Virus record (IMG/VR): IMGVR_UViG_3300037010_000760 | Location: 4,422 to 68,421 of that record | Source of the DNA: a virus | Strand: one strand, 5' to 3' | Length of the DNA: 64,000 nucleotides | Shown here: one piece after another, positions 1 to 64,000 of the stretch | How positions within the stretch are numbered: the stretch's first letter is position 1 | Layout of the letters: every line of letters starts with the position of its first letter | Made by a program: the position numbers and the translations under genes | The notes under the pieces: generated by a model | What the model saw: the letters and a program-made list of their open reading frames with translations, nothing else | What the model was told of the DNA's origin: nothing | Databases searched by the model: none

Positions 1-447
1 GGTTCCATAATAGCAAGTGTAGTTACATTTGTTATGGCCAACCCAGGTATTATAAATTCATTCTCATCTAGTATATCTACTGGATTTTCTGAGTTGACTA
101 AAGCTAGCAATCTACTTAAGTTAACTAATGCAGTCAGTGGTGGATATACTCAATACGTGCAGGCTTCTATAGGCCAATATGCAAAAGACGCCGAATCTTT
201 TATGCAAAAATACCAGACTGAGAGTAGGGCTGTATCGGATGCTTTTTATGCCGAGTTCGGTAATAATGCTGGAGCAGTCATTTCCCCCTTAACCCGTATA
301 GATTCCTCCTCTGGTTCCTCCTCTGGGGAAACACCTAGTTCGTTTTTCTCACGAACCCTTTTAACAGGGAGTGAGATTGTGGAACTTACGCACTCAATGT
401 TGAGTGACTTCTCCAAAATCACTCTTAGTACAGACTTACCTAGTTAA
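1..447 (+). CDS. 3' end of virion structural protein (N4 gp53-like position), 5' truncated
   Basis: Frame is open from base 1 (GSIIASVVTFVM...). C-terminal 'ETPSSFFSRTLLTGSEIVELT' and position upstream of gp52/gp51/vRNAP fit N4-like synteny. Confidence 0.6.
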   Translation, partial: GSIIASVVTFVMANPGIINSFSSSISTGFSELTKASNLLKLTNAVSGGYTQYVQASIGQYAKDAESFMQKYQTESRAVSDAFYAEFGNNAGAVISPLTRIDSSSGSSSGETPSSFFSRTLLTGSEIVELTHSMLSDFSKITLSTDLPS

Positions 448-457
448 AGGTCATAAT

Positions 458-922
458 ATGAACCCGATTCAATTTTCCACAGATGATTACATGAAAGCAT
501 TGCAAAGTTATCGTACATCTAATGATGTTGGTAACAGTGGTGCTGGATTATCTGGTATGGGTTCCACCAATCCGCTCGGTAGCATTGGTGGTGCGCTGAA
601 GCCATTAGAACTTGGTTGGAACATGCCAACAGCACAGCTTGGTCTACAAGGTATTGGTGCTCTAGGCAGCTTATGGTCTGCATTTCAAGCAAATAGTGCG
701 GCCCAAAAACAATTTGGCTTACAACGTGATATGGCCAATGCTAACTTGAACAATCAAATTTCGTCCTACAATACGTCTTTAGAAAATAAAGCTCGTGATG
801 CTTCTATGATGCGTGGGGATACCGGAAGTGCTGTTAGTTCTTATGTAAATGATTACCTACAACGTCATGCCTTACGTGCTGATGGTCAAGTTCGTAATGG
901 TGCTACACCTGCCGCTCTATAA
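458..922 (+). CDS. small internal virion/ejection protein (N4 gp52-like)
   Basis: ATG at 458 follows AAGG. Gly/Ser-rich hydrophobic segment, then 'AAQKQFGLQRDMANANLNNQISSYNTSLE'. Synteny. Confidence 0.7.
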   Translation: MNPIQFSTDDYMKALQSYRTSNDVGNSGAGLSGMGSTNPLGSIGGALKPLELGWNMPTAQLGLQGIGALGSLWSAFQANSAAQKQFGLQRDMANANLNNQISSYNTSLENKARDASMMRGDTGSAVSSYVNDYLQRHALRADGQVRNGATPAAL

Positions 923-931
923 GGATAAATC

Positions 932-3118
932 ATGAGTGCTTTAACTTGGAGACAGGTAACTGCTCCTGACTTCTCAGGACTGTCTTCTCTATACAGAACC
1001 GGGGCAGATCAACTTAACAGGTCTACGTCAGATTTGTCTACTGGCTTGAAAAATTGGCAAGATGCCCGAATGAGTCAGGCAGAAGATCAAATTGCCCAGC
1101 AAGCCAGCCAATACGATAGCCCAGAAGCCTACAGGGCCGATCTGGCAAGCGGTAAAATTTTGGGCAGTGTAGATCAAGGGCTTATTGGAAGAAAGCTCAT
1201 AGATGTTGCTTCGGGGCAGGAATCGGGCATTGCTGCTCGTGAAAGACAGGGTGCTCAGTATGCCATGCCCGAGGTAAATAATCTCATTCAACAGGCATTG
1301 ATAAACAAAGACGACCCTGCTGTTTCTTCTTTGGTTCAGCAATATGCGAAGCAGTTACGTCTTACTAACTCCCCATATGCTGACCCATTTAAGATACAGA
1401 GTTTACAAGAAGGTGTTAAAAATACTGATGCCAAAAAAGTTGCTCCATATATTGATAATGCCATAGCTTTAGCCGTATCTCAAGGTAATTACGATAATGC
1501 TAAAGCATTGGCTAGCAATAACCAAGATCAATTACTGCGTGCTGGATCACAGAACTTTTCTTCAGTAGCATTGCAAAATAATATGGATAAGCATGCTCTA
1601 TCTGATCTAAGTACCGCTACTGCTGATGCTACATTGCCACAAAATAAGCGTGAAATAACAGATGCTTGGCTTGCTACGGCTACCCCTACTCAACGAAAAG
1701 CATTTTTTACACAAAATCCTGAATACAATAGTGCAGCTACTTTGTTAGCTGCTGCTACTCCCGGTGTAGGTGATGCTACCGATTCTGATGGTAATTTAAT
1801 CAAATCTGGTTCTGGCATTGTTGCTAGTGGTAGTAGTGCCACCCCAGCTACAAATGCTATCTCTAGTGCTTTAACACCAACTACTGGCTCTAAGGTAACT
1901 GCTGCTACTTTGTCAGACGGCAAAGGCAAGTTAATCCCTGCTTCTGTTGCAGCCATCGCACATGAAGTAGGTTTGTCAGGCGAACAGCTTAAAATGCATA
2001 CAGCTATAACTGGACAAGAAAGTAGTAATAATGCCACTATTGGTAATAGTATAGACGGTGCTCATGGGCCAGGTCAAGTTATGCCTGATACCTTCAAAAA
2101 ATATGCCCTACCTGGGGAGAGTATAGATAATCCTGCTGATAACATTCGTGTTTCCCAACGTATCATAAAAGACTTATCTAATAAGACAAATGGCGATTTA
2201 GCTAGAGTTGCTGTAGGTTACTTTAGTGGTGAGGGTAATATAGCCCCTGCTGGTTCAGCTACTCCTTGGAAACGTGATACCCAAGACGGCAATCAAAAGA
2301 AAGTCAGTTCATATGTAGATGATGTTGTTAAAAAATACTCTACTGATAAAAACACTTATACACCAGCTCCACTTAATCCGGGTAATTTAAGTATTCCGGC
2401 TGTCCCAACTAAACAGGAACTAATAGATGGTGGTATTACTGCTTCTGGTTCTGGAGATAATATGGCCAGTCAAATACTGGCAAATAATATCTTCAATGAG
2501 GTTTCTAATATTGGCCCTAATGATATTGAGGGGGCGCATAAATTCCTCACCAATGCTTTAGGCGAAGGTGGTGCTGATATAATTAGCCCACTTAGATTCC
2601 GTGAACTATATGAGCAATATGGTAGACGGGAGACACAAGCTAGTATTGCAGATAGGGCTAAAGACCCTAAATTATCTCCTGTAACGGAAATGATTCCTAC
2701 TGGTGAGTTTGCAGCATCTTTATTAAATGCCACAAGTAATACTGGTGGATTTTTTAATCATACTAAATCTATGTCTGGAAAACTTAGTGATAGCTTTCTT
2801 GGTAACTTTAAGCCAAGTAGTAAGTGGATTGACCTACCTACATTGCAGGATAACGTAAATAAATCAGGTAGTGCTATACCTGAAGTTATGAATCGTAATG
2901 CTGCTATAGCAAAAGCATCTGCTCAAGACGTAAAAGATAGAGAGGATACAATTGCAAAGCAGCGTAGTCAGGTAGCTATGTATAAAACTCTCCTTGAGTC
3001 CCGTATTAATGATCCAAAATTGAAAGCTACGTATGAGGCATCTGTTTTACGATTAAATGAAATGTTGACTTCTGCACAAGCAAGTAATACTGCCTCTACT
3101 ATTAAAAACTCACGGTAG
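932..3118 (+). CDS. internal virion/ejection protein (N4 gp51-like) with lytic transglycosylase (SLT) domain
   Basis: N-terminal 'LTWRQVTAPDFS' typical of N4-like gp51. SLT motifs 'ITGQESS', 'GAHGPGQVMPDTF', 'NPADNI', 'VGYFSGEG' at about 1940-2340. Confidence 0.8.
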   Translation: MSALTWRQVTAPDFSGLSSLYRTGADQLNRSTSDLSTGLKNWQDARMSQAEDQIAQQASQYDSPEAYRADLASGKILGSVDQGLIGRKLIDVASGQESGIAARERQGAQYAMPEVNNLIQQALINKDDPAVSSLVQQYAKQLRLTNSPYADPFKIQSLQEGVKNTDAKKVAPYIDNAIALAVSQGNYDNAKALASNNQDQLLRAGSQNFSSVALQNNMDKHALSDLSTATADATLPQNKREITDAWLATATPTQRKAFFTQNPEYNSAATLLAAATPGVGDATDSDGNLIKSGSGIVASGSSATPATNAISSALTPTTGSKVTAATLSDGKGKLIPASVAAIAHEVGLSGEQLKMHTAITGQESSNNATIGNSIDGAHGPGQVMPDTFKKYALPGESIDNPADNIRVSQRIIKDLSNKTNGDLARVAVGYFSGEGNIAPAGSATPWKRDTQDGNQKKVSSYVDDVVKKYSTDKNTYTPAPLNPGNLSIPAVPTKQELIDGGITASGSGDNMASQILANNIFNEVSNIGPNDIEGAHKFLTNALGEGGADIISPLRFRELYEQYGRRETQASIADRAKDPKLSPVTEMIPTGEFAASLLNATSNTGGFFNHTKSMSGKLSDSFLGNFKPSSKWIDLPTLQDNVNKSGSAIPEVMNRNAAIAKASAQDVKDREDTIAKQRSQVAMYKTLLESRINDPKLKATYEASVLRLNEMLTSAQASNTASTIKNSR

Positions 3119-3184
3119 TAGGTAAATTTGAGTATATACTAGCCTCAACCCAAAAAGTTGGGGCTTTTTCACTTAGGACACACC

Positions 3185-6100
3185 ATGCCATCTGTTAGCG
3201 ACCTACTTACTCAGTTATTCAGTAATCCAGCATCCTCTGATATGGTTAAACCAAGTATCGGTACATCAACTGAAATTGGGATAACAGTTGATCAAAATAG
3301 CATGCTAAAGCAAGCAGAAGTAGATGCTGCTGCTGCTAGAAAAAAAGAAGAATTAGCTGGTACTTCTTTATCTAGTATGGGTGCCTATGGACTAGGTATT
3401 ACTTCTAGCACCGGATATGGTGCTAGAAGTGCGGGTCAGTTAGATAAGGACATGCTGACGCGCAATCCGGGTGAATTAATGAGTAAGTATGGGGCAGAAG
3501 TAGCTTTACGACTTCTTACTCAAAAAGCATCTGGGGAAGACTCATATAACATTGATAGAGGTATGCCAGTAAGTACCGGAGAAAATATTTCCGACTTTGC
3601 AATAAATACTGGTATCAGTGCTATAAATGCTGTTGGTGGTGCTGGTGCCTGGGCAGGTTCTCTAATAAATGATAAGCTGGGAACTACTTTATCTGGTAGC
3701 CTAGATGCATTTAATAATGCTGCGTCCTCACTTACATCTGATCGCTCTAAATCAAGTAAGCAGATTAATAGTACAACTAATTGGCTAGATACTCGTGATA
3801 ATGAGGCACAGTATCAAAAAGATAAAACCAATGGCGATATACTAGCTGTACTAAAACGTGAGGGCAGAAATGCTATTGGTGCAGTAAATATTGCTAAATC
3901 TGATCCAACTACGCTTTTAGAGGGTACTGCTAGCGGCATTGGTTCTATGTTAGGTTTTGGTTACTTTAATAAAGCTGTTCAGGGTATTGGTGGTACTGGA
4001 AAAGTAGCTACCATGATTCGTGATGCTAGTCTTCCAATCGCAGGTGGCCTAGTTGGTGGAGGCAGCATCTACCAACAAAACGTATCTGATATTATGGCCA
4101 AATCTACTGAAGAGATGGCTCAACAATCCCCGCAATATAATAAATATGTTGCTCAAGGCTTGTCACCTAAAGATGCACAAATACGTGTTGCTGCTGAATC
4201 TGGTGAATATGCTGCTAGCATAGCTGGGCCACTAGATATGATGACCACAATGATGGTTCCCGGTGTTAATGAGATACCACATCATGTTGGTTCAGTAGGA
4301 GAAGCATTTAAGCACACCCTGTTTGAGCCTGTGCAGGAGTTTATTGAAAGTTCTAACGAGCAATTTGCCAGTAATGCCGGAAATCAATATAAGTTTAATC
4401 CTAATCAGGACATAGCCGAAGGAGTGGGTAAAGCTGCTGGTACAGGTGCCTTATACGGTCTAACTTCTGCTGGTGCAACCCACGCTCCGGGTGTTGCTAT
4501 ATTAGGGGCAAAAGCCACTAAAGATGCTGCTGCTACTCTTCTTGGTTCTCTGAAGGATAAAGTTAGTTCTATTAGTGCAGATAACGAAAATAGTAGTCCA
4601 GTATCCAATGCTGCTTTAGCTACTAAAGCAACAACTGCTGCTACACAGACTCCTATTGTAGCTGCTAATATGCAAGCTGCTGCTGCTAATAGTGATCCTG
4701 CTATGCAGGCAAGAGTTGCTAACTTTACTAATATTATGCAATCTGTTAGCACACACGATGCTAATGATTTTGCAGAATCCAGTGATTCAATTAAGGCAGC
4801 ATTGAGCGGTGCTACTACAAAAATAGATGAATTAAATGCATTGAAATCCGTATTCAATAATAAAGATTCTACAGACTCTGATAAAGATTTTGCTGGTACT
4901 AAGTTAATTGATGAACTTAGTTCTATGAATGAGTTTTTGAATACTCAAACTGATGTTATTGATGCCGTTCAAGACGAACCAACAAAGAAATTTGTACGTG
5001 GTATGAAGCAGTTTGCTGCTGATATTCTAAGCAACAAAGAATTTCTTGCTACACGCAATGATATAGCTACTAGATTGGCTCAGAAGCATGAAACCAGTCA
5101 TCCTGAATTGGCTATTGCTGCCGACCCAACATCTCAAGAGGGCAAACAGGCCATTGCAGAGACTTTGGCCATAGCCAGTACATTGCCTACTGAAGTCAAT
5201 GGAAAAGCCGTGGATGCCATTCTGAAGCATTCTGAGGACGGTTCTATAAAGCTGACCCAAGAGCAAAAGGATAATCTGGAAGTCTCCAAAGCCGCTATTA
5301 CAGCCCTTCAGGACAATCTAGTAGACGGTTCCGATCTGATGCGTGTATCCACTGAAGCAAGCAGTGCAGGTTTAGCTGGTGACAAAGGTAAGTCCGCCAT
5401 TCAGCATGCTACTGATATTGTTAGAACTGTATCTGAGGGTAACATTCCTCTTGCCAAAACTTTATTAAAGAGTTTTGAAAGATTTGCTCAACATTATCAA
5501 AATAAAGCAGAAGCTGTTAACCAAGCTACACAAGAAGGTAATGATCAAGACTACAAAGCACATTACACACAATTGGCTCATGGTCAATGGGTTGAAAATA
5601 AAGCTCTATATACTTTTCAGAAGAGCGGTAAAGGAGTAGAATTAGCTACTCAGGTGCATAAAGAAGCTCGTGCTATCGGTAGCATGTATAACGCTATTGC
5701 ATCTATGTATCCCAATATGGGAGTTGAGCCGATTGCTTTAACCAAACCTGATTCTATATTCCTACCGGGTGGTAAGTTTGACCACAAAGCTACTCAGCAT
5801 GGTATTGGTGGTAACGGTTTAGCAGGTATTACTGCTTACCGTAACCGTTTAGTAACCCAACAATCGAAAGGAGCCGAAAATGGCCACGGGCAAAAAGAAG
5901 AAGTGCTAATTGCACCCGGTACTCCATCATTACCTACTAGACCGCCTGTTAGAGCAGACGGTACTGAATCCATCGAAAAGGTGTTCCACACTGATAGGGT
6001 GGAAGCAGCGGCCCAACTTCATGAAAGAAAGTTGGGTGTAGAAAAAGACTTACGCAATGCACTAACTAAGCCCCAACCTAATGAGGTAGGTTCTCTATAT

Positions 6101-9100
6101 GGTGCATTGCGTGGTATGTTATCCCCTGAGTCATTCAAAAATGACTTAGGTGGAAACCCTAAATTTAACTTTCTTAGGTCTATTAAAGGCAATAGCCTAA
6201 GAAACTTAATTGAGAATGGTTCATATCTTGATAGTTTTTTAACTTCTAGAATGACACTCAACAAGGGTGAAAATCTAGAAGCTGCTGTAGAGCACATTGT
6301 TGATAAGTTAAATTCTGGAAATTATCTTACTCAACAATTACAAGATCGTTTAGATCAGCTAGGTATAACACTACAGCAAATCAATGAGGCAATATCCGAT
6401 GAGCAACTTGATCAAGAAATCGCAGCCCTCGAAAAACGAATTGCTGATGAAGCTGCAACAGCTAAATCCAAAAAATCAGCTAGACCTGCTAAAGGCAGTG
6501 AAGCAGGGCAGACAGGAACTCAAAAAACAATCTTTGAGTCCGATGAGCAGTCCAACAAAATAGCACCTGTTACTGTAGCTCCAACTATTAATGCTACTAA
6601 ATTAGAAGTAACTCAGGCTGAGTACGATAAAGCCATCTCATTACAGTCTATGACTGGTGAGACCGCCCATGATGCATTGGATTCAGCTAGCAAGAAGACA
6701 CTAAAAATTCTAGATACTCTAGAAAATAATCCCGATAGCGTAGCTATTACGACAGATGCCACACCTACTGCTACTACTGCGTCAATAGACAAAATCAATA
6801 TTTGGTATGGCTCTAGTGAGAATGCTAGTTTAAGTAATCTTGCTGCTCGTAAATTTACTTTATTAGGTAAAGAGTATTTTTCTGTTGAGCATGCCTATCA
6901 AACTTTGAAAAGCGGTTCTTTTGATGAACGCACGTATGCGCGATACAAGAATGCTGGTGTAAAGATTTCTGGTAAGCAGGCCAAGATAGAAGGTGACTAC
7001 AACATTAGTTTAATGAAACGACTTATGCTTGCTTCCTTTAATCAAAATAAAGAAGCAAAAGACCTATTATTGGCCACTGGTAATGCTGAAATTACCCATA
7101 CACAAGAACAGGGTAAAAGTAAGTGGGCTACTATATTTCCTAGACTTCTCATGGAAGTAAGGAATGAGTTACGTGCCACACCTAACGCTACAGCACCTGA
7201 CACTGCACTAACATCATCAAAGCCTTCTACTGGGCCTACTCAAGTTACCCCCACTACACAGGTGTCACCACCTGCGATAGTTTCTCCTACAGTAAATCCA
7301 ATATCTGATGCAGAGCTTAGTAAGTTAAACCTATTTTTGGCTGCTAAAAGTAGATTAACTGAAATAATAACTAATCCTGCTACATATGACCCAAAAATAG
7401 TAGCTGCTGCCAAAAAGGAGCTTTCTGGGTTAACAAAAGATAGGCTTAATAAAGTAGACTATTTATTTGATGGTTTTCCTAGTGATAAAGCTGAACTGGA
7501 TTTTCTATCCAATGCTCCTCCGTCTCTTATTGCCGATACTCCCGGTAAACTAGAACGTCTATGGGAATTGCGTAATAAATCAGGAAAATTGTTTGCTAAT
7601 CTTGGTACAAGCAAGTTGCTTTCCACTGCTGGTAATATACTTATTGCTGGTACTAAGCCTGTTAATGAAAAGCGTGCTAGTCAATTAACTGATCGCCCTT
7701 TGGATACATTTGTTCAAATAGTCAATGAAAATACTAATATCAAAAGTGACGATAAAAAGCTACGTACTGGCTTGGCTAAATATATAACATTACGTGCTAA
7801 CTTGCTTCAATTGGCAGTTAGTAGAACTGTTTTAAATGAAGCAAACTCAGATAACAATCTGATAAAACTACTTCAGCTAGACCATCTTGACTCTCTGGGT
7901 AACAGTAATAAATACCGTATTGATTTGTTTCCGCAAAATAGACTGTTTTCTTTATTGGCTCCAGTAGATGAAGGGGATACTCCAAAAGTAAAGCTTGACC
8001 CTCGCCTTATGGAAACTGCTTCTTTAGCATTTATGCAGTGGATGCTTGGTGCAGTAGATCGCAAAGCTGTTGTTGATGAAAAGACTGTAGCTGGTATTCT
8101 TGGTATAGATGAAAACCTTGTTACTGAGGCTCAGATAGCAGAATATTCAGAACGTATTACTAATATTGAGGCTATTGATGCCATTAGTGCTGGTATATTG
8201 CGGCACTGGGGTTTAAAGCCAAAAGATAACATTCAAATAGGCTATAGCGAAGGTGTTACTAGAGTATTAGCAAAAGAGATGCTGGATGCTGCTGTTAGTA
8301 AGGAATTGATTGAAGCAGGTTTTGGCTTAAATCACAATCAAGTTCGTATTGATAGTAATAAAACTGTTGATAGCTATGGCATAGATAAGTTACCAAAGAA
8401 TGTTAAGTTAGCTAATGCTATTTTTCCTGATTTAGTTGATAACACTGCTTTTCTTAAAAATGATCAGGTTATGTACATTGGGGACGTTACTGTACCTACA
8501 TCTAAAACTATCTTGCGGGAGCCTGAACAATTACTTAGTCCTGAGCAGATTAGAGCACAAGACAATAACCAAAAAACTATTCATAGAATAGATGAGGCGT
8601 CTTACAAATTATTTATGGGTATTGGGGTAAAGGGGATATTTGATATTCTTTCTTTGCCTGAAAAAACTGATTTACTGAACATAGGTCATGCTAAATCTGT
8701 TATTGGTAAAAAGCAGGGCATATCTGCTGTGTTCAATAAAATGAAAGAAGTATACCAAAGAGTTTCTAATCTAGCTACTGATGGTGATGTTCATGGAGTG
8801 CCTATTCATTATAAGTTTGAATATACCAGCACAAATCGTTTACAGATGATAGGTAGTCATACACCACAAGCTAGTAAATGGATGCGTAATGTAATACTTC
8901 CTACCAACGGAACAATAGATGCTACATACGGTAAAATGGGATATACATCATTCATGTTATCTGTGGCTCAGAATCTTGGAGTCTCTATCCAAAATTATTC
9001 TAGAGAAGCCAATATAAGTAAGATAGCTACTAAATTAGACGGTGAACTTGCTGATGTTGTTAGCCTACTTAAAGATAGGGTAATTAATAATGAAGATAGG

Positions 9101-12100
9101 GTATCCCCTAAACTAATAGAAGCTTTGAAATCAGCCTTGGGATCGGAATTTACCCCATCCTCTTTATATGCACTTCATGAATATGCCCGCTATCTGGCCA
9201 GCAGTGAGGCTGATAAAGCGAACTTTAAGACTGGCCTGTATATTGAGGCTGATGGGGTTAATAACGGCCCCGCCAGTGCTCTGATGATGCTTGGTGGAAC
9301 CAGTGAACTCACTCATGAATTCTTTACCAATGCAGCCCGTATAGGTTATTTTATTGGTTCAGATGACAGAACACTTAACCAACAACGTCAAGAAGACCCT
9401 ACAGGATTATATGAGGCAGGTGCTCAAGTGTTGCCTACTTTCTTAGCTGATTTTGGTAATAAAATTGATGGCCATATTATACCAGAAGGCGAAAATACAC
9501 CTGCTATTGATCTCGGTGCTTACTTTGATCAAGTTAAGTATGTAGTAGCTAGTTTACTACCCAACTTCTCTATGGACGAAAATGGTAATTATACCATTGG
9601 ACGTTCTGTTATAAAGAATCCCCTCACTAAAACTGTATACGGTTCTGGCTCTCGTGGTATGGGTAATGGTCTTCTTAAAGACATGCTAAATGCATTCTAC
9701 GAGAAGCTATCTATAGTCAAGCTATATGAGGACTGGTATAGTAGTGAGGGTAAGAGTAATCCTAGAGAGTCAGCCTTTGTAGAGGTATTTGGTGACCAGT
9801 ACAGAGAACTAATTAAGTCAATGCATCGTCTTGCTAGTCATAGCGTAGAAGTTGAGAAAAAACAATTTGTTGTTAAGAATGGTATCTCCCCCCAAAATAA
9901 GTTTTTTGTTGAAAATGACTATCTTAATTTTGAGGTATCGGGTACTGCATTTAATAGCATGAGCAACAATATTAATACATTCTTTTCCAAGAAAGTAAGG
10001 AGTGCTATTACTGATGTTATGTCCGAAGCTGTTATGGACTCTACTCAATTGTTAGCTAAAGCAACTAGCTTCCATACTGAGTTCATGTCCCATGAGTTCA
10101 ATAAGCTATACGAAGCTGCTTTAGCTAAAAGAAAGAATTCTGATCACTTGTATAGACAAGCTGATGGTTTGTCCAATGATGAACTACGTGCTATTACAAA
10201 TAAAATGTCTAAGACATTTCCTTATATAAAAACAACTACACAAAGTTTTAATCCAGTTGGTGCCTCCAAGATAAGTAGTGATAACTTCATAGGTGTTACG
10301 TCTACCGGATATAAGGTTACTCCATCCATATTTGTACCAGAAAGTGCTGGTGTATCTGGCATTCCTTACATGATTATTGGTTTAGGAGATGGAAGAACTA
10401 TTCAGATATTTTCAGATGGTGGCCCAGAAGATACATTAAATATTTATGATGGTATCCATATGGGCTTAGGTAAAGTAGAAGAATATAGTAAGAGAGCTAA
10501 TTCTGCTGTTTGGGACTCATGGCAAGGTAATCCTTTTGGTGCTCTTTTTCCATCTCTATCCACATTCGTTACTAACTATGACTGGCCTACTTTTTTAGCT
10601 TCTGCTAAATCGGATAAACTAAAAATTGCTCCTATCCTAGCTGCACTACATATTAAGTCTGTTTCCGAGTTACCAAATTACATAGCAAATCTTATTAATA
10701 ATGTTTCAACCTCTGCTAAGAATATAGATGCTACTCACCAAGTTTTAGGCAAATATAAGGCTACTATTGATCAGTTAGCCTCTATAGGCTCACCATATGT
10801 TAAATCAGGAGCGGATATTATTATTGATGATGCCTCTATAGCTGATATAAACTCCAAAATATCTTCTATAGCTCAGGCTGATACTAATTATGCCGTAAAT
10901 GGTATACTATCCGATGTTGCAGCTAAATTTAATGTACCCACCCCAACAAAACCTACTGAGTACAGCCTCAAATCATTTATAGCAACAGGTAGTGTAGCCA
11001 ATAAGACTACCACTGTAGAATCTCTACTGTCTACTAAATTACTTGATAATGTTTCTGTAAAGTACGGGCCACTAAGCTCATTTAGCGACAAGCTAACAAA
11101 AGATGACTTTGGTGGTTATGACCCAAAAACAAATACTATTTATATAGCCTCAGATAAATCTGGTGGAGTTGAGACATTAACGCATGAAATGGTTCATGCT
11201 GCTACATTTAGGGCTATTGCCAATCACTATGCCAATCCTGGTAACTCAGTTATAGCTACTGAAGTGTCCAGATTAGAGACATTGATGGGTAGCTTTTTAA
11301 ACAGGGCTGCCTTATCCATAGACGATACCGTCAGTGGTATAGCGGATAAAATCAATAAGATTGGTGATAGCTCTATTAAATTGAATGAGTTTATGGCATA
11401 TGGTTTGTCAAACCCTGCCATGCGTGCTGATTTAACCTCTGCTACTGCCTTAAAATTGCCTGAGAATATTATTAATAAATATACTGGTAAGATTAAGCAA
11501 CTGATAAAAGATATTCTTACTAAATTAGGTGTGCAGGCTCAAAAAACAGAATATGATCAACTTGTATTTAATGCGGTTCATGTGATGGCTAGTGGTGATA
11601 ATGCTACTATGTCTAATGGACAAATTCTCAAAATGGCTATTGGTGGCCTCAATACCAATAACCGTCTAAATAAGGTTACTGAATTCTTTGCTAGCAGCCT
11701 TGATAAATATCTTGATAGTCAGATAGACCCTGCGTTTTCAAGACTACCTCCAACAGGTTTACTTACTAAAAATCCAGGTGAGTTTACTAGAGCAGATAGA
11801 CTTGGATTTCAAGTATCTACTCTAATTGCCAGCAAATTTAATACCAGTCCACAGGAAAAAGTGGCATTGGATATGATTGTAAGTACCTTGGCAACAGGTG
11901 CTAAATTAGATGGTAATATCATGTCTGGTATAGAGCAACTCTATACCCACTTTACCAAGAATCTAACTCCAGAAGACTTCTTGCTAGTTGCCCCAACTGA
12001 TGCTACCCAAGCAGATACCTATGAAGCTAACGAGATGTATAACCTCGTCATGGGCAACTATACTACAGCTAAAGACGTGTATGGCCGTGGCCAGACACTG

Positions 12101-14971
12101 CCTATATTCTTTTCTTTGGGGCTAGTGAATGATCGCTTCCGTGATGTGCTGTCCAAGAAGGGACTTCCTGAAGCCATCAAGGTGATCTCTAGTGATACTG
12201 ATGCGTTCCTAACTAGCTCTGCAAATTTCCTATTGGACAAAATGGATAAGGCTCTGATAGGAACCGCAAAATCCAAAAACACTCAGCAAGCCTTGGATAG
12301 TATCTTTTCTACTTTGGTTCAAACTGGTACAGATTCCCTGACGTTGGTTGGTGCTGGTTTAAATAAAACTGGAAGTATGGTTGATGGTATAAATGACAGA
12401 GTTGTCTCAGCTATAGAATATGTTTCAGCTAAGTTAAATGATAGTGCTGATAAAAAATTAGCAACTACATCTAATAAAGTTGTAAAAGGTGTTGCCAACG
12501 TAGCCAAGAATATTGCTTTATCAATAAATGAAGATACAGCAGCTCGTGTTGGTGAGTTTGCTGTCTCATTGTCTAATCAGTCAAATTTATTTAAACCACT
12601 TCAATCTTTAATAACAGATTTTGTTGGCAGGACTGATAGTAACAAATTGTTATATGACATGATTAAGTTTGTTAGATCAAATGCTCAGAAAGATCGTCAG
12701 CATTATCGTGAAGAACTGCCTGCCATATTAGCATCACAATTTACACGTAAACTATCTGATAAAGAGTGGACTCATCTTTTCACTGGCCTAGCTAAAACAG
12801 ATTTAGCACAATTAGTTAACTCAATTGGCATTAAAGATACGGTTTCACTATTGTCTGACCCAACAAAAATAGATACTCGTATTACTACGTTAGAGGCTAA
12901 CCTGAGAAATCAAGTGCCAAGTAGCTGGCCTAGTATTCAGAAAAAGTCTAAGCAGCTTGCTAATTATATGATGACTGGTGAGCATGGCCCTATGCTTATG
13001 CGTAATGCTGATATTATTCAGTTAACTTTAGGTGGCAACCGTAATGAGATTGACTCTCTGGTAACTCTGTACGCTCTACAAAAACTTGAGCAGCCTGTAA
13101 AGACTACCCTTACTTCTTTAGTTCAAACTCAGAAATCTGGCATTGATTCCCTAGTCGGCTACCTATCTGGTCAGCGCCAAGATGATATACATCCTGATGC
13201 TGCTATTCGTATGAACGTATATAAAGGATATATCCCATCATTGCAAAATGAATCGGTATCGTTAAAAGTGATGCCGAATACAGAGCATGCTGCTATGCTA
13301 GAAAAGGGTTATATTCGTACAGGCAACTATGCAGGCTCTATACTTGAGACCAGAGCCTCATCTAGTTACTACTTCTTAAATGCCCCTGCTAAAGCTGCGT
13401 TTAGTCAGGGTCTCATACAAAACGTACATAGTACATCTGGTGGCATTGATACTAGAACTCTATTCTCTACTGGATTAGTTGCTGGTCGTATTGTCGACCC
13501 TAGAGTAGTAAGTAAGCTAGCCCCGTATCTAAATGGTGATGTAGCTGGTAACGAGAATCTGTTACCCATATTTGATGGTACTGGTAACATCATTGCATTG
13601 GAGAGGGCTGTACGTCCAGATCAACTTGTACAACTAAAGCAAGATACCCATTTAGCAAAAATGATTGGTGTATGGCGTGGTCGCCAAGTTGAGGAGTATA
13701 AATCAAGAGCTGTTAACGAGGCACTTATTTCCAGATTTAAGCAAATGTATTCTGACGATATTAGTAAAAATCCAAATACCGCTAGAGAGTATGTTAATCT
13801 ATTTCAGTCCCAAGACCCAATACACAAAGATGCGCTAAAACTAATGCCTATTTATATGAAGAGGGCATTGGAATCTGAGTTTGGAAAAGATACATTTATG
13901 GTCAGAAAAGACATGATTGACAGCACCATCGGTTATCGTACACCATCTATAGGTGATGCTTGGACTGGTGTATCTGGCTGGAGTCCTAAGAGTCTCGAAT
14001 TAGCTAAAAATGTCACTATGTCCATATTTGGTAATAAATCATATGAGTACCTTGTGAATGCAGAGCAGATACTCAAAAATGCTATACAAGATGTTAAGCT
14101 GATTATTGTCGTTAAATCTGTAATTGTGCCTGTTGGTAATATGTTAGCCAACGTCATTCAATTAATGTCTAGAGGCGTGCCTATCAATGATATTGTTCGT
14201 GGAATGCCAAAAAAAGTTTCTGAAGTTACTTTCTACAATAAGCAACATCTTCGTAAAATTGAGCTAGAAGTCGCATTACGTGTTGCTGAGGGTAACAATG
14301 ATATTGTTGGTATTCGTAAAGCAAAGAATGAGTTGGAGACTATTGAAGATAGTTTCCGTAGACTAAGCATTTGGCCTTTAATACATGCAGGAGAATTTTC
14401 TGCTATTTCTGATGCTGGTATTTCTAGAGATGATATTATTTTGTCAGAAGGTAGACTGCATACCTATATAGAGAACCTTACAAACAAGTTGCCAGATGGA
14501 GTACGTACAGCGGCTAAATATGGTTTAGTCGCTAAAGATACTGCATTATTCCAAGGTTTGCAAAAAGCAGTTGAATATGGTGACTTCTTGGCTAAGGCTA
14601 TTCAGTATGATTATCTGACTACTAATAAGAAACTTAGCAAAGAAGACTCGTTAGCCCGTATATCTGAAGAATTTGTTAACTATGACCTGCTAATGGGCAG
14701 ATTCCGAGAATATATGGAGAACATTGGTCTATTATGGTTTACGGCTTTCAAAGTACGTTCTACCAAGATAGCTGCATCCATTATAAGGAATAATCCATTC
14801 CATGCTTTAATGTCATCTATCCCCCATTCATTTATGCCATCAGGTACTGGCACCCCTATTACTGATAACGCGGTAGCCAAGACTATGACTGGTAGTATTT
14901 GGTACTCACTTGGATTTGGTCAAGCATTACGTGCTCCTCAATTAAATCCTTGGTTCAATCTGGCCTATTAA
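3185..14971 (+). CDS. virion-encapsidated RNA polymerase (N4 gp50-like) with inserted NADAR domain and zincin-like HExxH region
   Basis: About 3930 aa; ATG 3185 follows AGGA. T7-superfamily motifs A 'YIEADGVNNG', B 'RSVIKNPLTKTVYGSG', C 'LNIYDG'. 'TLTHEMVHAAT' near 11180. No Cys seen on reading, as known for N4 vRNAP. Confidence 0.96.
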   Translation: MPSVSDLLTQLFSNPASSDMVKPSIGTSTEIGITVDQNSMLKQAEVDAAAARKKEELAGTSLSSMGAYGLGITSSTGYGARSAGQLDKDMLTRNPGELMSKYGAEVALRLLTQKASGEDSYNIDRGMPVSTGENISDFAINTGISAINAVGGAGAWAGSLINDKLGTTLSGSLDAFNNAASSLTSDRSKSSKQINSTTNWLDTRDNEAQYQKDKTNGDILAVLKREGRNAIGAVNIAKSDPTTLLEGTASGIGSMLGFGYFNKAVQGIGGTGKVATMIRDASLPIAGGLVGGGSIYQQNVSDIMAKSTEEMAQQSPQYNKYVAQGLSPKDAQIRVAAESGEYAASIAGPLDMMTTMMVPGVNEIPHHVGSVGEAFKHTLFEPVQEFIESSNEQFASNAGNQYKFNPNQDIAEGVGKAAGTGALYGLTSAGATHAPGVAILGAKATKDAAATLLGSLKDKVSSISADNENSSPVSNAALATKATTAATQTPIVAANMQAAAANSDPAMQARVANFTNIMQSVSTHDANDFAESSDSIKAALSGATTKIDELNALKSVFNNKDSTDSDKDFAGTKLIDELSSMNEFLNTQTDVIDAVQDEPTKKFVRGMKQFAADILSNKEFLATRNDIATRLAQKHETSHPELAIAADPTSQEGKQAIAETLAIASTLPTEVNGKAVDAILKHSEDGSIKLTQEQKDNLEVSKAAITALQDNLVDGSDLMRVSTEASSAGLAGDKGKSAIQHATDIVRTVSEGNIPLAKTLLKSFERFAQHYQNKAEAVNQATQEGNDQDYKAHYTQLAHGQWVENKALYTFQKSGKGVELATQVHKEARAIGSMYNAIASMYPNMGVEPIALTKPDSIFLPGGKFDHKATQHGIGGNGLAGITAYRNRLVTQQSKGAENGHGQKEEVLIAPGTPSLPTRPPVRADGTESIEKVFHTDRVEAAAQLHERKLGVEKDLRNALTKPQPNEVGSLYGALRGMLSPESFKNDLGGNPKFNFLRSIKGNSLRNLIENGSYLDSFLTSRMTLNKGENLEAAVEHIVDKLNSGNYLTQQLQDRLDQLGITLQQINEAISDEQLDQEIAALEKRIADEAATAKSKKSARPAKGSEAGQTGTQKTIFESDEQSNKIAPVTVAPTINATKLEVTQAEYDKAISLQSMTGETAHDALDSASKKTLKILDTLENNPDSVAITTDATPTATTASIDKINIWYGSSENASLSNLAARKFTLLGKEYFSVEHAYQTLKSGSFDERTYARYKNAGVKISGKQAKIEGDYNISLMKRLMLASFNQNKEAKDLLLATGNAEITHTQEQGKSKWATIFPRLLMEVRNELRATPNATAPDTALTSSKPSTGPTQVTPTTQVSPPAIVSPTVNPISDAELSKLNLFLAAKSRLTEIITNPATYDPKIVAAAKKELSGLTKDRLNKVDYLFDGFPSDKAELDFLSNAPPSLIADTPGKLERLWELRNKSGKLFANLGTSKLLSTAGNILIAGTKPVNEKRASQLTDRPLDTFVQIVNENTNIKSDDKKLRTGLAKYITLRANLLQLAVSRTVLNEANSDNNLIKLLQLDHLDSLGNSNKYRIDLFPQNRLFSLLAPVDEGDTPKVKLDPRLMETASLAFMQWMLGAVDRKAVVDEKTVAGILGIDENLVTEAQIAEYSERITNIEAIDAISAGILRHWGLKPKDNIQIGYSEGVTRVLAKEMLDAAVSKELIEAGFGLNHNQVRIDSNKTVDSYGIDKLPKNVKLANAIFPDLVDNTAFLKNDQVMYIGDVTVPTSKTILREPEQLLSPEQIRAQDNNQKTIHRIDEASYKLFMGIGVKGIFDILSLPEKTDLLNIGHAKSVIGKKQGISAVFNKMKEVYQRVSNLATDGDVHGVPIHYKFEYTSTNRLQMIGSHTPQASKWMRNVILPTNGTIDATYGKMGYTSFMLSVAQNLGVSIQNYSREANISKIATKLDGELADVVSLLKDRVINNEDRVSPKLIEALKSALGSEFTPSSLYALHEYARYLASSEADKANFKTGLYIEADGVNNGPASALMMLGGTSELTHEFFTNAARIGYFIGSDDRTLNQQRQEDPTGLYEAGAQVLPTFLADFGNKIDGHIIPEGENTPAIDLGAYFDQVKYVVASLLPNFSMDENGNYTIGRSVIKNPLTKTVYGSGSRGMGNGLLKDMLNAFYEKLSIVKLYEDWYSSEGKSNPRESAFVEVFGDQYRELIKSMHRLASHSVEVEKKQFVVKNGISPQNKFFVENDYLNFEVSGTAFNSMSNNINTFFSKKVRSAITDVMSEAVMDSTQLLAKATSFHTEFMSHEFNKLYEAALAKRKNSDHLYRQADGLSNDELRAITNKMSKTFPYIKTTTQSFNPVGASKISSDNFIGVTSTGYKVTPSIFVPESAGVSGIPYMIIGLGDGRTIQIFSDGGPEDTLNIYDGIHMGLGKVEEYSKRANSAVWDSWQGNPFGALFPSLSTFVTNYDWPTFLASAKSDKLKIAPILAALHIKSVSELPNYIANLINNVSTSAKNIDATHQVLGKYKATIDQLASIGSPYVKSGADIIIDDASIADINSKISSIAQADTNYAVNGILSDVAAKFNVPTPTKPTEYSLKSFIATGSVANKTTTVESLLSTKLLDNVSVKYGPLSSFSDKLTKDDFGGYDPKTNTIYIASDKSGGVETLTHEMVHAATFRAIANHYANPGNSVIATEVSRLETLMGSFLNRAALSIDDTVSGIADKINKIGDSSIKLNEFMAYGLSNPAMRADLTSATALKLPENIINKYTGKIKQLIKDILTKLGVQAQKTEYDQLVFNAVHVMASGDNATMSNGQILKMAIGGLNTNNRLNKVTEFFASSLDKYLDSQIDPAFSRLPPTGLLTKNPGEFTRADRLGFQVSTLIASKFNTSPQEKVALDMIVSTLATGAKLDGNIMSGIEQLYTHFTKNLTPEDFLLVAPTDATQADTYEANEMYNLVMGNYTTAKDVYGRGQTLPIFFSLGLVNDRFRDVLSKKGLPEAIKVISSDTDAFLTSSANFLLDKMDKALIGTAKSKNTQQALDSIFSTLVQTGTDSLTLVGAGLNKTGSMVDGINDRVVSAIEYVSAKLNDSADKKLATTSNKVVKGVANVAKNIALSINEDTAARVGEFAVSLSNQSNLFKPLQSLITDFVGRTDSNKLLYDMIKFVRSNAQKDRQHYREELPAILASQFTRKLSDKEWTHLFTGLAKTDLAQLVNSIGIKDTVSLLSDPTKIDTRITTLEANLRNQVPSSWPSIQKKSKQLANYMMTGEHGPMLMRNADIIQLTLGGNRNEIDSLVTLYALQKLEQPVKTTLTSLVQTQKSGIDSLVGYLSGQRQDDIHPDAAIRMNVYKGYIPSLQNESVSLKVMPNTEHAAMLEKGYIRTGNYAGSILETRASSSYYFLNAPAKAAFSQGLIQNVHSTSGGIDTRTLFSTGLVAGRIVDPRVVSKLAPYLNGDVAGNENLLPIFDGTGNIIALERAVRPDQLVQLKQDTHLAKMIGVWRGRQVEEYKSRAVNEALISRFKQMYSDDISKNPNTAREYVNLFQSQDPIHKDALKLMPIYMKRALESEFGKDTFMVRKDMIDSTIGYRTPSIGDAWTGVSGWSPKSLELAKNVTMSIFGNKSYEYLVNAEQILKNAIQDVKLIIVVKSVIVPVGNMLANVIQLMSRGVPINDIVRGMPKKVSEVTFYNKQHLRKIELEVALRVAEGNNDIVGIRKAKNELETIEDSFRRLSIWPLIHAGEFSAISDAGISRDDIILSEGRLHTYIENLTNKLPDGVRTAAKYGLVAKDTALFQGLQKAVEYGDFLAKAIQYDYLTTNKKLSKEDSLARISEEFVNYDLLMGRFREYMENIGLLWFTAFKVRSTKIAASIIRNNPFHALMSSIPHSFMPSGTGTPITDNAVAKTMTGSIWYSLGFGQALRAPQLNPWFNLAY

Positions 14972-14977
14972 ATAAAA

Positions 14978-15000
14978 AACCCCTGCTCATAGCAGGGGTT
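14978..15000. terminator. intrinsic terminator between convergent late and middle units
   Basis: AACCCCTGCT-CAT-AGCAGGGGTT perfect hairpin, A-run on the left and T-rich sequence on the right. Confidence 0.8.
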
Positions 15001-15004
15001 ACAT

Positions 15005-15142
15005 TTATTTGGTAATCAAGTGGAATACCCAAAGCATAAATAGAGCAGCTATATACGGAGCTAGTAGTACCACAGCTATAGTAATTATTATCATAGCAAT
15101 AATAATTAAGACTCCGTATAGCAGAGTCTTTTTCCAGCTCAT
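15005..15142 (-). CDS. small membrane protein, 45 aa (not in ORF track)
   Basis: MSWKKTLLYGVLIIIAMIIITIAVVLLAPYIAALFMLWVFHLITK; start codon overlaps the stop of the upstream gene (TGATG). Confidence 0.65.
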   Translation of the reverse strand: MSWKKTLLYGVLIIIAMIIITIAVVLLAPYIAALFMLWVFHLITK

Positions 15143-15576
15143 CAGGGAGTGTTAACTGGGCGTTTCAGGCCAGCGAACAGAGATCGCACTGGAGTAACAG
15201 ATTCGGCTTGTGGAGCGGGCACTACAACCACTTCTGCAACAGGTACTGTTGCAATTGCAATGGCTTCTTTCACAGGATTTGACTCTACTACTGGGGCAAG
15301 CTTGTTTTCTTCTTGGGTCAATTGTTGCACCACAGGTACGTCTACTGGAGTAGGCATATCAAATGCAGGCTCTTGCACTGTTGGAATATCAACTACTTGC
15401 ATAGAAGCAATTACCTTGTTAGGAGAAATGATGTTAATGATAGCTGTAAAGCCATCAGCACCATGAGTAGCAGTCAAATCAACGTAGACTTTCATACCTG
15501 CTTTGATATTGACTTGAGACATAACATAGTCTGTCAATGCCTCTTCAATTTCTGATTGAGACAATGTGATTTGCAT
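15142..15576 (-). CDS. conserved N4-like hypothetical protein
   Basis: N-terminal 'MQITLSQSEIEEALTDYV', low-complexity C-terminus; translationally coupled. Confidence 0.75.
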   Translation of the reverse strand: MQITLSQSEIEEALTDYVMSQVNIKAGMKVYVDLTATHGADGFTAIINIISPNKVIASMQVVDIPTVQEPAFDMPTPVDVPVVQQLTQEENKLAPVVESNPVKEAIAIATVPVAEVVVVPAPQAESVTPVRSLFAGLKRPVNTP

Positions 15577-16133
15577 TATTTAACTCCGGCGAATAAACGC
15601 ATAAGATTTTGGAACATTTGAGTATGCACTCCTGCATGGATAGTAGCTATCGCATCTGCTACGTGTTCAGCTTTACCTGATACCTCGTTTCTGTATTTAG
15701 GAAAATTAGCTTCAGGATACAGAGCAACAGCTTGTGCTATCATCTGATCTTTAGTAGCTAATTTATCTCCAGTGAATACTTTTTTTACCTCTGATGCAGT
15801 TACCTCTATCAGTGGTATTCCTAGTGACCTTACAGCACCAAGTATTCCAACACATACTCCGTAAGATACCATTGCTCTAGCTGATTGAGAACCTACAGGT
15901 ACTTCTACAAAAATAACTTTAGCAGTTTTGGCTATTGGTATTACTACATCAGCCAATTGATTTGCCAAGTATAAATCGCTTGAGTTTTGTCTAACTTGCT
16001 TCCCCTCTGCGTCTTTTGGACATACCGTGGTTAGGTAAGGAGTATCAAGAAAGCCTGTATCTAAATCTAGTAGGCTCTGTGCGATTCCCCAGTTTCTTAG
16101 GCTAGGGTCAAAGCCCACTACAGGGATTTTCAC
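15576..16133 (-). CDS. RuvC-like Holliday junction resolvase
   Basis: Motifs 'VGFDPSLRNWG', 'IFVEVP', 'EHVADAIA'. Confidence 0.85.
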   Translation of the reverse strand: MKIPVVGFDPSLRNWGIAQSLLDLDTGFLDTPYLTTVCPKDAEGKQVRQNSSDLYLANQLADVVIPIAKTAKVIFVEVPVGSQSARAMVSYGVCVGILGAVRSLGIPLIEVTASEVKKVFTGDKLATKDQMIAQAVALYPEANFPKYRNEVSGKAEHVADAIATIHAGVHTQMFQNLMRLFAGVK

Positions 16134-16879
16134 TTGGAGCCAAACAGACTTTTACGCACTGGAGCACCACTTTGTGCGGCTACGGATGGGCCTCCAGCAC
16201 GCTTTGGAGCACCTACCTGACCGCCAGCACCCTCTTTGATCAATCGCTTGTCACGAGGCTTTCCTTTGTTACGCTCCAACCAACTGTCATGGAACTGAGC
16301 AGTTTCAGCACCCTGACGTGCCTCAACAACTGTCATTTTGGTTTCGGTATGAAATACCTTATCAATGACGTTTACATCACGAACTTCAGCAGTAGGCACA
16401 TATTCATTACCTACTTTTTCGCTCTTGTTTTGCAGCTCCTTGATGATGCCCAAAGTGACTGTTTTTCCAGTCAATTCAATGAGCACAGGGACTGATTTAG
16501 GCAGTTCCTTCTTAGCTTCGTTGTCATAGATATTGACAATTTTATCTTCTGTATCTTGCTCAGACAATGGTTTTCCTGTAGTGACTAGACAAATGTCATC
16601 CACAACTGTGAATCCAGGTAGGGGAACCTTTTTGCTCTGATCATTTTTATTCAGATAGAAATTCTGCCCTTGCTTGTTTGTAATGTACAGGGTTTCACGA
16701 TATTCCTTTCCTAGTACATCCACGATAAGAGTAACGGAATGTGCTCCACCAGAGGATTTTCCAGCATAGGCAACCTTGATTTTACCAGTGTAGGAGTCAG
16801 TCTCTAATGCACTAAAACCGCCAAGACGGTCTTGTGCCTCTTCTAAACCTGTGGAACTGAGTTCTTTGAAAAGTGACAT
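16130..16879 (-). CDS. ssb: single-stranded DNA-binding protein / late transcription activator (N4 gp45-like)
   Basis: 'DRLGGF', 'YRETLYITN', 'LPGF', C-terminal 'RKSLFG'; synteny. Confidence 0.85.
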   Translation of the reverse strand: MSLFKELSSTGLEEAQDRLGGFSALETDSYTGKIKVAYAGKSSGGAHSVTLIVDVLGKEYRETLYITNKQGQNFYLNKNDQSKKVPLPGFTVVDDICLVTTGKPLSEQDTEDKIVNIYDNEAKKELPKSVPVLIELTGKTVTLGIIKELQNKSEKVGNEYVPTAEVRDVNVIDKVFHTETKMTVVEARQGAETAQFHDSWLERNKGKPRDKRLIKEGAGGQVGAPKRAGGPSVAAQSGAPVRKSLFGSK

Positions 16880-16910
16880 AATTTTTTGGAAAGTTGGTTA
16901 GTTTAGTGAA

Positions 16911-17651
16911 TTAACTACGATAGAACTCGTGAAGATGCTTCAAGAGTAAAGCAGCATCATTATCCATATAGGTCTGTGACTTGTCAAACATTCCCATAGG
17001 AGAACGAATTCGCTCACCTACTGTAGCTTTCGTTGGTCGTGTCTGAAATACATGCTTGTATCCCAGATCACGATCTTCCTCACTTATAGTAAGCAAGGAG
17101 GATTTATAGGTATCAAGCTCTTTTATAGCAATTTTCTTTGCAGCAACTACTGTGGAGAAATAAGCTTCGATACCGTTATTTTTCAATGATCCCTTAATGG
17201 GAACACTGGTTTTCATTTCCATTGCCTTCTCATCAAGAACATCTAAGACGTGAGCAGTGATAATGACAGGTTTACCAAGAGCAGTAACCTTTTGTTGCAT
17301 CAGAATTTTGAAGAACTGTGAGAAATCTCCCCAAGCCTTCATCGTGTTTGCTGAATTCAGGACGTACATTGTCTCAAACATGTCCATCAAGAACGTGATT
17401 GAGTCAATAATAATTCCTTTTGTTTTTGGTTCTCCGATAGCAAAATCAAATGCTTCATGAACCTGATATGGGTCTTCTACCCGATATTGTTGAAACTTGT
17501 TTTTGAATGGTAAACGTTTACCTGCTTCTGTATTTAGATACATCCAATCCTCTTGGTTTGGAATGTTACGTAATGAGGCAGATTTACCTGTGGTACTAAA
17601 ACCACAGATTAGCACTAGCTGATCGTTTATGTCGATAGAAATGTCTGACAT
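16911..17651 (-). CDS. AAA ATPase, Sak4-like (N4 gp44-like)
   Basis: Walker A 'GFSTTGKS', Walker B 'IIIDS'. Confidence 0.85.
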   Translation of the reverse strand: MSDISIDINDQLVLICGFSTTGKSASLRNIPNQEDWMYLNTEAGKRLPFKNKFQQYRVEDPYQVHEAFDFAIGEPKTKGIIIDSITFLMDMFETMYVLNSANTMKAWGDFSQFFKILMQQKVTALGKPVIITAHVLDVLDEKAMEMKTSVPIKGSLKNNGIEAYFSTVVAAKKIAIKELDTYKSSLLTISEEDRDLGYKHVFQTRPTKATVGERIRSPMGMFDKSQTYMDNDAALLLKHLHEFYRS

Positions 17652-17712
17652 ATTTACCTTTATTTAGAGAACCAAAGAAGAAGAATAAGTTACTTTATTT
17701 GGCTAGGTTAGC

Positions 17713-19863
17713 TTACGTTTTTTGATAGCGCCTAGCTACCGAGGTGAGAATTGTGGTGTCTATCTCATCTTGGGGTAAGGGCTTACTCAGCTTCTGATTG
17801 AAGGCATGTACCTGCTTGCTGACAGTCACTAAATCCATCCCACTATCCACTAATGCCAGAGCATAGCGAATCATGTTGTTGTTTCTGTTTCCTTCAGCAA
17901 TACGTTGTGCAAACCAACGCTCCATATTATCCAGAGACTCAACAGCTTGAAATGACTTCCGATACTGCTCGTTTTTGGATGTTTTTGGTATGAATGATAG
18001 TGCATCTAATAGCTCACCATCCATGTTGTACAGATACTCACCACCAGAGAAACTCTCCCACTTACGTGATCTCTGATTAGCTGCCTCATCTGCTTTGAAT
18101 GGCAACCAGCCCATTATGGATTCCATAAACTCCTTATAGTCCTCTGAGTCCAGTTCCAAATAGTAATTGATTGGCAACATTAGCCTAAATCGGTTCTCAT
18201 CAGGCGTAGAGCGTTTAGTTGTATAAATCATAAACTTATACTTCTTCATCAACTCAGTTGCTATCTTAACACTGATGCCACCATCCACGTCTACTACAAC
18301 CATATTGAATCCACAGACTACATTCTCTTCAGCTCTATGGTTATTTTTGAATTGGTGGTTTGCCCAATGAGTATTTGGTGCCTGTGCTAGTACATGTAGT
18401 TGGTCAAATGGCACCTGCTCGTACAAATAGTTATATGCCCAGTGATCGCTATAAGAGACAGTTATCTTATTCAAATCCGTCTCAGCAAGCATGTCACCCT
18501 TGAAGAACTCAATGCCATCCACATACGTCTTTTTAATGACTATATGCTTCTTATATCCCCATGCTGTAGCTAAGGTAATAAGTTCATTTCTAGCAGCAAT
18601 ACCACTCTTATAAAACGGTAGTGCTTCTAGAAGATCAGCATGGGTTACTTCAGTACCAACATCTGCAATGTATCGAGCTAACTTGACATAGGTTTTCTCT
18701 CTATTAAGAATTGCTTGGAATGCCCTGCCAGACTGTTCTACAAGCAGAATGGCAGACATTAAATGCTCCATTTCCACTTCGTTACTCTCGTCAATGAATG
18801 CATATGCGCCAGCCAATTTCAGTGCCTTGAAGTACCTATGATTGATCTCTGCCTTGCGAATTTCTTCGTGATCTGGTAATAGATCAGCAGCTTTTTCACA
18901 CTCAATTTTATAGGTAATAAGGCGAATGCCAACATCATCCTCTACACTCATCTTCCAGTTATACATAGCAGGGTCTGCTAATTTATGGAAGTGAACAGCC
19001 CACTTATTAATACTAGTCTTGTTATCTTTCTTAATTAAATTCTCATAAACCTGAGTTGGTGTCTGACTATTGAAGGCACGCTTATCATGGTGACCAATAC
19101 CAAATATGCAACGTCTAGCATATCCGGTCTCTAGAAAGCTATAGAATAAGTCTTCAGCAGTACCACCATCAAGTAACTTGGAGGGTGTACCAAATAACAA
19201 CATATTTGATGGTGTTTTACCCATCAGTTCCTCACTACGCTGACTATCAGCAGTATTTTTTGTGAGTTTTTGTTTAGTAAGCCCTTGGTCATACAACTCA
19301 AGAAACACAGTGAGAACTTCACTAGCATTAATCAAATTAGAGCCAATTTCATCAATCTGAAGATTGATGGCGCCACAATTTGCTAAAAGCAATTTGTTAC
19401 GTAGTTGCTTAACTGCTGGTGCAGTACCACTATCGAATGTGAATGGAAATTCTCCTGTATTTCTAAATTGCTTCTCAATACGGTCAAACTCCTCTTGTGG
19501 GTCTGTACCATTCCTACCAGCACGCTCATTTGATAATTCCCATAGAAATTTCTCTGAGATGATGGGAAAAGTATCTTCTACAAATCTCTTCTGGAATCCA
19601 TACATGAATTCTGATTCAATGATATTCACAGAATGTCCCTTACCATAACCAGATGTAGCAAGGGCCAGTGCATAGATATTAACTGGAATCTCACCACGAT
19701 CTTTGGTTACAATAACTGCTCGCATGTTACTTGCCAACTTTCCAAAGAAATAGGCAACCTCAGTACGAAAGAACCCTCTATCAGTGTTCTGTGTTTTATT
19801 ACATAACACCCCCACAATATCCTCCAGTGCAGGATGGTGTGTGACTCCAGTTAAATCTATCAT
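17713..19863 (-). CDS. DNA primase (N4 gp43/dns-like)
   Basis: 'ATSGYGKG' P-loop, 'VVVDVDGG', 'RFRLMLP', PriCT-like 'EGNRNNNM'. ATG at 19863 coupled to the upstream gene. Confidence 0.88.
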   Translation of the reverse strand: MIDLTGVTHHPALEDIVGVLCNKTQNTDRGFFRTEVAYFFGKLASNMRAVIVTKDRGEIPVNIYALALATSGYGKGHSVNIIESEFMYGFQKRFVEDTFPIISEKFLWELSNERAGRNGTDPQEEFDRIEKQFRNTGEFPFTFDSGTAPAVKQLRNKLLLANCGAINLQIDEIGSNLINASEVLTVFLELYDQGLTKQKLTKNTADSQRSEELMGKTPSNMLLFGTPSKLLDGGTAEDLFYSFLETGYARRCIFGIGHHDKRAFNSQTPTQVYENLIKKDNKTSINKWAVHFHKLADPAMYNWKMSVEDDVGIRLITYKIECEKAADLLPDHEEIRKAEINHRYFKALKLAGAYAFIDESNEVEMEHLMSAILLVEQSGRAFQAILNREKTYVKLARYIADVGTEVTHADLLEALPFYKSGIAARNELITLATAWGYKKHIVIKKTYVDGIEFFKGDMLAETDLNKITVSYSDHWAYNYLYEQVPFDQLHVLAQAPNTHWANHQFKNNHRAEENVVCGFNMVVVDVDGGISVKIATELMKKYKFMIYTTKRSTPDENRFRLMLPINYYLELDSEDYKEFMESIMGWLPFKADEAANQRSRKWESFSGGEYLYNMDGELLDALSFIPKTSKNEQYRKSFQAVESLDNMERWFAQRIAEGNRNNNMIRYALALVDSGMDLVTVSKQVHAFNQKLSKPLPQDEIDTTILTSVARRYQKT

Positions 19864-20825
19864 AATCCGTACTTGTCTTTCTGTGTACAAATAGAAAACG
19901 CTTCGCAGTAGCCACAGCGTTTAGGTTCGGCGGGTACTGTAATAACAATGCCCTTACCCCCTTTGGATGCCATAAATGTGCGAGCACTCACAGGATCATC
20001 AAAGTTTTTAGTGGAGCGTCCATCTGTTTTTGTTGGGTCAGAGTAGTATTTGAACTGTGGGGCTGAACGCCATAACTCAGCGTCTGTACACTCAGGAAGT
20101 TCCTTTTCAGGAACATCTTTATACTTAGTATATAGTGCCAGCTTATCCTTGATCCACTTCTCTGTATCAGCAATAGACATTAACGGAATATCTTTTGTTT
20201 CAACACGCTTTTGTGGATACGCAGGATTAGACCGTGCATCTGATTTTTTCCAATCAGTAAAGATGTAGTTAATTCGTATAAAGTCCTCAGTGATCTTATC
20301 TGGATTTAACCATCTATAGATACTACCTTGAAGCTGGTGTTCATCATCACGACCACCATATAGCCACGTGTAGGCAGATGTGCTCTTATAATCCTGCACA
20401 ATTCCCTCCGCAACCATGTCGAACTTACCACTAATAGTATATCCATCAATATTACGAATAGCACGTTGCTCCAAATAAATTGGAATCACGTTTTCAATGC
20501 TATCCAATTCTTCCTTGGTAGGATTAATGCGAATTCTATCAATAACAGCTTCCGGGTATCCTAAAATAGACAATGATCGTTTATGTCCTAGCTTCCATGC
20601 TTTTTCAATGGAATCATGTAGGGAATGGCCCAAAGCTCTTGAAATAAAATCAACTACATCTACTGGTTGAGTTCCCTCAATACGCTTTGGTAATATAAGA
20701 TGACGCAATGGACGCATCAGCTTGGTTGCCGAAATATAGTTCGGCTTATTGACATAATCATACTCGTCATGCAGTAACCAAACTGCAAGTGCCAGAGAAA
20801 TGTCAGTGTTATTAGTGATAGTCAT
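19860..20825 (-). CDS. PD-(D/E)XK exonuclease (N4 gp42-like)
   Basis: 'ISGKFDMV...DYKST', 'QGSIYRWL', C-terminal Cys cluster 'RCGYCEAFSICTQ'. Confidence 0.82.
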   Translation of the reverse strand: MTITNNTDISLALAVWLLHDEYDYVNKPNYISATKLMRPLRHLILPKRIEGTQPVDVVDFISRALGHSLHDSIEKAWKLGHKRSLSILGYPEAVIDRIRINPTKEELDSIENVIPIYLEQRAIRNIDGYTISGKFDMVAEGIVQDYKSTSAYTWLYGGRDDEHQLQGSIYRWLNPDKITEDFIRINYIFTDWKKSDARSNPAYPQKRVETKDIPLMSIADTEKWIKDKLALYTKYKDVPEKELPECTDAELWRSAPQFKYYSDPTKTDGRSTKNFDDPVSARTFMASKGGKGIVITVPAEPKRCGYCEAFSICTQKDKYGL

Positions 20826-20839
20826 ATGCTACTCCATGC

Positions 20840-21136
20840 TTATCTATTAAATTTTGCCAAGATTCTTCCAGCATAGTGGAATATTTTCTCAGCCCCATAT
20901 TTAGCATTATGTCCGGGCTTGCCATTATCTTTACGGGCATTAGCACTACGCCAAATCTCTTTAAAGATGTTTGCCTCATCAGGATTCAACTCAAGAGCCT
21001 CAATCAAATCTTCACATTCAGCTTGATATGGTCTCTGCTGTTTACGTTGTGGGTGCTTTACTTGAGCAAGGTAGTAGTTAACTTTACCACCAGTCAATTC
21101 TTTTTGTTGGCTCAACATTTCAGTGACTGTAATCAT
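20840..21136 (-). CDS. DUF3310-like protein (N4 gp41 position)
   Basis: 'GGKVNYY...ECEDLIEAL...ANIFKEIWR...KIFHYA'. Start at 21136 or 21118. Confidence 0.65.
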   Translation of the reverse strand: MITVTEMLSQQKELTGGKVNYYLAQVKHPQRKQQRPYQAECEDLIEALELNPDEANIFKEIWRSANARKDNGKPGHNAKYGAEKIFHYAGRILAKFNR

Positions 21137-21479
21137 TTGCGGATCCAAAAAAATCATTATCAATGGGGGATTTCTCTTGTTGCTCATGGCCTTCAGGTGG
21201 TGCCTGAAATTCTTCTTGTGTCATCTCCCCTAAATAACATAGACTGGAGATAACAACATCACGTATTTCAAGCTCAGGATTCTCCATGCGATTGAAGAAC
21301 TGTAATTGCAGTGTTTGCTGTGCTCGTCCAATCAAAGCAACTGGAATATTTTTCTCTGTATGTGATACCACAGCGTTAAGTTCAATCACATTGACTGATT
21401 CCTGATTAGGTTCAGAGAATACAATTTTACCTGTAATCAAATGGTAATGCAGTTTTTGTGATGCTTCAGGGATTTTCAT
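21120..21479 (-). CDS. conserved hypothetical protein (N4 gp40-like)
   Basis: 'LCYLGEMTQEEF'; synteny after the polymerase. Confidence 0.7.
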   Translation of the reverse strand: MKIPEASQKLHYHLITGKIVFSEPNQESVNVIELNAVVSHTEKNIPVALIGRAQQTLQLQFFNRMENPELEIRDVVISSLCYLGEMTQEEFQAPPEGHEQQEKSPIDNDFFGSANDYSH

Positions 21480-21554
21480 GGTAGTTCCAATTTATGCAGT
21501 AACACTGCGTAGTTTAGGTTCATCTCTGAACCAAAGAAAGAAATAGTAGCTTTA

Positions 21555-24266
21555 TCATTTTGAAATGAATTTGCTAGCTAGATCAATAACTTCTTGTTCT
21601 GTAGCGTGATTAGGAATAGTCATCTCTTTACCCCAGTGTGGATAAAATATAGATAACTCACCCCCCAGCTTAACGTCAGGATTTACAATGTCTGGGTGAT
21701 CTTGCCACTGTACTGCCTTTACCAAATGCTCATTAGTATATAAAATGGCATCTATGTTATCTTTAATTAGATAATACTGTGCATCGTGGATGTGAGCCGA
21801 TGGCCGAATCCACGTACTATAGCTGCTTTTACGCACCTTGCCCATGAATTCAGAACTTGCTCTGGAATTGAGCAAACACCAACTTTGTCCAAGTGCATTG
21901 CCTGCTGTACGTCCCTCTGCCTCTGCCTCATAGGGTGTTTTGCTGGTTCCACGAATCACTTGATAAAGCAGTGGTGTACGTAAACGTAGCCCGAAGGCTG
22001 CTGTTATATATCCTAACTTACTTGCCTCATCAAGTTTATCCGAAACCCACTTATCACTTATAACGTATAGCTCATGGTATCTGGCTTCAACTAGCTTTGC
22101 TTTCTTCTCATCAAAACCACAGTTTTTAATAAGAGTAGCGTAAGTCCCTTGATAAGTTAAGGCAAAGGTAGGAGCTTTTGAGTCTTGTCTGTAGTGGGCA
22201 TATTTATGTCCTTTTTCCGAGATTGAGTTAATACTCGCTACAGAAGTAGAATCAATATCAGGCATACTATCACCAAAGTAGGCTACAGCCCTCAAAGAAT
22301 GACCATCATAACCATCGGTATATACCTTTAGTTTATTTGGGTCTTTAGTCGTTAGTGCCGATATACGATCTTCAAGGGATGCAAAATCCAAGCCACAGAA
22401 CAACCATCCGGGTGGGGCTATGAAACAACTTTTTACCAATTTACCTAGTGACAATTTACCTCCTGATACATATGGGAGAATTTCATTACCAAGTAAACTT
22501 AGTAAGTAATCACTAACTACCATCATCACATTAGCAGGTATGTTCTGTAAGTTGGGTCTACTACTACTTAATCTACCAGATAAAGTGCCTCCTAAGTTAA
22601 AATTACCAAATAAGTAATGCCAACCATCAGAGCCTAGACAAGCACCCTCTAATGCTGGTATGAACGCAGTCAATAGTTTATTTACTGATGCGTAGTCCAG
22701 CATAGCTAATAAGAACTCTTTAACTTTTGTCTCAGTGTTATGTTTAGACAGTGCCTCAAGTGTGTCTCTATCAACTGATGGTTGTTTAGCATCTGTTAGG
22801 CCAATCACAGGCAATCCCAGAATGTTAAATAACAATTCTTGTAGTTGTGTCCCGGAGTTAGGATTAAAAGTAATCTCCTTTTTTATAGCCTCAGAATCTT
22901 CTGCTGCTAAAAGCATTTCTTGAATTGTTACTCTTTTAATCTTCCATGTAGAATTTTTGAGTGTAGTAAATTTCTCCAACCTATGATACTCATATTCCTT
23001 AATGAGTAAGCTATTTTTTATGGTTTGTAGCGCTGTGTCCAAAACTACCGTCAATAGATTCTTTACCTTAGCTACTTGAGGCATGTAGATAGGCATACCT
23101 GTTAATTGCATTTGAATAATGTCAATAATAGCTGGTTTAAACAAGCTTTCGTACACTTCTAGTTGCCTATCAGCTACCATATTACTATAGTGTTTTTCAT
23201 GTACGTACCATGTAGCTAAGGCGTCTACCAAATTATATTTTAGTAGCTTTTCTAAAGGTATTTGACAAATATCTGTTATTTCATCTACAGCGTAATTACC
23301 AGCAAACTCTTGGGCTTGATCTTTCAAGCCAAGTTTATTACCTGCACATGAGTTAGTTGCCAAGTAGGTAATGAGTTTTGTGTCATCCCAGTTACGAAGC
23401 ATAATATCAATACCATCAAGTAATCCTTGCGTATCCAAAATATCATCCATAAACAATTGATAAATCAAATTGTATACATCGAAGGCGATATTATGATAAA
23501 TCGCTTTTTCCGTAAGCTGGATGAAAAATTCTTTAAGCAGTGTTCGTACCGGAGCATTGAATTTCTGCTCTCCAAATGGGGCTGCTGTGGCCCCTTGGAT
23601 AGGGCTATAGTCAACTGCGAAGGCTACGCCTGAGTGCTTGTCCCAAGCAAAAGAAATCGTTCCTAGACCTGCTGTAGGGTGCTTTAAATCGAACGATTCA
23701 ATGTCGATTGTGAGAGGCTTTTCCATCTCAAGCAACTCCCTCAAAGCATGCTCAATCTCCTCTAGACTATTTGGATACCATGCATATTTAATGATATTTG
23801 ATCCCGGTGGAGAATAACTACCCTGTATATCAGATAACATCGCATCAATGCCTTGGGTAATCTTATTCTTTATTTTTATTGGATCATAAAAAATAGCTTT
23901 ATATGATGGTACATACACAACCCTATATCCTGGATAAATACAGTCATGTACATAACCAATATTGTTATCTACCTTTTTTATTTTAGCTAATATTTTAAAG
24001 TAATCTCCATCAGTCACTAGTATATACTTAACTCCCCAGTCAGTAAGTACAGGCAGTAACTCTTCCTCAATATACTGCTTCATCTCAGTAGTAGGTGTTT
24101 TTTTCTTTACCTGACTATAGTGAAGATCAAGTACCATTACAGATGCTTCATCTAGTCCAGTATTTTTGATGTATGCATCATGTATCTCTTTAACTTGTAT
24201 ACTAGATACGAGTATTGCTATAGGATATGATTCTTTTTCCTCTTTGGAATAGACGTGGTATCTCAT
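21555..24266 (-). CDS. family A DNA polymerase
   Basis: Exonuclease 'TIDIESF', 'GRLSSSRPNLQNIP', motif A 'DFASLEDR', B 'RQDSKAPTFALTYQG', C 'IHDAQY'. Confidence 0.96.
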   Translation of the reverse strand: MRYHVYSKEEKESYPIAILVSSIQVKEIHDAYIKNTGLDEASVMVLDLHYSQVKKKTPTTEMKQYIEEELLPVLTDWGVKYILVTDGDYFKILAKIKKVDNNIGYVHDCIYPGYRVVYVPSYKAIFYDPIKIKNKITQGIDAMLSDIQGSYSPPGSNIIKYAWYPNSLEEIEHALRELLEMEKPLTIDIESFDLKHPTAGLGTISFAWDKHSGVAFAVDYSPIQGATAAPFGEQKFNAPVRTLLKEFFIQLTEKAIYHNIAFDVYNLIYQLFMDDILDTQGLLDGIDIMLRNWDDTKLITYLATNSCAGNKLGLKDQAQEFAGNYAVDEITDICQIPLEKLLKYNLVDALATWYVHEKHYSNMVADRQLEVYESLFKPAIIDIIQMQLTGMPIYMPQVAKVKNLLTVVLDTALQTIKNSLLIKEYEYHRLEKFTTLKNSTWKIKRVTIQEMLLAAEDSEAIKKEITFNPNSGTQLQELLFNILGLPVIGLTDAKQPSVDRDTLEALSKHNTETKVKEFLLAMLDYASVNKLLTAFIPALEGACLGSDGWHYLFGNFNLGGTLSGRLSSSRPNLQNIPANVMMVVSDYLLSLLGNEILPYVSGGKLSLGKLVKSCFIAPPGWLFCGLDFASLEDRISALTTKDPNKLKVYTDGYDGHSLRAVAYFGDSMPDIDSTSVASINSISEKGHKYAHYRQDSKAPTFALTYQGTYATLIKNCGFDEKKAKLVEARYHELYVISDKWVSDKLDEASKLGYITAAFGLRLRTPLLYQVIRGTSKTPYEAEAEGRTAGNALGQSWCLLNSRASSEFMGKVRKSSYSTWIRPSAHIHDAQYYLIKDNIDAILYTNEHLVKAVQWQDHPDIVNPDVKLGGELSIFYPHWGKEMTIPNHATEQEVIDLASKFISK

Positions 24267-24273
24267 TTATGCC

Positions 24274-24774
24274 TTAATACAATAAAGCACCTACTGCATA
24301 TACGTGTATTTTTTCTAACGTCTTAGCAGTTTGGCGAATTACCCTCTCATTATGAAGACTGATGTATTCACGTTGTCGAGAAAGTAATTTAAGTTGTGGA
24401 ACCAATAAAACAATAAAGTCAGGTAATAAATCCCGACAATCCTGTAAGCTGGGTGATTCTTTGTTTACTTTTTTCAGTAGTATGAATAGTGTTTGTCTTA
24501 TCTGCCGATAATCCAAATCTATCAATCTCCTATCACTAATAAAGCTATTCATTTCTCCAGTTAACTCATGTGCTAGTCCATCTCGTTGGCTCCGTACAAT
24601 AGATGCTACATTATGAGTCGATAGACAGTAGAATGTGCCAGCAAATAGGAAACCTATTGAATTTTTATTAACTATCTCTGAGTGCATCCTGATTAAATTA
24701 TCCAATGATGCTGATAGTCTTCTTCGTTCTGGTTTAAATAATTTATCCAATAACTGCTCAATGATTTCATCCAT
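24274..24774 (-). CDS. hypothetical protein (N4 gp38-like)
   Basis: Lies between helicase and polymerase; 'LQDCRDLLPD'. Confidence 0.7.
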   Translation of the reverse strand: MDEIIEQLLDKLFKPERRRLSASLDNLIRMHSEIVNKNSIGFLFAGTFYCLSTHNVASIVRSQRDGLAHELTGEMNSFISDRRLIDLDYRQIRQTLFILLKKVNKESPSLQDCRDLLPDFIVLLVPQLKLLSRQREYISLHNERVIRQTAKTLEKIHVYAVGALLY

Positions 24775-24778
24775 AGTA

Positions 24779-26077
24779 TCACCTTACTACCCCACCATAC
24801 TTATTTGCTAAGTCACCAAATAATACTACTCTGTTTCTTGCTCGTGAAAAGGCAACATACAATAGTCGTGCTACAACATTTGGTTGATTACTCGTACTCA
24901 GATTTTTCAAATCAATGAATACCGTGTCATAGCTACTACCTTGAGACTTATGTACCGTAGATGCGTCTCGTTGACGTAAATCTGGGTAATTATTTTTTAA
25001 ATTAAAATACATATTCCAATTCTTAAGTCTTTGAGAGTAACGAATTAAGTCTGCGTAGTGCTTTTGATCAATAGGAACATCAATATCACGTACTATTCTA
25101 GTTCGTGTTTTTAAATCTGTTTTCAAAATATCTAGATACTCACTATCTGAAATTTTTACCTTAGTGGGTTTGTAGTCTTGTTGGATTATCTCTACTTCCT
25201 CATCCACAGATAGCATTGACTTACCTACATGTATTGCTGAATTATTTACCAATAGCTCCCCTACAGTGAATTCTTCAGGTAAATTACGAATATCTCGAAT
25301 ATGCCTATTGAACTCTAGTACCCGTGAATTAGAGTATGCCAAAATTCGTGATGTAGTAGTCTGTTTGCTGAAGTGGGTATAGACTTCATTTTCAGCTTCC
25401 TCACCAGAAAGCCAATCAATTACCCCCGGAACTTCCTGAATTGGCTTGAATACACCCGTCTCCACAGTGTCGCGAAGCTGTTGACATACGTGCATCAGGG
25501 TAGGTTGGCCAGCATTGCGTACAGATTCTGTAAGGGCAAAGAAAGGCAGATTATCCCGATAAATTGGAGATATTGGCTCCATGACTGGAGCAAGCTGACA
25601 GTGATCCCCTACATAAATAATCTTACAGTTGTGGGTGCCTTCCAGAATAATATTTCTCAATTCTGTATCAATCATCGAACATTCATCAATAAATATAATT
25701 TTGTTTTGATGCACAGTCCATGCTGCTGTTTTAATCAAAGATGATTTACCAGTAGTAAAATTATCTTTAACTTTAAGAGCTAAGAAAGAATGAATAGTGT
25801 CGACTTTATGTTGTGTAGATTCTGTTAGAACATATGCTGCCTTATTGGTTGTGGCCGCCATGACTACGCCATCATATTCAGGCGCAATACCTATCAACTC
25901 ACACATCTTGAAATACTTTGGCATGATCTCATCAATCATGTGGCCCATCATGTAAGTTTTACCCACACCACCTGGGCCACTGATGATTAATTCTTTACCC
26001 TTATTAGAGAGCAGGAAGTTAAAAAAACCATCAGCAGCAGTTTGTTGTCCTGCATTTAATACAGTTTTATTTGTCAT
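24779..26077 (-). CDS. SF1B Dda/RecD-like DNA helicase
   Basis: 'GPGGVGKT', 'IDECSM', 'GDHCQLAPV', 'TVHKSQGSSYD', 'YVAFSRAR'. Confidence 0.93.
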   Translation of the reverse strand: MTNKTVLNAGQQTAADGFFNFLLSNKGKELIISGPGGVGKTYMMGHMIDEIMPKYFKMCELIGIAPEYDGVVMAATTNKAAYVLTESTQHKVDTIHSFLALKVKDNFTTGKSSLIKTAAWTVHQNKIIFIDECSMIDTELRNIILEGTHNCKIIYVGDHCQLAPVMEPISPIYRDNLPFFALTESVRNAGQPTLMHVCQQLRDTVETGVFKPIQEVPGVIDWLSGEEAENEVYTHFSKQTTTSRILAYSNSRVLEFNRHIRDIRNLPEEFTVGELLVNNSAIHVGKSMLSVDEEVEIIQQDYKPTKVKISDSEYLDILKTDLKTRTRIVRDIDVPIDQKHYADLIRYSQRLKNWNMYFNLKNNYPDLRQRDASTVHKSQGSSYDTVFIDLKNLSTSNQPNVVARLLYVAFSRARNRVVLFGDLANKYGGVVR

Positions 26078-26092
26078 ATAGGTTTATAAAAA

Positions 26093-26118
26093 ATACTCCC
26101 CATTTGCTTGGGGAGTGT
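26093..26118 (-). terminator. intrinsic terminator after rIIB
   Basis: ATACTCCCCA-N6-TGGGGAGTGT hairpin with adjacent A-run (U-tract on the - strand). Confidence 0.7.
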
Positions 26119-26136
26119 TAATAATCGGACTAAATA

Positions 26137-27753
26137 TTAGTTAGCCCAGTTCTTGAGTTCACTCACTTGTTTCTCAGTGATTCCAAGAGAAGCCCAAGAT
26201 ACTTTTGCCCTTGCTTTATACTCCAGCAACTCAGAAGCCAACAAGGTACGCTCACGTCCTTTAGCCTGTTTAGATTTGGTGTAGAGAGCTTTAGCCTTCT
26301 CAGCACGAGTAAGTGTCTTTGCTTTTTCTTTTGGTTCAGATTTAGCTTTAATAATTACTGGTGTTTTCACAGTAACTACAGCTTTTTCTTCTATAGCTGT
26401 AGCAGTATTTTCTGTCACTATTTTTGCAAGTGCCTTTGGATTAATTAAAGTAGCTGGCCCAACAAGAATCTTGTCAACTGTTTGAACAACAGGATCAACT
26501 GAAGTAGTGAGGTTATTAGCCACAGAGTCAGCTACCTCTGTTTTTGTCATCAATGGTGTAATCACAATGCCTGTTCCTTTTTGCCCAGTAATGAGAACAT
26601 TTTCTATCTTTCCAATATGATCCCCAGAAATTGCTTTACCAAGAATACGTTTTGCATCTTCCCCCTCTGTGAAAGACTTTCCTGACTTAGCAAGCTTAAA
26701 TGCCTCATCGCTAAGTTGAAAAATAATATGGTAACCGCAAACACGCATCTTGTTTGGGGTTCCCAAAGGAACCGCAATCACATCTTCTGGATTGACCTTT
26801 GCGATAACACAAGAATTTCCACTAAAGGAGGATAAATAGCTTCTTCTTGCTACATGCAATCCGCTGGAGCACTCTATACGACGATCATGATCAATTAGTG
26901 ACTTATCCATACAGACATAGCTACCAACCTTTTGTGGAACTTTTCCTGTGTAGCAATCAACAAAATGATTACCTGATTTATTCAGGATTTTGTAGATAAT
27001 AATAGAACCATCATCTGCAATAGGTAAGTCACCTTTCTCCATAAATCTCATCAAGTCTTCAACTGAGTGACGATACTTGCTAGAAACAGCAGATACTCGT
27101 TCCAAAAACTTGTCTATGCCTGCATAGTTTTTCAATTCACTAGCAGCTTGAATCTGTGATTTAATCATTTCTACATTATCAATAACCATATTATTGACTA
27201 CAGCAATAATAGTTTCATCTTGTGATAGAGGATTATTGAATTCTGGTGAACTAGTTGGTATGGCATGCTGCACTATTTCTTCTACAACAGACAATACTTT
27301 TTTAGCAGCAATCTCAGATTCCTTGTCCACAATTTTGGCAATCATCTCATTCACCCACTTGGAATCTTCAACTGCCATGGTAGTTTCTTTTTCTGGTTCA
27401 AGTGGTTTATCTAATACCTTTACAGATACTGTTACTGGAGGAACTACTTCAACTTGAGTTTGTTTTTCTTCACCAGACTTAAAGAAAGCATTCAAATGCT
27501 TTTTGGCTACTTTAAAGAATTTAACGATACCACTAGAATTTTCTTCGTGATGTTTAAAAGTATTAACTCGCTTTTCAACGTAATTATTTAAGTCAATTTC
27601 AGCAATCTTGTTAGCTGAAAGAATTGGAATAATATCTTTGATTATTCTAGAAAGCATAGGATCACCTTGCTTAATTTTATGAGTAGTACCGTCTACACAG
27701 TACAAAATCATTTCAGAAGTATCTACTACAGCAGCGTTAATTTGGATTTTCAT
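26137..27753 (-). CDS. rIIB: rIIB-like protein
   Basis: 'FMEKGDLPIADDGSIIIYK', 'CSSGLHVA', 'VNPEDVIAVP...KMRVCGY'. Confidence 0.9.
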   Translation of the reverse strand: MKIQINAAVVDTSEMILYCVDGTTHKIKQGDPMLSRIIKDIIPILSANKIAEIDLNNYVEKRVNTFKHHEENSSGIVKFFKVAKKHLNAFFKSGEEKQTQVEVVPPVTVSVKVLDKPLEPEKETTMAVEDSKWVNEMIAKIVDKESEIAAKKVLSVVEEIVQHAIPTSSPEFNNPLSQDETIIAVVNNMVIDNVEMIKSQIQAASELKNYAGIDKFLERVSAVSSKYRHSVEDLMRFMEKGDLPIADDGSIIIYKILNKSGNHFVDCYTGKVPQKVGSYVCMDKSLIDHDRRIECSSGLHVARRSYLSSFSGNSCVIAKVNPEDVIAVPLGTPNKMRVCGYHIIFQLSDEAFKLAKSGKSFTEGEDAKRILGKAISGDHIGKIENVLITGQKGTGIVITPLMTKTEVADSVANNLTTSVDPVVQTVDKILVGPATLINPKALAKIVTENTATAIEEKAVVTVKTPVIIKAKSEPKEKAKTLTRAEKAKALYTKSKQAKGRERTLLASELLEYKARAKVSWASLGITEKQVSELKNWAN

Positions 27754-27762
27754 GATTCTTGT

Positions 27763-30150
27763 TTAGTTAAAAGTTTTGAGTAAAAGATCAATCAAAGATT
27801 TTGATTTACTACTTTGAGATCCTAATTTATTACTTAGCTCATGGATATCTACTATCTCTAGCCATGCAGTTTTACTAATTACATTTGCCACAAGTAATAT
27901 TGCAGAACTTGGTTTAATGGCACTAATTATGTCGTTGACTTCGTTAATACCATTGTAGCTGGCCAATAGTTGCCCATTGGTTCTGATTTGATAGAATAGT
28001 TTAATTAATCCATTTTCTTTCTCGCTAAGGTTTGTGTATAAGTTTAGTGGCTTAGACAACTCAGAAAAACGTAATAACACATGTATAATTTCTAATGATG
28101 TATTGTTAAGTGTAGTCAGATTATTGACTATGCTATAGCTGTTAGCTAAAAAACGACGTATTGCTTTATTGTAAGTAAACTCTTTTTTAATTTCTGCTAA
28201 CAAAAAGTCTGTTACAAAAGGCACTCCAAGTTTTTTGTACTTTTCTTCTTGTACAGTAGTCCGGCATACACCAGCCACATCTCCATATAGTCTTACTATG
28301 ATTTCGGTTTCTGCCGCACTGAACTGCCCAAAACGCAATATATTACTTTTGTTAATATGGACAATGAATTTAGGCTTACTGATCCGCTTAAGTCCATCAC
28401 TATCTTTCCATAGTGGGGATAGATCACAACTTCCCCCGAATTTCACTGCTGCATTGGATAAGGTAGGTAGCCCTTCTCGCTTCTTTTGTAAAGTGACTTT
28501 TTTAGTAGATTCCCAATCATATTTTATAGTCATATCCACAAATTTGGTGTCTCTTCGACTACGCAACATGTCACGGATTGCTGCCAACTTTTTATTTTTA
28601 CGGCTAACATAAACAATAATGCAGTTTTTTATGTTTACATGCGGCGCTATAGTAATAAGACGATTTTCATCAAATTTTCTGATTGTTGTGAGTATTACTA
28701 CATTTTTCACAAATAATATGCAGTCTTGTATTGGTACTTCACCCAATTGGTTAATTGAGTATGTACCGTACTTGCTGCTATAGCATTTATCTTTAGTGTA
28801 TCGTACCAAAACATCATCTTGATCGACGCTAGTATCTATCGCATATAGGTCTGCAAGCAATGTACCATAAACTCTTTTAATAAACCATTTTGAAGTAGCT
28901 TCAATTAGTTTGCAATTTTTGGCTTCTTGTAGTAAAGACTGAAGTAGACCATTTTTACTTGATCTATCCTTAATCATATGTTCAATAACCCGAATCAAAA
29001 GTGTCTTTCTATAGGCAGTAGACATAGGCTCACCATATGATACTATATAGTTAGCCATTTGCTGCACAGAATGTATAACAGAGTTTATATCACTTCTTAT
29101 CAACTTAGGTAGGTTTCTAAAAGAAACTTCTTTCTTGTAGTCTAGCATTGCTACTTGCTGATTAAGTGCTCTGACATAGCAGCCCTCTATGTTTCTATCC
29201 ACATGTGTTGTGAATTTTTGCAGAAGTTCTTTTACTGTTTTTACAGTATGCTCCTGCATAGATAAGGACTCCCTGCTTGGCGTAACAGAGATAGTATGAG
29301 CAGGAGCATGCAGTATCAGAACAAATTCCTCTAATATGGTATTACCTAATTTCTGCAATTTTTTTACTATACTCTCTGCATGCACTTGCTCTGCTGTATA
29401 CTCGTTATTGTATGGAAGTGGGTAAATAATATGCCCATATTTTATGTAAACAGTATCATATTTTGCTGCATCGCTCACCAACCAACGAGTAGCCAGAGTA
29501 AATTCATTTATTCCTTTTGAAAATGGAATAACACCCGCTAAAATGTCATTCACTCTAGCCTTAATTTCACCACAACGGACTATCCTTAGTACATCTACAT
29601 AAAACTCAGATACATCACAATACTCAATCGACACCTTCACAGTTAGTCCTGTTTCGTCTGATGGTATACTAACTACTGGAGTAATACCAGGCTTCCCACC
29701 TACTTGAGCAGAGGATTTGCTAATCTGGTAAATAGTTTTAACGCCACTATTGCATGATATGACCTCAAAATGATCTGTATAAGCAAATGGAGACTTGCAA
29801 CCTAGTCCAAATCCTCCAGTTACCTCTCCATTGTCTTTTTTATTTGAATTTCCGTATACACCGTAAATTTCACCAATCTTATCCTTGGGGATACCATGTC
29901 CAAAATCTTGAACCATGAATCCATCCTTGTTTACAGTAATTTCTATAGGTATATGGGAGATACCAGCTTCAATGTGAGCATCCCATGCGTTACAGATCAC
30001 TTCACGAACAACGGCTAAAATCTGATTCGTATACAGGGATGTTGAGAGAATATTAAAAAACTCTGCTGAATTAGAGATACCAAAATCTATTGTCTGGCTA
30101 CCTCCAATAATAGCATGGGTAATGTGATCTTTTTCGTGAGTGACTTGCAT
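27763..30150 (-). CDS. rIIA: rIIA-like protein (GHKL ATPase N-domain)
   Basis: 'LYTNQILAVVREVICNAWDAH', 'DFGHGI', 'GGFGLGCKSPFAYTD'. Confidence 0.9.
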   Translation of the reverse strand: MQVTHEKDHITHAIIGGSQTIDFGISNSAEFFNILSTSLYTNQILAVVREVICNAWDAHIEAGISHIPIEITVNKDGFMVQDFGHGIPKDKIGEIYGVYGNSNKKDNGEVTGGFGLGCKSPFAYTDHFEVISCNSGVKTIYQISKSSAQVGGKPGITPVVSIPSDETGLTVKVSIEYCDVSEFYVDVLRIVRCGEIKARVNDILAGVIPFSKGINEFTLATRWLVSDAAKYDTVYIKYGHIIYPLPYNNEYTAEQVHAESIVKKLQKLGNTILEEFVLILHAPAHTISVTPSRESLSMQEHTVKTVKELLQKFTTHVDRNIEGCYVRALNQQVAMLDYKKEVSFRNLPKLIRSDINSVIHSVQQMANYIVSYGEPMSTAYRKTLLIRVIEHMIKDRSSKNGLLQSLLQEAKNCKLIEATSKWFIKRVYGTLLADLYAIDTSVDQDDVLVRYTKDKCYSSKYGTYSINQLGEVPIQDCILFVKNVVILTTIRKFDENRLITIAPHVNIKNCIIVYVSRKNKKLAAIRDMLRSRRDTKFVDMTIKYDWESTKKVTLQKKREGLPTLSNAAVKFGGSCDLSPLWKDSDGLKRISKPKFIVHINKSNILRFGQFSAAETEIIVRLYGDVAGVCRTTVQEEKYKKLGVPFVTDFLLAEIKKEFTYNKAIRRFLANSYSIVNNLTTLNNTSLEIIHVLLRFSELSKPLNLYTNLSEKENGLIKLFYQIRTNGQLLASYNGINEVNDIISAIKPSSAILLVANVISKTAWLEIVDIHELSNKLGSQSSKSKSLIDLLLKTFN

Positions 30151-30176
30151 GTTAATTTCCTTAATATCAAATTAAA

Positions 30177-30206
30177 AAGCCCCACTACATTTAAGTAGTG
30201 AGGCTT
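30177..30206 (-). terminator. intrinsic terminator after thyX
   Basis: AAGCCCCACTAC-N6-GTAGTGAGGCTT hairpin plus A-run. Confidence 0.7.
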
Positions 30207-30230
30207 ATACCCACGAAAAGCGATAACGCA

Positions 30231-31061
30231 TTAAGTAGTCAAGTGTTTCCAAGAAACTGGAAACAGCGGTTCTATGATCGAAGCAATAATCTTGCCAAGC
30301 TCTTGTGCAGGTAATTTAGCACGGCTATCAGAATATTGATTGCATACTCGTGCCCAAAATTCTAGTGAACCTGTCCAAACGACAGTTGTCATTATATTCA
30401 ATGGCAGCGTGATACGAGCCTCTTCGTTAACAACACCAATTGATAGGCTATCTCTATAGGAATTAATGCAGTTATACACTGCATTTTCTGCATTCCAAGC
30501 TGCTTCTGATTGTTTTCTGATTGACCCGTCAGAATCTTGTTTAATATCTTTAGACTGTGCATGCCAAGTATCTGGATACCATACTTCAGGGTCATCTGAA
30601 ATGTATCTACGAGATTCCTCAGACCATACACCACCTACTTGATGTTTAACAAATTGCCGAGCCAAAAAGATAGGGAGGGTCATGCGAATCTGTACATGGG
30701 GATGAGCAAATGGTGTCCAGTGCTGGGCCTTGTGCTTGTATTTATGTAGCATGTCGGTTAGCATAATTCTTCCTGTAGCTGTATCTACTGACTGTCCCAT
30801 TGAAATAACGGTGTTGATGATTTTATTTAAAAAATCATCCCATTCATGATCACGGAATCCTGTTGCAAGAAAGCGAATAAAGTTAGCATCTAGTGGTTTT
30901 AGTTCTTCAACCATTAATCCAGCACCATTTTCAAATTCTGCTTCAGTAGTGTAACGAGTATCCCACTCACTTTCTTTACTGGAGCTGACACGAGCCGCAT
31001 TTACTACAGTTAGGTCTGATCCCATGTGGTCTAAATATTCTGCTGAGATTTTTGCTGACAT
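30231..31061 (-). CDS. thyX: flavin-dependent thymidylate synthase
   Basis: 'MGSDLTVVNAARVS', 'HWTPFAH', 'RQFVKHQVG..WSEESRRY', 'EEARITLP'. Confidence 0.9.
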   Translation of the reverse strand: MSAKISAEYLDHMGSDLTVVNAARVSSSKESEWDTRYTTEAEFENGAGLMVEELKPLDANFIRFLATGFRDHEWDDFLNKIINTVISMGQSVDTATGRIMLTDMLHKYKHKAQHWTPFAHPHVQIRMTLPIFLARQFVKHQVGGVWSEESRRYISDDPEVWYPDTWHAQSKDIKQDSDGSIRKQSEAAWNAENAVYNCINSYRDSLSIGVVNEEARITLPLNIMTTVVWTGSLEFWARVCNQYSDSRAKLPAQELGKIIASIIEPLFPVSWKHLTT

Positions 31062-31201
31062 TTCTTTTCTCGGTTTGATTGTTTATACGGATTATGATCT
31101 TTACAGAACACAAGTCCGTCTTTTATAGAAGCGCCTTTTCTATTTGTAAAGACGATCCTACATCTTATACACATAAGCATAGCGTAGCTAGTTCCGGCCA
31201 T
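31031..31201 (-). CDS. small zinc-finger-like protein, 56 aa (not in ORF track)
   Basis: MAGTSYAMLMCIRCRIVFTNRKGASIKDGLVFCKDHNPYK...; CxxC-x18-CxxH; start overlaps the dcd stop. Confidence 0.55.
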   Translation of the reverse strand: MAGTSYAMLMCIRCRIVFTNRKGASIKDGLVFCKDHNPYKQSNREKKCQQKSQQNI

Positions 31202-31734
31202 TATTTGCTATCTATTGCGTATATTGGTTTATTTTCTTGATTCTGATACTTTCCTGTGTAGCGAGCCGGTTCACTTAATTCATGGAAAACTACCTGAGCT
31301 ATTCCAGAACCCGCTTCAATAATTAAGTCATCTTCCCCCTTGTAAACAAGCTCTAGAGTTAGAAATCCTTTCCATCCAGGCTCAATGACAGTATTGAATA
31401 CAGACAAACTTTTACGCGCCCATGTAGATTTATCATGCACAATGCCCATTAAGTTATTAGGTATATCAAACTCCTCAATGGTAGAAGCTAGTATAAATCT
31501 ACCAGCATTTATTTTATTTAATTGTTTATCTCCCTCTAGCCATGTAATTGCAGCAGTACGCCGAGTATTGTATCCTAGACCTCGTTTTTTAAAAATAACA
31601 GTCTGTTTAACACGAATGTCGTATCCTGCCTCACCCAAACCATAAGAAACACCATTCAGTGTTTTTTTAGTTGGTTCCATGTTTTTGATTGGTGCTAAAG
31701 CAAGTAAATTTCTACCATTGATAACCATAATCAC
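31201..31734 (-). CDS. dcd: dCTP deaminase / dUTPase family
   Basis: 'GLGEAGYDIR', 'DKSTWAR', 'IEPGWKGFLTLEL', 'GIAQVVF', 'YTGKYQNQ'. Confidence 0.9.
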   Translation of the reverse strand: MIMVINGRNLLALAPIKNMEPTKKTLNGVSYGLGEAGYDIRVKQTVIFKKRGLGYNTRRTAAITWLEGDKQLNKINAGRFILASTIEEFDIPNNLMGIVHDKSTWARKSLSVFNTVIEPGWKGFLTLELVYKGEDDLIIEAGSGIAQVVFHELSEPARYTGKYQNQENKPIYAIDSK

Positions 31735-32849
31735 CTCGGTATGTGAATTATTTTTCCAAATTCCACTTGAGCAGTGGGGTTGTTCACTACTACCCAGATA
31801 ATTGGAATAGGCTTATCCAATTTTCTCATACTTGGGCAGTACAAATCAGAAAATATGATTGCAGCCGTTGGCATAGTCTCTTGAATATGCTCACGTACTT
31901 TAATCAATGATGTTCCGCCTCTACCTACAACAGTCAGTTTGTCAAACCGATCATTTGGGGTAAAAACATCTACTTTTTTGATAGTGGTATCAAATTGTAC
32001 CACTGTAAGTTTCTCTGGATTGAATGTTTCTTTGATGTATTTAACTTCAGAATTAAATCTCATAATTTCTGAATCAGTTACTGATCCTGATACATCAAAA
32101 TAATAATTAATACTCTCCAGTCTTGATTCATTCAACTGAATAGATGGTAGGTACATATCTTGATAGCGTCTATTAGGTCTTCTCCAAGAATGATCTTCTT
32201 CAATTAAGGCACTGAAGAATTGAAACAATAATGTCTGCCAAGGAACAATAGGTTTCAGAAACTTATCAATTAAATGATCTACATCTATACTTAATGTTCC
32301 AGCATCTTTATTATTTTTGCTCTGGTGTACAGCACGTATTACGTTATTAACGATTTCATGCTGTTCTGATTTACTTATTTCTTTAAGATCGCACTCTCCA
32401 TCTTCATCTTTCCAAGATGGATTAGGCATTTCTATGCTGTTTTGAATAATGTCATTGTAAATGTCTTCTTCTGCCATTACAGAGTATTGCTGATTAATAC
32501 AAGGCTTAGTACCATCAAATGTATAGCCATCATTTTCTAAGGCATTGTTAATAGAAATATCACAAGCTTGATTCCATTCCTTGTGTCTTTTACCCTCTGC
32601 ACGAATCATATGCAGTTTAGCTACATGCCATAACTCATGTACCAATACTGTTTTTCGTGTATCTTCTGATAATGAGAGAAACCAAGTAGGATTCCACCTC
32701 AATGATTTACCATTGGTAGATGCCGTTCCGGTCTCCTCACACCATATAAAGTCAAGAGAGCACATAATAGAACCAAGAATAGAAGCATTACTTCCAAGAA
32801 ATACTTGTGATTTGGTCTTATCAAGCAACCTACTCAGATCGGTATTCAT
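31731..32849 (-). CDS. HExxH metallopeptidase-like / vWA domain protein (N4 gp25-like)
   Basis: 'VHELWHV', 'SWRRPNRR', MIDAS 'DVSGSV', 'GRGGT'. Confidence 0.88.
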   Translation of the reverse strand: MNTDLSRLLDKTKSQVFLGSNASILGSIMCSLDFIWCEETGTASTNGKSLRWNPTWFLSLSEDTRKTVLVHELWHVAKLHMIRAEGKRHKEWNQACDISINNALENDGYTFDGTKPCINQQYSVMAEEDIYNDIIQNSIEMPNPSWKDEDGECDLKEISKSEQHEIVNNVIRAVHQSKNNKDAGTLSIDVDHLIDKFLKPIVPWQTLLFQFFSALIEEDHSWRRPNRRYQDMYLPSIQLNESRLESINYYFDVSGSVTDSEIMRFNSEVKYIKETFNPEKLTVVQFDTTIKKVDVFTPNDRFDKLTVVGRGGTSLIKVREHIQETMPTAAIIFSDLYCPSMRKLDKPIPIIWVVVNNPTAQVEFGKIIHIPR

Positions 32850-33037
32850 TTTGACTCTTTAGCCAACTCTGCCCAAACCAATCCCATGCTGCGTTTTTTA
32901 GGCTTAAAGTGCTCCACAGCCTTTTGTTTTGCAGCAGCTAGGGAAGAGGCATATAAGCCTATCTTCTTACCCTCAAAGCCAGCAACATAAGGTTTATCAA
33001 TTGGGCCACGTTGGTTGATAGGTGTTGGGTTAGGCAT
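32846..33037 (-). CDS. small basic hypothetical protein
   Basis: 63 aa from ATG 33037; overlaps both neighbours. Confidence 0.6.
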   Translation of the reverse strand: MPNPTPINQRGPIDKPYVAGFEGKKIGLYASSLAAAKQKAVEHFKPKKRSMGLVWAELAKESK

Positions 33038-34070
33038 ATAAGTATTTGGACATTTCGCCCATAGTTGAAACAAATGCTTTGTGGTGACGCAATTCTGGTT
33101 TTCTTACCATAATTGATCGGAAGAATAGTACACGAAAATCCATAGAAAACCGTGATACATATACTGACAACTTATCAAAGTTGCTTTCATCTAGCATCTC
33201 CATCATATGTGTCATCACTGCCCACTTAGTAGCAGCGTCATATGGGACTGGACACATTTGAGGATTAGCAAGAATATCACGAATGTTAACCATTGTGGCG
33301 TACACTTTAGTAAACTGAATAAAGTCTACAGCAACGCCACTGGTAATAGTTCCACTATACAAGGAAGCCTTGGCTTCTGTAACATCCTTTTTATGAATAA
33401 GGCTATTCATGAACTCCCATGTGCGCGGGCAACAGAATGTTTTTTCGTTATGATCTGGGTTGAAGTCCATCAATTTATTTGGATACTGGCTCAAGTAAGC
33501 AATGATACGAGAATCATAGTTTTCCTTTAGTGCTACATCTAACAGCCACTCAGTAAAATTGATTTCCATTTGTAGGTGAATCACACGAGACTGCATAGCT
33601 GTGCTAATTGGATTGGTAATCGCCTTATCCGTTGAGAGGTTACCAGCAGCGCATATGAGCACATTTTCATGTAGAGGCACCTGTCCAGTCATCCTATCCA
33701 GAATGAGCTTGTAGCAGGCTGCTTGCACCCCTCGGCTAGCAGAATTGAACTCATCCAAAAAGAGAATCCACCCATCTTTTCCTTCGGGTAGTGGGGTTCC
33801 AGCAGTAGGAAACAACTCAGCGAATGGTACAAATTGTGCATAACCCTTCTCATTAAATTTAGGTAAGCCGCTAAGGTCTTCTGGGGCAGATGTGCTCAAG
33901 CGATGATCTATCAAATGCAGATTACACTCTTTAGCAATTTGCTTAACAATGCTTGATTTACCCATGCCAGGGGATGATTGTATGTACGGAACTAGTCCAG
34001 CCTCAAAACACTCAATAATATGTGATTTGACTTGTCTGGGCGTACTACGGTATAGACTATCAACGCTCAT
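33030..34070 (-). CDS. MoxR-like AAA+ ATPase (N4 gp24-like)
   Basis: 'SSPGMGKS', 'LFLDEFN', 'AAGN', 'PRTW'; partner of the vWA protein. Confidence 0.9.
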   Translation of the reverse strand: MSVDSLYRSTPRQVKSHIIECFEAGLVPYIQSSPGMGKSSIVKQIAKECNLHLIDHRLSTSAPEDLSGLPKFNEKGYAQFVPFAELFPTAGTPLPEGKDGWILFLDEFNSASRGVQAACYKLILDRMTGQVPLHENVLICAAGNLSTDKAITNPISTAMQSRVIHLQMEINFTEWLLDVALKENYDSRIIAYLSQYPNKLMDFNPDHNEKTFCCPRTWEFMNSLIHKKDVTEAKASLYSGTITSGVAVDFIQFTKVYATMVNIRDILANPQMCPVPYDAATKWAVMTHMMEMLDESNFDKLSVYVSRFSMDFRVLFFRSIMVRKPELRHHKAFVSTMGEMSKYLYA

Positions 34071-34395
34071 AGTGCAACTCTGGGGTTAGTGGCTCAACAG
34101 TTATATGGCACTCTGTAATGCCACCTTTAAAATCTACACAAAGCAGATCCAAAATATTTACTACAGTCTCAGCCAATGACCTGCAAGATTTATGTGATCT
34201 GTCGTGGTCAACAATCTTGATAGTCTTGCCAGGGTTAGCTAATGCTTCATTAATGATCTTTATGGCAATACGTGTACTCTTACCTGTATAGCGATCAGTA
34301 CGAAAGAATTTATTGTTCTCATCGTACATCTTACGAATTAACTCATCCTCTGGAAGTAAACCAGTAGTTTTACTTACTTCTATATCGTTATTCAT
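34060..34395 (-). CDS. hypothetical protein (P-loop-like 'RYTGKSTR')
   Basis: ORF with SD in an operon; function unknown. Confidence 0.6.
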   Translation of the reverse strand: MNNDIEVSKTTGLLPEDELIRKMYDENNKFFRTDRYTGKSTRIAIKIINEALANPGKTIKIVDHDRSHKSCRSLAETVVNILDLLCVDFKGGITECHITVEPLTPELHYER

Positions 34396-34409
34396 GTATG
34401 AATTCCTGT

Positions 34410-34886
34410 TTAGTAGACAACTTCAGTAAGTTGATCTGTCAAATACATATTTATGCCACTATTCTGAGATAACAAGGTAATATTGTCATCTGAGTGTAGT
34501 ACAGTAGATTTAGCACCATTTAATGTAACTACATCTCCCCCTTTCAGTTTGACGAATCTTCGTGGTATAAAAAATCCATCTCCTTGACCTAATCTGTCAA
34601 CAGTAAATAAGATATTTCCTCTATCCATACTTACTTGTGTAAATTGTAGTTTGTCGTCTCCAACCAAACCATCAAAGTAAACGTAGTTTGATTTACCACA
34701 TTCTTCAATGGCTAAATAACTTTCATTCACCTCATAAGGGCAGTCGTAATAGTCAATGATTTTTTCTAAAAATACAGCTTCTGTATTCATACTTCGCATA
34801 ATCATCTCTTGATCTGCACTATCAGGATAGTCTGCTCGTGTTAGGCAGTAAAACCAGTCTTCTTCTGATTTAACAAAAAGAGTCAT
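34410..34886 (-). CDS. hypothetical protein
   Basis: ORF coupled to the upstream gene. Confidence 0.6.
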   Translation of the reverse strand: MTLFVKSEEDWFYCLTRADYPDSADQEMIMRSMNTEAVFLEKIIDYYDCPYEVNESYLAIEECGKSNYVYFDGLVGDDKLQFTQVSMDRGNILFTVDRLGQGDGFFIPRRFVKLKGGDVVTLNGAKSTVLHSDDNITLLSQNSGINMYLTDQLTEVVY

Positions 34887-35098
34887 AATGTAAAATCCAT
34901 TAAGTTAATGATAATAGCCAGAACCAAAACAAAGAGAGCTATCCCCTGAATAGCAAATAGCACTTTATCTATCCTATCGTTTTCTAACATCTGTTGATGT
35001 GCTGGGCAGTTGTAGCTATCATTGCAACCATAGTCACAACAGTTTTGGTTGTACTTGTTAGACTTGGCTTGACAGTCTTTATCCGATTTAATAGTCAT
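34883..35098 (-). CDS. small Cys-rich membrane-anchored protein
   Basis: AGGAG SD; 'NCCDYGCNDSYNCPAH' followed by a C-terminal transmembrane helix. Confidence 0.65.
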   Translation of the reverse strand: MTIKSDKDCQAKSNKYNQNCCDYGCNDSYNCPAHQQMLENDRIDKVLFAIQGIALFVLVLAIIINLMDFTL

Positions 35099-35307
35099 TA
35101 GTTCTCCTAATTGAAAATGGCGTCACAATAAGCAGTGTTTCTTTTTGTCTTGACATTAGATAACATAATGTTTGTTTAGGCGCTAACCCTAAACCGCCAT
35201 TAAGATAACATATTACCATGTCTACCTGTTGATATGATATATGCAATATACTAACTTAATGTCTCTATCAATAGAGCTATACTATTTAGTTACCTCAAAA
35301 AAAAAAA

Positions 35308-35335
35308 TAGCCCCTACTATTTCTAGTAGGGGCTA
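35308..35335 (-). terminator. intrinsic terminator downstream of the tRNA cluster
   Basis: TAGCCCCTACTA-TTTC-TAGTAGGGGCTA (GAAA loop on the - strand) followed by a long U-tract. Confidence 0.85.
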
Positions 35336-35371
35336 ATAAAAGACTGCTTTCATACAGTCTAAGGGAGGAAA

Positions 35372-35455
35372 TGGTGCAAGAAACGGGAGTCGAACCCGTA
35401 TACCATAAGGCGCTGAATTTTAAGTTCAGTGTGTATACCTTTCCACCATTCTTGC
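35372..35455 (-). tRNA. tRNA-Leu(TAA)
   Basis: GCAAGAA acceptor, CTGAA-CT-TAA-AA-TTCAG anticodon arm, long variable arm, GGTTCGACTCC, CCA end. Confidence 0.93.
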
Positions 35456-35529
35456 GTTTAACTATGTTTATTTATAGAACCAATATTGGTTCGTATTAAA
35501 TATGTATTTTTTGAAAAAGAAAAACACAG

Positions 35530-35562
35530 ATCACACCACATGTATTATGCATGTGGTGTGAT
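35530..35562 (-). terminator. 13-bp perfect hairpin / probable terminator
   Basis: ATCACACCACATG-N7-CATGTGGTGTGAT followed by a U-rich tract on the - strand. Confidence 0.65.
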
Positions 35563-35586
35563 GGCCAATATAGTAAAAATATTACT

Positions 35587-35845
35587 GGGTTTATTGGCGG
35601 GAATATAAATCAAGACGGTGATGAGTTGTCCCAATCTATACCCCGATCAGATGGCCGTAGTAGATCATCCCTGGGCGAAGATATCTATAGACTAATATAT
35701 ATAGTCTAACAAGTATCTTACTGCTGCCCTTCTTAGGCGGAGATAAAGCCCGCCAATACTCAGATGGGTACATCATTCCCATCAAACTTTTTAAACTCTC
35801 CCAGATGGGGAGTGTAGGTATTAAATTCATCAAAAACATAAACCC
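35587..35845 (-). ncRNA. candidate ~260-nt structured ncRNA in the tRNA cluster
   Basis: Nested inverted repeats GGGTTTAT/ATAAACCC, TATTGGCGGG/CCCGCCAATA, GGGC/GCCC, AAGATA/TATCTT, TAGACTA/TAGTCTA, plus two short hairpins. Confidence 0.5.
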
Positions 35846-35870
35846 CCCTTTCATGGAAGTGTATTTTAAT

Positions 35871-35947
35871 TGGCCTGCCCGGAGAGATTCGAACTCCCAA
35901 CCTACTATATAGAAGACAGCAGCTCTATCCAATTGAGCTACGGGCAG
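35871..35947 (-). tRNA. tRNA-Arg(TCT)
   Basis: CTGCCCG acceptor, GCTC/GAGC D-arm, CT-TCT-AT anticodon loop, GTTCGAATC, CCA end. Confidence 0.92.
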
Positions 35948-35955
35948 ATTTTGTA

Positions 35956-36031
35956 TGGTGCCATGTGTGGGATTTGAACCTACGATCCCTGAATTATGAG
36001 TTCAGTGCCTTAACCGCTTGGCTAACATGGC
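35956..36031 (-). tRNA. tRNA with CAT anticodon (elongator Met or Ile2)
   Basis: GCCATGT/ACATGGC acceptor, CTGAA-CT-CAT-AA-TTCAG, GGTTCAAATCC, CCA end; no initiator features. Confidence 0.9.
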
Positions 36032-36034
36032 AGA

Positions 36035-36118
36035 TGGTGGTTGATCTTTCCTATAAGCAGGATTTCTTAAGGAGACTTCTAACCACTTGGTAGCTAACAC
36101 CAAGCAGATCAACCACCA
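36035..36118 (-). ncRNA. 84-nt multibranch RNA ending in ACCA
   Basis: 13-bp closing stem TGGTGGTTGATCT/AGATCAACCACCA enclosing two hairpins; ends 3 nt before tRNA-CAT. Confidence 0.45.
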
Positions 36119-36152
36119 AAAAAAGAACTAACCCTGTTGAGCCAGTTTTTAC

Positions 36153-36236
36153 TGAACCCCTAGAGTGGAGTTGAACCACTATCTTGCCGTTTTGTATTCT
36201 AGCGACATTGCTCTATCCGCTTTGAGCTACTAGGGA
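36153..36236 (-). tRNA. atypical tRNA-like gene (13-nt anticodon loop, TCA instead of CCA)
   Basis: TCCCTAG/CTAGGGG acceptor, GCTC/GAGC D-arm, TGTCG/CGGCA stem with loop CTAGAATACAAAA, T-arm AGTGG-TTCAACT-CCACT. Confidence 0.7.
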
Positions 36237-36311
36237 TAACTGTAAAGTATAGATACTTGTTAGTACCTATAGTTTACAGCAGCATTTTGTAGATGCTACT
36301 GTTGTTGCTGA

Positions 36312-36683
36312 TTACTCAGTAGTTTCAGCAACTGAATCTGATTCGTCTTCAGTAACCAAATCAGATTGCGTTTCAGCAACCTCTTTTTCCTTTGGTTCCT
36401 TGGCTGCCAAGCACCATACGCCCATAATGTCCTGATCTAGTTCCTCGTCTCTATACACGCGGACGAGGAAGCGACGGTCATCCTTGGTACGACGTTTGTA
36501 GATGGCAATTGCTGAACTCAGTCGAGCAATGGCTTTCTTGGCATCCTTACCAAATTCATTGGTCAGATCGGAGTCGCCAACTTTCATGCTAGCGAAGTCG
36601 TACTTCGATTTGCGCGGAGCGGCATTGGGATTGACGGTACGACGGGTCTTGGGCAGAGGGGCTTGTGTGCGAACAAATTGCAT
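36312..36683 (-). CDS. small basic putative DNA-binding protein with acidic tail
   Basis: 'RKSKYDFASMKVGDS...FLVRV...GVWC' resembles a widespread small phage family. Confidence 0.65.
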   Translation of the reverse strand: MQFVRTQAPLPKTRRTVNPNAAPRKSKYDFASMKVGDSDLTNEFGKDAKKAIARLSSAIAIYKRRTKDDRRFLVRVYRDEELDQDIMGVWCLAAKEPKEKEVAETQSDLVTEDESDSVAETTE

Positions 36684-36790
36684 GATAGTTTCCTAGTTGG
36701 TTAGTTTAAGTAGCATCTTGCTACTGGTCTAGAGTATATAACCAAATTTGGTTCAGAACCAAAAAAAGAAAATATTTACTAATTTTTTGA

Positions 36791-37207
36791 TCAGTAGGCT
36801 TTGCCTCCGGTAGCTTCACGGGCTTCAGGCTTATGGTCAGGACGTTTTGCGTTATAGGCTAACTTTTCTGAAATGGCGCCACCAATATCAAACTGCATAG
36901 CACCTGCCAAATCCATGATGCGAATAACTGCATCGGCTAATTCCACTTCTAGCATAGTACGGTTAGGTAGCTTGTCATCCATCAAGCCTTTGCGGTGTCC
37001 CTCCATACCTTCACTGATTTCACTGTGTACTAGGCACAACTTCTGTGCTACTAGAGCAGCAGCAAGAAGCTCTTGGGAAGCATCTGCTGGTTTACTAATT
37101 ACAGATGCTAGATCAAGACCTGTTTTATTGTCCGACCACCAGCCAGCTTTATATGCTGCTTTATGGCACACGTAGGACAGAGCGTTCATGTTAATCTTGA
37201 TACCCAT
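36791..37207 (-). CDS. MazG-like nucleotide pyrophosphohydrolase
   Basis: 'LCLVHSEISEGMEGHRK', 'EVELADAVIRIMDLA', 'KLAYNAKR'. Confidence 0.85.
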   Translation of the reverse strand: MGIKINMNALSYVCHKAAYKAGWWSDNKTGLDLASVISKPADASQELLAAALVAQKLCLVHSEISEGMEGHRKGLMDDKLPNRTMLEVELADAVIRIMDLAGAMQFDIGGAISEKLAYNAKRPDHKPEAREATGGKAY

Positions 37208-37372
37208 TACCTATCTCCAATTACTTTTGTTAAAGAAAAATGTACTTCTGTTGTGGAGATGTAACTATCATCTACAGCTTTTACAAGATATTTTTCTAGA
37301 TATCTTTTGTGAAAACAACAGGCAACACCCCAAAAAAAGAGATACGAGTTTCCATGACTATCTCAGAAAAAA

Positions 37373-37400
37373 ATTAACTACTCCATGTGGAGTAGTTAAT
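37373..37400 (-). terminator. intrinsic terminator after the RNAPII genes
   Basis: ATTAACTACTCCA-TG-TGGAGTAGTTAAT plus A-run. Confidence 0.8.
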
Positions 37401-37403
37401 TGG

Positions 37404-38603
37404 TTAGCTTAAAGCGTACTCTGCTTCAAGTATGTCATCATACATGTTAGGATTTACCTTACCCAACTGCACCTTTCTGCCAAGAACTTGACTCATCATC
37501 ACGCTGAGAATCTCACTTCTAGAGATCAGAGCAAGCTGTAAGTTGTATTGCTTACGCATGTCATTAGCATACTTAGGCAAACAACGAAAACAATCGTGGA
37601 TAGACATGATTTGAAATGGCTCATCAGGCAAGCTATTAATCAGTTCCATCAAAACACCAACATCAATTAGATCAATGTTGTATTCTTCAATGTAATCAAG
37701 AATCCTTGCACTGAGATAACCAGTAGCCTCATAGTGTGACCACAAAGTTCTGACCATATCAGTATTTTCATTCTCAACCATACAAATAGCAAAGTCTCTA
37801 AGAGCAATGTCCTTTACCTTAGCAACCTTAGCAGCATTGTAGCTACAGCGGCGAGACATTTCACGTACAATCATGCCATCCAAAGAATGAATAGTATTAG
37901 CACCTAAAGAACGACCTTGCTCAGTGGGTTTATTTACCTTACGGTATGTAGTGAATGGTTCATTAAAGAAGTTAACATGCTCCGCAACATGATCAATAAT
38001 CTTTATATGCACATGGTAGTTATCGGCCATAACCCAGTCATAGCTTAGAGCCGTGGAATTCCAACACCCAGGCATAGCTTCATTCAATTCCCACGCAGCA
38101 GGAGCCATTTCACGCATCACAGCGATAAATGTGTCTAGCAAGGGGCCAGCACCAAACACCCTTTTTGGAACTGCTGTGGAGCCGTATAAGGCCGACATAA
38201 TTGCCTCCTTGACCATCGAACGCTGAATCTTAGCTACTTCACCTATTCGATTACACATGATGTTATAGATGCCTGTGTAGGCATCTTCACGTTTACCTGT
38301 GTTGACCACATTACAAAGTTTGGCAGCAGACTCATCTCCAGTCAGCACAGCAAGTAGCTGGAATCCTGAAGATGTAGCATCCAGTGATACAGGATAACCT
38401 GATGGTTTTCCCTGTAGCATACTATTCCAAGCTGTCAACCCTGCGAAAAACAATGCAGGGTTTTCAGCACTGTCAATCAAGCCCACTAACTTGTCTTCAT
38501 TGGCATCAAACCAATCAATACGTTCTTCCCAAGTGGATTTATCCAACCCATACTGTGAAGCAATATCAATTTTGAGATACTCTCGTGCTGTGAATTCTTT
38601 CAT
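37404..38603 (-). CDS. RNA polymerase II subunit B (N4 gp16-like)
   Basis: 'YLKIDIASQYGLDK', motif A 'LDATSSGFQ', B 'RSMVKEAIMSALYGS', C 'SIHDCF'. Confidence 0.93.
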   Translation of the reverse strand: MKEFTAREYLKIDIASQYGLDKSTWEERIDWFDANEDKLVGLIDSAENPALFFAGLTAWNSMLQGKPSGYPVSLDATSSGFQLLAVLTGDESAAKLCNVVNTGKREDAYTGIYNIMCNRIGEVAKIQRSMVKEAIMSALYGSTAVPKRVFGAGPLLDTFIAVMREMAPAAWELNEAMPGCWNSTALSYDWVMADNYHVHIKIIDHVAEHVNFFNEPFTTYRKVNKPTEQGRSLGANTIHSLDGMIVREMSRRCSYNAAKVAKVKDIALRDFAICMVENENTDMVRTLWSHYEATGYLSARILDYIEEYNIDLIDVGVLMELINSLPDEPFQIMSIHDCFRCLPKYANDMRKQYNLQLALISRSEILSVMMSQVLGRKVQLGKVNPNMYDDILEAEYALS

Positions 38604-38696
38604 TGGTTCCTCTTATCATGAATTTACTTTATAGCGACTCTCTTCCAATATATACAGCTCCTAGTGGTGCTGTATTATGGTGCTTGTTTTGAGCTT

Positions 38697-39509
38697 CTAT
38701 TCAATTAACTCCTTTTGTGCAAACTCTACACATGCTTTATTCCAAGCAGTTCCTTGATAGTTGACGTGATAGCCCTGGCAGTATGTCCTGCCTCGTTTGT
38801 CATAACGATGCGTCAGATAAAACACATTAGTTACGCCAGTAATCAGCTTAATGACATGCTTTGCTGATTTATCATATTTCTCAAAAGCTCGTTTACGCTT
38901 TTCAAACTCTTGATGGGTCTCTCCTTCCTTTAACTTATCAAGGTTTCTCCACTGATTACGGATGAATGTAACTACATCCATATTCAGAGAGAAAGTAACT
39001 TGATTGAGTCTGTTGATATGATCAAGACATACATCATCATCATGATGATTGTCTCGCAGAATGATAGATAATTTACCATTGTAGTAGCCAGTACCTTTAT
39101 TGTTCTCGATCAATCGTGGTCTGACTACCATAGGTAGTGGATATTGATATCTATCCAAGTCCTCTTGGACTTGTGCAGTTAAGATAAACCGCACAATAAA
39201 TATCTTCAAATCCACATTCCATTCAACAATGCCCACGTCAGCGCAATTCATTAACTCATTTGCTACTTCTTGGGCAGTTTTGAAGTGATTTCGCATAATC
39301 CCCATCAAAGTTGGAAAATCACATCTTTTATGCAGCGCCATCTGTACTAGCACATCAATGCCAAATTTCACATCTATACCAAGTCTATCCAAATATTCAT
39401 GGAAGTCAAATTCTTTACATTCTACGAACTCCTTTCTTACTCGTGGTAGAAGTTCGTTTTTACTCAACAGCTCTTCAAATGCTAACTGAGCAGCTAATAG
39501 GTTCGCCAT
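38697..39509 (-). CDS. RNA polymerase II subunit A (N4 gp15-like)
   Basis: 'YPLPMVVRP', 'YDKRGRTYCQGYHVNYQG'. Confidence 0.93.
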   Translation of the reverse strand: MANLLAAQLAFEELLSKNELLPRVRKEFVECKEFDFHEYLDRLGIDVKFGIDVLVQMALHKRCDFPTLMGIMRNHFKTAQEVANELMNCADVGIVEWNVDLKIFIVRFILTAQVQEDLDRYQYPLPMVVRPRLIENNKGTGYYNGKLSIILRDNHHDDDVCLDHINRLNQVTFSLNMDVVTFIRNQWRNLDKLKEGETHQEFEKRKRAFEKYDKSAKHVIKLITGVTNVFYLTHRYDKRGRTYCQGYHVNYQGTAWNKACVEFAQKELIE

Positions 39510-39675
39510 AAATTGTCTCCTTAACTGTCGTTACTTGCTTCACTAACACCATTTCAGACAAAGCATTACCATGCTTTTCTTTCTGTTTCCTATACCATTC
39601 TCGTGCCTTCTCTTCTTCAAAGAATTTCATAGCAGTTGCACCACGAGAAGTGCGGTAGAAAAATTCAACTTTCAT
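39475..39675 (-). CDS. hypothetical early protein
   Basis: Overlapping ORF in the early operon. Confidence 0.55.
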   Translation of the reverse strand: MKVEFFYRTSRGATAMKFFEEEKAREWYRKQKEKHGNALSEMVLVKQVTTVKETIYGEPISCSVSI

Positions 39676-40051
39676 ACGTACCCCAATACTTGTTGTAGTC
39701 GCCGATCCAAGGCTGCCAATCTAAATCAAATTCTACATTCTTCGTAGCTCCTCGGAACAAGGGAGCAATATCTCTATCTTTAAAGCCAGCTAGTCCACAT
39801 CCAATTCGTGTAACTCGGAATGTAATCTTTCTATGTCCCGCTGCATAAGCTAAGAAGCCATTCACATAAAGATGAATGTTATTTATTGGCAATGCTTCAA
39901 TTGCATCATCCTTAGTAGGAATAGCAAAACTTTTTCCGTAATGCCCATAGGATTTACCCCAGATAGCACCATGTTTTTCCATTGCTGTCTTTGCAGCACC
40001 AGCAGCGTGTAGGCCAGCTTCATTGCTACCAAATACAAATACAATAGTCAT
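39665..40051 (-). CDS. macrodomain-like protein (TARG1/DarG-like motif)
   Basis: 'VFVFGSNEAGLHAAGAA', 'FAIPTK', 'VTRIGCGLAG'. Confidence 0.7.
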   Translation of the reverse strand: MTIVFVFGSNEAGLHAAGAAKTAMEKHGAIWGKSYGHYGKSFAIPTKDDAIEALPINNIHLYVNGFLAYAAGHRKITFRVTRIGCGLAGFKDRDIAPLFRGATKNVEFDLDWQPWIGDYNKYWGTYES

Positions 40052-40272
40052 ATCTTGCTCCTTATCTCAGTTAATCTAACAAGCCTAACTTCAGCAGAAC
40101 TAAAGTTATAGATGTAGGCGTTATACGCCTCCTCTAAAAGAGGATGTTGTTTTGATTGGTTCACAATATTCGCATGTTGTCTATGTCCTTCTTGATATGC
40201 GTAATACCAATCAAATGTATTTAACTGATGTACGAACTTATCAAAGTCCGTAGTAGTTAATTCAGCTATCAT
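40048..40272 (-). CDS. hypothetical early protein
   Basis: 'LNTFDWYYAY'; coupled ORF. Confidence 0.6.
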   Translation of the reverse strand: MIAELTTTDFDKFVHQLNTFDWYYAYQEGHRQHANIVNQSKQHPLLEEAYNAYIYNFSSAEVRLVRLTEIRSKI

Positions 40273-40594
40273 TTACAGTTACCATATCACCGAAATCATC
40301 AACTACTAGCTTGCCTTGTGCAATTGCTTCCATAAATGCCTTTCGTTTTGGATTAAGGTGTTTAGCAGTATCCTTTATAGATAATGCTACTGATCTATCA
40401 AAAGGTAGATCAAAAGTTCCATAACAACGAAGTAACTCATATTTCAATTCCATTGAATGTATCGAATACTGCCTACAGTACGATGTAAAATTTGAGCACA
40501 ATCCTTCGTAATCTGGAACTATCAAGTTCCCTACATTATTTAAATCAGAAACTGCTTTTAACCACTCTTTAGCGAACTCTTTCAATAAGGACAT
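40262..40594 (-). CDS. hypothetical early protein (paralog-like to 40747-41043)
   Basis: 'EWL..GLCSNF..LPFD..HLNPKRKAF' pattern. Confidence 0.6.
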   Translation of the reverse strand: MSLLKEFAKEWLKAVSDLNNVGNLIVPDYEGLCSNFTSYCRQYSIHSMELKYELLRCYGTFDLPFDRSVALSIKDTAKHLNPKRKAFMEAIAQGKLVVDDFGDMVTVNDS

Positions 40595-40763
40595 TCTTTT
40601 TTCCTTGGTTCATAGGTTGTTTTCTCAATTCCATAATGCACTCGTTATGCATTGTGAAAATATCTCTGTAGAAGTTAGGAGTGCCACCATATTTCTTAGC
40701 ACGCTCTTCAGCAGAGGGCACCAACTTAATTGGTTTATGGCAGTGTTTACACAGATGTTGCAT
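40569..40763 (-). CDS. small Cys/His (zinc-binding-like) early protein
   Basis: 'CKHCHKPIKLVPSAEERA...HNEC'. Confidence 0.6.
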   Translation of the reverse strand: MQHLCKHCHKPIKLVPSAEERAKKYGGTPNFYRDIFTMHNECIMELRKQPMNQGKKNVLIERVR

Positions 40764-41043
40764 GCTTTTTAATCCAGTCTAGTCTTGATGCATTCATATA
40801 TATAGCTCCTTTATGACACTCAATGACGTATTCAATACGATTTTCGTTAAATGGATATACCTCACTTAATTCTGCTTCATGGAATTGATCATATAGACTC
40901 TCTCGGTAATTATAGCTAGTCGTATTGTTTTTAACAACAAATATGATTAAGTTACTGCATAAACCAGTCTTCTCCGAAAATGGATACTCGCTCTCACCAG
41001 TATCTATCCATTTCAAAATTTCCTTGTAGAAATCAGTTAACAT
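40747..41043 (-). CDS. hypothetical early protein
   Basis: 'WID..GLCSNL..YPFN..MNASRLDWI'. Confidence 0.6.
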   Translation of the reverse strand: MLTDFYKEILKWIDTGESEYPFSEKTGLCSNLIIFVVKNNTTSYNYRESLYDQFHEAELSEVYPFNENRIEYVIECHKGAIYMNASRLDWIKKHATSV

Positions 41044-41557
41044 TGAATCTCTCTAGAATAAATTTATAACAGAGTATTGCTTGCTCTTGGCTAGCAATGT
41101 CAAATACAGGTATGCCTAGTGATTTAGCAATTCTTATTGCTTGACCAGTACCACCACTACCTAAAGCATTTGGTGTCCAGCAGATAACCATATCTACTGG
41201 ATCATTCAAATTGATACCAAGAAGCTGATACACATTACGTGTATGTAATTTCTTAGCTGCTATGCTGCACCTATCCCATGTAGGATGGGCCTTAGAGGCA
41301 ATTTCTAGGGCTTTATCTGTCCAAGGTGGGACAATGAATCCATTACGCACCCTGGCCCCATTGAACCCATTCCAAGGGATGAATATCTCTTTGTTTCCTT
41401 GGTTCTGATCACAACCCAGCTCAAAAGCTAAGTCAGCCCCATCAGCATGGCCAGATCGAAGAACACAACTACTAGCCAGAGATTTGCCAATGGCAAACAT
41501 GTCTTCCAGAATGTTCTGTGGAGTCCGACGACTGCCTATTCCAGCGTACTTATACAT
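41033..41557 (-). CDS. SLOG / DprA-Smf-like nucleotide-binding protein
   Basis: 'YAGIGSRRTP', 'LRSGHADGADLAFE', 'RNVYQLLG', 'GGTGQAIRIA'. Confidence 0.8.
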   Translation of the reverse strand: MYKYAGIGSRRTPQNILEDMFAIGKSLASSCVLRSGHADGADLAFELGCDQNQGNKEIFIPWNGFNGARVRNGFIVPPWTDKALEIASKAHPTWDRCSIAAKKLHTRNVYQLLGINLNDPVDMVICWTPNALGSGGTGQAIRIAKSLGIPVFDIASQEQAILCYKFILERFNVN

Positions 41558-41746
41558 TAGGTAATCCTTAGTGTAAATTGGTCAAAAAGTTCAACTTGTT
41601 TTATCGCTGAGTTGAAATGAGATTGGCGAAGCCCCAAAAAAAGAAAGAGCTAAAAATGATAGCAGTTTAGGCTATCAACTTCAGATTAACATTGTAGTTA
41701 ACTAATTTGTATGCCATACATTTGCCTATCTATCCAATAGAATAAT

Positions 41747-41776
41747 TACTGACTACCTATTTCTAGGTAGTCAGTA
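41747..41776 (-). terminator. hairpin / terminator after the gp2-like gene
   Basis: TACTGACTACCTA-TTTC-TAGGTAGTCAGTA. Confidence 0.7.
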
Positions 41777-41781
41777 TTTCA

Positions 41782-42222
41782 TTAAAGCACCAATGGCTTA
41801 ATGAATTGGTTCACATTGCTTGGAACTGTTGCCTGCGGAGCAGAGATACGCCGAAGCTGAAGCTCCAATGCAATGGGACGATCTTCGCCTTCAGCAAGCC
41901 CTGCACCGGCTTCAATAAGCAGCTTGAGCAGCTCATTCCTTGCCTGTTGAAATGCAGCAAAGTTTTGATTCTGGCTGTTTTCAGAAAGCATCTGCATGGT
42001 ATCTACTGCAATACCAACAGGCAATGATACAAACCGATTCTCCTGCACTTGCGTGCCATCAGCCTGAATAGTCACCACTGGAACGTGATATCCCACGTTG
42101 AGCCAAAGCTGTGCTTTCGGTTTATCGCCACCAGTAACAGCAGGCTTTGCCACGTTACCAATTTGCGAATTCTTCATCGAAGCAAGGGCTGCTGCGAAAT
42201 CAATACCATTTTGACTAGCCAT
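41782..42222 (-). CDS. N4 gp2-like ssDNA-binding activator of RNAPII
   Basis: 'KAQLWLNVGY', 'FVSLPVGIAVD', 'ARNELL', 'LELQLRR'; GGAG SD; directly downstream of a vRNAP promoter. Confidence 0.85.
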   Translation of the reverse strand: MASQNGIDFAAALASMKNSQIGNVAKPAVTGGDKPKAQLWLNVGYHVPVVTIQADGTQVQENRFVSLPVGIAVDTMQMLSENSQNQNFAAFQQARNELLKLLIEAGAGLAEGEDRPIALELQLRRISAPQATVPSNVNQFIKPLVL

Positions 42223-42271
42223 GAAAGTCTCCAAAATAGCTGTGTATCCACGAATGCGGACTTAAACACCA

Positions 42272-42292
42272 CCAATACGTGCCGTAGGCACG
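42272..42292 (-). promoter_or_regulatory. vRNAP hairpin early promoter (third)
   Basis: Template (+) strand CCAATA-CGTGCC-GTA-GGCACG; C-GNA-G triloop as in N4 promoters. Confidence 0.85.
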
Positions 42293-42340
42293 CCACACCG
42301 GAGCGAAGAAACGCACCGAGAGCAAGGTGTAATTAAAAAA

Positions 42341-42364
42341 TAAGCTACCCATCAGGGTAGCTTA
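42341..42364 (-). terminator. intrinsic terminator
   Basis: TAAGCTACCC-ATCA-GGGTAGCTTA plus A-run. Confidence 0.75.
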
Positions 42365-42367
42365 GTA

Positions 42368-42448
42368 TTAATAGGCAAGTATTACACCTATGGCTATAAA
42401 GCACACGATGCAAATGAGCATATACATGAATTCAGGATCACGTTTCAT
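42368..42448 (-). CDS. 26-aa hydrophobic peptide (not in ORF track)
   Basis: MKRDPEFMYMLICIVCFIAIGVILAY; AAGGT SD; ends at the terminator. Confidence 0.4.
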   Translation of the reverse strand: MKRDPEFMYMLICIVCFIAIGVILAY

Positions 42449-42458
42449 ATTTATACCT

Positions 42459-42671
42459 TTAAACCAGTGAGTTAATACCATACTTCAAGGCAACATACTC
42501 CTCATGTAATGAGGCGAATTGCTGATGGTATACCCACACGTATGCTGGTAACCTGTCATGTGCCATATATCGCTCCAAAGTAGAATTGTCTTCATGTGCT
42601 AGTTTGTGCAACTCAATGCGAATTTCTTTTCGCAATGCAATCATGCTGCTTACCAGTTGAGTTCTTTTCAT
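42459..42671 (-). CDS. hypothetical early protein
   Basis: AGGAG SD before ATG 42671; directly after a vRNAP promoter. Confidence 0.65.
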   Translation of the reverse strand: MKRTQLVSSMIALRKEIRIELHKLAHEDNSTLERYMAHDRLPAYVWVYHQQFASLHEEYVALKYGINSLV

Positions 42672-42714
42672 TGAAGTGCTCCTTAAAAGTTGAACCAAAG
42701 TAGAAAATTTTCTA

Positions 42715-42735
42715 CCAATACATGCCGCAGGCATG
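42715..42735 (-). promoter_or_regulatory. vRNAP hairpin early promoter (second)
   Basis: Template strand CCAATA-CATGCC-GCA-GGCATG. Confidence 0.85.
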
Positions 42736-42939
42736 CTCTTATTATTGAAGCAATAGTTGGAGTTAGATTTTCGGGAGAATTAGTAAAGCTATTGAAGATA
42801 GCTAGTTGATAGGTTTTAACTATAGTAAGTTAAATTCAGTGAGATATCACTTCCCAAGTTATTATTTACCTATAGATGAATAGGTAAATAAATACCAATA
42901 GTTATGGTAACTAACCTTACTATCTACCTATCCTGCATG

Positions 42940-42973
42940 CGTACCCGTACCCGTACCCGTACCCGTACCCGTA
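42940..42973. repeat. (CGTACC)x5.7 tandem repeat
   Basis: Read directly from the sequence; intergenic. Confidence 0.95.
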
Positions 42974-43031
42974 TTTGGGTACTGGTATTAAATACCACTA
43001 CTAACGTAGTGGTATCTAGTAGCGTAAAGAG

Positions 43032-43349
43032 TTACTTCACGCTAGCAAGTGCAACTCGTACACGTTCCTTGGTGGCAAGAAACAGCACTTGTTCCTCTGC
43101 ACTGAGATTGAGCGCCTTGATCTCACGTAAACGCTCTGCTTGTGCCTTGGCTACACGATCTTCTGCCATTTCATCACAAAGGATTTCCATAGCAGCATAA
43201 TCCTTGCGCTGTTGCTTACTCTGCATTTCTGCATACTGATTCAACATTTCTGCGCCAGTAGACGCAGCGTTGAGGGTTGACGTAATCACTGTTGCTGATG
43301 ACGTAACAGTACCGAGCAAAGCACCAAAGGTTGCTTTAATAGAAGCCAT
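43032..43349 (-). CDS. first early gene (gp1-like of N4-like phages)
   Basis: 'MASIKATFGALLGTVT'; lies immediately downstream of the first vRNAP promoter. Confidence 0.75.
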   Translation of the reverse strand: MASIKATFGALLGTVTSSATVITSTLNAASTGAEMLNQYAEMQSKQQRKDYAAMEILCDEMAEDRVAKAQAERLREIKALNLSAEEQVLFLATKERVRVALASVK

Positions 43350-43381
43350 ATTCATTCCCCAATTGACAGCACGAAGATGTG

Positions 43382-43402
43382 CCAATAGCTACCGCAGGTA
43401 GC
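43382..43402 (-). promoter_or_regulatory. vRNAP hairpin early promoter (first)
   Basis: Template strand CCAATA-GCTACC-GCA-GGTAGC. Confidence 0.85.
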
Positions 43403-43897
43403 AGGTGTAGTGGGTATACCATACCGGGGGGGATACATTCAGCTACTGGGGGGTAGCTGGTGTAATACAGTAAAACAGAACACAGCAACAAAAATATTTG
43501 TAATATTTTTCTCTATATAGTTTTTCAAAAATATATTTAAAAAAAATTCTATATAAAAAAAAAATGGGGAGATAGAGTTAACTATCTCCCCAAACACACA
43601 TCAACGAGAATCAGGTACGTTTAAGCAAGTACCTGTTTGCTACTAGATCAAACTCTATACACTTTCGTGCCGGAAGATGAGTTCTCTAGTTGTAGCAGTT
43701 ATATCCCCACACACTACTTGGGTTGGTACTCTCGGCTAGGAGAGTACCTACTCATTCTATAGTAGATTCTTTTATATTTTATGGTTCTGTGTTCACACAG
43801 AACAATAGGCTATCCCATCCCTGTTCTTTCAAAGGGATTTTCAGATTTAGCTAAGGATAGCCTAAAGTATATACTATGGGCTTCATTTTTTTAGGGG
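43403..43897. other. divergent non-coding junction; probable physical genome end / collapsed terminal repeat region
   Basis: Strand switch between early and late genes, AT tracts and many hairpins. In N4-like phages the termini map between the last late-strand gene and gp1. Confidence 0.6.
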
Positions 43898-44299
43898 ATG
43901 CCCATGGAAGTTGAAAAAATTATCGTTTTAGGATGCATCCCAATGGTTCTTGGGGAGTTCATCGATCTGATGGATACCGTAGCAACGGAGGAGCAAGATC
44001 GCTGCTCTGAGGGGTTTCTAGTGACCCTGCCAACTGGGCAAGACTGGATTGCCTCCAGTAAGCTTACTGATATGCATTTCACTAATAAGTTAAATTGGAA
44101 GATGCCATATAAGTTGGTGATAATTGAACTACTGGTACTTCAAAAGAAGTACAAAGAGTTTCTTTCTTTTATTGGTTCAGCGCAGTTCAAGTTGTTGCTT
44201 GAGGAAGATAAATCTGATCTAATATGCAAATGCACGGCTCTTGGTGAGTACCTATGGTTTACTCGCAAGCTAATTAAACGTAACTTTTCTGGAGAATAA
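43898..44299 (+). CDS. hypothetical protein (crAss001_48-like helical C-domain)
   Basis: 'PMVLGEF...EGFLVTL' N-part; 'ELLVLQKKYKEFLSFIGSAQFKLL...LGEYL' C-part. Confidence 0.55.
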   Translation: MPMEVEKIIVLGCIPMVLGEFIDLMDTVATEEQDRCSEGFLVTLPTGQDWIASSKLTDMHFTNKLNWKMPYKLVIIELLVLQKKYKEFLSFIGSAQFKLLLEEDKSDLICKCTALGEYLWFTRKLIKRNFSGE

Positions 44300-44301
44300 C
44301 C

Positions 44302-44988
44302 ATGCTTACTAAAGATCAAATTGAAAAAGCAGTACCTGCCCATTTGAAAAGCAACATCACACAATCATTAGTTGATTTAGTGAATAACATTTCAACTGAC
44401 CCTGAGTTTGCTGAAAGCGTAAGAAATAACTTCATCTCTTATACCTCTGTTCTGAAGGATGGTAAGTTTAAAACAGAAGACTATGTACATGCCGTAGCAT
44501 ATGTTAGTTACAAGGTGATGGGCTACACAAACCAAGATGCGTATGCCAGAACATTTCCTCAAAGATACGCTGCCTTGATTGCTAAAGGCACTGTTAGTAA
44601 AGACATTGCTGCTTATGTATCAGCATATAACAAGGGTAAACTTGTCAATCTGATTCTTGAACAGACATTAGTCCCCACTTGGGTGTTGAATCAAGACCTG
44701 TACCAGAAGGCCATCAATGTGCAGGCCGACCTAATGGCTAATTCGATGAGTGACAAGGTGAAGTGCGAAGCAGCGAATTCCTTGCTCACCCACCTAACTA
44801 AGCCAAAAGAGGTAGGGCCACTGATTAATTTTGACATGCGAGAAAACTCTGGTATGAATGAAATGCGAGAGTTACTTGCTAAAATGGCACAGAAACAGCA
44901 GGAACTTATTACCGGTGGTGTACCTACCCATATTATCGCATCCCAGTCTATCATTGATGTGAAGGCTAAAGACAATGGCACTCATTAA
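44302..44988 (+). CDS. N4 gp69-like protein (putative terminase small subunit)
   Basis: 'NFISYTSVLKDGKFK..DYVHAVAYVSYK', 'EAANSLLTHL'; upstream of terL. Confidence 0.8.
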   Translation: MLTKDQIEKAVPAHLKSNITQSLVDLVNNISTDPEFAESVRNNFISYTSVLKDGKFKTEDYVHAVAYVSYKVMGYTNQDAYARTFPQRYAALIAKGTVSKDIAAYVSAYNKGKLVNLILEQTLVPTWVLNQDLYQKAINVQADLMANSMSDKVKCEAANSLLTHLTKPKEVGPLINFDMRENSGMNEMRELLAKMAQKQQELITGGVPTHIIASQSIIDVKAKDNGTH

Positions 44989-46567
44989 GCAAAAACTTGA
45001 TGAGTGGTTAGATCAAGTTAACTACTCTGGGTTAAACTCCAATAGCTATATACCTAGTGATTTTGCCCTAACATTTATGAACTTCATTAAGTTAGTAAAT
45101 GGTTCTGTTGGAGAGTCACATAAGACACCTCCAGTACATTTAAAGATGCTGGATAAGATGATAACCCCACAATCTTACATAGCTAATCTATGTTTTCGTG
45201 GTGCTGCTAAGACAACTTTATTCATGGAGTATTTCACCCTATACGTGAGTATGTTTAATCACCTACCTGGGTTTGGTAAAATAGATGGAATGATCTATGT
45301 TTCTGACTCTATGGAGAACGGGGTAAAGACAGCAAGAAAAAATATTGAGTTTCGCTATAACAATAGCGAGTTTTTACAACAGTGGGTTCCAAAAGCATCA
45401 TTCACAGACAACTACTTAGAGTTCCAGAACACAGAGGGCAATGTTCTTGGAGTGAAGATGTTCGGTGCCAAGACTGGTCTTCGTGGTACGAAGATTTTTG
45501 GTAAGCGACCTGTTATTGCTATTCTTGATGACTTGGTTAGCGATGATGATTCCAAGTCTAAGGCAGCAATGATTGCCATTAAAGATACTGTTTACAAGGG
45601 AGTAAACCACGCACTCGACCCCACCCGGAGAAAAGTAGTCTTCAATGGCACCCCATTCAACATGGATGACATTCTGATCGAAGCTGTGGAGTCTGGGGCT
45701 TGGGATGTAAACGTGTGGCCAGTATGCGAAAAATTTCCTTGCACTGAGGAAGAATTTGTCGGGGCATGGGAGGATAGATTCTCCTATCAGTACATCCAAG
45801 AACAGTACGATATGGCCGTCAAGACTGGAAAGTTAGCTTCATTTTTTCAAGAGCTGATGTTGCGAATCACATCGGAAGAAGAAAAATTAGTACAAGATGG
45901 GGATATTCAGTGGTACAGTCGTAAAAATTTACTGGAGCATAAATCCTCCTTTAACTTCTACATCACGACTGATTTTGCTACATCTGCAAAGCAGACAGCA
46001 GACTATTCAGTCATCTCTGTATGGGCATATAACTCAAATGGAGACTGGTTTTGGGTAGATGGTACATGCGAACGACAGACGATGGACAAGTCAATTGATG
46101 ATTTGTTTCGTTTGGTTCAGCAATATCGTCCACAGCAAGTTGGTGTAGAGATAACAGGCCAACAAGGTGCCTTCATATCTTGGATGAAGAATGAAATGAT
46201 GAACCGGAATATCTGGTTTAACTTTGCCTCATCAGATAAGACAGGTCATACCCCTGGCATACGTCCAATCACAGATAAACTGTCTCGATTTAACCTTGTT
46301 GTTCCTTGGTTCAAAGCTGGAAAAATGCATTGGCCCGAGGAGATGAAACATAGTGTTATAGTTGGCACGTTTATGCAGCAAATTCGTTTAGCAACGTCAA
46401 GTGGTTTAAAAGGCAAAGATGACTGCATAGATACAATTTCTATGCTTGGATTCTTATCACCATGGAGACCATCAGATTCAGTACCTGCCACCAAAACTGA
46501 AGTGGATTTATGGGAAGATGAATACCCAGAAGCCAGTCAAAATGCTTTGGCCACTTACATTGTTTGA
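44975..46567 (+). CDS. terL: terminase large subunit
   Basis: 'CFRGAAKTT', 'ILDDL', 'GTPF', nuclease 'TTDFATS', 'DDCIDTISML'. Confidence 0.95.
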   Translation: MALIKQKLDEWLDQVNYSGLNSNSYIPSDFALTFMNFIKLVNGSVGESHKTPPVHLKMLDKMITPQSYIANLCFRGAAKTTLFMEYFTLYVSMFNHLPGFGKIDGMIYVSDSMENGVKTARKNIEFRYNNSEFLQQWVPKASFTDNYLEFQNTEGNVLGVKMFGAKTGLRGTKIFGKRPVIAILDDLVSDDDSKSKAAMIAIKDTVYKGVNHALDPTRRKVVFNGTPFNMDDILIEAVESGAWDVNVWPVCEKFPCTEEEFVGAWEDRFSYQYIQEQYDMAVKTGKLASFFQELMLRITSEEEKLVQDGDIQWYSRKNLLEHKSSFNFYITTDFATSAKQTADYSVISVWAYNSNGDWFWVDGTCERQTMDKSIDDLFRLVQQYRPQQVGVEITGQQGAFISWMKNEMMNRNIWFNFASSDKTGHTPGIRPITDKLSRFNLVVPWFKAGKMHWPEEMKHSVIVGTFMQQIRLATSSGLKGKDDCIDTISMLGFLSPWRPSDSVPATKTEVDLWEDEYPEASQNALATYIV

Positions 46568-46572
46568 AAATC

Positions 46573-47277
46573 ATGCGCCTACGAGATTTGTTTGAAAATT
46601 TGGTTAATGGTGAGTTATCTAACTTAGCAATGGCTACTACTTTAGTTAGTGACACTATTACGCCAGACCATAAAAAAGTAGTCATCTACGCAAATGATGC
46701 TCTTATACGACTCTATTCAAAATTTGTTTTGAAAGAGAATGATATTATTATTATCACCCAGAGTGGTATAACAAATTATCACTTGGATAGTAGATTTTCT
46801 ATTCAAGGGCATGATGGTAAGTTGATAAGAGTACCGTATATACAAGATTTGCCACAAGAACCTTTTACTAATGATGTAGTGAAGATACTTGCTGTGTATG
46901 ATAATAGTGGTTGTGAGCTTGCCCTCAATGATGCTGAGTGCTATAACTCTGTTTACACACCACAAGCAAACGTTTTGCAGGTTCCAAGACCCTATGATGG
47001 GATGGTACTGAGTGTGCTGTATCAGGCAAAACACGAAACCCTATCTATAGAAAATATAGAACAGATAATTGAGTTGCCTGATGTATTGATTAGCGCCTTT
47101 ACAGCCTATATTGCTTATAAGGTACATAGCCATATTAATACGCAGGAATCCTCTGCTAAAGCTCAGGAACACCTGACCTTATATACATCACTAACTGATG
47201 ATGTTTTGCGTGATGACACTGTTGGTGTTAGTATATCTGGCACTAATGTTAGATTTCAAAAACGTGGATGGATTTAA
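46573..47277 (+). CDS. virion adaptor/neck protein (N4 gp67-like)
   Basis: 'GELSNL', 'LIRLYSKF', 'YQAKH', C-terminal 'FQKRGWI'; synteny. Confidence 0.8.
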   Translation: MRLRDLFENLVNGELSNLAMATTLVSDTITPDHKKVVIYANDALIRLYSKFVLKENDIIIITQSGITNYHLDSRFSIQGHDGKLIRVPYIQDLPQEPFTNDVVKILAVYDNSGCELALNDAECYNSVYTPQANVLQVPRPYDGMVLSVLYQAKHETLSIENIEQIIELPDVLISAFTAYIAYKVHSHINTQESSAKAQEHLTLYTSLTDDVLRDDTVGVSISGTNVRFQKRGWI

Positions 47278-47279
47278 TC

Positions 47280-47758
47280 ATGAATATGCGTACAGTATTT
47301 AATTCTTGTGGGAGTCAAGACTCATTAGTAGATAAGCGTATAGGCAATGCCTTTGATACGGTACAACAAGTTGCCCTAAATCTTGGAATGCTGCAATACA
47401 TTGTCGATAACATGGAGGCAATCTATTCTGCTGCTACGCATGAACCTATTTTGAGTCCTGTTCCTATTATCTCATTTATCTCAGCAAGTTATGTAGCAGC
47501 AGATCACTTAGATGATCGGTATAGACATGTTAGATTGAATAATACAATTAGTGTGTCTGTGTTAGATATATATGGACTTATTGAGATAGGCTCATGGTAT
47601 CAATTTAAAAATACCAAAACAACTGCTATTTCCCTCATTGGAGGAACTTTTAACTTACCTTTGGGTACTAAATCAAGTCTTCGTGCTAAAGGTGAGATGC
47701 GTATCCTTAAAGTCTCTGCTACAGAGTGGGATGTTGTAGGTGATATGGAGGCAATATA

Positions 47759-47759
<1 letters not shown>
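47280..47759 (+). CDS. short tail-appendage anchor protein (gp66-like N-terminus)
   Basis: 'LVDKRIGNAFDTVQQVALNL' resembles the virion-attachment N-terminus of N4-like appendage proteins; only about 160 aa. Confidence 0.6.
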
Positions 47760-48895
<1,136 letters not shown>

Positions 48896-48896
48896 T

Positions 48897-51689
48897 ATGC
48901 CAAAATTCTATGTACCATTTGGTGTATTTCTGCTTAGTAATCCTATACGGAATTACTCTAGCAGGGTCATACCTAACTTTATCAGTAAAGTTATACCTAA
49001 TCCTGATATAGTGCTACCTACTCTATCTATTAGTGATGGTGTAATTAGTACAGTAGTCACGTCAATAACACTGTCCATAAGCAATGGTGTTATTACCACT
49101 AGCTCACCTATTGTCACAGATGTTGGGTACATAGCAACATTCATTGATGGGCTTACACCAATAACTAAGTATGCCTTTGTCGATACAGAAGTAAGTGCCA
49201 CAAATACTGTGTCATTCAAACTTGTGGCCACAAGTGCTTCGACATATTCTATATTGCCTAATTCGATTGGCCCGTTCCATATCACTTATGGCACTCCTCC
49301 AGATGGGCTTGTAGTGGCCCCCAGACAGCTTACCCTAGGAGCATCTTTACAGGTGAATGTGTCACTCTCTTCTTTGGTTCCAGTAGCTGCAAATAGTGTT
49401 TTGACCTTTACCCCAGATGTAGGTAATCCAGTCTCTATCACGTTAACTGGTAATGTGCTAACCGAGCTACCTATAGTACCATTACCTAGAATAACTGCAT
49501 TAGGTAATCAATTTATAAGGTCAGGAGTCCCATTTAGACTTAAAGGTGTTAATTGGTATGGTGCAGAAACTAGCTCCTACGTACCTCACGGCATGTGGGT
49601 TAAAAGTTATAAAGCCATCATAAAAGATATTGCTGATATGGGATTTAACTGCATCCGATTACCATTCGGTACAGATGGCTATTCAAATCCAAATTTAATA
49701 TCTCCAGATCAAGGAGCTATGGGTAACTCTGGAAGCCCAAATTCATATATTAATCCTGATTTGGTTGGATTAACTGTATACGAGGTTCTTGATAAGATTA
49801 TCAATGCCTGTACTAGAAATGGTATATATGTTCTGCTAGACAACCATAGAAATACGCTATCTGGGCAAGATGGTACTCCTATACCGACAGGTGGGACAGT
49901 ACAGCATTGGCATGATGTTTGGTCACTGATGGCAACTAGATACGCCAATAATACTACTGTAGTTGGTTCCGATCTATTTAATGAGCCTTATGCCTTACTA
50001 TGGGCAGATTGGAAAGAACTAGCTCAAAATTGTGGAAACTACATTCATACCATTGCGCCAGACTGGCTCATTTTTGTTGAGGGGACGAGTGGTACAGAGA
50101 GTGGATACCCATTCTGGTGGGGTGGTAACTTAGAATATGTCTCCACTAATCCTATAGTTTTAGCCGCACCTAATAAATTGGTATATTCTCCGCATGAATA
50201 TGGGCAATCTGTATATTTACAGAGTTGGTTAGCCTACTCAGGAAACACTCCAGCTAATTGGCCAAATAATCTTAACCAACTTAGAACAAATCACTGGGCA
50301 TTCATATTTGAGCAAAACATTGCTCCAGTATTTGTTGGAGAATTTGGTGGATTTTTTGGTTACGATATGGATGGGAATCTCACTAAACCAAATGGGCCTG
50401 AAGAGATAGCATGGTTAAATAATCTTATTGCACACATGAATGGTGATTTCAATAATGATGGTGTAAGTGAGTTGATCGGCGCTAATAAGGGTGTTTCTTT
50501 TGCTTATTGGTCATTAAATCATGATAGCTCAGATACTGGTGGTCTGTATACGGCTCAACCAAATAACGCTGGTTGGATTAACTGGCAGACAAATAAGTTA
50601 GCTTTGTTGTCTAATCTATTATCTGGTGCTATCGTACCAAAAGGTTGGGGTAATAGAGTTGTATATGGTTATTATCCTACATGGGATAATAATGACTATA
50701 CTTCAGCCACTGTTCAATCTGGACTCACCCACACTATAATGTCTTTTGTTCAACCAGACTTCACATGGTCAGGCTCAACAACATCATGGGAGGGTACGGG
50801 ATTAGATTTTGGAGTATCTAATACTCCAGCAATTATCAAATCAAGACTTACTACCATACAGGCTAGGGGCATAAAAGTGTTCATGTCTATTGGCGGCTCC
50901 TCATACTACAATTGGTCAGGTCTTGCAGCAGAATCTGGGCTTACTTCAGGAACTCCTATCAAAAATGCTTTATTGGCGTTCTATAACTACATGGGCTTTG
51001 ATGGTATAGATATTGATTATGAGATTAATATTGATGATGGTAACAGAACAACTATACTTGCCCAGTATGCTAAATCAATACAAGCATTACGTGAGGTTGT
51101 AGATGCGGCTACTATACCCGGAAAGCTATGCTTAACTACTGTATCAGTTGGTGCTGACTACACTGCTTATACTGTTCCGGCAGGTTCTACTTTACCCCAA
51201 GGAAACAGTTGGTTTGGTGGTAATGCTGGCTCTGAAAGGATAACATTTGCTCTATCTGCTATAGGTGCTTACTCAAGCAAGAAAATAAAAGATTTGGTAG
51301 ATATGATTACGATAATGTCATATGACATTGGGCCTGAAAAGTATGATCCTATAGTGGCATATGAGGATTTCAGGAGTATATGCCTTCCTACTACATCTGT
51401 TAGTATTGGTATACGTATTTCAGGTAGCAGTGCTCCACTATACAAGGACTATATGGTCTTATCCTCAGACTGTGTAAACTCAGCTACCATTGTTGATACA
51501 GATCAGTATAGTAGAATTGTTAATCAACCAAACTCTGTTGAGAGAGTTGCTAAGTATCTAATGGCTAATTCTGGAAACGCTAATGACGGTATTATGTTAT
51601 GGCAGGCCAGAGAAAACGCATCACGTCAGTTGTCTGGTAAGACTACTGCTACAGCAGACTCAACAATAGCTTATATAAACACCCTTTAA
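48897..51689 (+). CDS. GH5 endoglucanase (cellulase) fused to a GH18 chitinase-like domain
   Basis: GH5 at about 49480-50620: 'GVNWYGAET', 'GFNCIRLPF', 'LFNEP', 'WWGGNL', 'YSPHEYG', 'FVGEFGG', 'AYWSLN'. GH18 at about 50650-51686: 'YGYYPTW', 'KVFMSIGG', 'FDGIDIDYE', 'MSYD', 'GIMLW'. Confidence 0.92.
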   Translation: MPKFYVPFGVFLLSNPIRNYSSRVIPNFISKVIPNPDIVLPTLSISDGVISTVVTSITLSISNGVITTSSPIVTDVGYIATFIDGLTPITKYAFVDTEVSATNTVSFKLVATSASTYSILPNSIGPFHITYGTPPDGLVVAPRQLTLGASLQVNVSLSSLVPVAANSVLTFTPDVGNPVSITLTGNVLTELPIVPLPRITALGNQFIRSGVPFRLKGVNWYGAETSSYVPHGMWVKSYKAIIKDIADMGFNCIRLPFGTDGYSNPNLISPDQGAMGNSGSPNSYINPDLVGLTVYEVLDKIINACTRNGIYVLLDNHRNTLSGQDGTPIPTGGTVQHWHDVWSLMATRYANNTTVVGSDLFNEPYALLWADWKELAQNCGNYIHTIAPDWLIFVEGTSGTESGYPFWWGGNLEYVSTNPIVLAAPNKLVYSPHEYGQSVYLQSWLAYSGNTPANWPNNLNQLRTNHWAFIFEQNIAPVFVGEFGGFFGYDMDGNLTKPNGPEEIAWLNNLIAHMNGDFNNDGVSELIGANKGVSFAYWSLNHDSSDTGGLYTAQPNNAGWINWQTNKLALLSNLLSGAIVPKGWGNRVVYGYYPTWDNNDYTSATVQSGLTHTIMSFVQPDFTWSGSTTSWEGTGLDFGVSNTPAIIKSRLTTIQARGIKVFMSIGGSSYYNWSGLAAESGLTSGTPIKNALLAFYNYMGFDGIDIDYEINIDDGNRTTILAQYAKSIQALREVVDAATIPGKLCLTTVSVGADYTAYTVPAGSTLPQGNSWFGGNAGSERITFALSAIGAYSSKKIKDLVDMITIMSYDIGPEKYDPIVAYEDFRSICLPTTSVSIGIRISGSSAPLYKDYMVLSSDCVNSATIVDTDQYSRIVNQPNSVERVAKYLMANSGNANDGIMLWQARENASRQLSGKTTATADSTIAYINTL

Positions 51690-51699
51690 GGCATATACC

Positions 51700-54240
51700 A
51701 TGGCACGAAATGCAAGACTTACTGTTACCTTGAGTGCAGCAAGCACGTCTGTAGTTACTGTTAACTATGCCACTGTGGATGGCACAGCAGTATCTCCATC
51801 TGATTATACCCATGTTAGTGGTACTTTAACTTTTGCTCCGGGGCAGGTTACCAAGTATATTGATGTAGCTATTCGAGATGATCTTCTTGGTTCAGCATCT
51901 GAACAATTCTCGGTGGTGCTCTCTTCCCCAACTGGAGCAACTATCCTTGATAACACAGGCGATGTTGTTCTTGGTTCTGGTGTTGGGGAAATACCCGAGT
52001 ATTACAGAAGATTTAATTGGGTATACGATAAAGTTCACAATACATCTATTGGCTACTTTGGCCCACAAACGGGGCCAAATGCTTTCTCTGTACCTAGACA
52101 TATACCCGAAGTAGACAGTCGAATCATTAATGAGGCACCTGACTATGGTGGAGAGACTGTATCCGAAACTGCATCTTTCTGGGTTGGCCTAGAGGCATGG
52201 AAAGGTTTAGTATCTGGTGACTGGTCAGGCTATAACACATGTGCCAATAATATAGAAAAATTCTATATACCTAATAATGCTAATCAGCCTGTTGGTGCAT
52301 ATACAGCAAGCAGACCTGCTGATTATGTTCCAGAAGGTAACTTAGTTAGCGATTACCCTAGACTAGCTAACTTAGCTGCCCCTATTGGTGCAGACCCGTT
52401 GTATGACGAGCTTCTATCCACTTATAGTACGAAAAACATCTATTTAATGCATTGGATTATCGATGTTGAAGGTGCTTATGGGTTTAAGAATGCTGAATTA
52501 GGTGCTTCCCAACTCTCATTTATGAATACATACCAACGTGGTATGCAGGAATCAAGTTATGAGACTATTCCACAAGGAGCTTGGAATAATTGGCAGAATG
52601 GTGGTCGAGCTGGCTCTGGCGGCTATGACCCATTATTTAATCAAGGTCTTCCAGATTATCCTGCTGCACCGTATGCCTATTCAAAAAAATGGTCATATAC
52701 TAATGCACCAGATGCAGAGATGCGAGCTATTCAGTGGGCATTTCATGCTAAGAAATTTGCTACAGAACAAAACAAACTATCTTCTATTTCCTCCTCCCAA
52801 GAAAAGTATATAAAGATGGGAGACTATGCCCGATATAATTTGTTTGATAAGTATTTCCGCAAAATTGGTGATAATCAAGTTGCAGGTTCTGGTTACAACT
52901 CGTGTCATTATTTGATTAACTGGTACGCTTCTTGGGGTGGTGAAATACCTACAAGTGGTTTAGGAAGTTGGTCATATCGAATTGGCTGTGGAGAGTCTCA
53001 TCAAGGCTACCAGGCACTGATTTCTGCATATGCAATGGCTACTGGAGGTGGTGGTATGACTCCTATGTCTCCCAGTGCCGGGGACATATGGTTGGGTTCG
53101 GTATATCGACAAATTGAAATGATTCGTTGGCTTCAATCACCAGAAGGCCCAATAGCTAGTGGAGTCACAAATTCTTATGCTGGAGATTATAGAATTCCTG
53201 ATGGAAATAGAAATGTTTCCAAATTCTATGGAATGTCCTATGTCTACTCTCCAGTTTGGCACGACCCACCATCAAATAACTGGGTTGGCTTCCAATACTG
53301 GGGACAAGGTAGAACTGCTGATCTATTCTTGGAGGTGAGTGATAAAACTACTCCACTAGCTACAGCCATAAGACCAAATCTTGAGATAATTCTTGATAGA
53401 CTAGTTTCTTGGGCAATTAGAGAAACTAGCATACTCACTGCTAGTGATGTGAAAGTATCTTTTAAAGTGCCTGCTACTATATCGTGGATAGTTGATAACA
53501 CGAAAGCAGAGTGGGCTGCTGAAATAGCTGCTGGTCAAGGTATCCCAACAACAAACAATTTTGAAGGAAGCAAAGAATGGTTACCTACTCTTAACTGGGA
53601 TGGTAAAGGTGACTATGCTGCTTTCTGGAATGCAAGTACAGTTCCAAATCCACATTTACACTGCCAAATGGCCCCTGAAAATGAGGGCGGACATGGACAA
53701 GATGTAGGGGTGGCTGCAAGTATGGCCTATCTACTGATAGCCTATGCGAAAGCTAAAAAGAACATGGGTAAGTTCAATACTACTGTATCTATTGTTGTTG
53801 GTTCAACTACTTATGAACATACAGCAGAAAGAGCGTTTCTATTAGCTAAGGATTTGCTTGATATTATATGGAATCATTTTAGATCACCATCTATAGGAAC
53901 AGATATTGAATCTAGTTATGGTATTGGTTTATCTGAACCACGTAGTGATTACGCTAGAATGACTGACACTGTTTATGTGCCTACAACTCCTGTGGCATAC
54001 ACTGGGGCTATGCCAAATGGTGATGTTATAAATTCATCATCCACATTCATATCCATAAGATCATTTTTGAAAGATGATAAAAAATGGGCAGAGTGCCTTG
54101 CATATGCCAATGCAATGAAGGCTAACCCTAATCAGACTGCCGTACCTCCACCAAATATGCTGTATCATCGCTTTTGGGCGCAAGTCGAATTTGCTATGTC
54201 GTGTGCGGCTCTGCAATATAATTTTTCAGAACTACTTTAA
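51700..54240 (+). CDS. Calx-beta + GH48 processive cellulase
   Basis: GH48 motifs 'EAPDYGGETVSE', 'MHWIIDVE', 'NTYQRGMQES', 'YTNAPDAE', 'KMGDYARYNLFDKYF', 'WLQSPEGPIASGVTNS', 'HDPPSNNW', 'YHRFWAQ'. Confidence 0.93.
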   Translation: MARNARLTVTLSAASTSVVTVNYATVDGTAVSPSDYTHVSGTLTFAPGQVTKYIDVAIRDDLLGSASEQFSVVLSSPTGATILDNTGDVVLGSGVGEIPEYYRRFNWVYDKVHNTSIGYFGPQTGPNAFSVPRHIPEVDSRIINEAPDYGGETVSETASFWVGLEAWKGLVSGDWSGYNTCANNIEKFYIPNNANQPVGAYTASRPADYVPEGNLVSDYPRLANLAAPIGADPLYDELLSTYSTKNIYLMHWIIDVEGAYGFKNAELGASQLSFMNTYQRGMQESSYETIPQGAWNNWQNGGRAGSGGYDPLFNQGLPDYPAAPYAYSKKWSYTNAPDAEMRAIQWAFHAKKFATEQNKLSSISSSQEKYIKMGDYARYNLFDKYFRKIGDNQVAGSGYNSCHYLINWYASWGGEIPTSGLGSWSYRIGCGESHQGYQALISAYAMATGGGGMTPMSPSAGDIWLGSVYRQIEMIRWLQSPEGPIASGVTNSYAGDYRIPDGNRNVSKFYGMSYVYSPVWHDPPSNNWVGFQYWGQGRTADLFLEVSDKTTPLATAIRPNLEIILDRLVSWAIRETSILTASDVKVSFKVPATISWIVDNTKAEWAAEIAAGQGIPTTNNFEGSKEWLPTLNWDGKGDYAAFWNASTVPNPHLHCQMAPENEGGHGQDVGVAASMAYLLIAYAKAKKNMGKFNTTVSIVVGSTTYEHTAERAFLLAKDLLDIIWNHFRSPSIGTDIESSYGIGLSEPRSDYARMTDTVYVPTTPVAYTGAMPNGDVINSSSTFISIRSFLKDDKKWAECLAYANAMKANPNQTAVPPPNMLYHRFWAQVEFAMSCAALQYNFSELL

Positions 54241-54249
54241 GGAATTGCC

Positions 54250-54672
54250 ATGTCAGAAGTATATATAGCCCCCGAACCAACTCAGTTATCTGTGCTGGAA
54301 AAAATTGAAGAAAACACTGCTAATCTAATATTTCCTGAATTAGTCAGTGGTAATTTACCTGTTGCCCCCAATATCAGTCGTGGTAGTGGTGTAACTGACG
54401 CGAATACGCAACGTATTGTGCTTGCTAGCGACAGCCCTAACTCCGTATCTCTAGCATCCATTGATGCCAAGTCTCCTGCACTGGTGTCTGGTGCCTCTCC
54501 TGTTTCCATGCAAGTTCTTGGTGGCACTATTCCCGCCTATAACAACATGCTCATGTCATACACTGGCACCAACTTAACTACCGTGCAGTACCGGCTAAAC
54601 GTAGCCGTAGTAGCTACTGTGACGATGACATATGACGCATCTGGTAATATGTTAACTGCCACTCGGAGCTAA
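54250..54672 (+). CDS. tail-associated hypothetical protein
   Basis: C-terminal beta-rich 'YTGTNLTTVQY...MTYDASGNMLTATRS'. Confidence 0.6.
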   Translation: MSEVYIAPEPTQLSVLEKIEENTANLIFPELVSGNLPVAPNISRGSGVTDANTQRIVLASDSPNSVSLASIDAKSPALVSGASPVSMQVLGGTIPAYNNMLMSYTGTNLTTVQYRLNVAVVATVTMTYDASGNMLTATRS

Positions 54673-54674
54673 TC

Positions 54675-56339
54675 ATGGCCTATAAATTTAACCCATTCAT
54701 AGGTAACTTCGCTGATGCCTTTGCTATGACAAGTGCTCAACAAGCAGTAGGAGCCTTACAGCCTGTAGCTGCCACGTCTAATGGTAGTATAGTGCTGCCA
54801 GACGGCACCTATTTACGTAACACCGCTGTCAACTATATCGGTGTTGCTGGTACGGCTGGATTTGGCGTTGGCATTTGCCCTGCACCTGATTCTGCTAATA
54901 TGACTCCTATGTCTGGCTATGATAGTCCTACTAGCGCAAACTATGGTAACTATCAAGATGCGCGTGGGTCGGTGTGGTGCTGGATTCCAGCTTTTCGCTT
55001 TCGATTAGGTAATGCTACTGACCCTGGCTTTGCCACTTACGGAGCCAACACTATCCATATTGTTCCCATCGTGCAACACCCAGATGAGGCTACAGCTAAC
55101 TTAGATGGCTATTATCTGCACCGCGCATTTATTAATGGTGGGCAAGTGCATCGTGGACTTTTTCGTAGTAAGTATGACTGTAGTGTGCTCAATGGTGTGG
55201 CAGCAAGCCTGCCAAATGTACAGCCTATGGTGTCTGGGCCTTTAACAGGACAAGTAGGGTTTTCAGCGGTAAGTGCTGCTAATACCTACTATGGTGCAAT
55301 AGATGCTGCCAAAACGATGGGCCAGAAAGTTCATGCTGAAACCGTATTTCAGGCCGACGCGCTTTGCCGACTGAGCGAAGCCCACGCCCAAGCCGCCACC
55401 AGCACCGCCTACTGTGCCTGGTATGACCCCAGTGGTGTGCGCAACTATCCCAAGGGTAATGATAACAGTGCTCTTAAAAGTGAAGCTGATGTGACCCTTA
55501 GTGGTGGTAGTGCCGTTACTTGGACTTCAGCAAGCAATACCACGTACCCAGCATTTGCTCTAGCAGGTAGTGCTAATCAATTGTCCAAAACCACACATAA
55601 CGGGCAAGTATGTGGGGTAACAGATGTAGGTGGTAACATCTACAAAGTTAATTCTGGTATGACATGTGTAGCTAGTACGGTTAATATTACTGCTACTACT
55701 CAAACAAACCCGGTACAGATTACAGCAGCAGCTCATGGCTGCACTACAGGTGATGTAGTCCAAATTACAGTCATTGTTGGCATGACTCAAATCAACGACC
55801 GACTGTTTACTGTGACCGTGACTGACGCGAACAATCTAACCTTAAATGGTGTGGATGGTAGTGCATTCACGGCATACACATCGGGAGGGGTACTAGCAAG
55901 GGGTCGCTTCTATGTGCTTAAGCCTAGTGTAGACATTGCCTCTGTTACCAGTGGTACGGCTCTAGCCACCGATCACTGGGGTACAATTGGCGTTGCAGCG
56001 CTATTTGATGAAGTGCAAATGCAGTTTACAACAACTTATCCTAATAATGGGACTTATCAAAGATATGGTAACGGAGCAAATACTGTTTTTAGTCTCGCAT
56101 CAGCAGCTAGTCGTATGCGTGCAATGGCGGGCATACCGGAGTCTGGTGGTGTCTCAGTATCCGGCTCAAACCTAATGGGCGGGGATTACTTTTATCAATA
56201 TATAATTAACCAACTATGTGTAATCTCTAGAGGATATTGGGCTACAGGTAGTAATGCTGGTAATCGTCTTCGCCTTCTATCTGGCGCCCGTTCCTATTCA
56301 GCCTATCACGTTGGTTTTGCTGCTTCTTGTTATCTATAA
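54675..56339 (+). CDS. receptor-binding protein with FGE/CLec (Mtd-like) fold, FCCH-like insert and DGR-type variable region
   Basis: 'KTTHNGQVCGVTDVGGNI', insert 'ITATTQTNPVQITAAAHG...GMTQIN...AYTSGG', C-terminal 'RGYW..GS.AG....L...RS.S...VGFAAS'. Confidence 0.75.
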   Translation: MAYKFNPFIGNFADAFAMTSAQQAVGALQPVAATSNGSIVLPDGTYLRNTAVNYIGVAGTAGFGVGICPAPDSANMTPMSGYDSPTSANYGNYQDARGSVWCWIPAFRFRLGNATDPGFATYGANTIHIVPIVQHPDEATANLDGYYLHRAFINGGQVHRGLFRSKYDCSVLNGVAASLPNVQPMVSGPLTGQVGFSAVSAANTYYGAIDAAKTMGQKVHAETVFQADALCRLSEAHAQAATSTAYCAWYDPSGVRNYPKGNDNSALKSEADVTLSGGSAVTWTSASNTTYPAFALAGSANQLSKTTHNGQVCGVTDVGGNIYKVNSGMTCVASTVNITATTQTNPVQITAAAHGCTTGDVVQITVIVGMTQINDRLFTVTVTDANNLTLNGVDGSAFTAYTSGGVLARGRFYVLKPSVDIASVTSGTALATDHWGTIGVAALFDEVQMQFTTTYPNNGTYQRYGNGANTVFSLASAASRMRAMAGIPESGGVSVSGSNLMGGDYFYQYIINQLCVISRGYWATGSNAGNRLRLLSGARSYSAYHVGFAASCYL

Positions 56340-56417
56340 TCACTAAGTAGTAGCAATTAAGACTGTATTCGGTATATTGCCTACCTATAACCTCTATTGA
56401 TTTACTTGGAAAAAATT

Positions 56418-56873
56418 ATGACAGTCTCTATACTGAGCTATCTTAAAGTTTACACTCCTTATGCTATTATTCAGGCTACTATACCTAACTCTAGTATGGT
56501 AGACGATGAGCTACACTGTACTGAACTCTGCACTTTAGATAATGTCACGTATTTATCGGTGCCAGATGGTGTGACGTTACTGGAACAGCCTGACGAAATT
56601 GAACTTAAACCTGTCATATTGTCACCTGAATTACGTGAGCAAATCAAAGCTGCTAGTCCGCATATCCAGTTAATTTCAGAACTTATGATTCAGAAAATAC
56701 GAGACCGATATAGCATTGATGATGAGATGTTTTTCTCCCGAATCGGGGTGGGTGCCGCTACTGGCATGTACACTCCTACTGCAAGTGAGATGGCTGATAT
56801 GCAAGCATTCGGTGAGTTTATTGAGAGCGTGCGACAGTGGGGAAGAGGTGAGAGAGCAAAGCTAGGGTTGTAA
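56418..56873 (+). CDS. tail-fibre-associated hypothetical protein
   Basis: ATG 56418; 'TELCTLD.VTYLSVPD', 'IRDRYSIDDE', 'RAKLGL'. Confidence 0.65.
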   Translation: MTVSILSYLKVYTPYAIIQATIPNSSMVDDELHCTELCTLDNVTYLSVPDGVTLLEQPDEIELKPVILSPELREQIKAASPHIQLISELMIQKIRDRYSIDDEMFFSRIGVGAATGMYTPTASEMADMQAFGEFIESVRQWGRGERAKLGL

Positions 56874-56923
56874 GCTATATCTAACTATATATTCACCAAC
56901 ATAACAGTAAAGTATATACTATC

Positions 56924-57340
56924 ATGAGACTTGCTTTCTATAAATCCCCCGGAACTTGGTGGGATAAATGCATTCGTGTTGTCACAAAAAGTCATTACAG
57001 CCATGTAGAGTTAGTAGATGACATTGCCTGCTGGTCATCTAGTGTTCGTGATGGTGGAGTACGTTTAAAGTATATAGACTTTAATCAACCAGACACATGG
57101 GACTTTGTGCTGCTGCCTACCACAGTTGATAGAAACGCAGCACTGGCGTGGTTTGTTAGCCATAAGGGACAATCTTATGACTGGCTAGGGGTAATCAGAT
57201 TTATCATACCATTTATTCCACAGAGTGAGACTAAATGGTTTTGTAGTGAAGCTGTGGCAGCGTCACTAGGTTTGGATAGCCCAGAATCTTTTAGTCCTCA
57301 AGGACTTTACGATAAATTCAAGTCCATGGGGGCTGTATGA
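56924..57340 (+). CDS. permuted papain-like (YiiX/NlpC-P60) protein
   Basis: 'YSHVEL', 'RDGGVR', 'YDWLG', 'WFCSE'. Confidence 0.75.
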   Translation: MRLAFYKSPGTWWDKCIRVVTKSHYSHVELVDDIACWSSSVRDGGVRLKYIDFNQPDTWDFVLLPTTVDRNAALAWFVSHKGQSYDWLGVIRFIIPFIPQSETKWFCSEAVAASLGLDSPESFSPQGLYDKFKSMGAV

Positions 57341-57642
57341 GTATAGAGAACCAAGATTGGAATGGTCAAGATAGACGTGAACCGGCACATAGAGGAGTGA
57401 AATTTGATGCAACTATCAATTTGGGCCATATACTAACGTTTTTAGGCTTTATTTTGGCTGGATTTACTGCTTGGACAACTCTAGACAAGCGAGTGACAGT
57501 CATTGAAGAACGAGCAGTATTGCAAAATGTCATTGATAAGAATCAAGATTCAACTCTCACCAATAACTTGGTATCAATCAAGGAAAGTCTGGGAGAGATT
57601 AAAGTACAAGTTAATCGACTGAATGATCGAGTAGGAAGATAA
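57337..57642 (+). CDS. single-TM membrane protein (holin/antiholin candidate)
   Basis: 'DRR' motif, TM 'INLGHILTFLGFILAGFTAW', coiled C-terminus. Confidence 0.55.
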   Translation: MSIENQDWNGQDRREPAHRGVKFDATINLGHILTFLGFILAGFTAWTTLDKRVTVIEERAVLQNVIDKNQDSTLTNNLVSIKESLGEIKVQVNRLNDRVGR

Positions 57643-57645
57643 GCT

Positions 57646-57849
57646 ATGAAACTCAAAGATGACTGGCGTATGGTTCTAAGTAAAGCATGGAGCGTGCGTT
57701 TTATAGCTCTAGCTGGCTTGTTCAGTGGTGCAGAAACTGCACTTCCCTCTCTATCTGATAGTCTGCCACCCCATACCTTTGCTGCATTAACAGCCATTGC
57801 TACGGCTGGGGCTTTCATTTCACGGCTAATCGTACAAAAGGATATGTAA
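57646..57849 (+). CDS. holin
   Basis: 'DDWR....KAWSVR', two TM helices, 'RLIVQ'; overlaps the endolysin start. Confidence 0.75.
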   Translation: MKLKDDWRMVLSKAWSVRFIALAGLFSGAETALPSLSDSLPPHTFAALTAIATAGAFISRLIVQKDM

Positions 57850-58331
57850 TGGCTTCTGATGCACAAAAGAGAAAAGCTGCTGCACTTGCCATTGCTACAG
57901 CCTTGGCTATTCCAATGGAAGGTATACGCCAAATTGCTTACTATGACCCAGCCGGAATCCTCACTGTATGTGATGGGTCAACAACTGGCGTAGAAAAAGG
58001 AAAAATATATTCTCTAGCTGAGTGTCGGCAGCGACTTAATGACGACATGCTGGCTGCAATAAACACTGTTGACCGTTGTGTACCCGGCCTGCCGCCTCAC
58101 ATGCTAGCTGCATGGGGTGATGCTGTGTATAACCTTGGCCCAGCTATCGTCTGCAATAAGACTCGTAGCACTGCTGCCCGGTTACTAACATCTGGTCAAC
58201 GCCTTGCTGCATGTGACCAACTTCCACGCTGGGACAAGGCTCGTATCGCCGGAGTACAAATCTCACTACCTGGGTTAACAAAGCGTCGCTTAAAAGAACA
58301 GTCTCTTTGTAAAACTGGAGAATTAACATGA
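57849..58331 (+). CDS. SAR endolysin, GH24 lysozyme
   Basis: Basic plus Ala-rich SAR segment; E-x8-D-x5-T triad 'EGIRQIAYYDPAGILT'; 'LPGLTKRR'. Confidence 0.9.
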   Translation: MASDAQKRKAAALAIATALAIPMEGIRQIAYYDPAGILTVCDGSTTGVEKGKIYSLAECRQRLNDDMLAAINTVDRCVPGLPPHMLAAWGDAVYNLGPAIVCNKTRSTAARLLTSGQRLAACDQLPRWDKARIAGVQISLPGLTKRRLKEQSLCKTGELT

Positions 58332-58522
58332 ATGATGCACGTAGTGACTGGTTACATGCCCGTGCTGATGAATCCCGAGAGATGGTTAAGCAAGTGGCAG
58401 GACGTTATAGAATTCCAAAAAAAGTTATCCTAGCCTCTGATCTAGCTGAACTAGATCATGAGTCGGATGATATTGTGTCTGATGACAATGATATGCCAGT
58501 ATGGACAGGAGTAATGCGTTGA
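58328..58522 (+). CDS. hypothetical protein
   Basis: GGAG SD, ATGA overlap. Confidence 0.5.
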   Translation: MNDARSDWLHARADESREMVKQVAGRYRIPKKVILASDLAELDHESDDIVSDDNDMPVWTGVMR

Positions 58523-58554
58523 TTCGTACACATGGCCATTTTTGAAAGACTGAA

Positions 58555-58938
58555 ATGAACTACAAAGAAATTGAGCAAGAGATCGCATCTAAAGGATTGA
58601 CTGCTCCCCGCGTGACACCCAATGATATTGAGGCAAATATCTCCAGTGAATATTTTTTTACGGCTGAGGAAGGAATGATCGGCAAGTACGTAAATCGACT
58701 TACAAAAGATGAGGTAATGGTGTATCCCGGTGAGCTGCCAAAGCATCCGGCTACACTTAATCTACTTACTTTCTGCATACTAGTGCTGCGCAACGGCTTT
58801 ACTGTCACGGGAGAGTCAGCTTGTGCTAGCCCAGAAAACTTTAATCCTGAAATTGGCCGAAAGATTGCACGCCAGAATGCAGTGCAGAAGATTTGGCCAC
58901 TCATGGGCTATGTACTTAAGGAGCAACTGTTAAAGTGA
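58555..58938 (+). CDS. Phage_gp49_66 family protein
   Basis: 'APRVTPNDIE', 'LTFCILVLRNGFTVTGESACASPENFNPEIGRKIA', 'IWPLMGY'. Confidence 0.85.
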   Translation: MNYKEIEQEIASKGLTAPRVTPNDIEANISSEYFFTAEEGMIGKYVNRLTKDEVMVYPGELPKHPATLNLLTFCILVLRNGFTVTGESACASPENFNPEIGRKIARQNAVQKIWPLMGYVLKEQLLK

Positions 58939-59390
58939 ACTACTGCATCATTACTACTATGGTCTTTGCACTACTAACTGATGTTGGGGTGTGGAGCTAT
59001 GTCAAAACCAAGTATGAACGTGATATTTCAACCCTAAAAACTGAATATGCCCAAACACAAGTCAGGGCAGTGGAGATAGCAAATGCTGATACTATTCGAC
59101 TACAAGCGCAAGCAGATAAAGCAGCAGCAAATTCAGCGGCCCAATACCGTGCTCTTGCTGTTGATCGTGATCGTACTCGTGCTGTTGCTGACGGGCTGCG
59201 CACACAACTCGCCAATTCCGCCCATGATTTGCCCACAGCTACCTGTGACTCCACCCGCGCTTACGCCACAACCCTTGGAGCCGTATTCAGTGAGTGTGCA
59301 GAGGCAATTGAACGATTGGCGGGACAGGCTGATGGCCACGCCATTGATTCTCAAAAACTGATTAACTCTTCAGCTAAGAGCGAAGAATAA
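58935..59390 (+). CDS. i-spanin (Rz-like)
   Basis: N-terminal TM, coiled coil, two Cys; contains an embedded lipoprotein gene. Confidence 0.75.
59083..59361 (+). CDS. o-spanin (Rz1-like), embedded in another frame
   Basis: Lipobox 'LLLTGC' and Pro-rich mature part. Confidence 0.8.
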   Translation: MLILFDYKRKQIKQQQIQRPNTVLLLLIVIVLVLLLTGCAHNSPIPPMICPQLPVTPPALTPQPLEPYSVSVQRQLNDWRDRLMATPLILKN

Positions 59391-59394
59391 ATAT

Positions 59395-61596
59395 ATGACT
59401 ACGGCTCAGTTTACTAATCCACATATCCAAGTTAAATTAACCTCTTGGAAAAATGAACCAACTATTCAGATATTGAAGGGTGATCTTGAGCAGGCAAAAC
59501 CTGCACACGATTCTCAAATGTCTAATGTGGAACGTTGGAATGATCTGAGTGCCATTCGTGGTAAGGCAAAACCTCCACAAGTAAAAGGACGATCTAGTGT
59601 TCAACCTAAGTTAATTCGTCGTCAGGCAGAGTGGAGATATTCTGCTTTAACTGAGCCATTTTTAGGTAGTAGTAAGTTATTCAAAGTTAGTCCTGTTACT
59701 TTTGAAGATACTAAGGGTGCTGACCAGAATGAGCTAGTTTTGAACTGGCAATTTAGAACAAAGTTGAATAAGGTAAAATTCATTGATGAGTACATTCGTG
59801 GTACTGTTGATGAGGGTAGTTGTATAGTTCGTATTGGTTGGGAAAGACGAACAATTCTTATTAATAAAGTTGTTCCAGTTTTTACCTATTATCAAATAGT
59901 CGATCAAGCTGCTTTATCAGAGTTTCAACAAGCGCTGGGTATGCAGTCAGAAGATAAACGATCTTTTGATGAGTCTGCTCCTCCAGAGATTAAGGCTGCT
60001 GTTGAATACTATCTTGAAAATGGTGTTGCAACTACTGCTCAAATAACTGGTGAAGAAGTTATTAAAGAGGAGAAGATTCTTGAAAACAAACCACTTGTTG
60101 AAGTTAAAAACCTTAACAACATCTTCATTGATCCATCTTGCGGTGGCGACTTAAATAAGGCACTTTTTGTTATTGAGTCTTTTGAGACCAATAAAGCTGA
60201 TTTGTTAAAGGAACCAAAAAAATATAATAAGAATCAGTTGGATTTAGTCGATTGGCAAGGAAATACTCCTTTATCGCAGCCTGACCATGAAACCTCTACT
60301 CCAGAATCATTCCAATTTTCCGATGCTAGTCGTAAAAAGGTAGTTGCTTATGAGTATTGGGGTTACTATGATATTAACAACGATGGTTCTTTGGCGCCTA
60401 TCGTTTGTACTTGGATTGGTAGCACAGTTATCCGAATGGAGATAAGCCCATTCGCTGACGAGAAGGTTCCTTATGTTTTGGTTCCTTACTCTCCAGTTAG
60501 GGGTTCTTTATATGGTGAGCCGGATGCGGAATTATTGGAAGATAATCAGAAGATTTTAGGAGCTGTATCACGAGGAATGATCGACCTATTAGGACGTTCT
60601 GCCAATGGTCAACAGGGCTTTGCCAAGGGCATGCTAGACCCCCTAAATCGACGTAGATATGAGAATGGTCAGGACTACGAATTCAACCCCAATGTGCAGC
60701 CACAGAACGGTCTGATTGAGCATAGATACCCTGAGCTACCTACATCTGCCCTGAGCATGCTCTCGTTGCAGAATCAGGAAGCAGAAGCTCTGACAGGAGT
60801 TAAATCCTTTGTTGGGGGTATCTCTGGTGAATCCTATGGTAAGGTAGCTACAGGTATTCGTGGTGCTCTAGATGCAGCATCTAAGCGCGAGATGGCTATT
60901 CTTCGTAGATTGGCTCAAGGTATGCAGGAAATAGGCAATAAAGTTATTGCCATGAATGCAGAGTTTTTATCTGAGCAAGAAGTTGTACGTATTACTAATG
61001 AAGAGTTTGTAAAGGTAAATCGTGAGGACTTAAAAGGTAATTTTGATTTAGAAGTAGACATTTCTACCGCTGAAGTTGATAATGCCAAATCTGAAGATTT
61101 GTCTTTTATGCTTCAAACTCTTGGCAATAAAATGGATCAATCAATTACAATGATGCTACTTGCTGAGATTGCCAAGCTAAAACGTATGCCTATGTTGGCA
61201 CATAAATTATCTACTTATAAGCCTCCTGAGCCATCGCCAGAAGAAGTTGAGATGCAAAAACTTACTCTGGAAAAAGCACGTAAAGAAATTGCACTACTTG
61301 ATTCAGAGATTGCTTTTAATATGGCAAAAGCTCAAGAGGCTAGTGCAAACAAAGATATGAAGAACTTGAATTATGTTGAGCAAGAGACTGGCACTAAGCA
61401 TGAACGTGACTTGCAGAAGCAACGTGCTCAGTCTCAGGGAAACCAGAATCTACAAGTAACCAAAGCACTGACCTCCCCCGTTAAAGAGGGAGAAAAAGCT
61501 CCTAATTTAGAAACTGCAATTGGATTCAATCGAGTTAGTGATAGACTTAGCAATGCTGGTACGACTGTCCCAACATTAAGTGGTATGCCCGCTTAA
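59395..61596 (+). CDS. portal protein (N4 gp59-like)
   Basis: 'WKNEPT', '[26 protein letters not shown]', 'EYWGYYD'. Confidence 0.93.
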
Positions 61597-61622
61597 TATT
61601 ATCAATCAACAACCTTTTAGGA

Positions 61623-61973
61623 ATGAACATGTCCCAACATTCACAACAGCTTCGTAGCCTTGAGAAGCAACAATCTGATGCAAAGTGTTTAGTATCTCGC
61701 CGCCAAATGGCACTACGATTAGCAGAGAATCCTGATTTCAAGCAACTGATTCTGAAAGAATTCATGGTAGAGGAGGCTGCTCGTTATGTACATACTTCTT
61801 GTGACCCTGCTGTCGGTGCTGAAAATCGTGCTGATGCTTTAGCTATAGCGCAGGCATCTGGCCATCTGAAACGCTACCTGTCCATAGTGGTGCAAATGGG
61901 CGCTCATGCCGAGCGTGAAATGCGTCAGCTAGATGAGGCTATTGAAGAAATGCGTGCAGAAGGGGGTGAGTGA
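61623..61973 (+). CDS. N4 gp58-like protein
   Basis: 'RLAENPDFKQLIL..FMVEEAAR'; synteny. Confidence 0.75.
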   Translation: MNMSQHSQQLRSLEKQQSDAKCLVSRRQMALRLAENPDFKQLILKEFMVEEAARYVHTSCDPAVGAENRADALAIAQASGHLKRYLSIVVQMGAHAEREMRQLDEAIEEMRAEGGE

Positions 61974-63148
61974 TGGATAACCCACTTGCCATGTCCGACG
62001 AGGACATAATCAATATGGAGCCTCCCAAAGTAGAAGTTGAATCTTCTTCTGTTGGTTCCAAAACACAAATAGATGCCTCACCAGACAATAAGTCTGGTGA
62101 TTTAGAAAATATTGATGACTCTGCTACTAATAACGCAGCTAAAGTTGACGTTATTGAAAATATTTCCCAAGAGCCGGAAACAGAGTCTAAAAAATTAGTA
62201 GATAATGAAACTACTAAACCAGTAGATGAATCACCAGTTTTGACTGATTCGTCTGCTAAAGATGCGGATACTCCTACTTCTTCGGATAAATCTAAAGAAT
62301 CCAAGGAACCCGAAAAAGTTGCTGCCTCACCAGACTACAAAAGTTTTTATGAAAAGATCATGATTCCGTTTAAAGCAAACGGAAAAATGATTGAACTAAA
62401 AAGTCCTGATGAAGCAATACAGCTTATGCAAATGGGTGCTAACTACACCCGAAAAATGCAGGAACTGACTCCTCACCGCAAGGTGTTGATGATGCTGCAA
62501 AACAATGGCTTGATGGAAGAAAGTAAGTTAGCTTTTCTTATTGATTTAGATAGGCGTAATCCTGAAGCCATCAAGAAATTGGTGAAAGATGCTGGTATTG
62601 ATCCTTTAGATATAGATACCAGTAAAGACTCTGCTTACCTTGTGGGCAATCACAAAGTCACTGATGAAGAGGTCAATTTTCGCACGGTGTTGGATGACCT
62701 AGGCTCCACACCTGAAGGCAAAAATACCCTCCAAGCCATTCACGTGGAATGGGATAAAGCCAGTAAGGAAGTGTTGTGGAAGTCTCCTGAGCTTATGGCA
62801 ACCATGCACAAGCAACGAGAAGTTGGTATTTATCAAACTATCGTTAATGAAATGGATAGACAAAAAGCATTAGGTAGTCTGACACAAAATACTCCATTTT
62901 TGGAAGCATATCGTTCAATTGGCGATCAAATTATGGCTAACGGTGGATTCGACCCGCAAAGCGAAAAACCTAAAGTTGGTGCAGTAATTGATAAGCGTCC
63001 TGCTGTTGCGAAGCCTGCTGCCACAAATGGAGAAAAGGCAAGTGCCGCCTCATCTTCCCGTAGTACACCAAAGACTGCAAACACTCTTGTTAATCCCTTG
63101 TCCATTCCTGATGATGAATTCATGAAGCAATGGGCAAACCGCGTATAA
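61970..63148 (+). CDS. N4 gp57-like protein (putative scaffold)
   Basis: Acidic N-terminus, 'PFKANGK', '[13 protein letters not shown]', 'NPLS.PDDEF'. Confidence 0.8.
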
Positions 63149-63158
63149 GGTAAATACC

Positions 63159-64000
63159 ATGTTAAACTACAATGCTCCCGGTTCTGGTGCTCGCAGCGAT
63201 ATTGATTCTGCCAGCTCCAGTCAAATGAATACCTTCTTCTGGCTGAAGAAGTCTATTATTCAGTCACGTAAAGACCAATACTTCATGCCATTGGCCAACG
63301 TGACCAACATGCCTAAAAACTTCGGCAAAACCATCAAGGTCTACGAATATGTACCTTTGCTAGATGATCGTAACATCAACGATCAAGGTCTGGATGCTGC
63401 TGGTGCTGTAATTTCCAACGGCAATTTATATGGCTCCAGTCGTGACATTGGTAGCATCACTGCTCAGTTACCTACCCTGACTGAAAACGGTGGCCGTGTT
63501 AACCGTGTTGGATTCACCCGTATCCAGCGTGAAGGTTCCATTCACAAATTTGGTTTCTTCACTGAATTTACTCAGGAATCTTTAGATTTCGACAGTGATG
63601 ATATGCTTCGTGATCACCTGAGTCGTGAGTTGATGAATGGTGCTGTGCAGTTGACCGAAGCTGTGTTACAACGCGATCTGTTGGCTGCTGCCAGTGTTGT
63701 GTTATATGGTGGTGCTGCTACCTCTCCAGCTACTGTTACTGGTGAAGTAACTCCTGCTGTTCCCGGTGTATCTCCTGAAGTTCCATCATCTATCCTGACC
63801 TATCGCAACTTAATGCGTTTGGATCAGATTCTGACTGATAACCGTACTCCTAAGCAGACCACTGTGATCACTGGTTCCCGCATGGTTGATACCAAAACTC
63901 TGCCTGCTTGTCGCGTGATGTTCTGTGGCTCAGAATTAATGCCTCATATCAAAGCCATGACCGATCTGTTTGGTAATAAGGCTTTCATTGCTGTTCAGCA
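63159..64000 (+). CDS. major capsid protein (N4 gp56-like), 3' truncated by the window (not in ORF track)
   Basis: MLNYNAP...'[38 protein letters not shown]'...'[16 protein letters not shown]'; AAGGT SD. Confidence 0.95.

Follow-up and report, generated by a model that had tools for sequence, protein, structure and literature searches.

A NADAR-type domain in the linker of an N4-like virion RNA polymerase and its possible role as an ejected counter-defence enzyme

A stretch of viral DNA of 64,000 nucleotides (IMG/VR record IMGVR_UViG_3300037010_000760, positions 4,422 to 68,421; referred to here as the window) encodes an N4-like virion RNA polymerase (vRNAP) of the Schitoviridae gp50 type, and the linker ahead of its polymerase core carries a folded domain of the NADAR/YbiA type. 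We give about even chances to the explanation that this domain is a catalytically competent NADAR 'bead' in the linker of an ejected vRNAP, which would strip ADP-ribose from the incoming DNA against a DarT1-like defence.

The vRNAP gene, the homologue of N4 gp50, was identified from the ORF list, Pfam and blastp as a single unbroken ORF on the plus strand (positions 3158..14971). Counted from TTG 3158, the product has 3937 aa, and residue numbers are counted from this position throughout; the true start is likely ATG 3185, which has AGGA in front and would give a product of 3928 aa. Comparison with N4 gp50 by blastp yielded three aligned blocks, all on the plus strand: the N-terminal domain (NTD; aa 51-866, 3308..5755), which is 27% identical to N4 gp50 aa 18-890 (E 2e-78); the RNA polymerase region (aa 1605-2551, 7970..10810), which aligns with aa 1138-2068 (E 5e-125); and the C-terminal domain (CTD; aa 2651-3937, 11108..14968), which is 39% identical to aa 2206-3500. 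Four Pfam families (vRNAP_dom_2, vRNAP_plug, N4_RNAP_helical and vRNAP_dom) all exceeded their cut-offs within aa 1797-2541. An earlier sequence-only reading had placed a NADAR domain in the injected vRNAP, upstream of the polymerase core; the four Pfam families and the blastp alignment bear out the host protein, and the position of the polymerase domains bears out the site.

For aa 1-866, 867-1211, 1386-1800 and 2542-3937 only sub-threshold Pfam matches were obtained (PhaC_N, Sigma54_CBD, DUF6829 and DUF6782). The weak match to the metallopeptidase family DUF6782 was located in the CTD, which also carries an HExxH motif (aa 2676-2680, nt 11183-11197, plus strand); the residues H2676, E2677 and H2680 of this motif were invariant in an alignment of 10 vRNAPs. 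When a 1200-aa query was compared with the phage collection, the match to 181 N4-like phage records was confined to the RNA polymerase region. When the region was searched by megablast, the phage collection gave no match, and the polymerase core, used as a single-protein query against viral contigs, gave 10 pattern matches, none of which was confirmed.

The two genes preceding the vRNAP gene on the plus strand (404-922 and 932-3118) occupy the places of N4 gp52 and gp51, which are ejection proteins, as judged from PHROGs and N4 gene order; the second encodes a product of 728 aa with an SLT domain (Pfam SLT). Other N4-like genes in the window, detected with Pfam and PHROGs, were those for RNAPII subunits, rIIA/B, primase, SSB, portal and a gp49-like protein. 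As the sequence-only reading had stated, the vRNAP is free of Cys (0 of 3937 residues); from the 69 Cys in the 7829 residues of 12 other window ORFs, about 35 would be predicted for a protein of this size. N4 gp50 and 141 of the best 150 among 538 vRNAP relatives (representatives) were also Cys-free, and the product of gene 932-3118 has no Cys in its 728 aa. In N4, the NTD of gp50 is the membrane-anchoring part, the linker holds the RNAP and the CTD on a tether as they refold in the cytoplasm, and only about four copies of the vRNAP are packaged in the virion (PMC13434306).

The folded core of the NADAR domain was delimited by the AF2 model and its structural alignments to aa ~1209-1342 (approximately 6782..7183, plus strand). 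The span proposed earlier, 6791-7176, corresponds to aa 1212-1339; judged by the AF2 model and the structural alignments its borders were correct within about three residues, and the five motifs quoted for it were all found in frame. Pfam and NCBIfam models stayed below their cut-offs: PF08719 (NADAR) scored 21.9 bits with the whole protein and 27.1 bits with a 228-aa piece, against a gathering cut-off of 35.1, and TIGR02464 scored 28.3 bits against a cut-off of 73.7. The Pfam search that had been suggested as a check on the domain thus fell short, and it was a profile of 25 sequences together with fold comparison that upheld the assignment. Against the PDB this profile matched YbiA (2b3w) with E 3.4e-24 and 89 bits and the NADAR of Phytophthora nicotianae (PnNADAR, 8bau) with E 6.4e-17; with the single NADAR sequence as query, YbiA was obtained at just E 0.01. 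The PF08719 cut-off is a curated score limit and not a biochemical property, and a score below it marks a divergent NADAR subtype. The AF2 model (pLDDT 86.4, pTM 0.79, with low pLDDT at the C-terminal end) reached VIA Z scores of 13.9 with 2b3w (140 aa, rmsd 3.6), 13.8 with 8bau (132 aa, rmsd 2.4) and 8.2 with DarG1 (8bat), and the best non-NADAR chain reached 2.5. Foldseek returned the same three solved NADARs as its top three matches, and a structural search of BFVD gave 36 matches at E<=1e-3, many of them with NADAR names. Profile and model together show that aa ~1209-1342 have the NADAR/YbiA-type fold; a chance resemblance of motifs was ruled out by the profile E value of 3.4e-24 and by structural Z scores of 13.9 and 13.8 against 2.5. 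The base composition of the domain (GC 36.5%, against 38.8% for the gene) was unremarkable and did not point to a recent foreign insertion.

Within the domain, E1244 (codon GAG, 6887..6889, plus strand) aligns to E36 of T4 gp30.3 (AdfN) and corresponds to the catalytic Glu of NADARs (AdfN E36, E. coli C7 NADAR E88, PnNADAR E43). K1251 (6908..6910, plus strand), at a spacing of i+7 from E1244, aligns to AdfN K43 and is the counterpart of the catalytic Lys (AdfN K43, C7 NADAR K95, PnNADAR K50). The catalytic roles of this Glu and Lys in NADARs have been described (PMC11257639, PMC11543638), and mutation of E36/K43 abolishes the counter-defence by AdfN (PMC11257639). The third active-site position is occupied by H1314 (7097..7099, plus strand), which aligns with the Glu of 'LYEAS' in 8bau (PnNADAR E125), with the His of T4 gp30.3 and, in a MAFFT alignment, with the Glu of three canonical NADARs (L017-L019); in the alignment with 2b3w, HMMER places it one residue off. 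Members of the YbiA family and PnNADAR (E125) have Glu at this position; DarG1 has Asp, and T4-like phage NADARs have His (PMC11543638). E1244, K1251 and H1314 were invariant in all 130 subfamily domains, as were S1226, N1227 and Q1248. Among 10 NADAR-bearing vRNAPs, mean pairwise identity was 0.62 in the NADAR domain as against 0.29 in the polymerase region, and the NADAR domain, with about 3% of the length, yet contained 39 of the 103 invariant columns. Going by the NADARs that have been assayed, we infer that the domain is catalytically competent.

The region between NTD and polymerase region, taken as the gap between the blastp segments, is expanded (aa 867-1604, 738 aa; 5756..7969, plus strand) and corresponds to N4 gp50 aa 891-1137 (247 aa), within which aa 907-1006 form a low-complexity linker (PMC13434306). 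When at least 60% T/P/A/S in 30-aa windows was used as the criterion, a flexible Thr/Pro/Ala/Ser-rich linker was located after the NADAR domain (aa 1335-1387; 7160..7318, plus strand; composition scan and low pLDDT). Thr/Pro/Ala linkers had been claimed for both sides of the domain; the downstream one was confirmed, and upstream only a TPA-rich stretch of about 16 aa was seen, which lies under the threshold. The flanks at aa 927-1153 and 1447-1603 are common to a vRNAP that is itself without NADAR (P0156). A sister vRNAP has near-identical flanks and, at the NADAR site, an unrelated and unannotated domain of 125 aa, and other vRNAPs have an SF1 helicase or a SLOG domain ahead of the core, such as the cpYpsA SLOG in the same pre-core region of vRNAP P0275. 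Given the unrelated domain in the sister vRNAP and the helicase and SLOG domains in others, the NADAR site is modular, in the manner of a cassette, and has the look of a slot for exchangeable cargo. The alternative domain of about 125 aa gave no Pfam match, no PDB sequence match and no Foldseek match at E<=1e-3, and its best VIA Z, 5.8, is at noise level; it also neighbours NADAR in polyvalent proteins.

NADAR was found in two of the best 150 among 538 vRNAP relatives (representative clusters), in none of the 181 N4-like records of the phage collection and not in N4 itself. These counts ruled out NADAR as a universal vRNAP feature, and the sequence-only reading, which had named a universal insert as an argument against itself, escapes that objection. 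A linker that tolerates inserts as different as an α/β domain, a helicase and a SLOG domain, together with the absence of such a domain from most vRNAPs among the best 150 of the 538 relatives, would suit a folded spacer of no enzymatic relevance, or a binding module that does no more than recognise ADP-ribose, retained for ejection mechanics. We consider this highly improbable, since the catalytic Glu/Lys/His and S1226, N1227 and Q1248 are unchanged in 130 of 130 domains, the conservation of NADAR is double that of the polymerase core, and giant proteins of unrelated kinds contain this module as well, which would not be expected of a spacer.

The best functional analogue of the window domain is AdfN (gp30.3; Johannesman et al.), a proven anti-DarTG1 enzyme (PMC11257639). 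Like the window domain, AdfN has the NADAR fold, the catalytic Glu/Lys at i+7 and a His at the third position, is phage-encoded and is devoid of a DarG1-type N-terminal extension; hhalign of the two gave a probability of 93.3% (E 2.6e-7). AdfN is, however, a stand-alone early product of 152 aa made after infection, whereas the window NADAR lies inside a polymerase of 3.9 kaa that would be packaged and ejected, and the shortened 'T-H-x-Q-D..W' loop of the window subtype is not shared with AdfN. Phage_30_3 (PF08010) scored 20.8 bits against a cut-off of 36 bits and matched the N-terminal half only; by sequence, the relationship to AdfN appears remote and falls outside PF08010. The best matches in both sequence and structure were YbiA (2b3w) and PnNADAR (8bau), and PnNADAR E43, K50, W133 and D130 have their equivalents in E1244, K1251, W1323 and E1317. 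Both are stand-alone cellular proteins with Glu at the third position, where the window NADAR has His, and their canonical D..WG.G loop is shortened in the window NADAR. YbiA is a small-molecule N-glycosidase with a role in the damage control of riboflavin intermediates.

DarG1 (8bat; Schuller et al., PMC11543638) has the superfamily, the fold (Z 8.2) and the Glu/Lys in common with the window NADAR, but judged from the alignments the latter is not DarG1-like. The profile score was only 15.2 bits for DarG1 of G. lovleyi (8bat) as against 89 bits for YbiA, and DarG1 has Asp at the third catalytic position in contrast to H1314. At its N-terminus DarG1 has a beta-beta-alpha extension of basic surface, proposed as an ssDNA binder (PMC11543638). 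This extension is absent from the window NADAR, which has a TPA linker upstream instead; the AF2 model aligns only to residues 48-202 of the 8bat chain. A PADLOC scan gave no match to DarG, its sole match being PDC-M42C (E 0.0022). Whereas DarG1 is associated with DarT1, no DarT was found beside the window NADAR: members of the ART/DarT family were detected neither in the vRNAP or 39 other window ORFs with Pfam (E<=0.001) nor among 32 window ORFs scanned with PHROGs, these scans covering ORFs of at least 70 aa in the part of the record that follows its first 4.4 kb.

The same scans bear on the possibility that NADAR serves the polymerase or the phage itself, by taking ADP-ribose off RNA or off the protein targets of a phage ART, whose 'eraser' it would be, or by a part in RNA-end repair. 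An ART domain occurs in some N4-like vRNAPs (PMC5512222), the giant proteins P0103 and P0119 pair NADAR with ART-PolyVal (PF18760), and a connection of NADARs with RNA repair contexts has been drawn (PMC9503650). The lack of an ART in the vRNAP and in the other ORFs scanned nevertheless speaks against an eraser, and we regard this group of functions as improbable.

According to the preferred explanation, namely removal of ADP-ribose from incoming DNA, NADAR would be one 'bead' in the flexible linker that joins the membrane-anchoring NTD and the polymerase core, and the whole vRNAP, judging from N4, would be packaged and ejected along with the DNA. Since it would enter in this way, NADAR would already be in place, as a finished enzyme, where the ejection channel opens into the cytoplasm, within seconds of the onset of infection and preceding phage gene expression. 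Its most probable task would be to strip ADP-ribose off bases (guanine, possibly cytosine) of the incoming phage DNA, including the single-stranded hairpin promoters and the template read by the tethered polymerase, and DarT1-like DNA ADP-ribosyltransferase defences would be countered as the outcome. Both the substrate and the defence are plausible by analogy with AdfN, and because AdfN is proven against DarTG1 and is the best functional analogue, an anti-DarT1 role is a reasonable reading on the same grounds. All four NADAR subtypes assayed hydrolyse guanine-ADPr in vitro (PMC11125620), and phages are rescued from DarTG1 by three unrelated NADARs of phage origin (PMC11257639). The basic pI of the NADAR domain (9.7, as against an acidic 6.3 for the whole vRNAP) lends weak support to nucleic-acid binding. 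As a counterpoint, YbiA and T4 gp30.3 gave no rescue of DarT1 toxicity in uninfected cells (PMC11125620), and in sequence YbiA (89 bits) is the closer relative and DarG1 (15.2 bits) the more distant one. With only about four vRNAP copies per virion, as in N4, the enzyme dose would be tiny and protection limited to early, local events. That phage NADARs are packaged and put to use at infection had been proposed before in general terms (PMC9503650). If the explanation is true, a function would be assigned to part of the giant vRNAP, two-thirds of which is poorly understood. To our knowledge, phages make all their known countermeasures to DarTG (AdfA, AdfN and others) only once infection starts; a NADAR carried by the virion in the first genome-acting protein would represent a different, 'pre-loaded' counter-defence strategy.

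A further candidate for the substrate is provided by small ADP-ribose-derived molecules (cyclic or linear ADPr immune signals, toxic ADPr metabolites), which the injected NADAR might degrade, blunting host NAD+/ADPr signalling defences at entry. Small ADPr-derived signals were put forward as the main targets of phage NADARs by Iyer et al. 2022 (PMC9503650), and a small-molecule role was proposed for phage NADARs generally in a survey of jumbo phages (PMC7824862). The fusion of the window subtype with SLOG-type domains (PF12694 cpYpsA, PF10686) and DUF4326 (PF14216) in giant proteins agrees with the view of Iyer et al.; the cpYpsA SLOG of P0275, at the same pre-core region, and YbiA, as the closest solved relative by sequence and an enzyme of small molecules, likewise favour such a role. 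We nevertheless hold it to be unlikely. The literature examined contains no report of a NADAR that cleaves an immune signal, and the NADARs assayed in it all act on ADPr that is linked to the bases of nucleic acids (PMC11125620, PMC12945103, PMC11257639). An enzyme present in a few copies and tethered to the membrane would also be ill-suited to clearing a diffusible signal, and the basic pI better suits a nucleic-acid substrate.

Over 100 polyvalent proteins, giant and mostly poor in Cys, contain the same NADAR subtype, and 59 of 120 giant relatives bear a precomputed PF08719 label. Among these relatives are carriers of LPD3, PF18857, ART-PolyVal, helicase and SLOG domains. Polyvalent proteins (Iyer et al. 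2017, PMC5512222) are giant, virion-borne, multi-domain and predicted to be injected, as is the window vRNAP, which qualifies as one, since polymerase, peptidase-like HExxH motif and effector-type NADAR are united in it. Among polyvalent proteins are fusions of vRNAPs with ART, peptidase or lysozyme domains (PMC5512222). The words NADAR, DUF1768 and YbiA are absent from the main text of PMC5512222, and the available text of the literature examined yielded no description of a NADAR within a vRNAP or of a cassette swap at one defined site.

The top BFVD structural matches to the window NADAR were giant proteins of crAss-like phages whose genes adjoin those of the virion RNAP. The same subtype was recognised by profile in cr126_1 ('DUF1768 domain-containing protein', 2402 aa; E 2.7e-48) and in cr131_1 (1401 aa; E 5e-35), and these very large NADAR proteins are encoded beside a gene for an RNA polymerase subunit. 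Crassvirales are, however, a different order with an unrelated polymerase type, and as annotated their NADAR lies in the adjoining giant protein, whereas here it lies within the polymerase.

It is tentatively suggested that the linker between membrane anchor and core of schitovirus vRNAPs is hot-swappable, with pre-made enzymes that differ between lineages (NADAR, the α/β domain of about 125 aa, SLOG, SF1 helicase); these would arrive within seconds of the start of infection and stay tethered at the channel through which the DNA enters. NADAR would then erase ADP-ribose in cis from promoter hairpins and template, early transcription would be immune to DarT1-type DNA ADP-ribosylation ahead of phage gene expression, and the ~125-aa domain would be a new counter-defence enzyme. 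This extended proposal is possible, though we are more inclined to doubt than to accept it. The cassette swap at one site suggests a general route by which N4-like phages could diversify their injected cargo and, with the occurrence of the subtype in over 100 giants as well as in crAss-like phages, points to many candidate injected effectors, including one unannotated domain family.

A tree of the NADAR domains was calculated by quick IQ-TREE from 148 columns, with 54 of its 111 inner branches unresolved. At least two placements are needed for the vRNAP NADARs, the order of events lying beyond the resolution of the tree. The label 'giant_other' has false negatives, as exemplified by P0013, which has vRNAP Pfam labels and was missed by the core HMM. 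The window domain fell into a six-member clade of vRNAP NADARs, which had an SH-aLRT of 99.

The vRNAP gene of the window was a single open frame of 3937 codons on the plus strand (3158-14971; residues counted from nt 3158). Its listed TTG start is part of a short hairpin with a trailing T-run that comes after the preceding gene (3140-3184); an ATG at 3185 with AGGA upstream is the likelier start and gives a protein of 3928 aa. Comparison with N4 gp50 by blastp yielded three blocks, namely the N-terminal domain (NTD; aa 51-866, gp50 18-890), the polymerase (aa 1605-2551, gp50 1138-2068) and the C-terminal domain (CTD; aa 2651-3937, gp50 2206-3500). Translation of 6791-7176 gave 128 aa in frame with all of the motifs quoted in the sequence-only reading, and the position upstream of the polymerase core was borne out by four vRNAP-specific Pfam families at aa 1797-2541, every one above its cut-off.

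The case for a NADAR domain was weak when based on the single sequence and strong when relatives were added. Against the 35.1-bit cut-off of the Pfam NADAR family, the whole vRNAP scored 21.9 bits and a piece of 228 aa 27.1 bits; NCBIfam TIGR02464 scored 28.3 bits against 73.7, and YbiA was reached in the PDB at E 0.01 (phmmer). The Pfam check proposed earlier thus stayed under its cut-off, but a profile of 25 rows, built from the window domain together with 14 domains from IMG/VR loci and 10 short metagenomic proteins, matched YbiA (2b3w) at E 3.4e-24. The same profile matched the Phytophthora NADAR PnNADAR (8bau) at E 6.4e-17 and reached the DarG1 structure 8bat at 15.2 bits only. An AlphaFold2 model from this alignment had a mean pLDDT of 86.4 and a pTM of 0.79 and was confident in the core but floppy at the ends. 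The three solved NADARs were exactly the top three Foldseek hits in the PDB, and VIA-align Z scores of 13.9 for 2b3w, 13.8 for 8bau (rmsd 2.4 Å, 132 residues) and 8.2 for 8bat, against 2.5 for the next chain, upheld the predicted NADAR fold. In BFVD, 36 viral models were found at E<=1e-3, the first three being giant proteins of crAss-like phages, with many proteins named NADAR after them.

The catalytic residues of E. coli C7 NADAR are E88, K95 and D171, corresponding to E43, K50 and E125 of PnNADAR; at the E125 position the YbiA family has Glu, the DarT-linked family Asp and phage NADARs His (Schuller et al., PMC11543638). The T4 anti-DarT NADAR AdfN (gp30.3) requires E36 and K43 (Johannesman et al., PMC11257639). 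In the window domain, E1244 and K1251 lie within 'VEHAYQTLK' with the i+7 spacing of the known NADAR pair. The 25-row alignment matched T4 gp30.3 by hhalign with a probability of 93.3% (E 2.6e-7), whereby E1244/K1251 fell on E36/K43 and H1314 on the gp30.3 His. H1314 was also aligned with a Glu in two further comparisons, that of the 8bau 'LYEAS' motif in the profile search and that of three stand-alone phage NADARs of canonical type in MAFFT; its position is ambiguous by ±1 because the HMMER alignment to 2b3w is one residue off. S1226, N1227, E1244, Q1248, K1251 and H1314 were invariant in 130/130 domains of this NADAR subtype, and T1313 was present in 124/130. The subtype thus bears the signature 'T-H-x-Q-D…W', and a shortened loop replaces the canonical D..WG.G. 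At pI 9.7 the domain is basic (K+R 20, D+E 13), whereas the whole vRNAP has a pI of 6.3.

The interval between NTD and polymerase comprised 738 aa (aa 867-1604) as compared with 247 aa in N4 (aa 891-1137; blastp blocks). In N4 gp50, aa 907-1006 form a low-complexity linker, and in the current model the inner membrane and the ejectosome serve as anchor for the NTD, and cytoplasmic refolding turns RNAP and CTD into linker-anchored beads on a string (PMC13434306). Given this model and the expanded interval, the NADAR is an extra bead in the linker. Downstream of it, the Thr/Pro/Ala linker seen earlier was confirmed as a T/P/A/S-rich segment of 53 aa (aa 1335-1387). The vRNAP was indeed Cys-free (0/3937), about 35 Cys being predicted from the 0.88% average of 12 other window ORFs. 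N4 gp50 (0/3500), 141/150 vRNAP representatives and the gp51-like ejection protein of the window (932-3118; 0/728) also contained none; cysteine is nearly absent from ejected proteins.

Among 10 NADAR-bearing vRNAPs, mean pairwise identity was 0.62 (minimum 0.50) in the NADAR, 0.29 in the polymerase region, 0.30 in the NTD and 0.35 in the CTD, and 39 of the 103 invariant columns fell within the 128-aa NADAR. Such high conservation reflects strong constraint or a recent exchange of the module, or both of these. In a quick and poorly resolved domain tree, six vRNAP NADARs, that of the window among them, formed a clade with good support, and the others were scattered among polyvalent proteins. 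Judged from sequence comparison, the clearest evidence for a putative module exchange is given by two library proteins, P0156 and the NADAR-bearing P0006, whose flanks are nearly letter-for-letter identical, with a different domain of about 125 aa between them in P0156. P0156 is the second-closest vRNAP representative (40% core identity) and shares both flanks of the site with the window; the site of its alternative domain (aa ~1120-1237) corresponds to window aa ~1154-1446 (nt ~6617-7495).

This alternative domain, with the motifs AKDQxKSD, FIGRGS..SST, VFVS.EG.R.GR and YN.GEREVA, had no Pfam match and no PDB sequence match. Its AlphaFold2 model (pLDDT 93.5) was a three-layer alpha/beta fold for which Foldseek and VIA-align gave no convincing solved relative (best Z 5.8). 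Of its 45 shorter relatives, many stand alone at 122-166 aa, and some lie in proteins with a NADAR, DUF4326 or T7-like RNAP label. It was found in 3/150 vRNAP representatives (best 150 of 538), each time before the core. It adjoined a NADAR in no fewer than six multi-domain proteins, of which three belong to the giants and three are shorter. A Pfam scan of 25 vRNAP representatives with long pre-core regions revealed an SF1 (PIF1/RecD-like) helicase in four (P0191, P0269, P0274 and P0299; aa ~1040-1610), a circularly permuted YpsA (cpYpsA) SLOG domain in P0275 (aa 1255-1335), a NADAR in P0286 and no Pfam family in this region in the remaining 19. With NADAR, alternative domain, helicase and SLOG in the pre-core region, the NTD-RNAP linker thus appears to be a variable, general cargo slot of vRNAPs.

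The NADAR insert proved not to be universal in N4-like vRNAPs. The polymerase core had 538 relatives in a representative library of 1.84 billion proteins, and among the best 150 of these the profile detected NADAR in two (P0004 and P0286; hmmsearch, E<=1e-3). The profile found nothing in the N4 genome but did detect T4 gp30.3, included to check its sensitivity to remote relatives, at E 3e-6. In INPHARED, tblastn with a 1200-aa query that includes the NADAR gave 181 N4-like records, and among the 60 matches listed none covered the NADAR; they covered query residues 805-1197, the polymerase part, with one Rhizobium phage match starting from 680. The domain itself matched 17 INPHARED records, none of them (0/17) a schitovirus. 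Records very near the window may be absent from the collections searched.

Among library proteins of 2165-6890 aa, 204 matched the domain. The 120 listed had a median length of 3952 aa; 60 had no Cys and 97 had two or fewer. Twelve carried a vRNAP core (own HMM), with the NADAR N-terminal to it in 11, and the rest were other giant proteins with the labels LPD3, PF18857, ART-PolyVal, SF1 helicase, SLOG, DUF4326, SprT or SLT. Only 16 short proteins (85-273 aa) matched, several on contigs under 1.5 kb, and in IMG/VR the domain lay inside frames of more than 2800 aa in 13/18 related loci. From this size distribution and the poverty in Cys, the subtype occurs chiefly as a module of giant proteins that hold few Cys and are presumably injected. 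Crassvirales share the pattern, with the same subtype inside giant proteins and beside RNA polymerase subunit genes: in cr126_1 (locus L023, 7647-14855) a 2402-aa 'DUF1768 domain-containing protein' adjoins a 'putative RNA-polymerase subunit' gene, and in cr131_1 (locus L024, 5574-9779) a 1401-aa ORF lies amid giant genes. The six-frame match in cr131_1 (W05:C1:63529-64011) holds one in-frame TAG, compatible with either a recoded stop codon or the border of a gene. Among named phages, the nearest relative of the domain (50% identity) comes from the jumbo Bacillus phage AgentSmith (locus L022, 5695-6408), where it makes up the C-terminal half of a 'toprim domain-containing' protein of 237 aa, with tRNA genes adjoining.

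The vRNAP reads single-stranded hairpin promoters, and a NADAR that is part of the ejected polymerase would act at entry. It would have the same ADPr-glycohydrolase chemistry as known NADARs, which act on guanine-linked ADPr of DNA (PMC11543638). All four NADAR subtypes tested, including YbiA and T4 gp30.3, remove guanine-ADPr in vitro, and in-cell rescue from DarT1 depends on the subtype (PMC11125620); some NADARs also remove cytidine-linked ADPr (PMC12945103), and three unrelated phage NADARs counter DarTG1 (PMC11257639). Stripping of base-linked ADPr from incoming DNA is ranked first, at roughly even odds, being consistent with the chemistry known for NADARs, with an active site of AdfN type, with the basic charge and with the polymerase tether. 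The main rival, rather unlikely in our estimate, is that the domain degrades small ADPr-derived signals; such a substrate was proposed by Iyer et al. (PMC9503650; PMC7824862), and it agrees with the SLOG and DUF4326 domains that accompany the subtype. Whatever the substrate, NADAR action would be local and early, since only about four vRNAP copies are present per N4 virion (PMC13434306). No ART was found in the vRNAP, in 39 ORFs (Pfam) or in 32 ORFs (PHROGs), which makes a self-contained writer/eraser pair improbable in this phage.

NADAR enzymes and phage NADARs as anti-DarTG1 factors are already known (PMC11257639); packaging of NADARs into virions has been predicted, viral NADARs being described as 'typically standalone' (PMC9503650), and fusion of vRNAPs, as polyvalent proteins, to ART and further domains has been described (PMC5512222). 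The words NADAR, DUF1768 and YbiA do not occur in the main text of PMC5512222. Among the full-text matches listed, a NADAR in a vRNAP, N4-like/Schitoviridae or crAss setting was not found in print, although figures or supplements may list such an architecture. What would be new is a distinct NADAR subtype, its architectural setting, and the evidence for a swappable cargo slot with an unannotated partner domain.

Elsewhere the window has the usual content of an N4-like genome, with two RNAPII subunits, rIIA/B, DNA polymerase, primase, SSB, portal and major head protein; it covers bases 4422-68421 of the 68,421-base IMG/VR record (completeness 93%, CheckV estimate). An HExxH motif in the vRNAP (11183-11197, aa 2676-2680) was invariant, together with E2672, across the 10 vRNAPs, with a weak DUF6782 metallopeptidase match, and is presumably the zincin-like peptidase module of N4-type vRNAPs (Iyer et al. 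2017, PMC5512222). Two large proteins of the virion region, one with GH5 cellulase and GH18 domains (48897-51689) and one with GH48 and Calx-beta domains (51700-54240), are probably tail-associated depolymerases, and their domains hint at a beta-glucan or chitin-like polymer on the host surface.

What the first reader, a model, noticed from the sequence alone, without database searches (positions are those of the whole stretch)
49017..51975. Split Calx-beta domain: the strand missing from the GH48 protein occurs twice in the N-terminus of the GH5-GH18 protein
Seen: the GH48 protein's Calx-beta starts at the second strand (MARNARLTVTLSAASTSVVTVNYATVDGTA..DY..GTLTFAPG) and lacks the usual first strand 'PTLSISD'. 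The upstream GH5-GH18 protein carries 'LPTLSISDGVIST' and 'ITLSISNGVITT' in tandem (49017-49100) with no Calx-beta body after them. Inference: donor-strand complementation could dock up to two GH48 subunits on each GH5-GH18 chain, a cohesin/dockerin-independent way to assemble the complex. The alternative is a fossil of a gene insertion that split an ancestral Calx-beta.
Basis: partly seen in the sequence, partly recalled or inferred. Interest (0 to 1): 0.8.

Follow-up and report, generated by a model that had tools for sequence, protein, structure and literature searches.

The report
Split-domain plug linking phage tail cellulases
In this N4-like phage a cellulase starts with a small beta-sandwich domain that lacks its first strand, and the neighbouring enzyme carries two spare copies of that strand, so the two enzymes probably snap together on the tail; this plug-and-socket joint recurs in many phages but has not been shown by experiment.

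Summary
The GH48 protein (51700-54240) begins inside a Calx-beta domain. Pfam matches residues 5-79 to profile positions 24-99 of 119, the model has six strands, and an in-frame stop lies 7 codons upstream. The GH5-GH18 protein carries two 11-residue peptides (49020-49052 and 49068-49100). They are 9/11 identical in protein but use different codons, and they resemble the missing strand A/A'.

Peptide 1 is the best match in the whole 68,421-nt phage record to a matrix built only from bacterial Calx-beta repeats. The pairing recurs in the Erwinia phages S6, phiEaP8 and Hena1 and in uncultured phages. Eighteen of 18 small N-truncated Calx-beta proteins end in such a strand.

This argues against a neutral fossil and favours docking by strand complementation in trans. 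Binding is not shown:
- The complex prediction gave only weak support (0.32 against a best control of 0.01).
- Two GH48 per chain is untested.
- Some relatives have an acceptor without a recognisable donor.

A solved phage precedent for sheet completion exists (Tuc2009 BppU-BppA). This scan noted the same split Calx-beta pairing before on other DNA (e1-5691996, e1-327595, e1-5360414).

Verdict: a new variant of a known kind, interest 0.7.

The parts
48897..51689 (+). GH5-GH18 tail enzyme gene (930 aa), the donor-bearing scaffold
   Evidence: ORF. Pfam GH5 E 7.2e-45 (res 216-543) and GH18 E 6.4e-15 (res 589-850). The N-terminal 215 residues are 77% and 65% identical in P0126 and P0127, so the early ATG is used, although the source's own gene call (P0128, 778 aa) starts at residue 153.
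48897..49013 (+). N-terminal peptide (res 1-39) with the 'SSRVI' motif; inferred virion-attachment anchor
   Evidence: The motif is shared with P0126, P0127 and P0129, phiEaP8 gp06, the L014 117-aa protein and the N-terminus of the window's 378-aa protein. Its function is inferred. pLDDT is below 50.
49014..49055 (+). Donor peptide 1 (L40-V53), resembling Calx-beta strand A/A'
   Evidence: 11.6 bits, rank 1 of 20,526 14-mers and top of the six-frame scan of the record. Invariant S44, S46 and V49 in alignment A5. hhalign maps it to profile columns 14-27.
49062..49103 (+). Donor peptide 2 (S56-S69); a clade-specific tandem copy
   Evidence: 9/11 residues identical to peptide 1, 23/33 nt identical, and 7 of the 9 shared residues use different codons. 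Kept in P0126 and P0127; absent from P0129, S6, phiEaP8 and Hena1. Only 1.4 bits on the bacterial matrix.
49128..49466 (+). Ig-like domain (res 78-190) between the donors and GH5
   Evidence: AlphaFold2 model of res 1-215: all-beta, block pLDDT 61-83, whereas res 12-77, which hold both donors, stay below 50.
51676..51678 (+). In-frame stop 7 codons upstream of the GH48 start
   Evidence: It rules out an upstream-encoded first strand.
51700..51975 (+). Acceptor: Calx-beta domain lacking strand A/A' (GH48 res 1-92)
   Evidence: Pfam profile positions 24-99 of 119. Six-strand model, pLDDT 82.3. Z 13 to solved Calx-beta domains. It is the only acceptor in the 68,421-nt record.
52000..54240 (+). 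GH48 catalytic domain
   Evidence: Pfam GH48 E 7.5e-176. 56% identical to Erwinia phage S6 gp094 over 100% of the length.

Best explanation
The GH48 enzyme is hung on the GH5-GH18 tail protein by rebuilding one Calx-beta domain from two chains.

- **Socket.** The GH48 N-terminal domain folds as a six-strand sandwich whose B and G strands are exposed.
- **Plug.** A flexible linker peptide of the GH5-GH18 protein ('PTLSISDGVIST' type) inserts as the missing A/A' strands.
- **Scaffold.** The GH5-GH18 protein is itself probably fixed to the N4-type appendage by its N-terminal 'SSRVI' peptide. It would thus carry an endoglucanase, a GH18 domain and one or, through the second peptide, two GH48 exoglucanases against the host's exopolysaccharide.

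Shown here: the split, the sequence match of the peptides to the missing strand, and their conservation and co-occurrence with acceptors. Inferred: the physical insertion, the stoichiometry, the location on the virion and the substrate.
For: 1. **Truncation at the A'-B loop.** It is exact and conserved. All 11 phage acceptors in A1 and all 13 in A3 start 1-8 residues before strand B. Pfam matches start at profile positions 22-26 in 6 of 6 acceptors scanned.
2. **The peptide matches the missing strand.**
   - Rank 1 of 20,526 14-mers in the window.
   - Of the 11 best of 173,916 14-mers from 680 ORFs in 25 sources, 10 are peptides in the gene next to, or at the tail of, an acceptor gene. The set holds some phages twice.
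   - hhalign places the peptide profile on template columns 14-27, P 2.5e-4.
3. **Co-occurrence.** The GH5 proteins of S6 (gp095), phiEaP8 (gp06), Hena1 (gp204), L007 and L011 (three tandem copies: 8.9, 15.6 and 20.3 bits) carry the peptide, and the next gene starts with the truncated domain. In L014 the peptide is on the adaptor tail, and the GH5 protein has divergent repeats seen by eye.
4. **Adaptor proteins.** Of 120 small homologues, 18 are single-domain and N-truncated. All 18 end in an A-strand-like tail (8.7-25.3 bits), and one has two tails. The tail follows strand G as the next repeat's strand A does in tandem arrays.
5. **Selection.** S44, S46 and V49 are 3 of the 10 invariant columns in residues 1-215. 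The two copies differ at 7 of 9 synonymous codons.
6. **The donors do not fold into their own protein.** Residues 12-77 have pLDDT below 50, while the next domain reaches 61-83.
7. **Complex prediction: weak support.**
   - Score 0.32 (runs 0.29, 0.32, 0.36); best of 3 controls 0.01.
   - That mark was reached by 58 of 80 solved complexes and 2 of 110 mismatched pairs. At 0.60 or under it was reached by only 7 of those 80 solved complexes and by both mismatches that passed.
   - The runs agree in at least 90% of contacts; the partner's pLDDT is 49; no contacts were given.
   - My own alignments were used, so the calibration counts hold only roughly.
Against: - Binding is not demonstrated. The complex score is weak, and a predictor may simply reassemble a familiar intact Calx-beta fold from memory.
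- Donor and acceptor numbers do not always balance. The window has 2 donors and 1 acceptor. L011 has 3 donors and 1 acceptor in a complete 360-kb record.
- L014's GH5 protein has about 5 tandem 'PLSLSVSLG'-type repeats, seen by eye, which could equally be a fibrous beta repeat.
- Peptide 2 is not significant against the bacterial matrix.
- Misses:
  - Pseudomonas phage Skulduggery gp20 starts with the truncated domain, but no peptide of 5 bits or more lies within 9 kb apart from one unlikely hit in a CsrA-like gene.
  - PEp14, Parlo and LASTA each have 2 acceptors but only one clear C-terminal donor: 15.2 bits, 7.6 bits and, for PEp14 gp20, below the matrix's top hits.
- A and A' are edge strands (recalled topology of CBD1), so the six-strand domain might be stable and functional alone.
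Confidence: 0.6

Rival explanations
1. The peptides are conserved for another reason, and the GH48 N-domain docks elsewhere. The peptides could be a beta-strand linker or shaft repeat of the GH5 fibre, or a contact with another virion protein. The N-domain could bind the appendage or the 378-aa Calx-like protein through a different surface.
For: - Tandem copies outnumber acceptors: 2:1 here and 3:1 in L011.
- L014 has about 5 repeats that look like a fibrous motif.
- Skulduggery has an acceptor without a recognisable donor.
- The complex support is only weak.
Against: - The peptides match the very columns the acceptor lacks.
- The same peptide sits at the extreme C-terminus of 18 of 18 small truncated Calx-beta proteins and of the Parlo gp74 and LASTA gp08 fibre proteins beside acceptor genes. 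These are contexts with no shaft.
Confidence: 0.22
2. The six-strand Calx-beta domain is self-sufficient, acting for example as a sugar- or calcium-binding or spacer module, and needs no partner strand. The resemblance of the peptides reflects only common descent from a split tandem array.
For: - The model of residues 1-100 is confident without a partner (pLDDT 82.3).
- A and A' are edge strands (recalled).
- The published commentary on S6 proposes only that the N-terminal domains may attach the enzymes to the particle (PMC9544554, passages).
Against: AlphaFold confidence in a truncated domain says little about stability. The truncation point is identical in unrelated enzymes (GH48, EPS depolymerase, 960-aa tail proteins), which is expected for a shared docking module and not for a binding module.
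Confidence: 0.1
3. It is a neutral fossil of a gene insertion that split an ancestral Calx-beta, or a chance resemblance. On this reading the peptides have no present function.
For: For the window alone, the chance expectation of a hit as good as peptide 1 is 0.095 per proteome, which is not negligible.
Against: - The peptide is conserved in lineages whose GH5 domains are only about 42-49% identical.
- Both copies are kept despite synonymous divergence.
- Similar peptides recur in non-homologous contexts.
Confidence: 0.05

Closest known systems
Erwinia phage vB_EamP-S6 gp095 (GH5) and gp094 (Calx-beta + GH48), Schitoviridae
   Same: - The gene order is the same: terminase, adaptor, appendage, GH5 protein, GH48 protein.
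- GH48 is 56% identical over 100% of its length, and GH5 is 42% identical.
- gp094 starts at the same truncated point, and gp095 carries one 'LPALSVSDGVI' peptide.
- S6 is reported to need bacterial cellulose, and gp095 degrades carboxymethyl-cellulose (PMC9544554, passages).
   Different: - The window protein has two peptides, placed right after the N-terminal anchor. S6 has one, placed after two choice-of-anchor-D Ig domains.
- The window protein has an extra GH18 domain.
- The paper notes the Calx-beta domain and suggests that the N-terminal domains attach to the particle. The passages I read do not mention a missing strand or a partner peptide.
Donor-strand complementation and exchange in chaperone-usher pili (Fim, Pap); from established knowledge, recalled
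   Same: An Ig-like fold lacking one strand is completed by a strand from another polypeptide. The small phage proteins that hold both a socket and a plug resemble pilins in logic.
   Different: - The missing strand here is the N-terminal A/A', not the C-terminal G.
- The donor is an internal linker or a C-terminal tail, not an N-terminal extension.
- No chaperone or usher is in view.
- The fold is Calx-beta, and no polymer has been shown.
Lactococcus phage Tuc2009 BppU-BppA joint (crystal structure, PMC4742702, passages read)
   Same: This is a solved phage case. A 25-residue C-terminal beta-hairpin of BppU completes a beta-sheet of the BppA C-terminal sandwich, and the composite resembles a titin domain. 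It attaches an accessory carbohydrate-binding protein to the baseplate.
   Different: The domain family differs. The hairpin is donated to a C-terminal domain. It is a single known instance, with no tandem donors, no adaptor chain and no enzymes.
Bacterial cellulosome (scaffoldin cohesins with enzyme dockerins); recalled
   Same: Several glycoside hydrolases, including GH5 and GH48 types, are gathered on one scaffold that bears tandem docking sites.
   Different: Pfam finds no cohesin or dockerin at E up to 0.1. The docking element would be a 12-14-residue strand, and the scaffold is itself an enzyme on a virion.
Branched receptor-binding proteins of N4-like phage G7C (gp66 with gp63.1); recalled, not checked here
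   Same: In an N4-like phage, a second tail enzyme attaches through its N-terminal domain to the first, virion-bound tail protein.
   Different: The domains are different, and no split domain has been described to my recollection.

Membership tests
Calx-beta domain (Pfam PF03160) | Sequence match above the curated cut-off | tested here: met
   59.8 bits against a cut-off of 27, E 3.3e-16.
Calx-beta domain (Pfam PF03160) | Beta-sandwich fold like solved Calx-beta domains | tested here: met
   3gin_B Z 13.1 (rmsd 2.9, 96 aligned); 3fso_B Z 13.0 (rmsd 1.9, 93 aligned). Foldseek E 2.4e-6 to 2dpk.
Calx-beta domain (Pfam PF03160) | Complete domain including the first strand (A/A') | tested here: not met
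   The match starts at profile position 24 of 119. The model has six strands. An in-frame stop lies 7 codons upstream.
Calx-beta domain (Pfam PF03160) | Calcium-binding acidic residues | not tested
   Not examined here. Earlier scan notes on relatives (e1-275177, e1-327595) say they are lost; this is unchecked.
Glycoside hydrolase family 48 | Family profile match over the catalytic domain | tested here: met
   E 7.5e-176, residues 101-599 and a second stretch. Catalytic residues were not checked.
Glycoside hydrolase families 5 and 18 (upstream protein) | Family profile matches above the cut-offs | tested here: met
   GH5 154 bits against 23.5; GH18 56.1 bits against 29.6.
Donor-strand complementation systems (pilus type) | A subunit whose Ig-like fold lacks one strand | tested here: met
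   The missing strand is the N-terminal one, unlike pilins.
Donor-strand complementation systems (pilus type) | A matching spare strand on another polypeptide | tested here: met
   Matrix rank 1 of 20,526. hhalign maps it to columns 14-27, P 2.5e-4. The match is at sequence level only.
Donor-strand complementation systems (pilus type) | The strand physically inserts into the partner's sheet | tested here: inconclusive
   Weak support: score 0.32 against a best control of 0.01. The mark was reached by 58 of 80 solved complexes and 2 of 110 mismatched pairs; at 0.60 or under, by only 7 of those 80 and by both mismatches that passed. No contacts were reported.
Donor-strand complementation systems (pilus type) | Dedicated chaperone and usher | not tested
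   I did not search the record for PapD-like or usher proteins. None is expected in a phage.
Cellulosome (cohesin-dockerin) | Dockerin on the enzymes or cohesin on the scaffold | tested here: not met
   A Pfam scan of both enzymes at E up to 0.1 lists neither.
S6-type phage cellulase pair (GH5 protein followed by Calx-beta-GH48 protein) | Adjacent genes in the tail module, homologous to S6 gp095 and gp094 | tested here: met
S6-type phage cellulase pair (GH5 protein followed by Calx-beta-GH48 protein) | Infection depends on host cellulose | not testable with these tools
   The host of this record is unknown. The S6 data come from the literature (PMC9544554, passages).

The most novel reading that the evidence does not exclude
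A portable plug-and-socket code operates across unrelated tailed phages: a 12-14-residue A-strand peptide is the plug and an A-strand-less Calx-beta domain is the socket.

- It mounts interchangeable glycanases (GH48, EPS depolymerases, 960-aa tail enzymes) on tail scaffolds.
- Tandem plugs give multivalent, cellulosome-like arrays.
- 110-129-aa proteins that hold both a socket and a plug act as chain extenders, working like pilins but without a chaperone.

In this phage, each GH5-GH18 chain would carry two GH48 exoglucanases.
Probability: 0.45. Interest if true: 0.85.

Novelty: new variant of a known kind. Interest (0 to 1): 0.7.

Why it matters
- **Attachment of S6-type cellulases.** How these enzymes and many other secondary tail enzymes attach to the virion is described as open in the literature I could read (PMC9544554, passages).
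- **Reading phage genomes.** A short, sequence-recognisable plug and socket would let one predict from a genome alone which tail enzymes sit on which scaffold and in what number.
- **Exchange of enzyme modules.** It would explain how enzyme modules move between podoviruses, myoviruses and jumbo phages.
- **A protein-ligation pair.** It would offer a small natural, non-covalent pair for mounting chosen depolymerases on phage tails or other scaffolds.
- **Ease of testing.** The claim can be tested directly with a peptide and a 95-residue domain.

Tried and rejected
- **The search for related loci with the single GH48 protein** found no viral contig. The 11-row alignment A1 was too diverse for that tool. 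The 4-row alignment A2 worked.
- **The search for homologous proteins on GH48 residues 1-100** was swamped by bacterial multi-repeat Calx-beta proteins: 2,762 hits, with no phage proteins among the 120 listed. I used those proteins only to build the canonical repeat profile.
- **HMMER local search for the short strand** gave no positive scores, because the strand is too short. I replaced it with a position matrix and hhalign.
- **A frameshift or upstream start supplying strand A to GH48** is rejected: there is an in-frame stop, and no A-like 14-mer of 5 bits or more lies near 51600-51700 in any frame.
- **A strand supplied from within GH48** is rejected at sequence level: its best 14-mer scores 2.0 bits.
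- **The 378-aa upstream protein as a second acceptor** is rejected. Its three Calx-like units keep their own first strands (by eye), and it does not hit the acceptor HMM at E below 1e-3.
- **Peptide 2 as the first strand of the downstream Ig-like domain** is rejected. In alignment A5 it is an insertion absent from P0129, S6, phiEaP8 and Hena1.
- **Solved phage structures with this domain:** none among 18 PDB sequences at E up to 0.01, nor among the 32 Foldseek hits at E up to 0.001.
- **Literature searches:**
  - 'Calx-beta, phage, tail': 5 papers.
  - 'donor strand, bacteriophage, tailspike': 1 unrelated paper.
  - 'strand complementation, phage, tail fiber, cryo-EM': 0 papers.
  - 'Calx, tailspike, anchor': 0 papers.
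  - 'Calx, depolymerase, phage': 2 papers.
  - None of the papers I opened from these searches (PMC10194208 and PMC9544554, passages only) describes the split; the others I saw only as listings.
  - The phi92 structure paper (PMC13450770, term search only) holds no mention of Calx or gp142.
  - Supplements were not seen.
Full report
**What the region is**

The window is 64,000 of the 68,421 bases of an IMG/VR virus record estimated 93% complete. Around the finding lies the tail and appendage block of an N4-like podovirus:
- large terminase (44975-46567);
- an SU10-type adaptor (46564-47277; PHROG 2125, E 5e-71);
- a 163-aa protein and a 378-aa protein;
- a 930-aa GH5-GH18 protein (48897-51689);
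- an 846-aa Calx-beta-GH48 protein (51700-54240).

The closest cultured relatives are Erwinia phages. GH48 is 56% identical over its full length to S6 gp094, and GH5 is 42-49% identical to phage cellulases. The gene order matches S6 and phiEaP8.

**The acceptor**

- Pfam aligns GH48 residues 5-79 to Calx-beta profile positions 24-99 of 119.
- An HMM that I built from 300 repeats of bacterial multi-Calx-beta proteins aligns residues 3-89 to positions 27-113 of 118.
- The reading frame is closed by TAA 7 codons before the ATG, and an AAGG lies just upstream of the start. The first strand is therefore truly absent.
- AlphaFold2 on residues 1-100 with 13 aligned sequences gives pLDDT 82.3 and six strands.
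- The model matches NCX1 CBD1 (3gin_B: Z 13.1, rmsd 2.9, 96 of 116 residues) and the integrin beta4 Calx-beta domain (3fso_B: Z 13.0, rmsd 1.9, 93 of 112, chain range 1004-1105). The first part of each target stays unmatched.
- It is the only such domain in the whole record.

**The donors**

- The two peptides are residues L40-T52 and I57-T68 of the GH5-GH18 protein.
- I built a 14-column matrix from strand A/A' of the bacterial repeats only (consensus 'APTLSINDVTVTEG').
- On this matrix peptide 1 scores 11.6 bits. That is rank 1 of 20,526 14-mers in the window's 69 ORFs of at least 100 aa, and it is the top hit of a six-frame scan of the record. Shuffling expects 0.095 such hits per proteome.
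- Peptide 2 scores 1.4 bits (rank 8; 4.2 expected), so it is not significant alone.
- Peptide 2 is nevertheless 9/11 identical to peptide 1, while 7 of the 9 shared residues use different codons (23/33 nt identical). It is kept in the two closest homologues, P0126 (77% identity) and P0127 (65%).
- A profile of 15 donor peptides aligns by hhalign to template columns 14-27 of the canonical repeat, exactly the A/A' strands (P 2.5e-4, probability 42.6%).
- No Calx-beta body follows the peptides.

**Comparative evidence**

The pairing recurs widely.
- The GH5 proteins of S6 (gp095), phiEaP8 (gp06), Hena1 and pEp_SNUABM_01 (baseplate-fused gp204), and of the uncultured contig L007, each carry one such peptide about 120-150 residues before the GH5 domain. 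The next gene, GH48, starts at the same truncated point.
- In alignment A5 the peptide holds 3 of the 10 invariant columns of the first 215 residues.
- A 360-kb phage (L011) has three tandem peptides (8.9, 15.6 and 20.3 bits) in its GH5 protein, followed by a 963-aa tail protein with the truncated domain.
- Of the 11 best-scoring 14-mers among 173,916 from 680 ORFs in 25 sources, 10 are such peptides beside acceptors; the set holds some phages twice.
- The truncated domain also heads other enzymes: the PEp14 EPS depolymerase, a Parlo sialidase-like protein, and the 960-aa tail proteins of PEp14, Parlo and LASTA.
- Hena1 gp202, L014 8001-8345 and L009 8001-8339 are proteins of 112-117 aa consisting of the truncated domain plus a C-terminal A-strand.
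- A search for small relatives listed 120 proteins. Eighteen are single-domain and N-truncated, and all 18 carry such a tail (8.7-25.3 bits on 11 columns); one carries two.
- The tail follows strand G after a short linker, as strand A of the next repeat does in tandem arrays. It therefore cannot reach its own domain's A position (an inference from Ig-like topology) and should serve another chain.

**Structure predictions for the pair**

- The GH5-GH18 N-terminus (residues 1-215, 9 rows) has residues 12-77 below pLDDT 50. The following Ig-like domain reaches 61-83. The peptides are therefore not confidently part of their own protein's fold.
- The complex job used GH48 residues 1-100 and GH5-GH18 residues 30-81 and gave WEAK support:
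  - Score 0.32 (runs 0.29, 0.32, 0.36); best of 3 controls 0.01.
  - The mark was reached by 58 of 80 solved complexes and 2 of 110 mismatched pairs. At 0.60 or under it was reached by only 7 of those 80 and by both mismatches that passed.
  - The runs agree in at least 90% of contacts; the partner's pLDDT is 49; no contacts were given.
  - My own alignments were used, so these counts hold only roughly.
  - The pass may merely reflect the model's memory of intact Calx-beta domains.

**Results against the reading**

- Donor and acceptor numbers balance in S6 and phiEaP8 (1:1) and in Hena1 (2:2). They do not balance here (2:1) or in L011 (3:1, complete genome).
- L014's GH5 protein has about five divergent tandem repeats, seen by eye, which might be a fibrous motif.
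- Skulduggery gp20 has the truncated domain, but I found no donor within 9 kb.
- PEp14, Parlo and LASTA have two acceptors each and one clear donor.
- The six-strand domain could be stable alone.

**Mechanism proposed**

- The GH5-GH18 chain is anchored by its N-terminal peptide. That peptide shares an 'SSRVI' motif with the 378-aa protein and with homologues.
- Its flexible linker offers one or two A/A' strands.
- The GH48 N-domain captures a strand and so completes a seven-strand Calx-beta sandwich.
- The virion would then carry endo- and exo-acting glucanases side by side.
- Shown here: the sequence anatomy, the conservation and the co-occurrence. Inferred: the insertion, the stoichiometry, the location on the virion and the substrate.

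**Comparison with what is known**

- The S6 commentary notes the Calx-beta domain of gp094 and the choice-of-anchor-D domains of gp095. It states that the N-terminal domains may attach the enzymes to the particle and that their location remains to be shown (PMC9544554, passages).
- The Erwinia phage Key paper only lists Calx-beta among the domains of putative depolymerases (PMC10194208, passage).
- Tuc2009 provides a solved phage precedent. A BppU hairpin completes a sheet of BppA, forming a titin-like composite domain (PMC4742702, passages).
- Pilus donor-strand complementation is the classical analogue (recalled).
- None of my five searches found a description of a split Calx-beta joint in phages. 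Supplements were closed.

**Earlier notes of this scan**

Other agents reported the same split Calx-beta pairing on other DNA: e1-5691996, which from its description is probably the L011 phage; e1-327595 and e1-275177 in rV5- and phi92-type phages; and e1-5360414. These are unchecked AI notes and are not independent evidence. I had found the L011 triple donor myself before reading them.

**Verdict**

A neutral fossil is unlikely and trans-complementation is the best reading (confidence 0.6), but binding and the two-enzyme load are unproven.
- It is a new variant of a known principle.
- Interest is 0.7.

Noticed in passing
window 48897-48980 and 47759-47830; also L014 4914-5267: An N-terminal 'SSRVI' peptide is shared by the GH5-GH18 protein (res 21-25), the 378-aa Calx-like protein (res 16-20), P0126, P0127, P0129 and phiEaP8 gp06. 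A 117-aa L014 protein consists of this anchor plus two donor-like peptides. It may be a second docking peptide, fixing these proteins to the appendage base.
   Followed up: partly
window 48897-49352: The source's own gene call for the GH5-GH18 protein (P0128, 778 aa) starts at residue 153 and so omits the anchor and both donor peptides. Homologues are 65-77% identical over residues 1-215, which shows that the N-terminus is coding.
   Followed up: yes
window 47759-48895: The 378-aa protein has three Calx-beta-like units that keep their own first strands. They are joined by Pro-rich linkers, including a PAPAPAPAPAP run. Pfam Calx-beta is just below its cut-off (24.5 against 27 bits).
   Followed up: partly
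L014 5698-8001 (IMG/VR contig, N4-like): A GH5 protein with about five tandem ~20-residue 'GPLSLSVSLGSET'-type repeats before the catalytic domain. The next genes are a 114-aa protein holding both socket and plug, and then GH48. It could be a multivalent scaffold or a fibrous repeat.
   Followed up: partly
P0130-P0172 (18 proteins of 110-129 aa), e.g. Hena1 gp202 = L013 10460-10813: A family of small proteins made of an A-strand-less Calx-beta plus a C-terminal A-strand tail; P0137 has two tails. They could chain head to tail like pilins.
   Followed up: partly
L026 12134-15646 (Pseudomonas phage Skulduggery gp20): A tail protein that starts with the truncated Calx-beta, but no recognisable donor peptide lies within 9 kb. 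It is an exception to the pairing, or its donor is divergent.
   Followed up: partly
L003 6209-6568 (PEp14 gp17) and L005 6385-6609 (LASTA gp11): Small hypothetical proteins between two acceptor genes hold internal A-strand-like 11- to 14-mers (11.1/8.1 and 11.6 bits). They may be the 'missing' second donors of these phages.
   Followed up: no
window 3158-14971: A giant 3,937-aa ORF, presumably the N4-type virion RNA polymerase, holds the second-best A-strand-like 14-mer in the window (8.4 bits at residue 3752). This is probably chance.
   Followed up: no

Follow-up and report, generated by a model that had tools for sequence, protein, structure and literature searches.

What could a GH48 enzyme do for a phage, and is the gene that encodes it a phage gene at all? 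This question is raised by an ORF in a 64,000-nucleotide stretch (hereafter the window) of the IMG/VR virus record IMGVR_UViG_3300037010_000760, a single virus record of 68,421 bases with an estimated completeness of 93%. The reading that we favour, and consider probable, is that this ORF encodes a catalytically competent GH48 enzyme of a phage clade which, together with a GH5 enzyme, belongs to a host-recognition block and acts on cellulose of the host-secreted matrix as a first receptor. The GH5 enzyme would make cuts within the cellulose chains; their ends would be threaded by the GH48 enzyme, which would shorten the chains processively, and the virion could then bind and pass the cellulose layer. 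The features that bear on this reading are listed in Table 1.

Table 1. Features of the GH48 locus (positions in the window).
Feature	Position	Strand	Description
Virion RNA polymerase	3158-14971		3937-aa ORF; phrog_2206, 2061 bits
Terminase gene	44975-46567		With the portal gene, flanks the block holding both cellulase genes
Neck adaptor	46564-47277	+	SU10_adaptor, E 9.4e-06, 26.6 bits (slightly below the cut-off of 27)
163-aa protein	47268-47759	+	First ~60 residues conserved in other N4-like loci (tblastn)
378-aa protein	47759-48895	+	Unmatched in related loci (tblastn)
GH5 partner gene	48897-51689	+	930 aa, upstream of GH48; GH5 part corresponds to S6 gp095
Strand-like peptide, two copies	49023-49094	+	'LSISDGVI' and 'LSISNGVI', N-terminal part of the GH5 protein
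GH48 gene	51700-54240	+	846 aa, ATG start (ORF list, translation)
Calx-beta domain	51700-51984	+	Residues 1-95; candidate connector to a tail module
GH48 catalytic domain	51997-54237	+	Residues 100-846; PF02011, AF2 model, TM matches
Catalytic motif	52132-52167	+	EAPDYGGETVSE; holds E145 and E156 (offset mapping)
D338 codon	52711-52713	+	Predicted catalytic base, equivalent to Cel48F D230; Asp of 'YTNAPDAE'
Endolysin gene	57849-58331		~3.6 kb downstream of GH48; phrog_7, 9.2e-38
Portal gene	59395-61596	+	PF23899 SU10_portal, E 1.2e-147

The GH48 identity of the ORF is far beyond chance. The Pfam model PF02011 matches it with an E value of 7.5e-176 (586.7 bits, against a curated cut-off of 25) in two stretches, profile positions 1-461 and 452-616 of 619, which together span positions 1-616 and cover the whole domain, and a phmmer search matched 14 distinct solved GH48 sequences, the top one being 6d5d (E 1.8e-124). 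The preliminary description had reported a full-length GH48 domain that starts at 51997 and runs from 'EAPDYG' to 'YHRFWAQ'. The full length holds, but 51997 is codon 100 of an ORF that begins at 51700, and 'EAPDYG', although present, starts at residue 145 and not at the start of the domain; 'YHRFWAQ' corresponds to residues 822-828. Pfam detected neither a carbohydrate-binding module nor a dockerin in the GH48 protein. No PHROGs family corresponds to the GH48 part, and a BFVD fold search matched the Calx-beta parts only, with no match to the GH48 fold, both of which reflect gaps in these libraries and not novelty.

The AF2 model of the protein (pLDDT 93.8) is predicted to adopt the helical-barrel fold of solved GH48 enzymes, with TM scores of 0.93-0.95 (target-normalised) and rmsd values of 2.2-3.7 A against 13 GH48 entries, including 4l0g, 6d5d, 1g9j and 4jjj, and TM scores of 0.84-0.85 against Bacillus GH48 enzymes. 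Within this fold, E145 corresponds to Cel48F E44 and E156, the Glu of 'TVSE', to the catalytic acid E55, both being placed by offset from aligned ranges and not from a printed Cel48F alignment, while D338 aligns with D230 in the printed alignment to 1f9d_A. The D338 position is Asn in the printed alignment to 4jjj, a T. fusca entry titled as a D224N mutant, and PDB titles name E44Q and D224N mutants at GH48 catalytic positions. The catalytic acid, its partner Glu and the base Asp are near-invariant over 149 rows: E145 is kept in 122/123 phage-type rows, E156 in 120/123 and D338 in 123/123, and each of them in all 26 cellular rows. All three are present in the GH48 protein, including the catalytic Glu and Asp (E156 and D338) to which the preliminary description had pointed.

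The residues that would contact the substrate are also largely retained. Six stacking residues are named for the glucan-binding tunnel and cleft of Cel48F (PMC10317168), and these map as W154 to W252, Y299 to Y409, W310 to W424, position 403 to W520, W411 to W528 and W417 to W534, so that all six positions are aromatic and five are identical to Cel48F; W528 and W534 are each found in 123/123 phage-type rows. Of the 15 hydrogen-bonding residues of Cel48F (PMC4055089), 11 are identical (H134, E145, E156, Q279, T334, N335, D338, K384, W408, E746 and W826, with H134, E145, E156, E746 and W826 placed by offset from aligned ranges, as were Cel48F E542, Q543 and W611), whereas W520 is aromatic for aromatic, N314 and P747 differ, and Cel48F T110 is unmapped. 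A loss of tunnel aromatics or catalytic residues, named beforehand as the result that would count against a working enzyme, was therefore not seen, as the six stacking positions are aromatic and the triad is intact. We infer from this residue set that the present GH48 is active. Some positions are peculiar to the phage type: the Cel48F W312 position is Tyr in the GH48 protein and Phe or Tyr in 120/123 phage-type rows, and this change, together with that of Y403 to Trp, sets the phage type apart from all 26 cellular rows. In addition, the domain carries clade-wide insertions amounting to ~60 extra residues (sites 125-130, 317-324, 418-420, 551-560, 608-628 and 635-643) and further ones in its own subclade, and these insertions relative to the cellular enzymes could alter the tunnel.

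Directly upstream, within the structural block, lies the GH5 partner gene, an arrangement of the type known from Erwinia phage S6. Its product harbors a GH5 domain (residues 216-543, PF00150, E 7.2e-45) and a C-terminal GH18 domain (residues 589-850, PF00704, E 6.4e-15). A GH5 gene is located upstream of GH48 in 16/16 related loci, which comprise N4-like phages, 147-kb phages and 55-62-kb provirus records, and natural fusions of the two enzymes exist, one joining GH5 and GH48 without Calx-beta (P0067) and another joining GH48, GH5 and Calx-beta (P0202). The GH18 part is unmatched in all 16 of these loci, suggesting that it is an add-on in the present phage.

Since the partner protein bears a GH18 domain, a polymer other than cellulose may be involved, and it could be proposed that the GH48 domain acts on or binds a chitin-like polymer, a mixed beta-glucan or a modified cellulose and is no classical cellobiohydrolase. 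GH48 does include chitinases (EC 3.2.1.14; PMC11238990), substrate-contact positions vary within the phage clade (N227 is replaced by, or kept as, C, N, V or S, in addition to the W312 change), and a relative (P0094) is fused to a GDSL esterase, a hint of substituted substrates. We nevertheless consider this account very improbable, given that the catalytic triad and five of the six stacking residues are identical to those of the cellulase Cel48F, that the partner is a GH5 cellulase throughout and its equivalent in S6 cleaves carboxymethylcellulose according to the accessible text of PMC9544554, and that the GH18 domain is missing from every related locus.

The gene neighbourhood points to a phage. 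A giant virion RNA polymerase together with N4/SU10-type portal and adaptor proteins assigns the record to Schitoviridae, and by its gene content the record is that of an N4-like phage, in agreement with the placement of this GH48 in a phage by the preliminary description. The upstream context (46564-48895) also matches the virion structural protein family phrog_2125 (5e-71). The phage is distant from those in culture, its portal being 57-66% identical to those of N4-like phages and at most 66% identical to that of any cultured phage, and in a megablast search with 20 kb of sequence no phage record covered more than 7%. Terminase, capsid and portal matches gave an ambiguous picture of the host, the nearest being phages of Pseudomonas, Erwinia, Achromobacter, Sinorhizobium and Klebsiella, with portals at no more than 66% identity.

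A cellular origin of the gene, either as a bacterial cellulase mis-assembled into a viral bin or as a metabolic gene for the use of plant cellulose, is scarcely credible in this setting. It is true that a few relatives come from bacterial contigs of considerable length (P0011, 478 kb; P0026, 813 kb; P0056, 172 kb), and that among the 15 viral loci there is one, L097 on a contig of 255 kb, which clusters with cellular GH48 and is devoid of the Calx-beta head. However, the present gene is tightly packed in a phage structural block of a single 68-kb record, 10 bases after the preceding gene and 9 bases ahead of the next, composition is even over the region, and, unlike the actinobacterial relatives P0116 and P0117, which carry CBM2, the protein is free of carbohydrate-binding modules and dockerins. 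Moreover, two of the copies on bacterial contigs are identical in their GH48 domain to those of provirus records (L089 and L090).

The phylogeny argues in the same direction. In an unrooted tree of 150 rows (121 phage-type, 14 actinobacterial and 15 other cellular), a branch of support 100 splits all 121 phage-type rows from cellular GH48. The actinobacterial rows were drawn from 14 of 79 loci with at most four per genus, and the remaining 15 cellular rows consist of locus L097 and 14 proteins that are multi-domain or carry CBM2. P0081, a long phage-type row, is placed beside the cellular clade. The phylogeny proposed in the preliminary description as a way to find the donor thus sets the phage type apart but names no donor lineage, the tree being unrooted and composed without named Bacillota, Chloroflexota or Hahella-type sequences. 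Among the 120 best protein clusters, 97 carry both Calx-beta and GH48, and many of these sit on 60-77-kb contigs. Judged from these sequences, phage-type GH48 forms a clade that is large, old and clearly set apart, and is not the curiosity of one Erwinia phage.

The closest described system is Erwinia phage vB_EamP-S6 (Schitoviridae, Waedenswilvirus), whose gp094 has the same Calx-beta and GH48 architecture. Over 100% of its length, the GH48 protein shares 56% identity with gp094 and with the counterparts in 12 further named Erwinia phages. It and gp094 both retain the predicted catalytic Glu and Asp, and the two phages share the gene order terminase, adaptor, GH5, GH48 and portal. They differ in that the present protein has 846 amino acids against 809 in gp094, because of subclade-specific insertions, and in that the present GH5 partner has the additional GH18 domain and two strand-like peptides against one peptide in S6. 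The phages themselves are distant, with a portal identity of 57% and nucleotide matches confined to the terminase and capsid genes. In the accessible text of the 2022 commentary on S6 (PMC9544554), gp094 is described as Calx-beta plus GH48 and termed 'predicted', gp095 (GH5) degrades carboxymethylcellulose, and bacterial cellulose is the first receptor of the phage, infection being blocked by Congo red. Cellulose dependence and an active GH5 partner are carried over from this literature on S6 to the present phage, whose host, by analogy with that of S6, would make cellulose.

Cellular GH48 enzymes (Cel48F, CelS, T. fusca Cel48A and the GH48 module of Caldicellulosiruptor CelA) share the fold of the phage protein (TM 0.93-0.95) at 33-36% identity, and agree with it in the catalytic residues and in the aromatics that stack on the chain. 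The phage protein differs from them in having neither signal peptide nor carbohydrate-binding module nor dockerin, and a strand-deficient Calx-beta head instead. PF03160 matches this head at residues 5-79 (E 3.3e-16, 59.8 bits, cut-off 27; Pfam), over profile positions 24-99 of 119, and its model has six strands; Foldseek aligned it with the Calx-beta domains of NCX1 (CBD1) and integrin beta4 at TM 0.65-0.71 (target-normalised). The match begins at profile position 24, so the sandwich is incomplete and lacks its first strand. The protein begins ~4 residues ahead of the second Calx-beta strand, as do its homologues, with which it aligns from residue one on. By comparison, in 2817 complete Calx-like repeats, taken from giant multi-repeat proteins of a 1.84-billion representative library, a strand precedes the position equivalent to the start of the GH48 protein by 13-20 residues. 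The Calx-beta domain had been absent from the preliminary description. A whole-protein search of the same library was dominated by giant multi-repeat proteins through this head, and of the 150 rows listed, 6 were GH48 proteins (P0052, P0089, P0094, P0181, P0202 and P0231).

The head also occurs apart from GH48. At 44-47% identity, it opens tail proteins other than GH48 in 13 phage records, and a GH5 homologue is present in all 30 phage records that carry it, out of 50,697 records searched. In podophages of the PEp14/Pavtok/Parlo/LASTA type, the tail proteins have this head with the same profile start position and are likewise encoded near a GH5 cellulase homologue, but the C-terminal part of the PEp14-type proteins is not GH48, the 962-amino-acid PEp14 protein being Calx-beta alone by Pfam. 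A further parallel, by analogy, is found in G7C (gp63.1/gp66) and Pectobacterium phage Possum (gp66/gp67), which, according to the available portion of PMC9569702, encode an enzyme for host surface polysaccharide in the same variable block, with proposed attachment to the virion via a separate connector. There, O-antigen is modified by SGNH deacetylases borne on trimeric fibres (PMC9569702), whereas the two glycoside hydrolases of the present phage would depolymerise exopolysaccharide.

Instead of being carried by the virion, the GH48 and GH5 proteins might be soluble late enzymes, freed at lysis, that loosen cellulose so that progeny can escape and spread. Release by lysis needs no signal peptide, an endolysin gene lies a few kilobases downstream, and GH48 is a monomeric helical barrel, unlike the trimeric spikes typical of tail enzymes. 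We regard lysis release as unlikely all the same. The gene is located between the neck adaptor and the portal, the site of receptor-binding proteins in N4-like phages (available portion of PMC9569702), its N-terminal head is common to annotated tail proteins of other phages and is conserved in the phage type (the 97/120 clusters mentioned above) yet is no known sugar-binding module, and S6 is described as requiring cellulose for infection and not for spread alone (accessible text of PMC9544554). Under the receptor reading, GH48 would be fixed to the virion via the Calx-beta head with its missing strand, and the GH5 protein may be what it attaches to.

A candidate for the contact between the two proteins is the strand-like peptide found twice in the GH5 protein, which resembles the strand-A consensus of complete Calx repeats, that is, the strand wanting in the GH48 head, and which may supply it. 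The two copies are the only matches to the peptide pattern among the 80 stop-to-stop frames of at least 100 amino acids in the window, and the pattern is found in 12/16 GH5 partner proteins, with a repeat spacing of 15 residues in other loci and 16 in the present one; the PEp14 GH5 protein has no match to it. When GH5 proteins were shuffled, 0-9 of 500 versions per protein matched, counts which indicate conservation only, since the pattern was written after the sequences had been viewed. Complex prediction for residues 1-580 of the GH5 protein with residues 1-100 of the GH48 protein gave 0.10 and 0.26 against a mark of 0.32, in runs without controls, a result of no weight either way for an interaction. 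A fixed stoichiometry of peptides to Calx heads was considered and dropped, as copy numbers do not match cleanly across loci (peptides/Calx-headed proteins: L090, 2/2; L092, 1/1; L096, 1/1; L093, 1/2; L004, 4/1).

A bolder extension, which we hold to be quite improbable, is that the GH5 peptide completes the Calx-beta head and tethers GH48 to the tail, and that the enzyme serves as a one-way ratchet toward the outer-membrane pore. A free cellulose chain end would be threaded into the tethered GH48, and each hydrolytic step would pull the virion along the host polymer to the pore where the chain emerges. Bacterial cellulose exits the cell reducing end first (PMC8892547) and GH48 includes reducing-end-acting cellobiohydrolases (PMC11238990), so that hydrolysis starting at the reducing end would draw the virion cellward; polarity and end preference are at least consistent with directed movement of the virion along a chain, as raised in the preliminary description. 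If this were true, the matrix polymer would be a guide rail to the cell surface, and GH5 pairing, strand-deficient head and chain polarity together offer a concrete, testable picture of how a phage could follow a host exopolysaccharide to the cell. With their conserved catalytic residues, S6 gp094 and the present protein are each an easy and informative target for an assay.

A phage Calx-beta/GH48 protein beside GH5 is already known from the S6 pair, which the present gene extends to an uncultured N4-like lineage; for the gene itself, little changes. The rarity implied by the preliminary description does not stand, as full-length copies occur in 13 named Erwinia phages (17 GenBank/RefSeq phage records), and S6 gp094 has been in print since 2022 (PMC9544554). 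Nor are viral members new to CAZy, whose GH48 family 'covers enzymes from viruses' (PMC11238990). What the analysis adds is the split of phage-type from cellular GH48, the consistent GH5 pairing, the head without its first strand and the peptide in the GH5 partners. The use of GH48 as a marker of truly cellulolytic bacteria, stated in the preliminary description, agrees with the accessible text of the marker-primer paper PMC7565076; since that text makes no mention of phage or virus, the accompanying caution that phage copies could confound marker surveys is a fair one. Phage-type GH48 will be counted whenever a metagenome survey takes profile matches to GH48 as a measure of cellulolytic bacteria.

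The window protein carries an N-terminal Calx-beta domain (Pfam, residues 5-79, E 3.3e-16) followed by a GH48 domain (residues 100-846, E 7.5e-176, with a score of 586.7 bits where the cut-off is 25). The preliminary description had recognized the GH48 at 51997-54240, which corresponds exactly to this domain, and had overlooked the Calx-beta head. It had also implied that GH48 is rare in phages, which is not borne out, as phage proteins of the Calx-beta plus GH48 kind are already known. According to a 2022 commentary (PMC9544554), gp094 of Erwinia phage vB_EamP-S6 (S6) combines both domains, with Glu155 and Asp331 as predicted catalytic residues, and a 2024 analysis (PMC11238990) reports viral enzymes within the GH48 family of CAZy. 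Our analysis confirmed the observation itself and supported its interpretation in part.

A tblastn search of 50,697 phage records identified full-length copies with 49-56% identity in 17 records, representing 13 named Erwinia phages, among them not only N4-like phages (S6, Pastis, Kuerle, phiEaP8 and the Fifi series) but also Hena1 and pEp_SNUABM_01, with genomes of 147 kb. Several copies carry the annotation 'glycoside hydrolase', one that of 'family 48'. Both Pfam domains were present in 97 of the 120 best clusters from a collection of 5.8 billion proteins, many of the 97 being located on 60-77-kb contigs, and a search of IMG/VR identified 15 loci. Among the best 80 of 578 confirmed loci in GTDB species genomes, there was one phage-type copy, in Azorhizophilus paspali (53% identity), followed in rank by 79 actinobacterial cellulases (35-38% identity). 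In addition, proteins P0056 and P0011, whose names refer to Rhodoblastus acidophilus and Novosphingobium sp. PhB55, have GH48 domains identical to those of L089 and L090, which are IMG/VR provirus records (62.6 and 55.5 kb); therefore, the cassette is also present in integrated phages of Alphaproteobacteria.

An AlphaFold2 model of the window protein (96 homologues as input) had a mean pLDDT of 93.8, with values below 50 only at the inter-domain linker (residues 94-96) and one insertion (730-737). Foldseek matched this model to GH48 structures of Caldicellulosiruptor, Clostridium, Thermobifida and Hahella with target-normalised TM scores of 0.93-0.95. Residues were mapped to the solved cellular cellulase Cel48F by alignment to chain 1f9d_A (residues 230-549) and, outside this range, by offsets from the aligned ranges; since W154 coincides with the 'MHW' tryptophan, the chain numbering is that of the literature. 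All six stacking positions listed in review PMC10317168 are aromatic in the window protein, and 11 of the 15 hydrogen-bonding residues of Cel48F given in simulation study PMC4055089 are identical.

Features of the cellulase genes and residues of the window protein equivalent to Cel48F
Feature	Position	Strand	Cel48F residue	Basis
Calx-beta + GH48 gene	51700-54240	+		846-aa ORF
GH18 domain behind GH5	50650-51689; residues ~589-850 of 930-aa protein (48897-51689)	+		PF00704, E 6.4e-15
Catalytic acid	E156		E55	offset from aligned ranges
Catalytic base	D338		D230	alignment to 1f9d_A
Residue	H134		H36	offset from aligned ranges
Residue	E145		E44	offset from aligned ranges
Residue	W252		W154	alignment to 1f9d_A
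Residue	Q279		Q181	alignment to 1f9d_A
Residue	T334		T226	alignment to 1f9d_A
Residue	N335		N227	alignment to 1f9d_A
Residue	K384		K274	alignment to 1f9d_A
Residue	W408		W298	alignment to 1f9d_A
Residue	Y409		Y299	alignment to 1f9d_A
Residue	W424		W310	alignment to 1f9d_A
Residue	Y426		W312	alignment to 1f9d_A
Residue	Y437		Y323	alignment to 1f9d_A
Residue	W520		Y403	alignment to 1f9d_A
Residue	W528		W411	alignment to 1f9d_A
Residue	W534		W417	alignment to 1f9d_A
Residue	E746 (less sure than the others)		E542	offset from aligned ranges
Residue	W826		W611	offset from aligned ranges

The catalytic base Asp is invariant in the 123 phage-type and 26 cellular rows compared, and the catalytic acid Glu is present in 120 and 26 of them, respectively. 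In the phage-type rows, the Cel48F residue W312 is replaced by Phe or Tyr (120/123) and Y403 by Trp (117/123), and the phage clade has common insertions at 125-130, 317-324, 418-420, 551-560, 608-628 and 635-643. Further insertions in the subclade of the window protein account for its length of 846 amino acids, as compared with roughly 805 in most relatives.

We then placed these enzymes in an unrooted GH48 tree (150 rows, 708 columns, LG+G4, SH-aLRT support) with a narrow cellular sample: of the 79 actinobacterial loci it includes 14, together with locus L097 and 14 proteins that are multi-domain or carry CBM2. All 121 phage-type rows fall on one side of a single branch (length 0.51, support 100), and the rows nearest to the window protein are the metagenomic proteins P0002 (81% identical), P0003 and P0004. 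The depth of the phage clade favours one old association between phages and GH48 over a series of recent captures; being unrooted and narrow in its cellular sample, the tree names no donor lineage. The GH48 of L097, an IMG/VR contig of 255,474 bases, lacks the Calx-beta head, clusters with the cellular enzymes and likewise has a GH5 gene before it. This contig is classed as viral and could represent either a phage of very large size or a piece of bacterial DNA.

The virus record (68,421 bases, of which the window is part) is an estimated 93% complete, and by its gene content the phage is N4-like: the virion RNA polymerase family is represented by a 3937-aa ORF at 3158-14971 (2061 bits), and the portal, with terminase and neck adaptor genes upstream, matches the SU10 portal family (E 1.2e-147). 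The GH48 gene is tightly packed (10 bases from the preceding gene and 9 to the following one) and lies between neck adaptor and portal, an interval described as the home of receptor-binding proteins in N4-like phages (PMC9569702). Directly after the neck adaptor, a 163-aa protein (47268-47759) shows conservation confined to its first ~60 residues (42-46% identity in N4-like loci L092, L094-L096 and L098), the pattern expected of a putative virion-anchoring N-terminus with a swappable C-terminus. ARAGORN also called, at 36154-36237 (- strand), a tRNA-like gene whose anticodon has four bases (agaa), beside tRNA-Met, tRNA-Arg and tRNA-Leu.

Each of the 16 related loci examined has a GH5 cellulase gene upstream of its GH48, regardless of phage type. 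Moreover, the 30 phage records with a Calx-beta head of the window type all encode a GH5 homologue, including 13 in which the head starts a non-GH48 tail protein. Metagenomic fusions join GH5, GH48 and an Ig-like domain without Calx-beta (P0067), GH48, GH5 and Calx-beta (P0202), or Calx-beta, GH48 and a GDSL/SGNH esterase (P0094), the latter suggesting that acetylated cellulose could be a substrate in some hosts. The GH18 part of the window's GH5 protein is absent from all 16 related loci, whose GH5 matches stop at residues 568-605 of the window protein. It is apparently an addition peculiar to this phage lineage and hints at a second substrate in this phage.

The simplest reading is that GH5 and GH48 would act as an endo/exo enzyme pair on cellulose made by the host, as proposed for S6, with the Calx-beta head serving as a connector rather than a sugar binder. 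In S6, the first receptor is cellulose and the GH5 protein gp095 has demonstrated carboxymethylcellulose degradation (PMC9544554). According to review PMC8892547, bacterial cellulose is polymerised at the non-reducing end, and the reducing end leaves the synthase and the cell first; GH48 contains reducing-end-acting cellobiohydrolases (PMC11238990). From this it follows that the movement of a tethered GH48, once it had threaded the free end of a chain, would be directed at the cell. This polarity agrees with the earlier proposal of a virion moving along cellulose to the cell, a process that we consider improbable.

The Calx-beta head of the window protein is incomplete: its match opens at profile position 24 (Pfam), and its homologues, without exception, begin about four residues ahead of the second Calx-beta strand. 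Complete Calx-like repeats (2817, taken from 140 large proteins) have a strand 13-20 residues upstream of this start point, and its consensus has the form 'P-x-S-I-x-S/D-V-x-V-x-E'. A similar 8-residue peptide is present in 12 of the 16 GH5 partner proteins (one to four copies each), repeated copies having a spacing of 16 residues in the window's GH5 protein and 15 in the other loci; within the window, the pattern has only two matches (49023 and 49071), both in the GH5 protein. These sequence counts show conservation, not binding, and peptide copy number does not correspond to the number of Calx-headed proteins. Finally, a further protein separates the GH5 and GH48 genes in two related loci (L090:5841-7988, 716 aa; L093:3639-5600, 654 aa). 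Both proteins start with a similarly strand-deficient Calx-beta head (profile positions 28 and 24, respectively), and therefore one cassette can hold two Calx-headed proteins.
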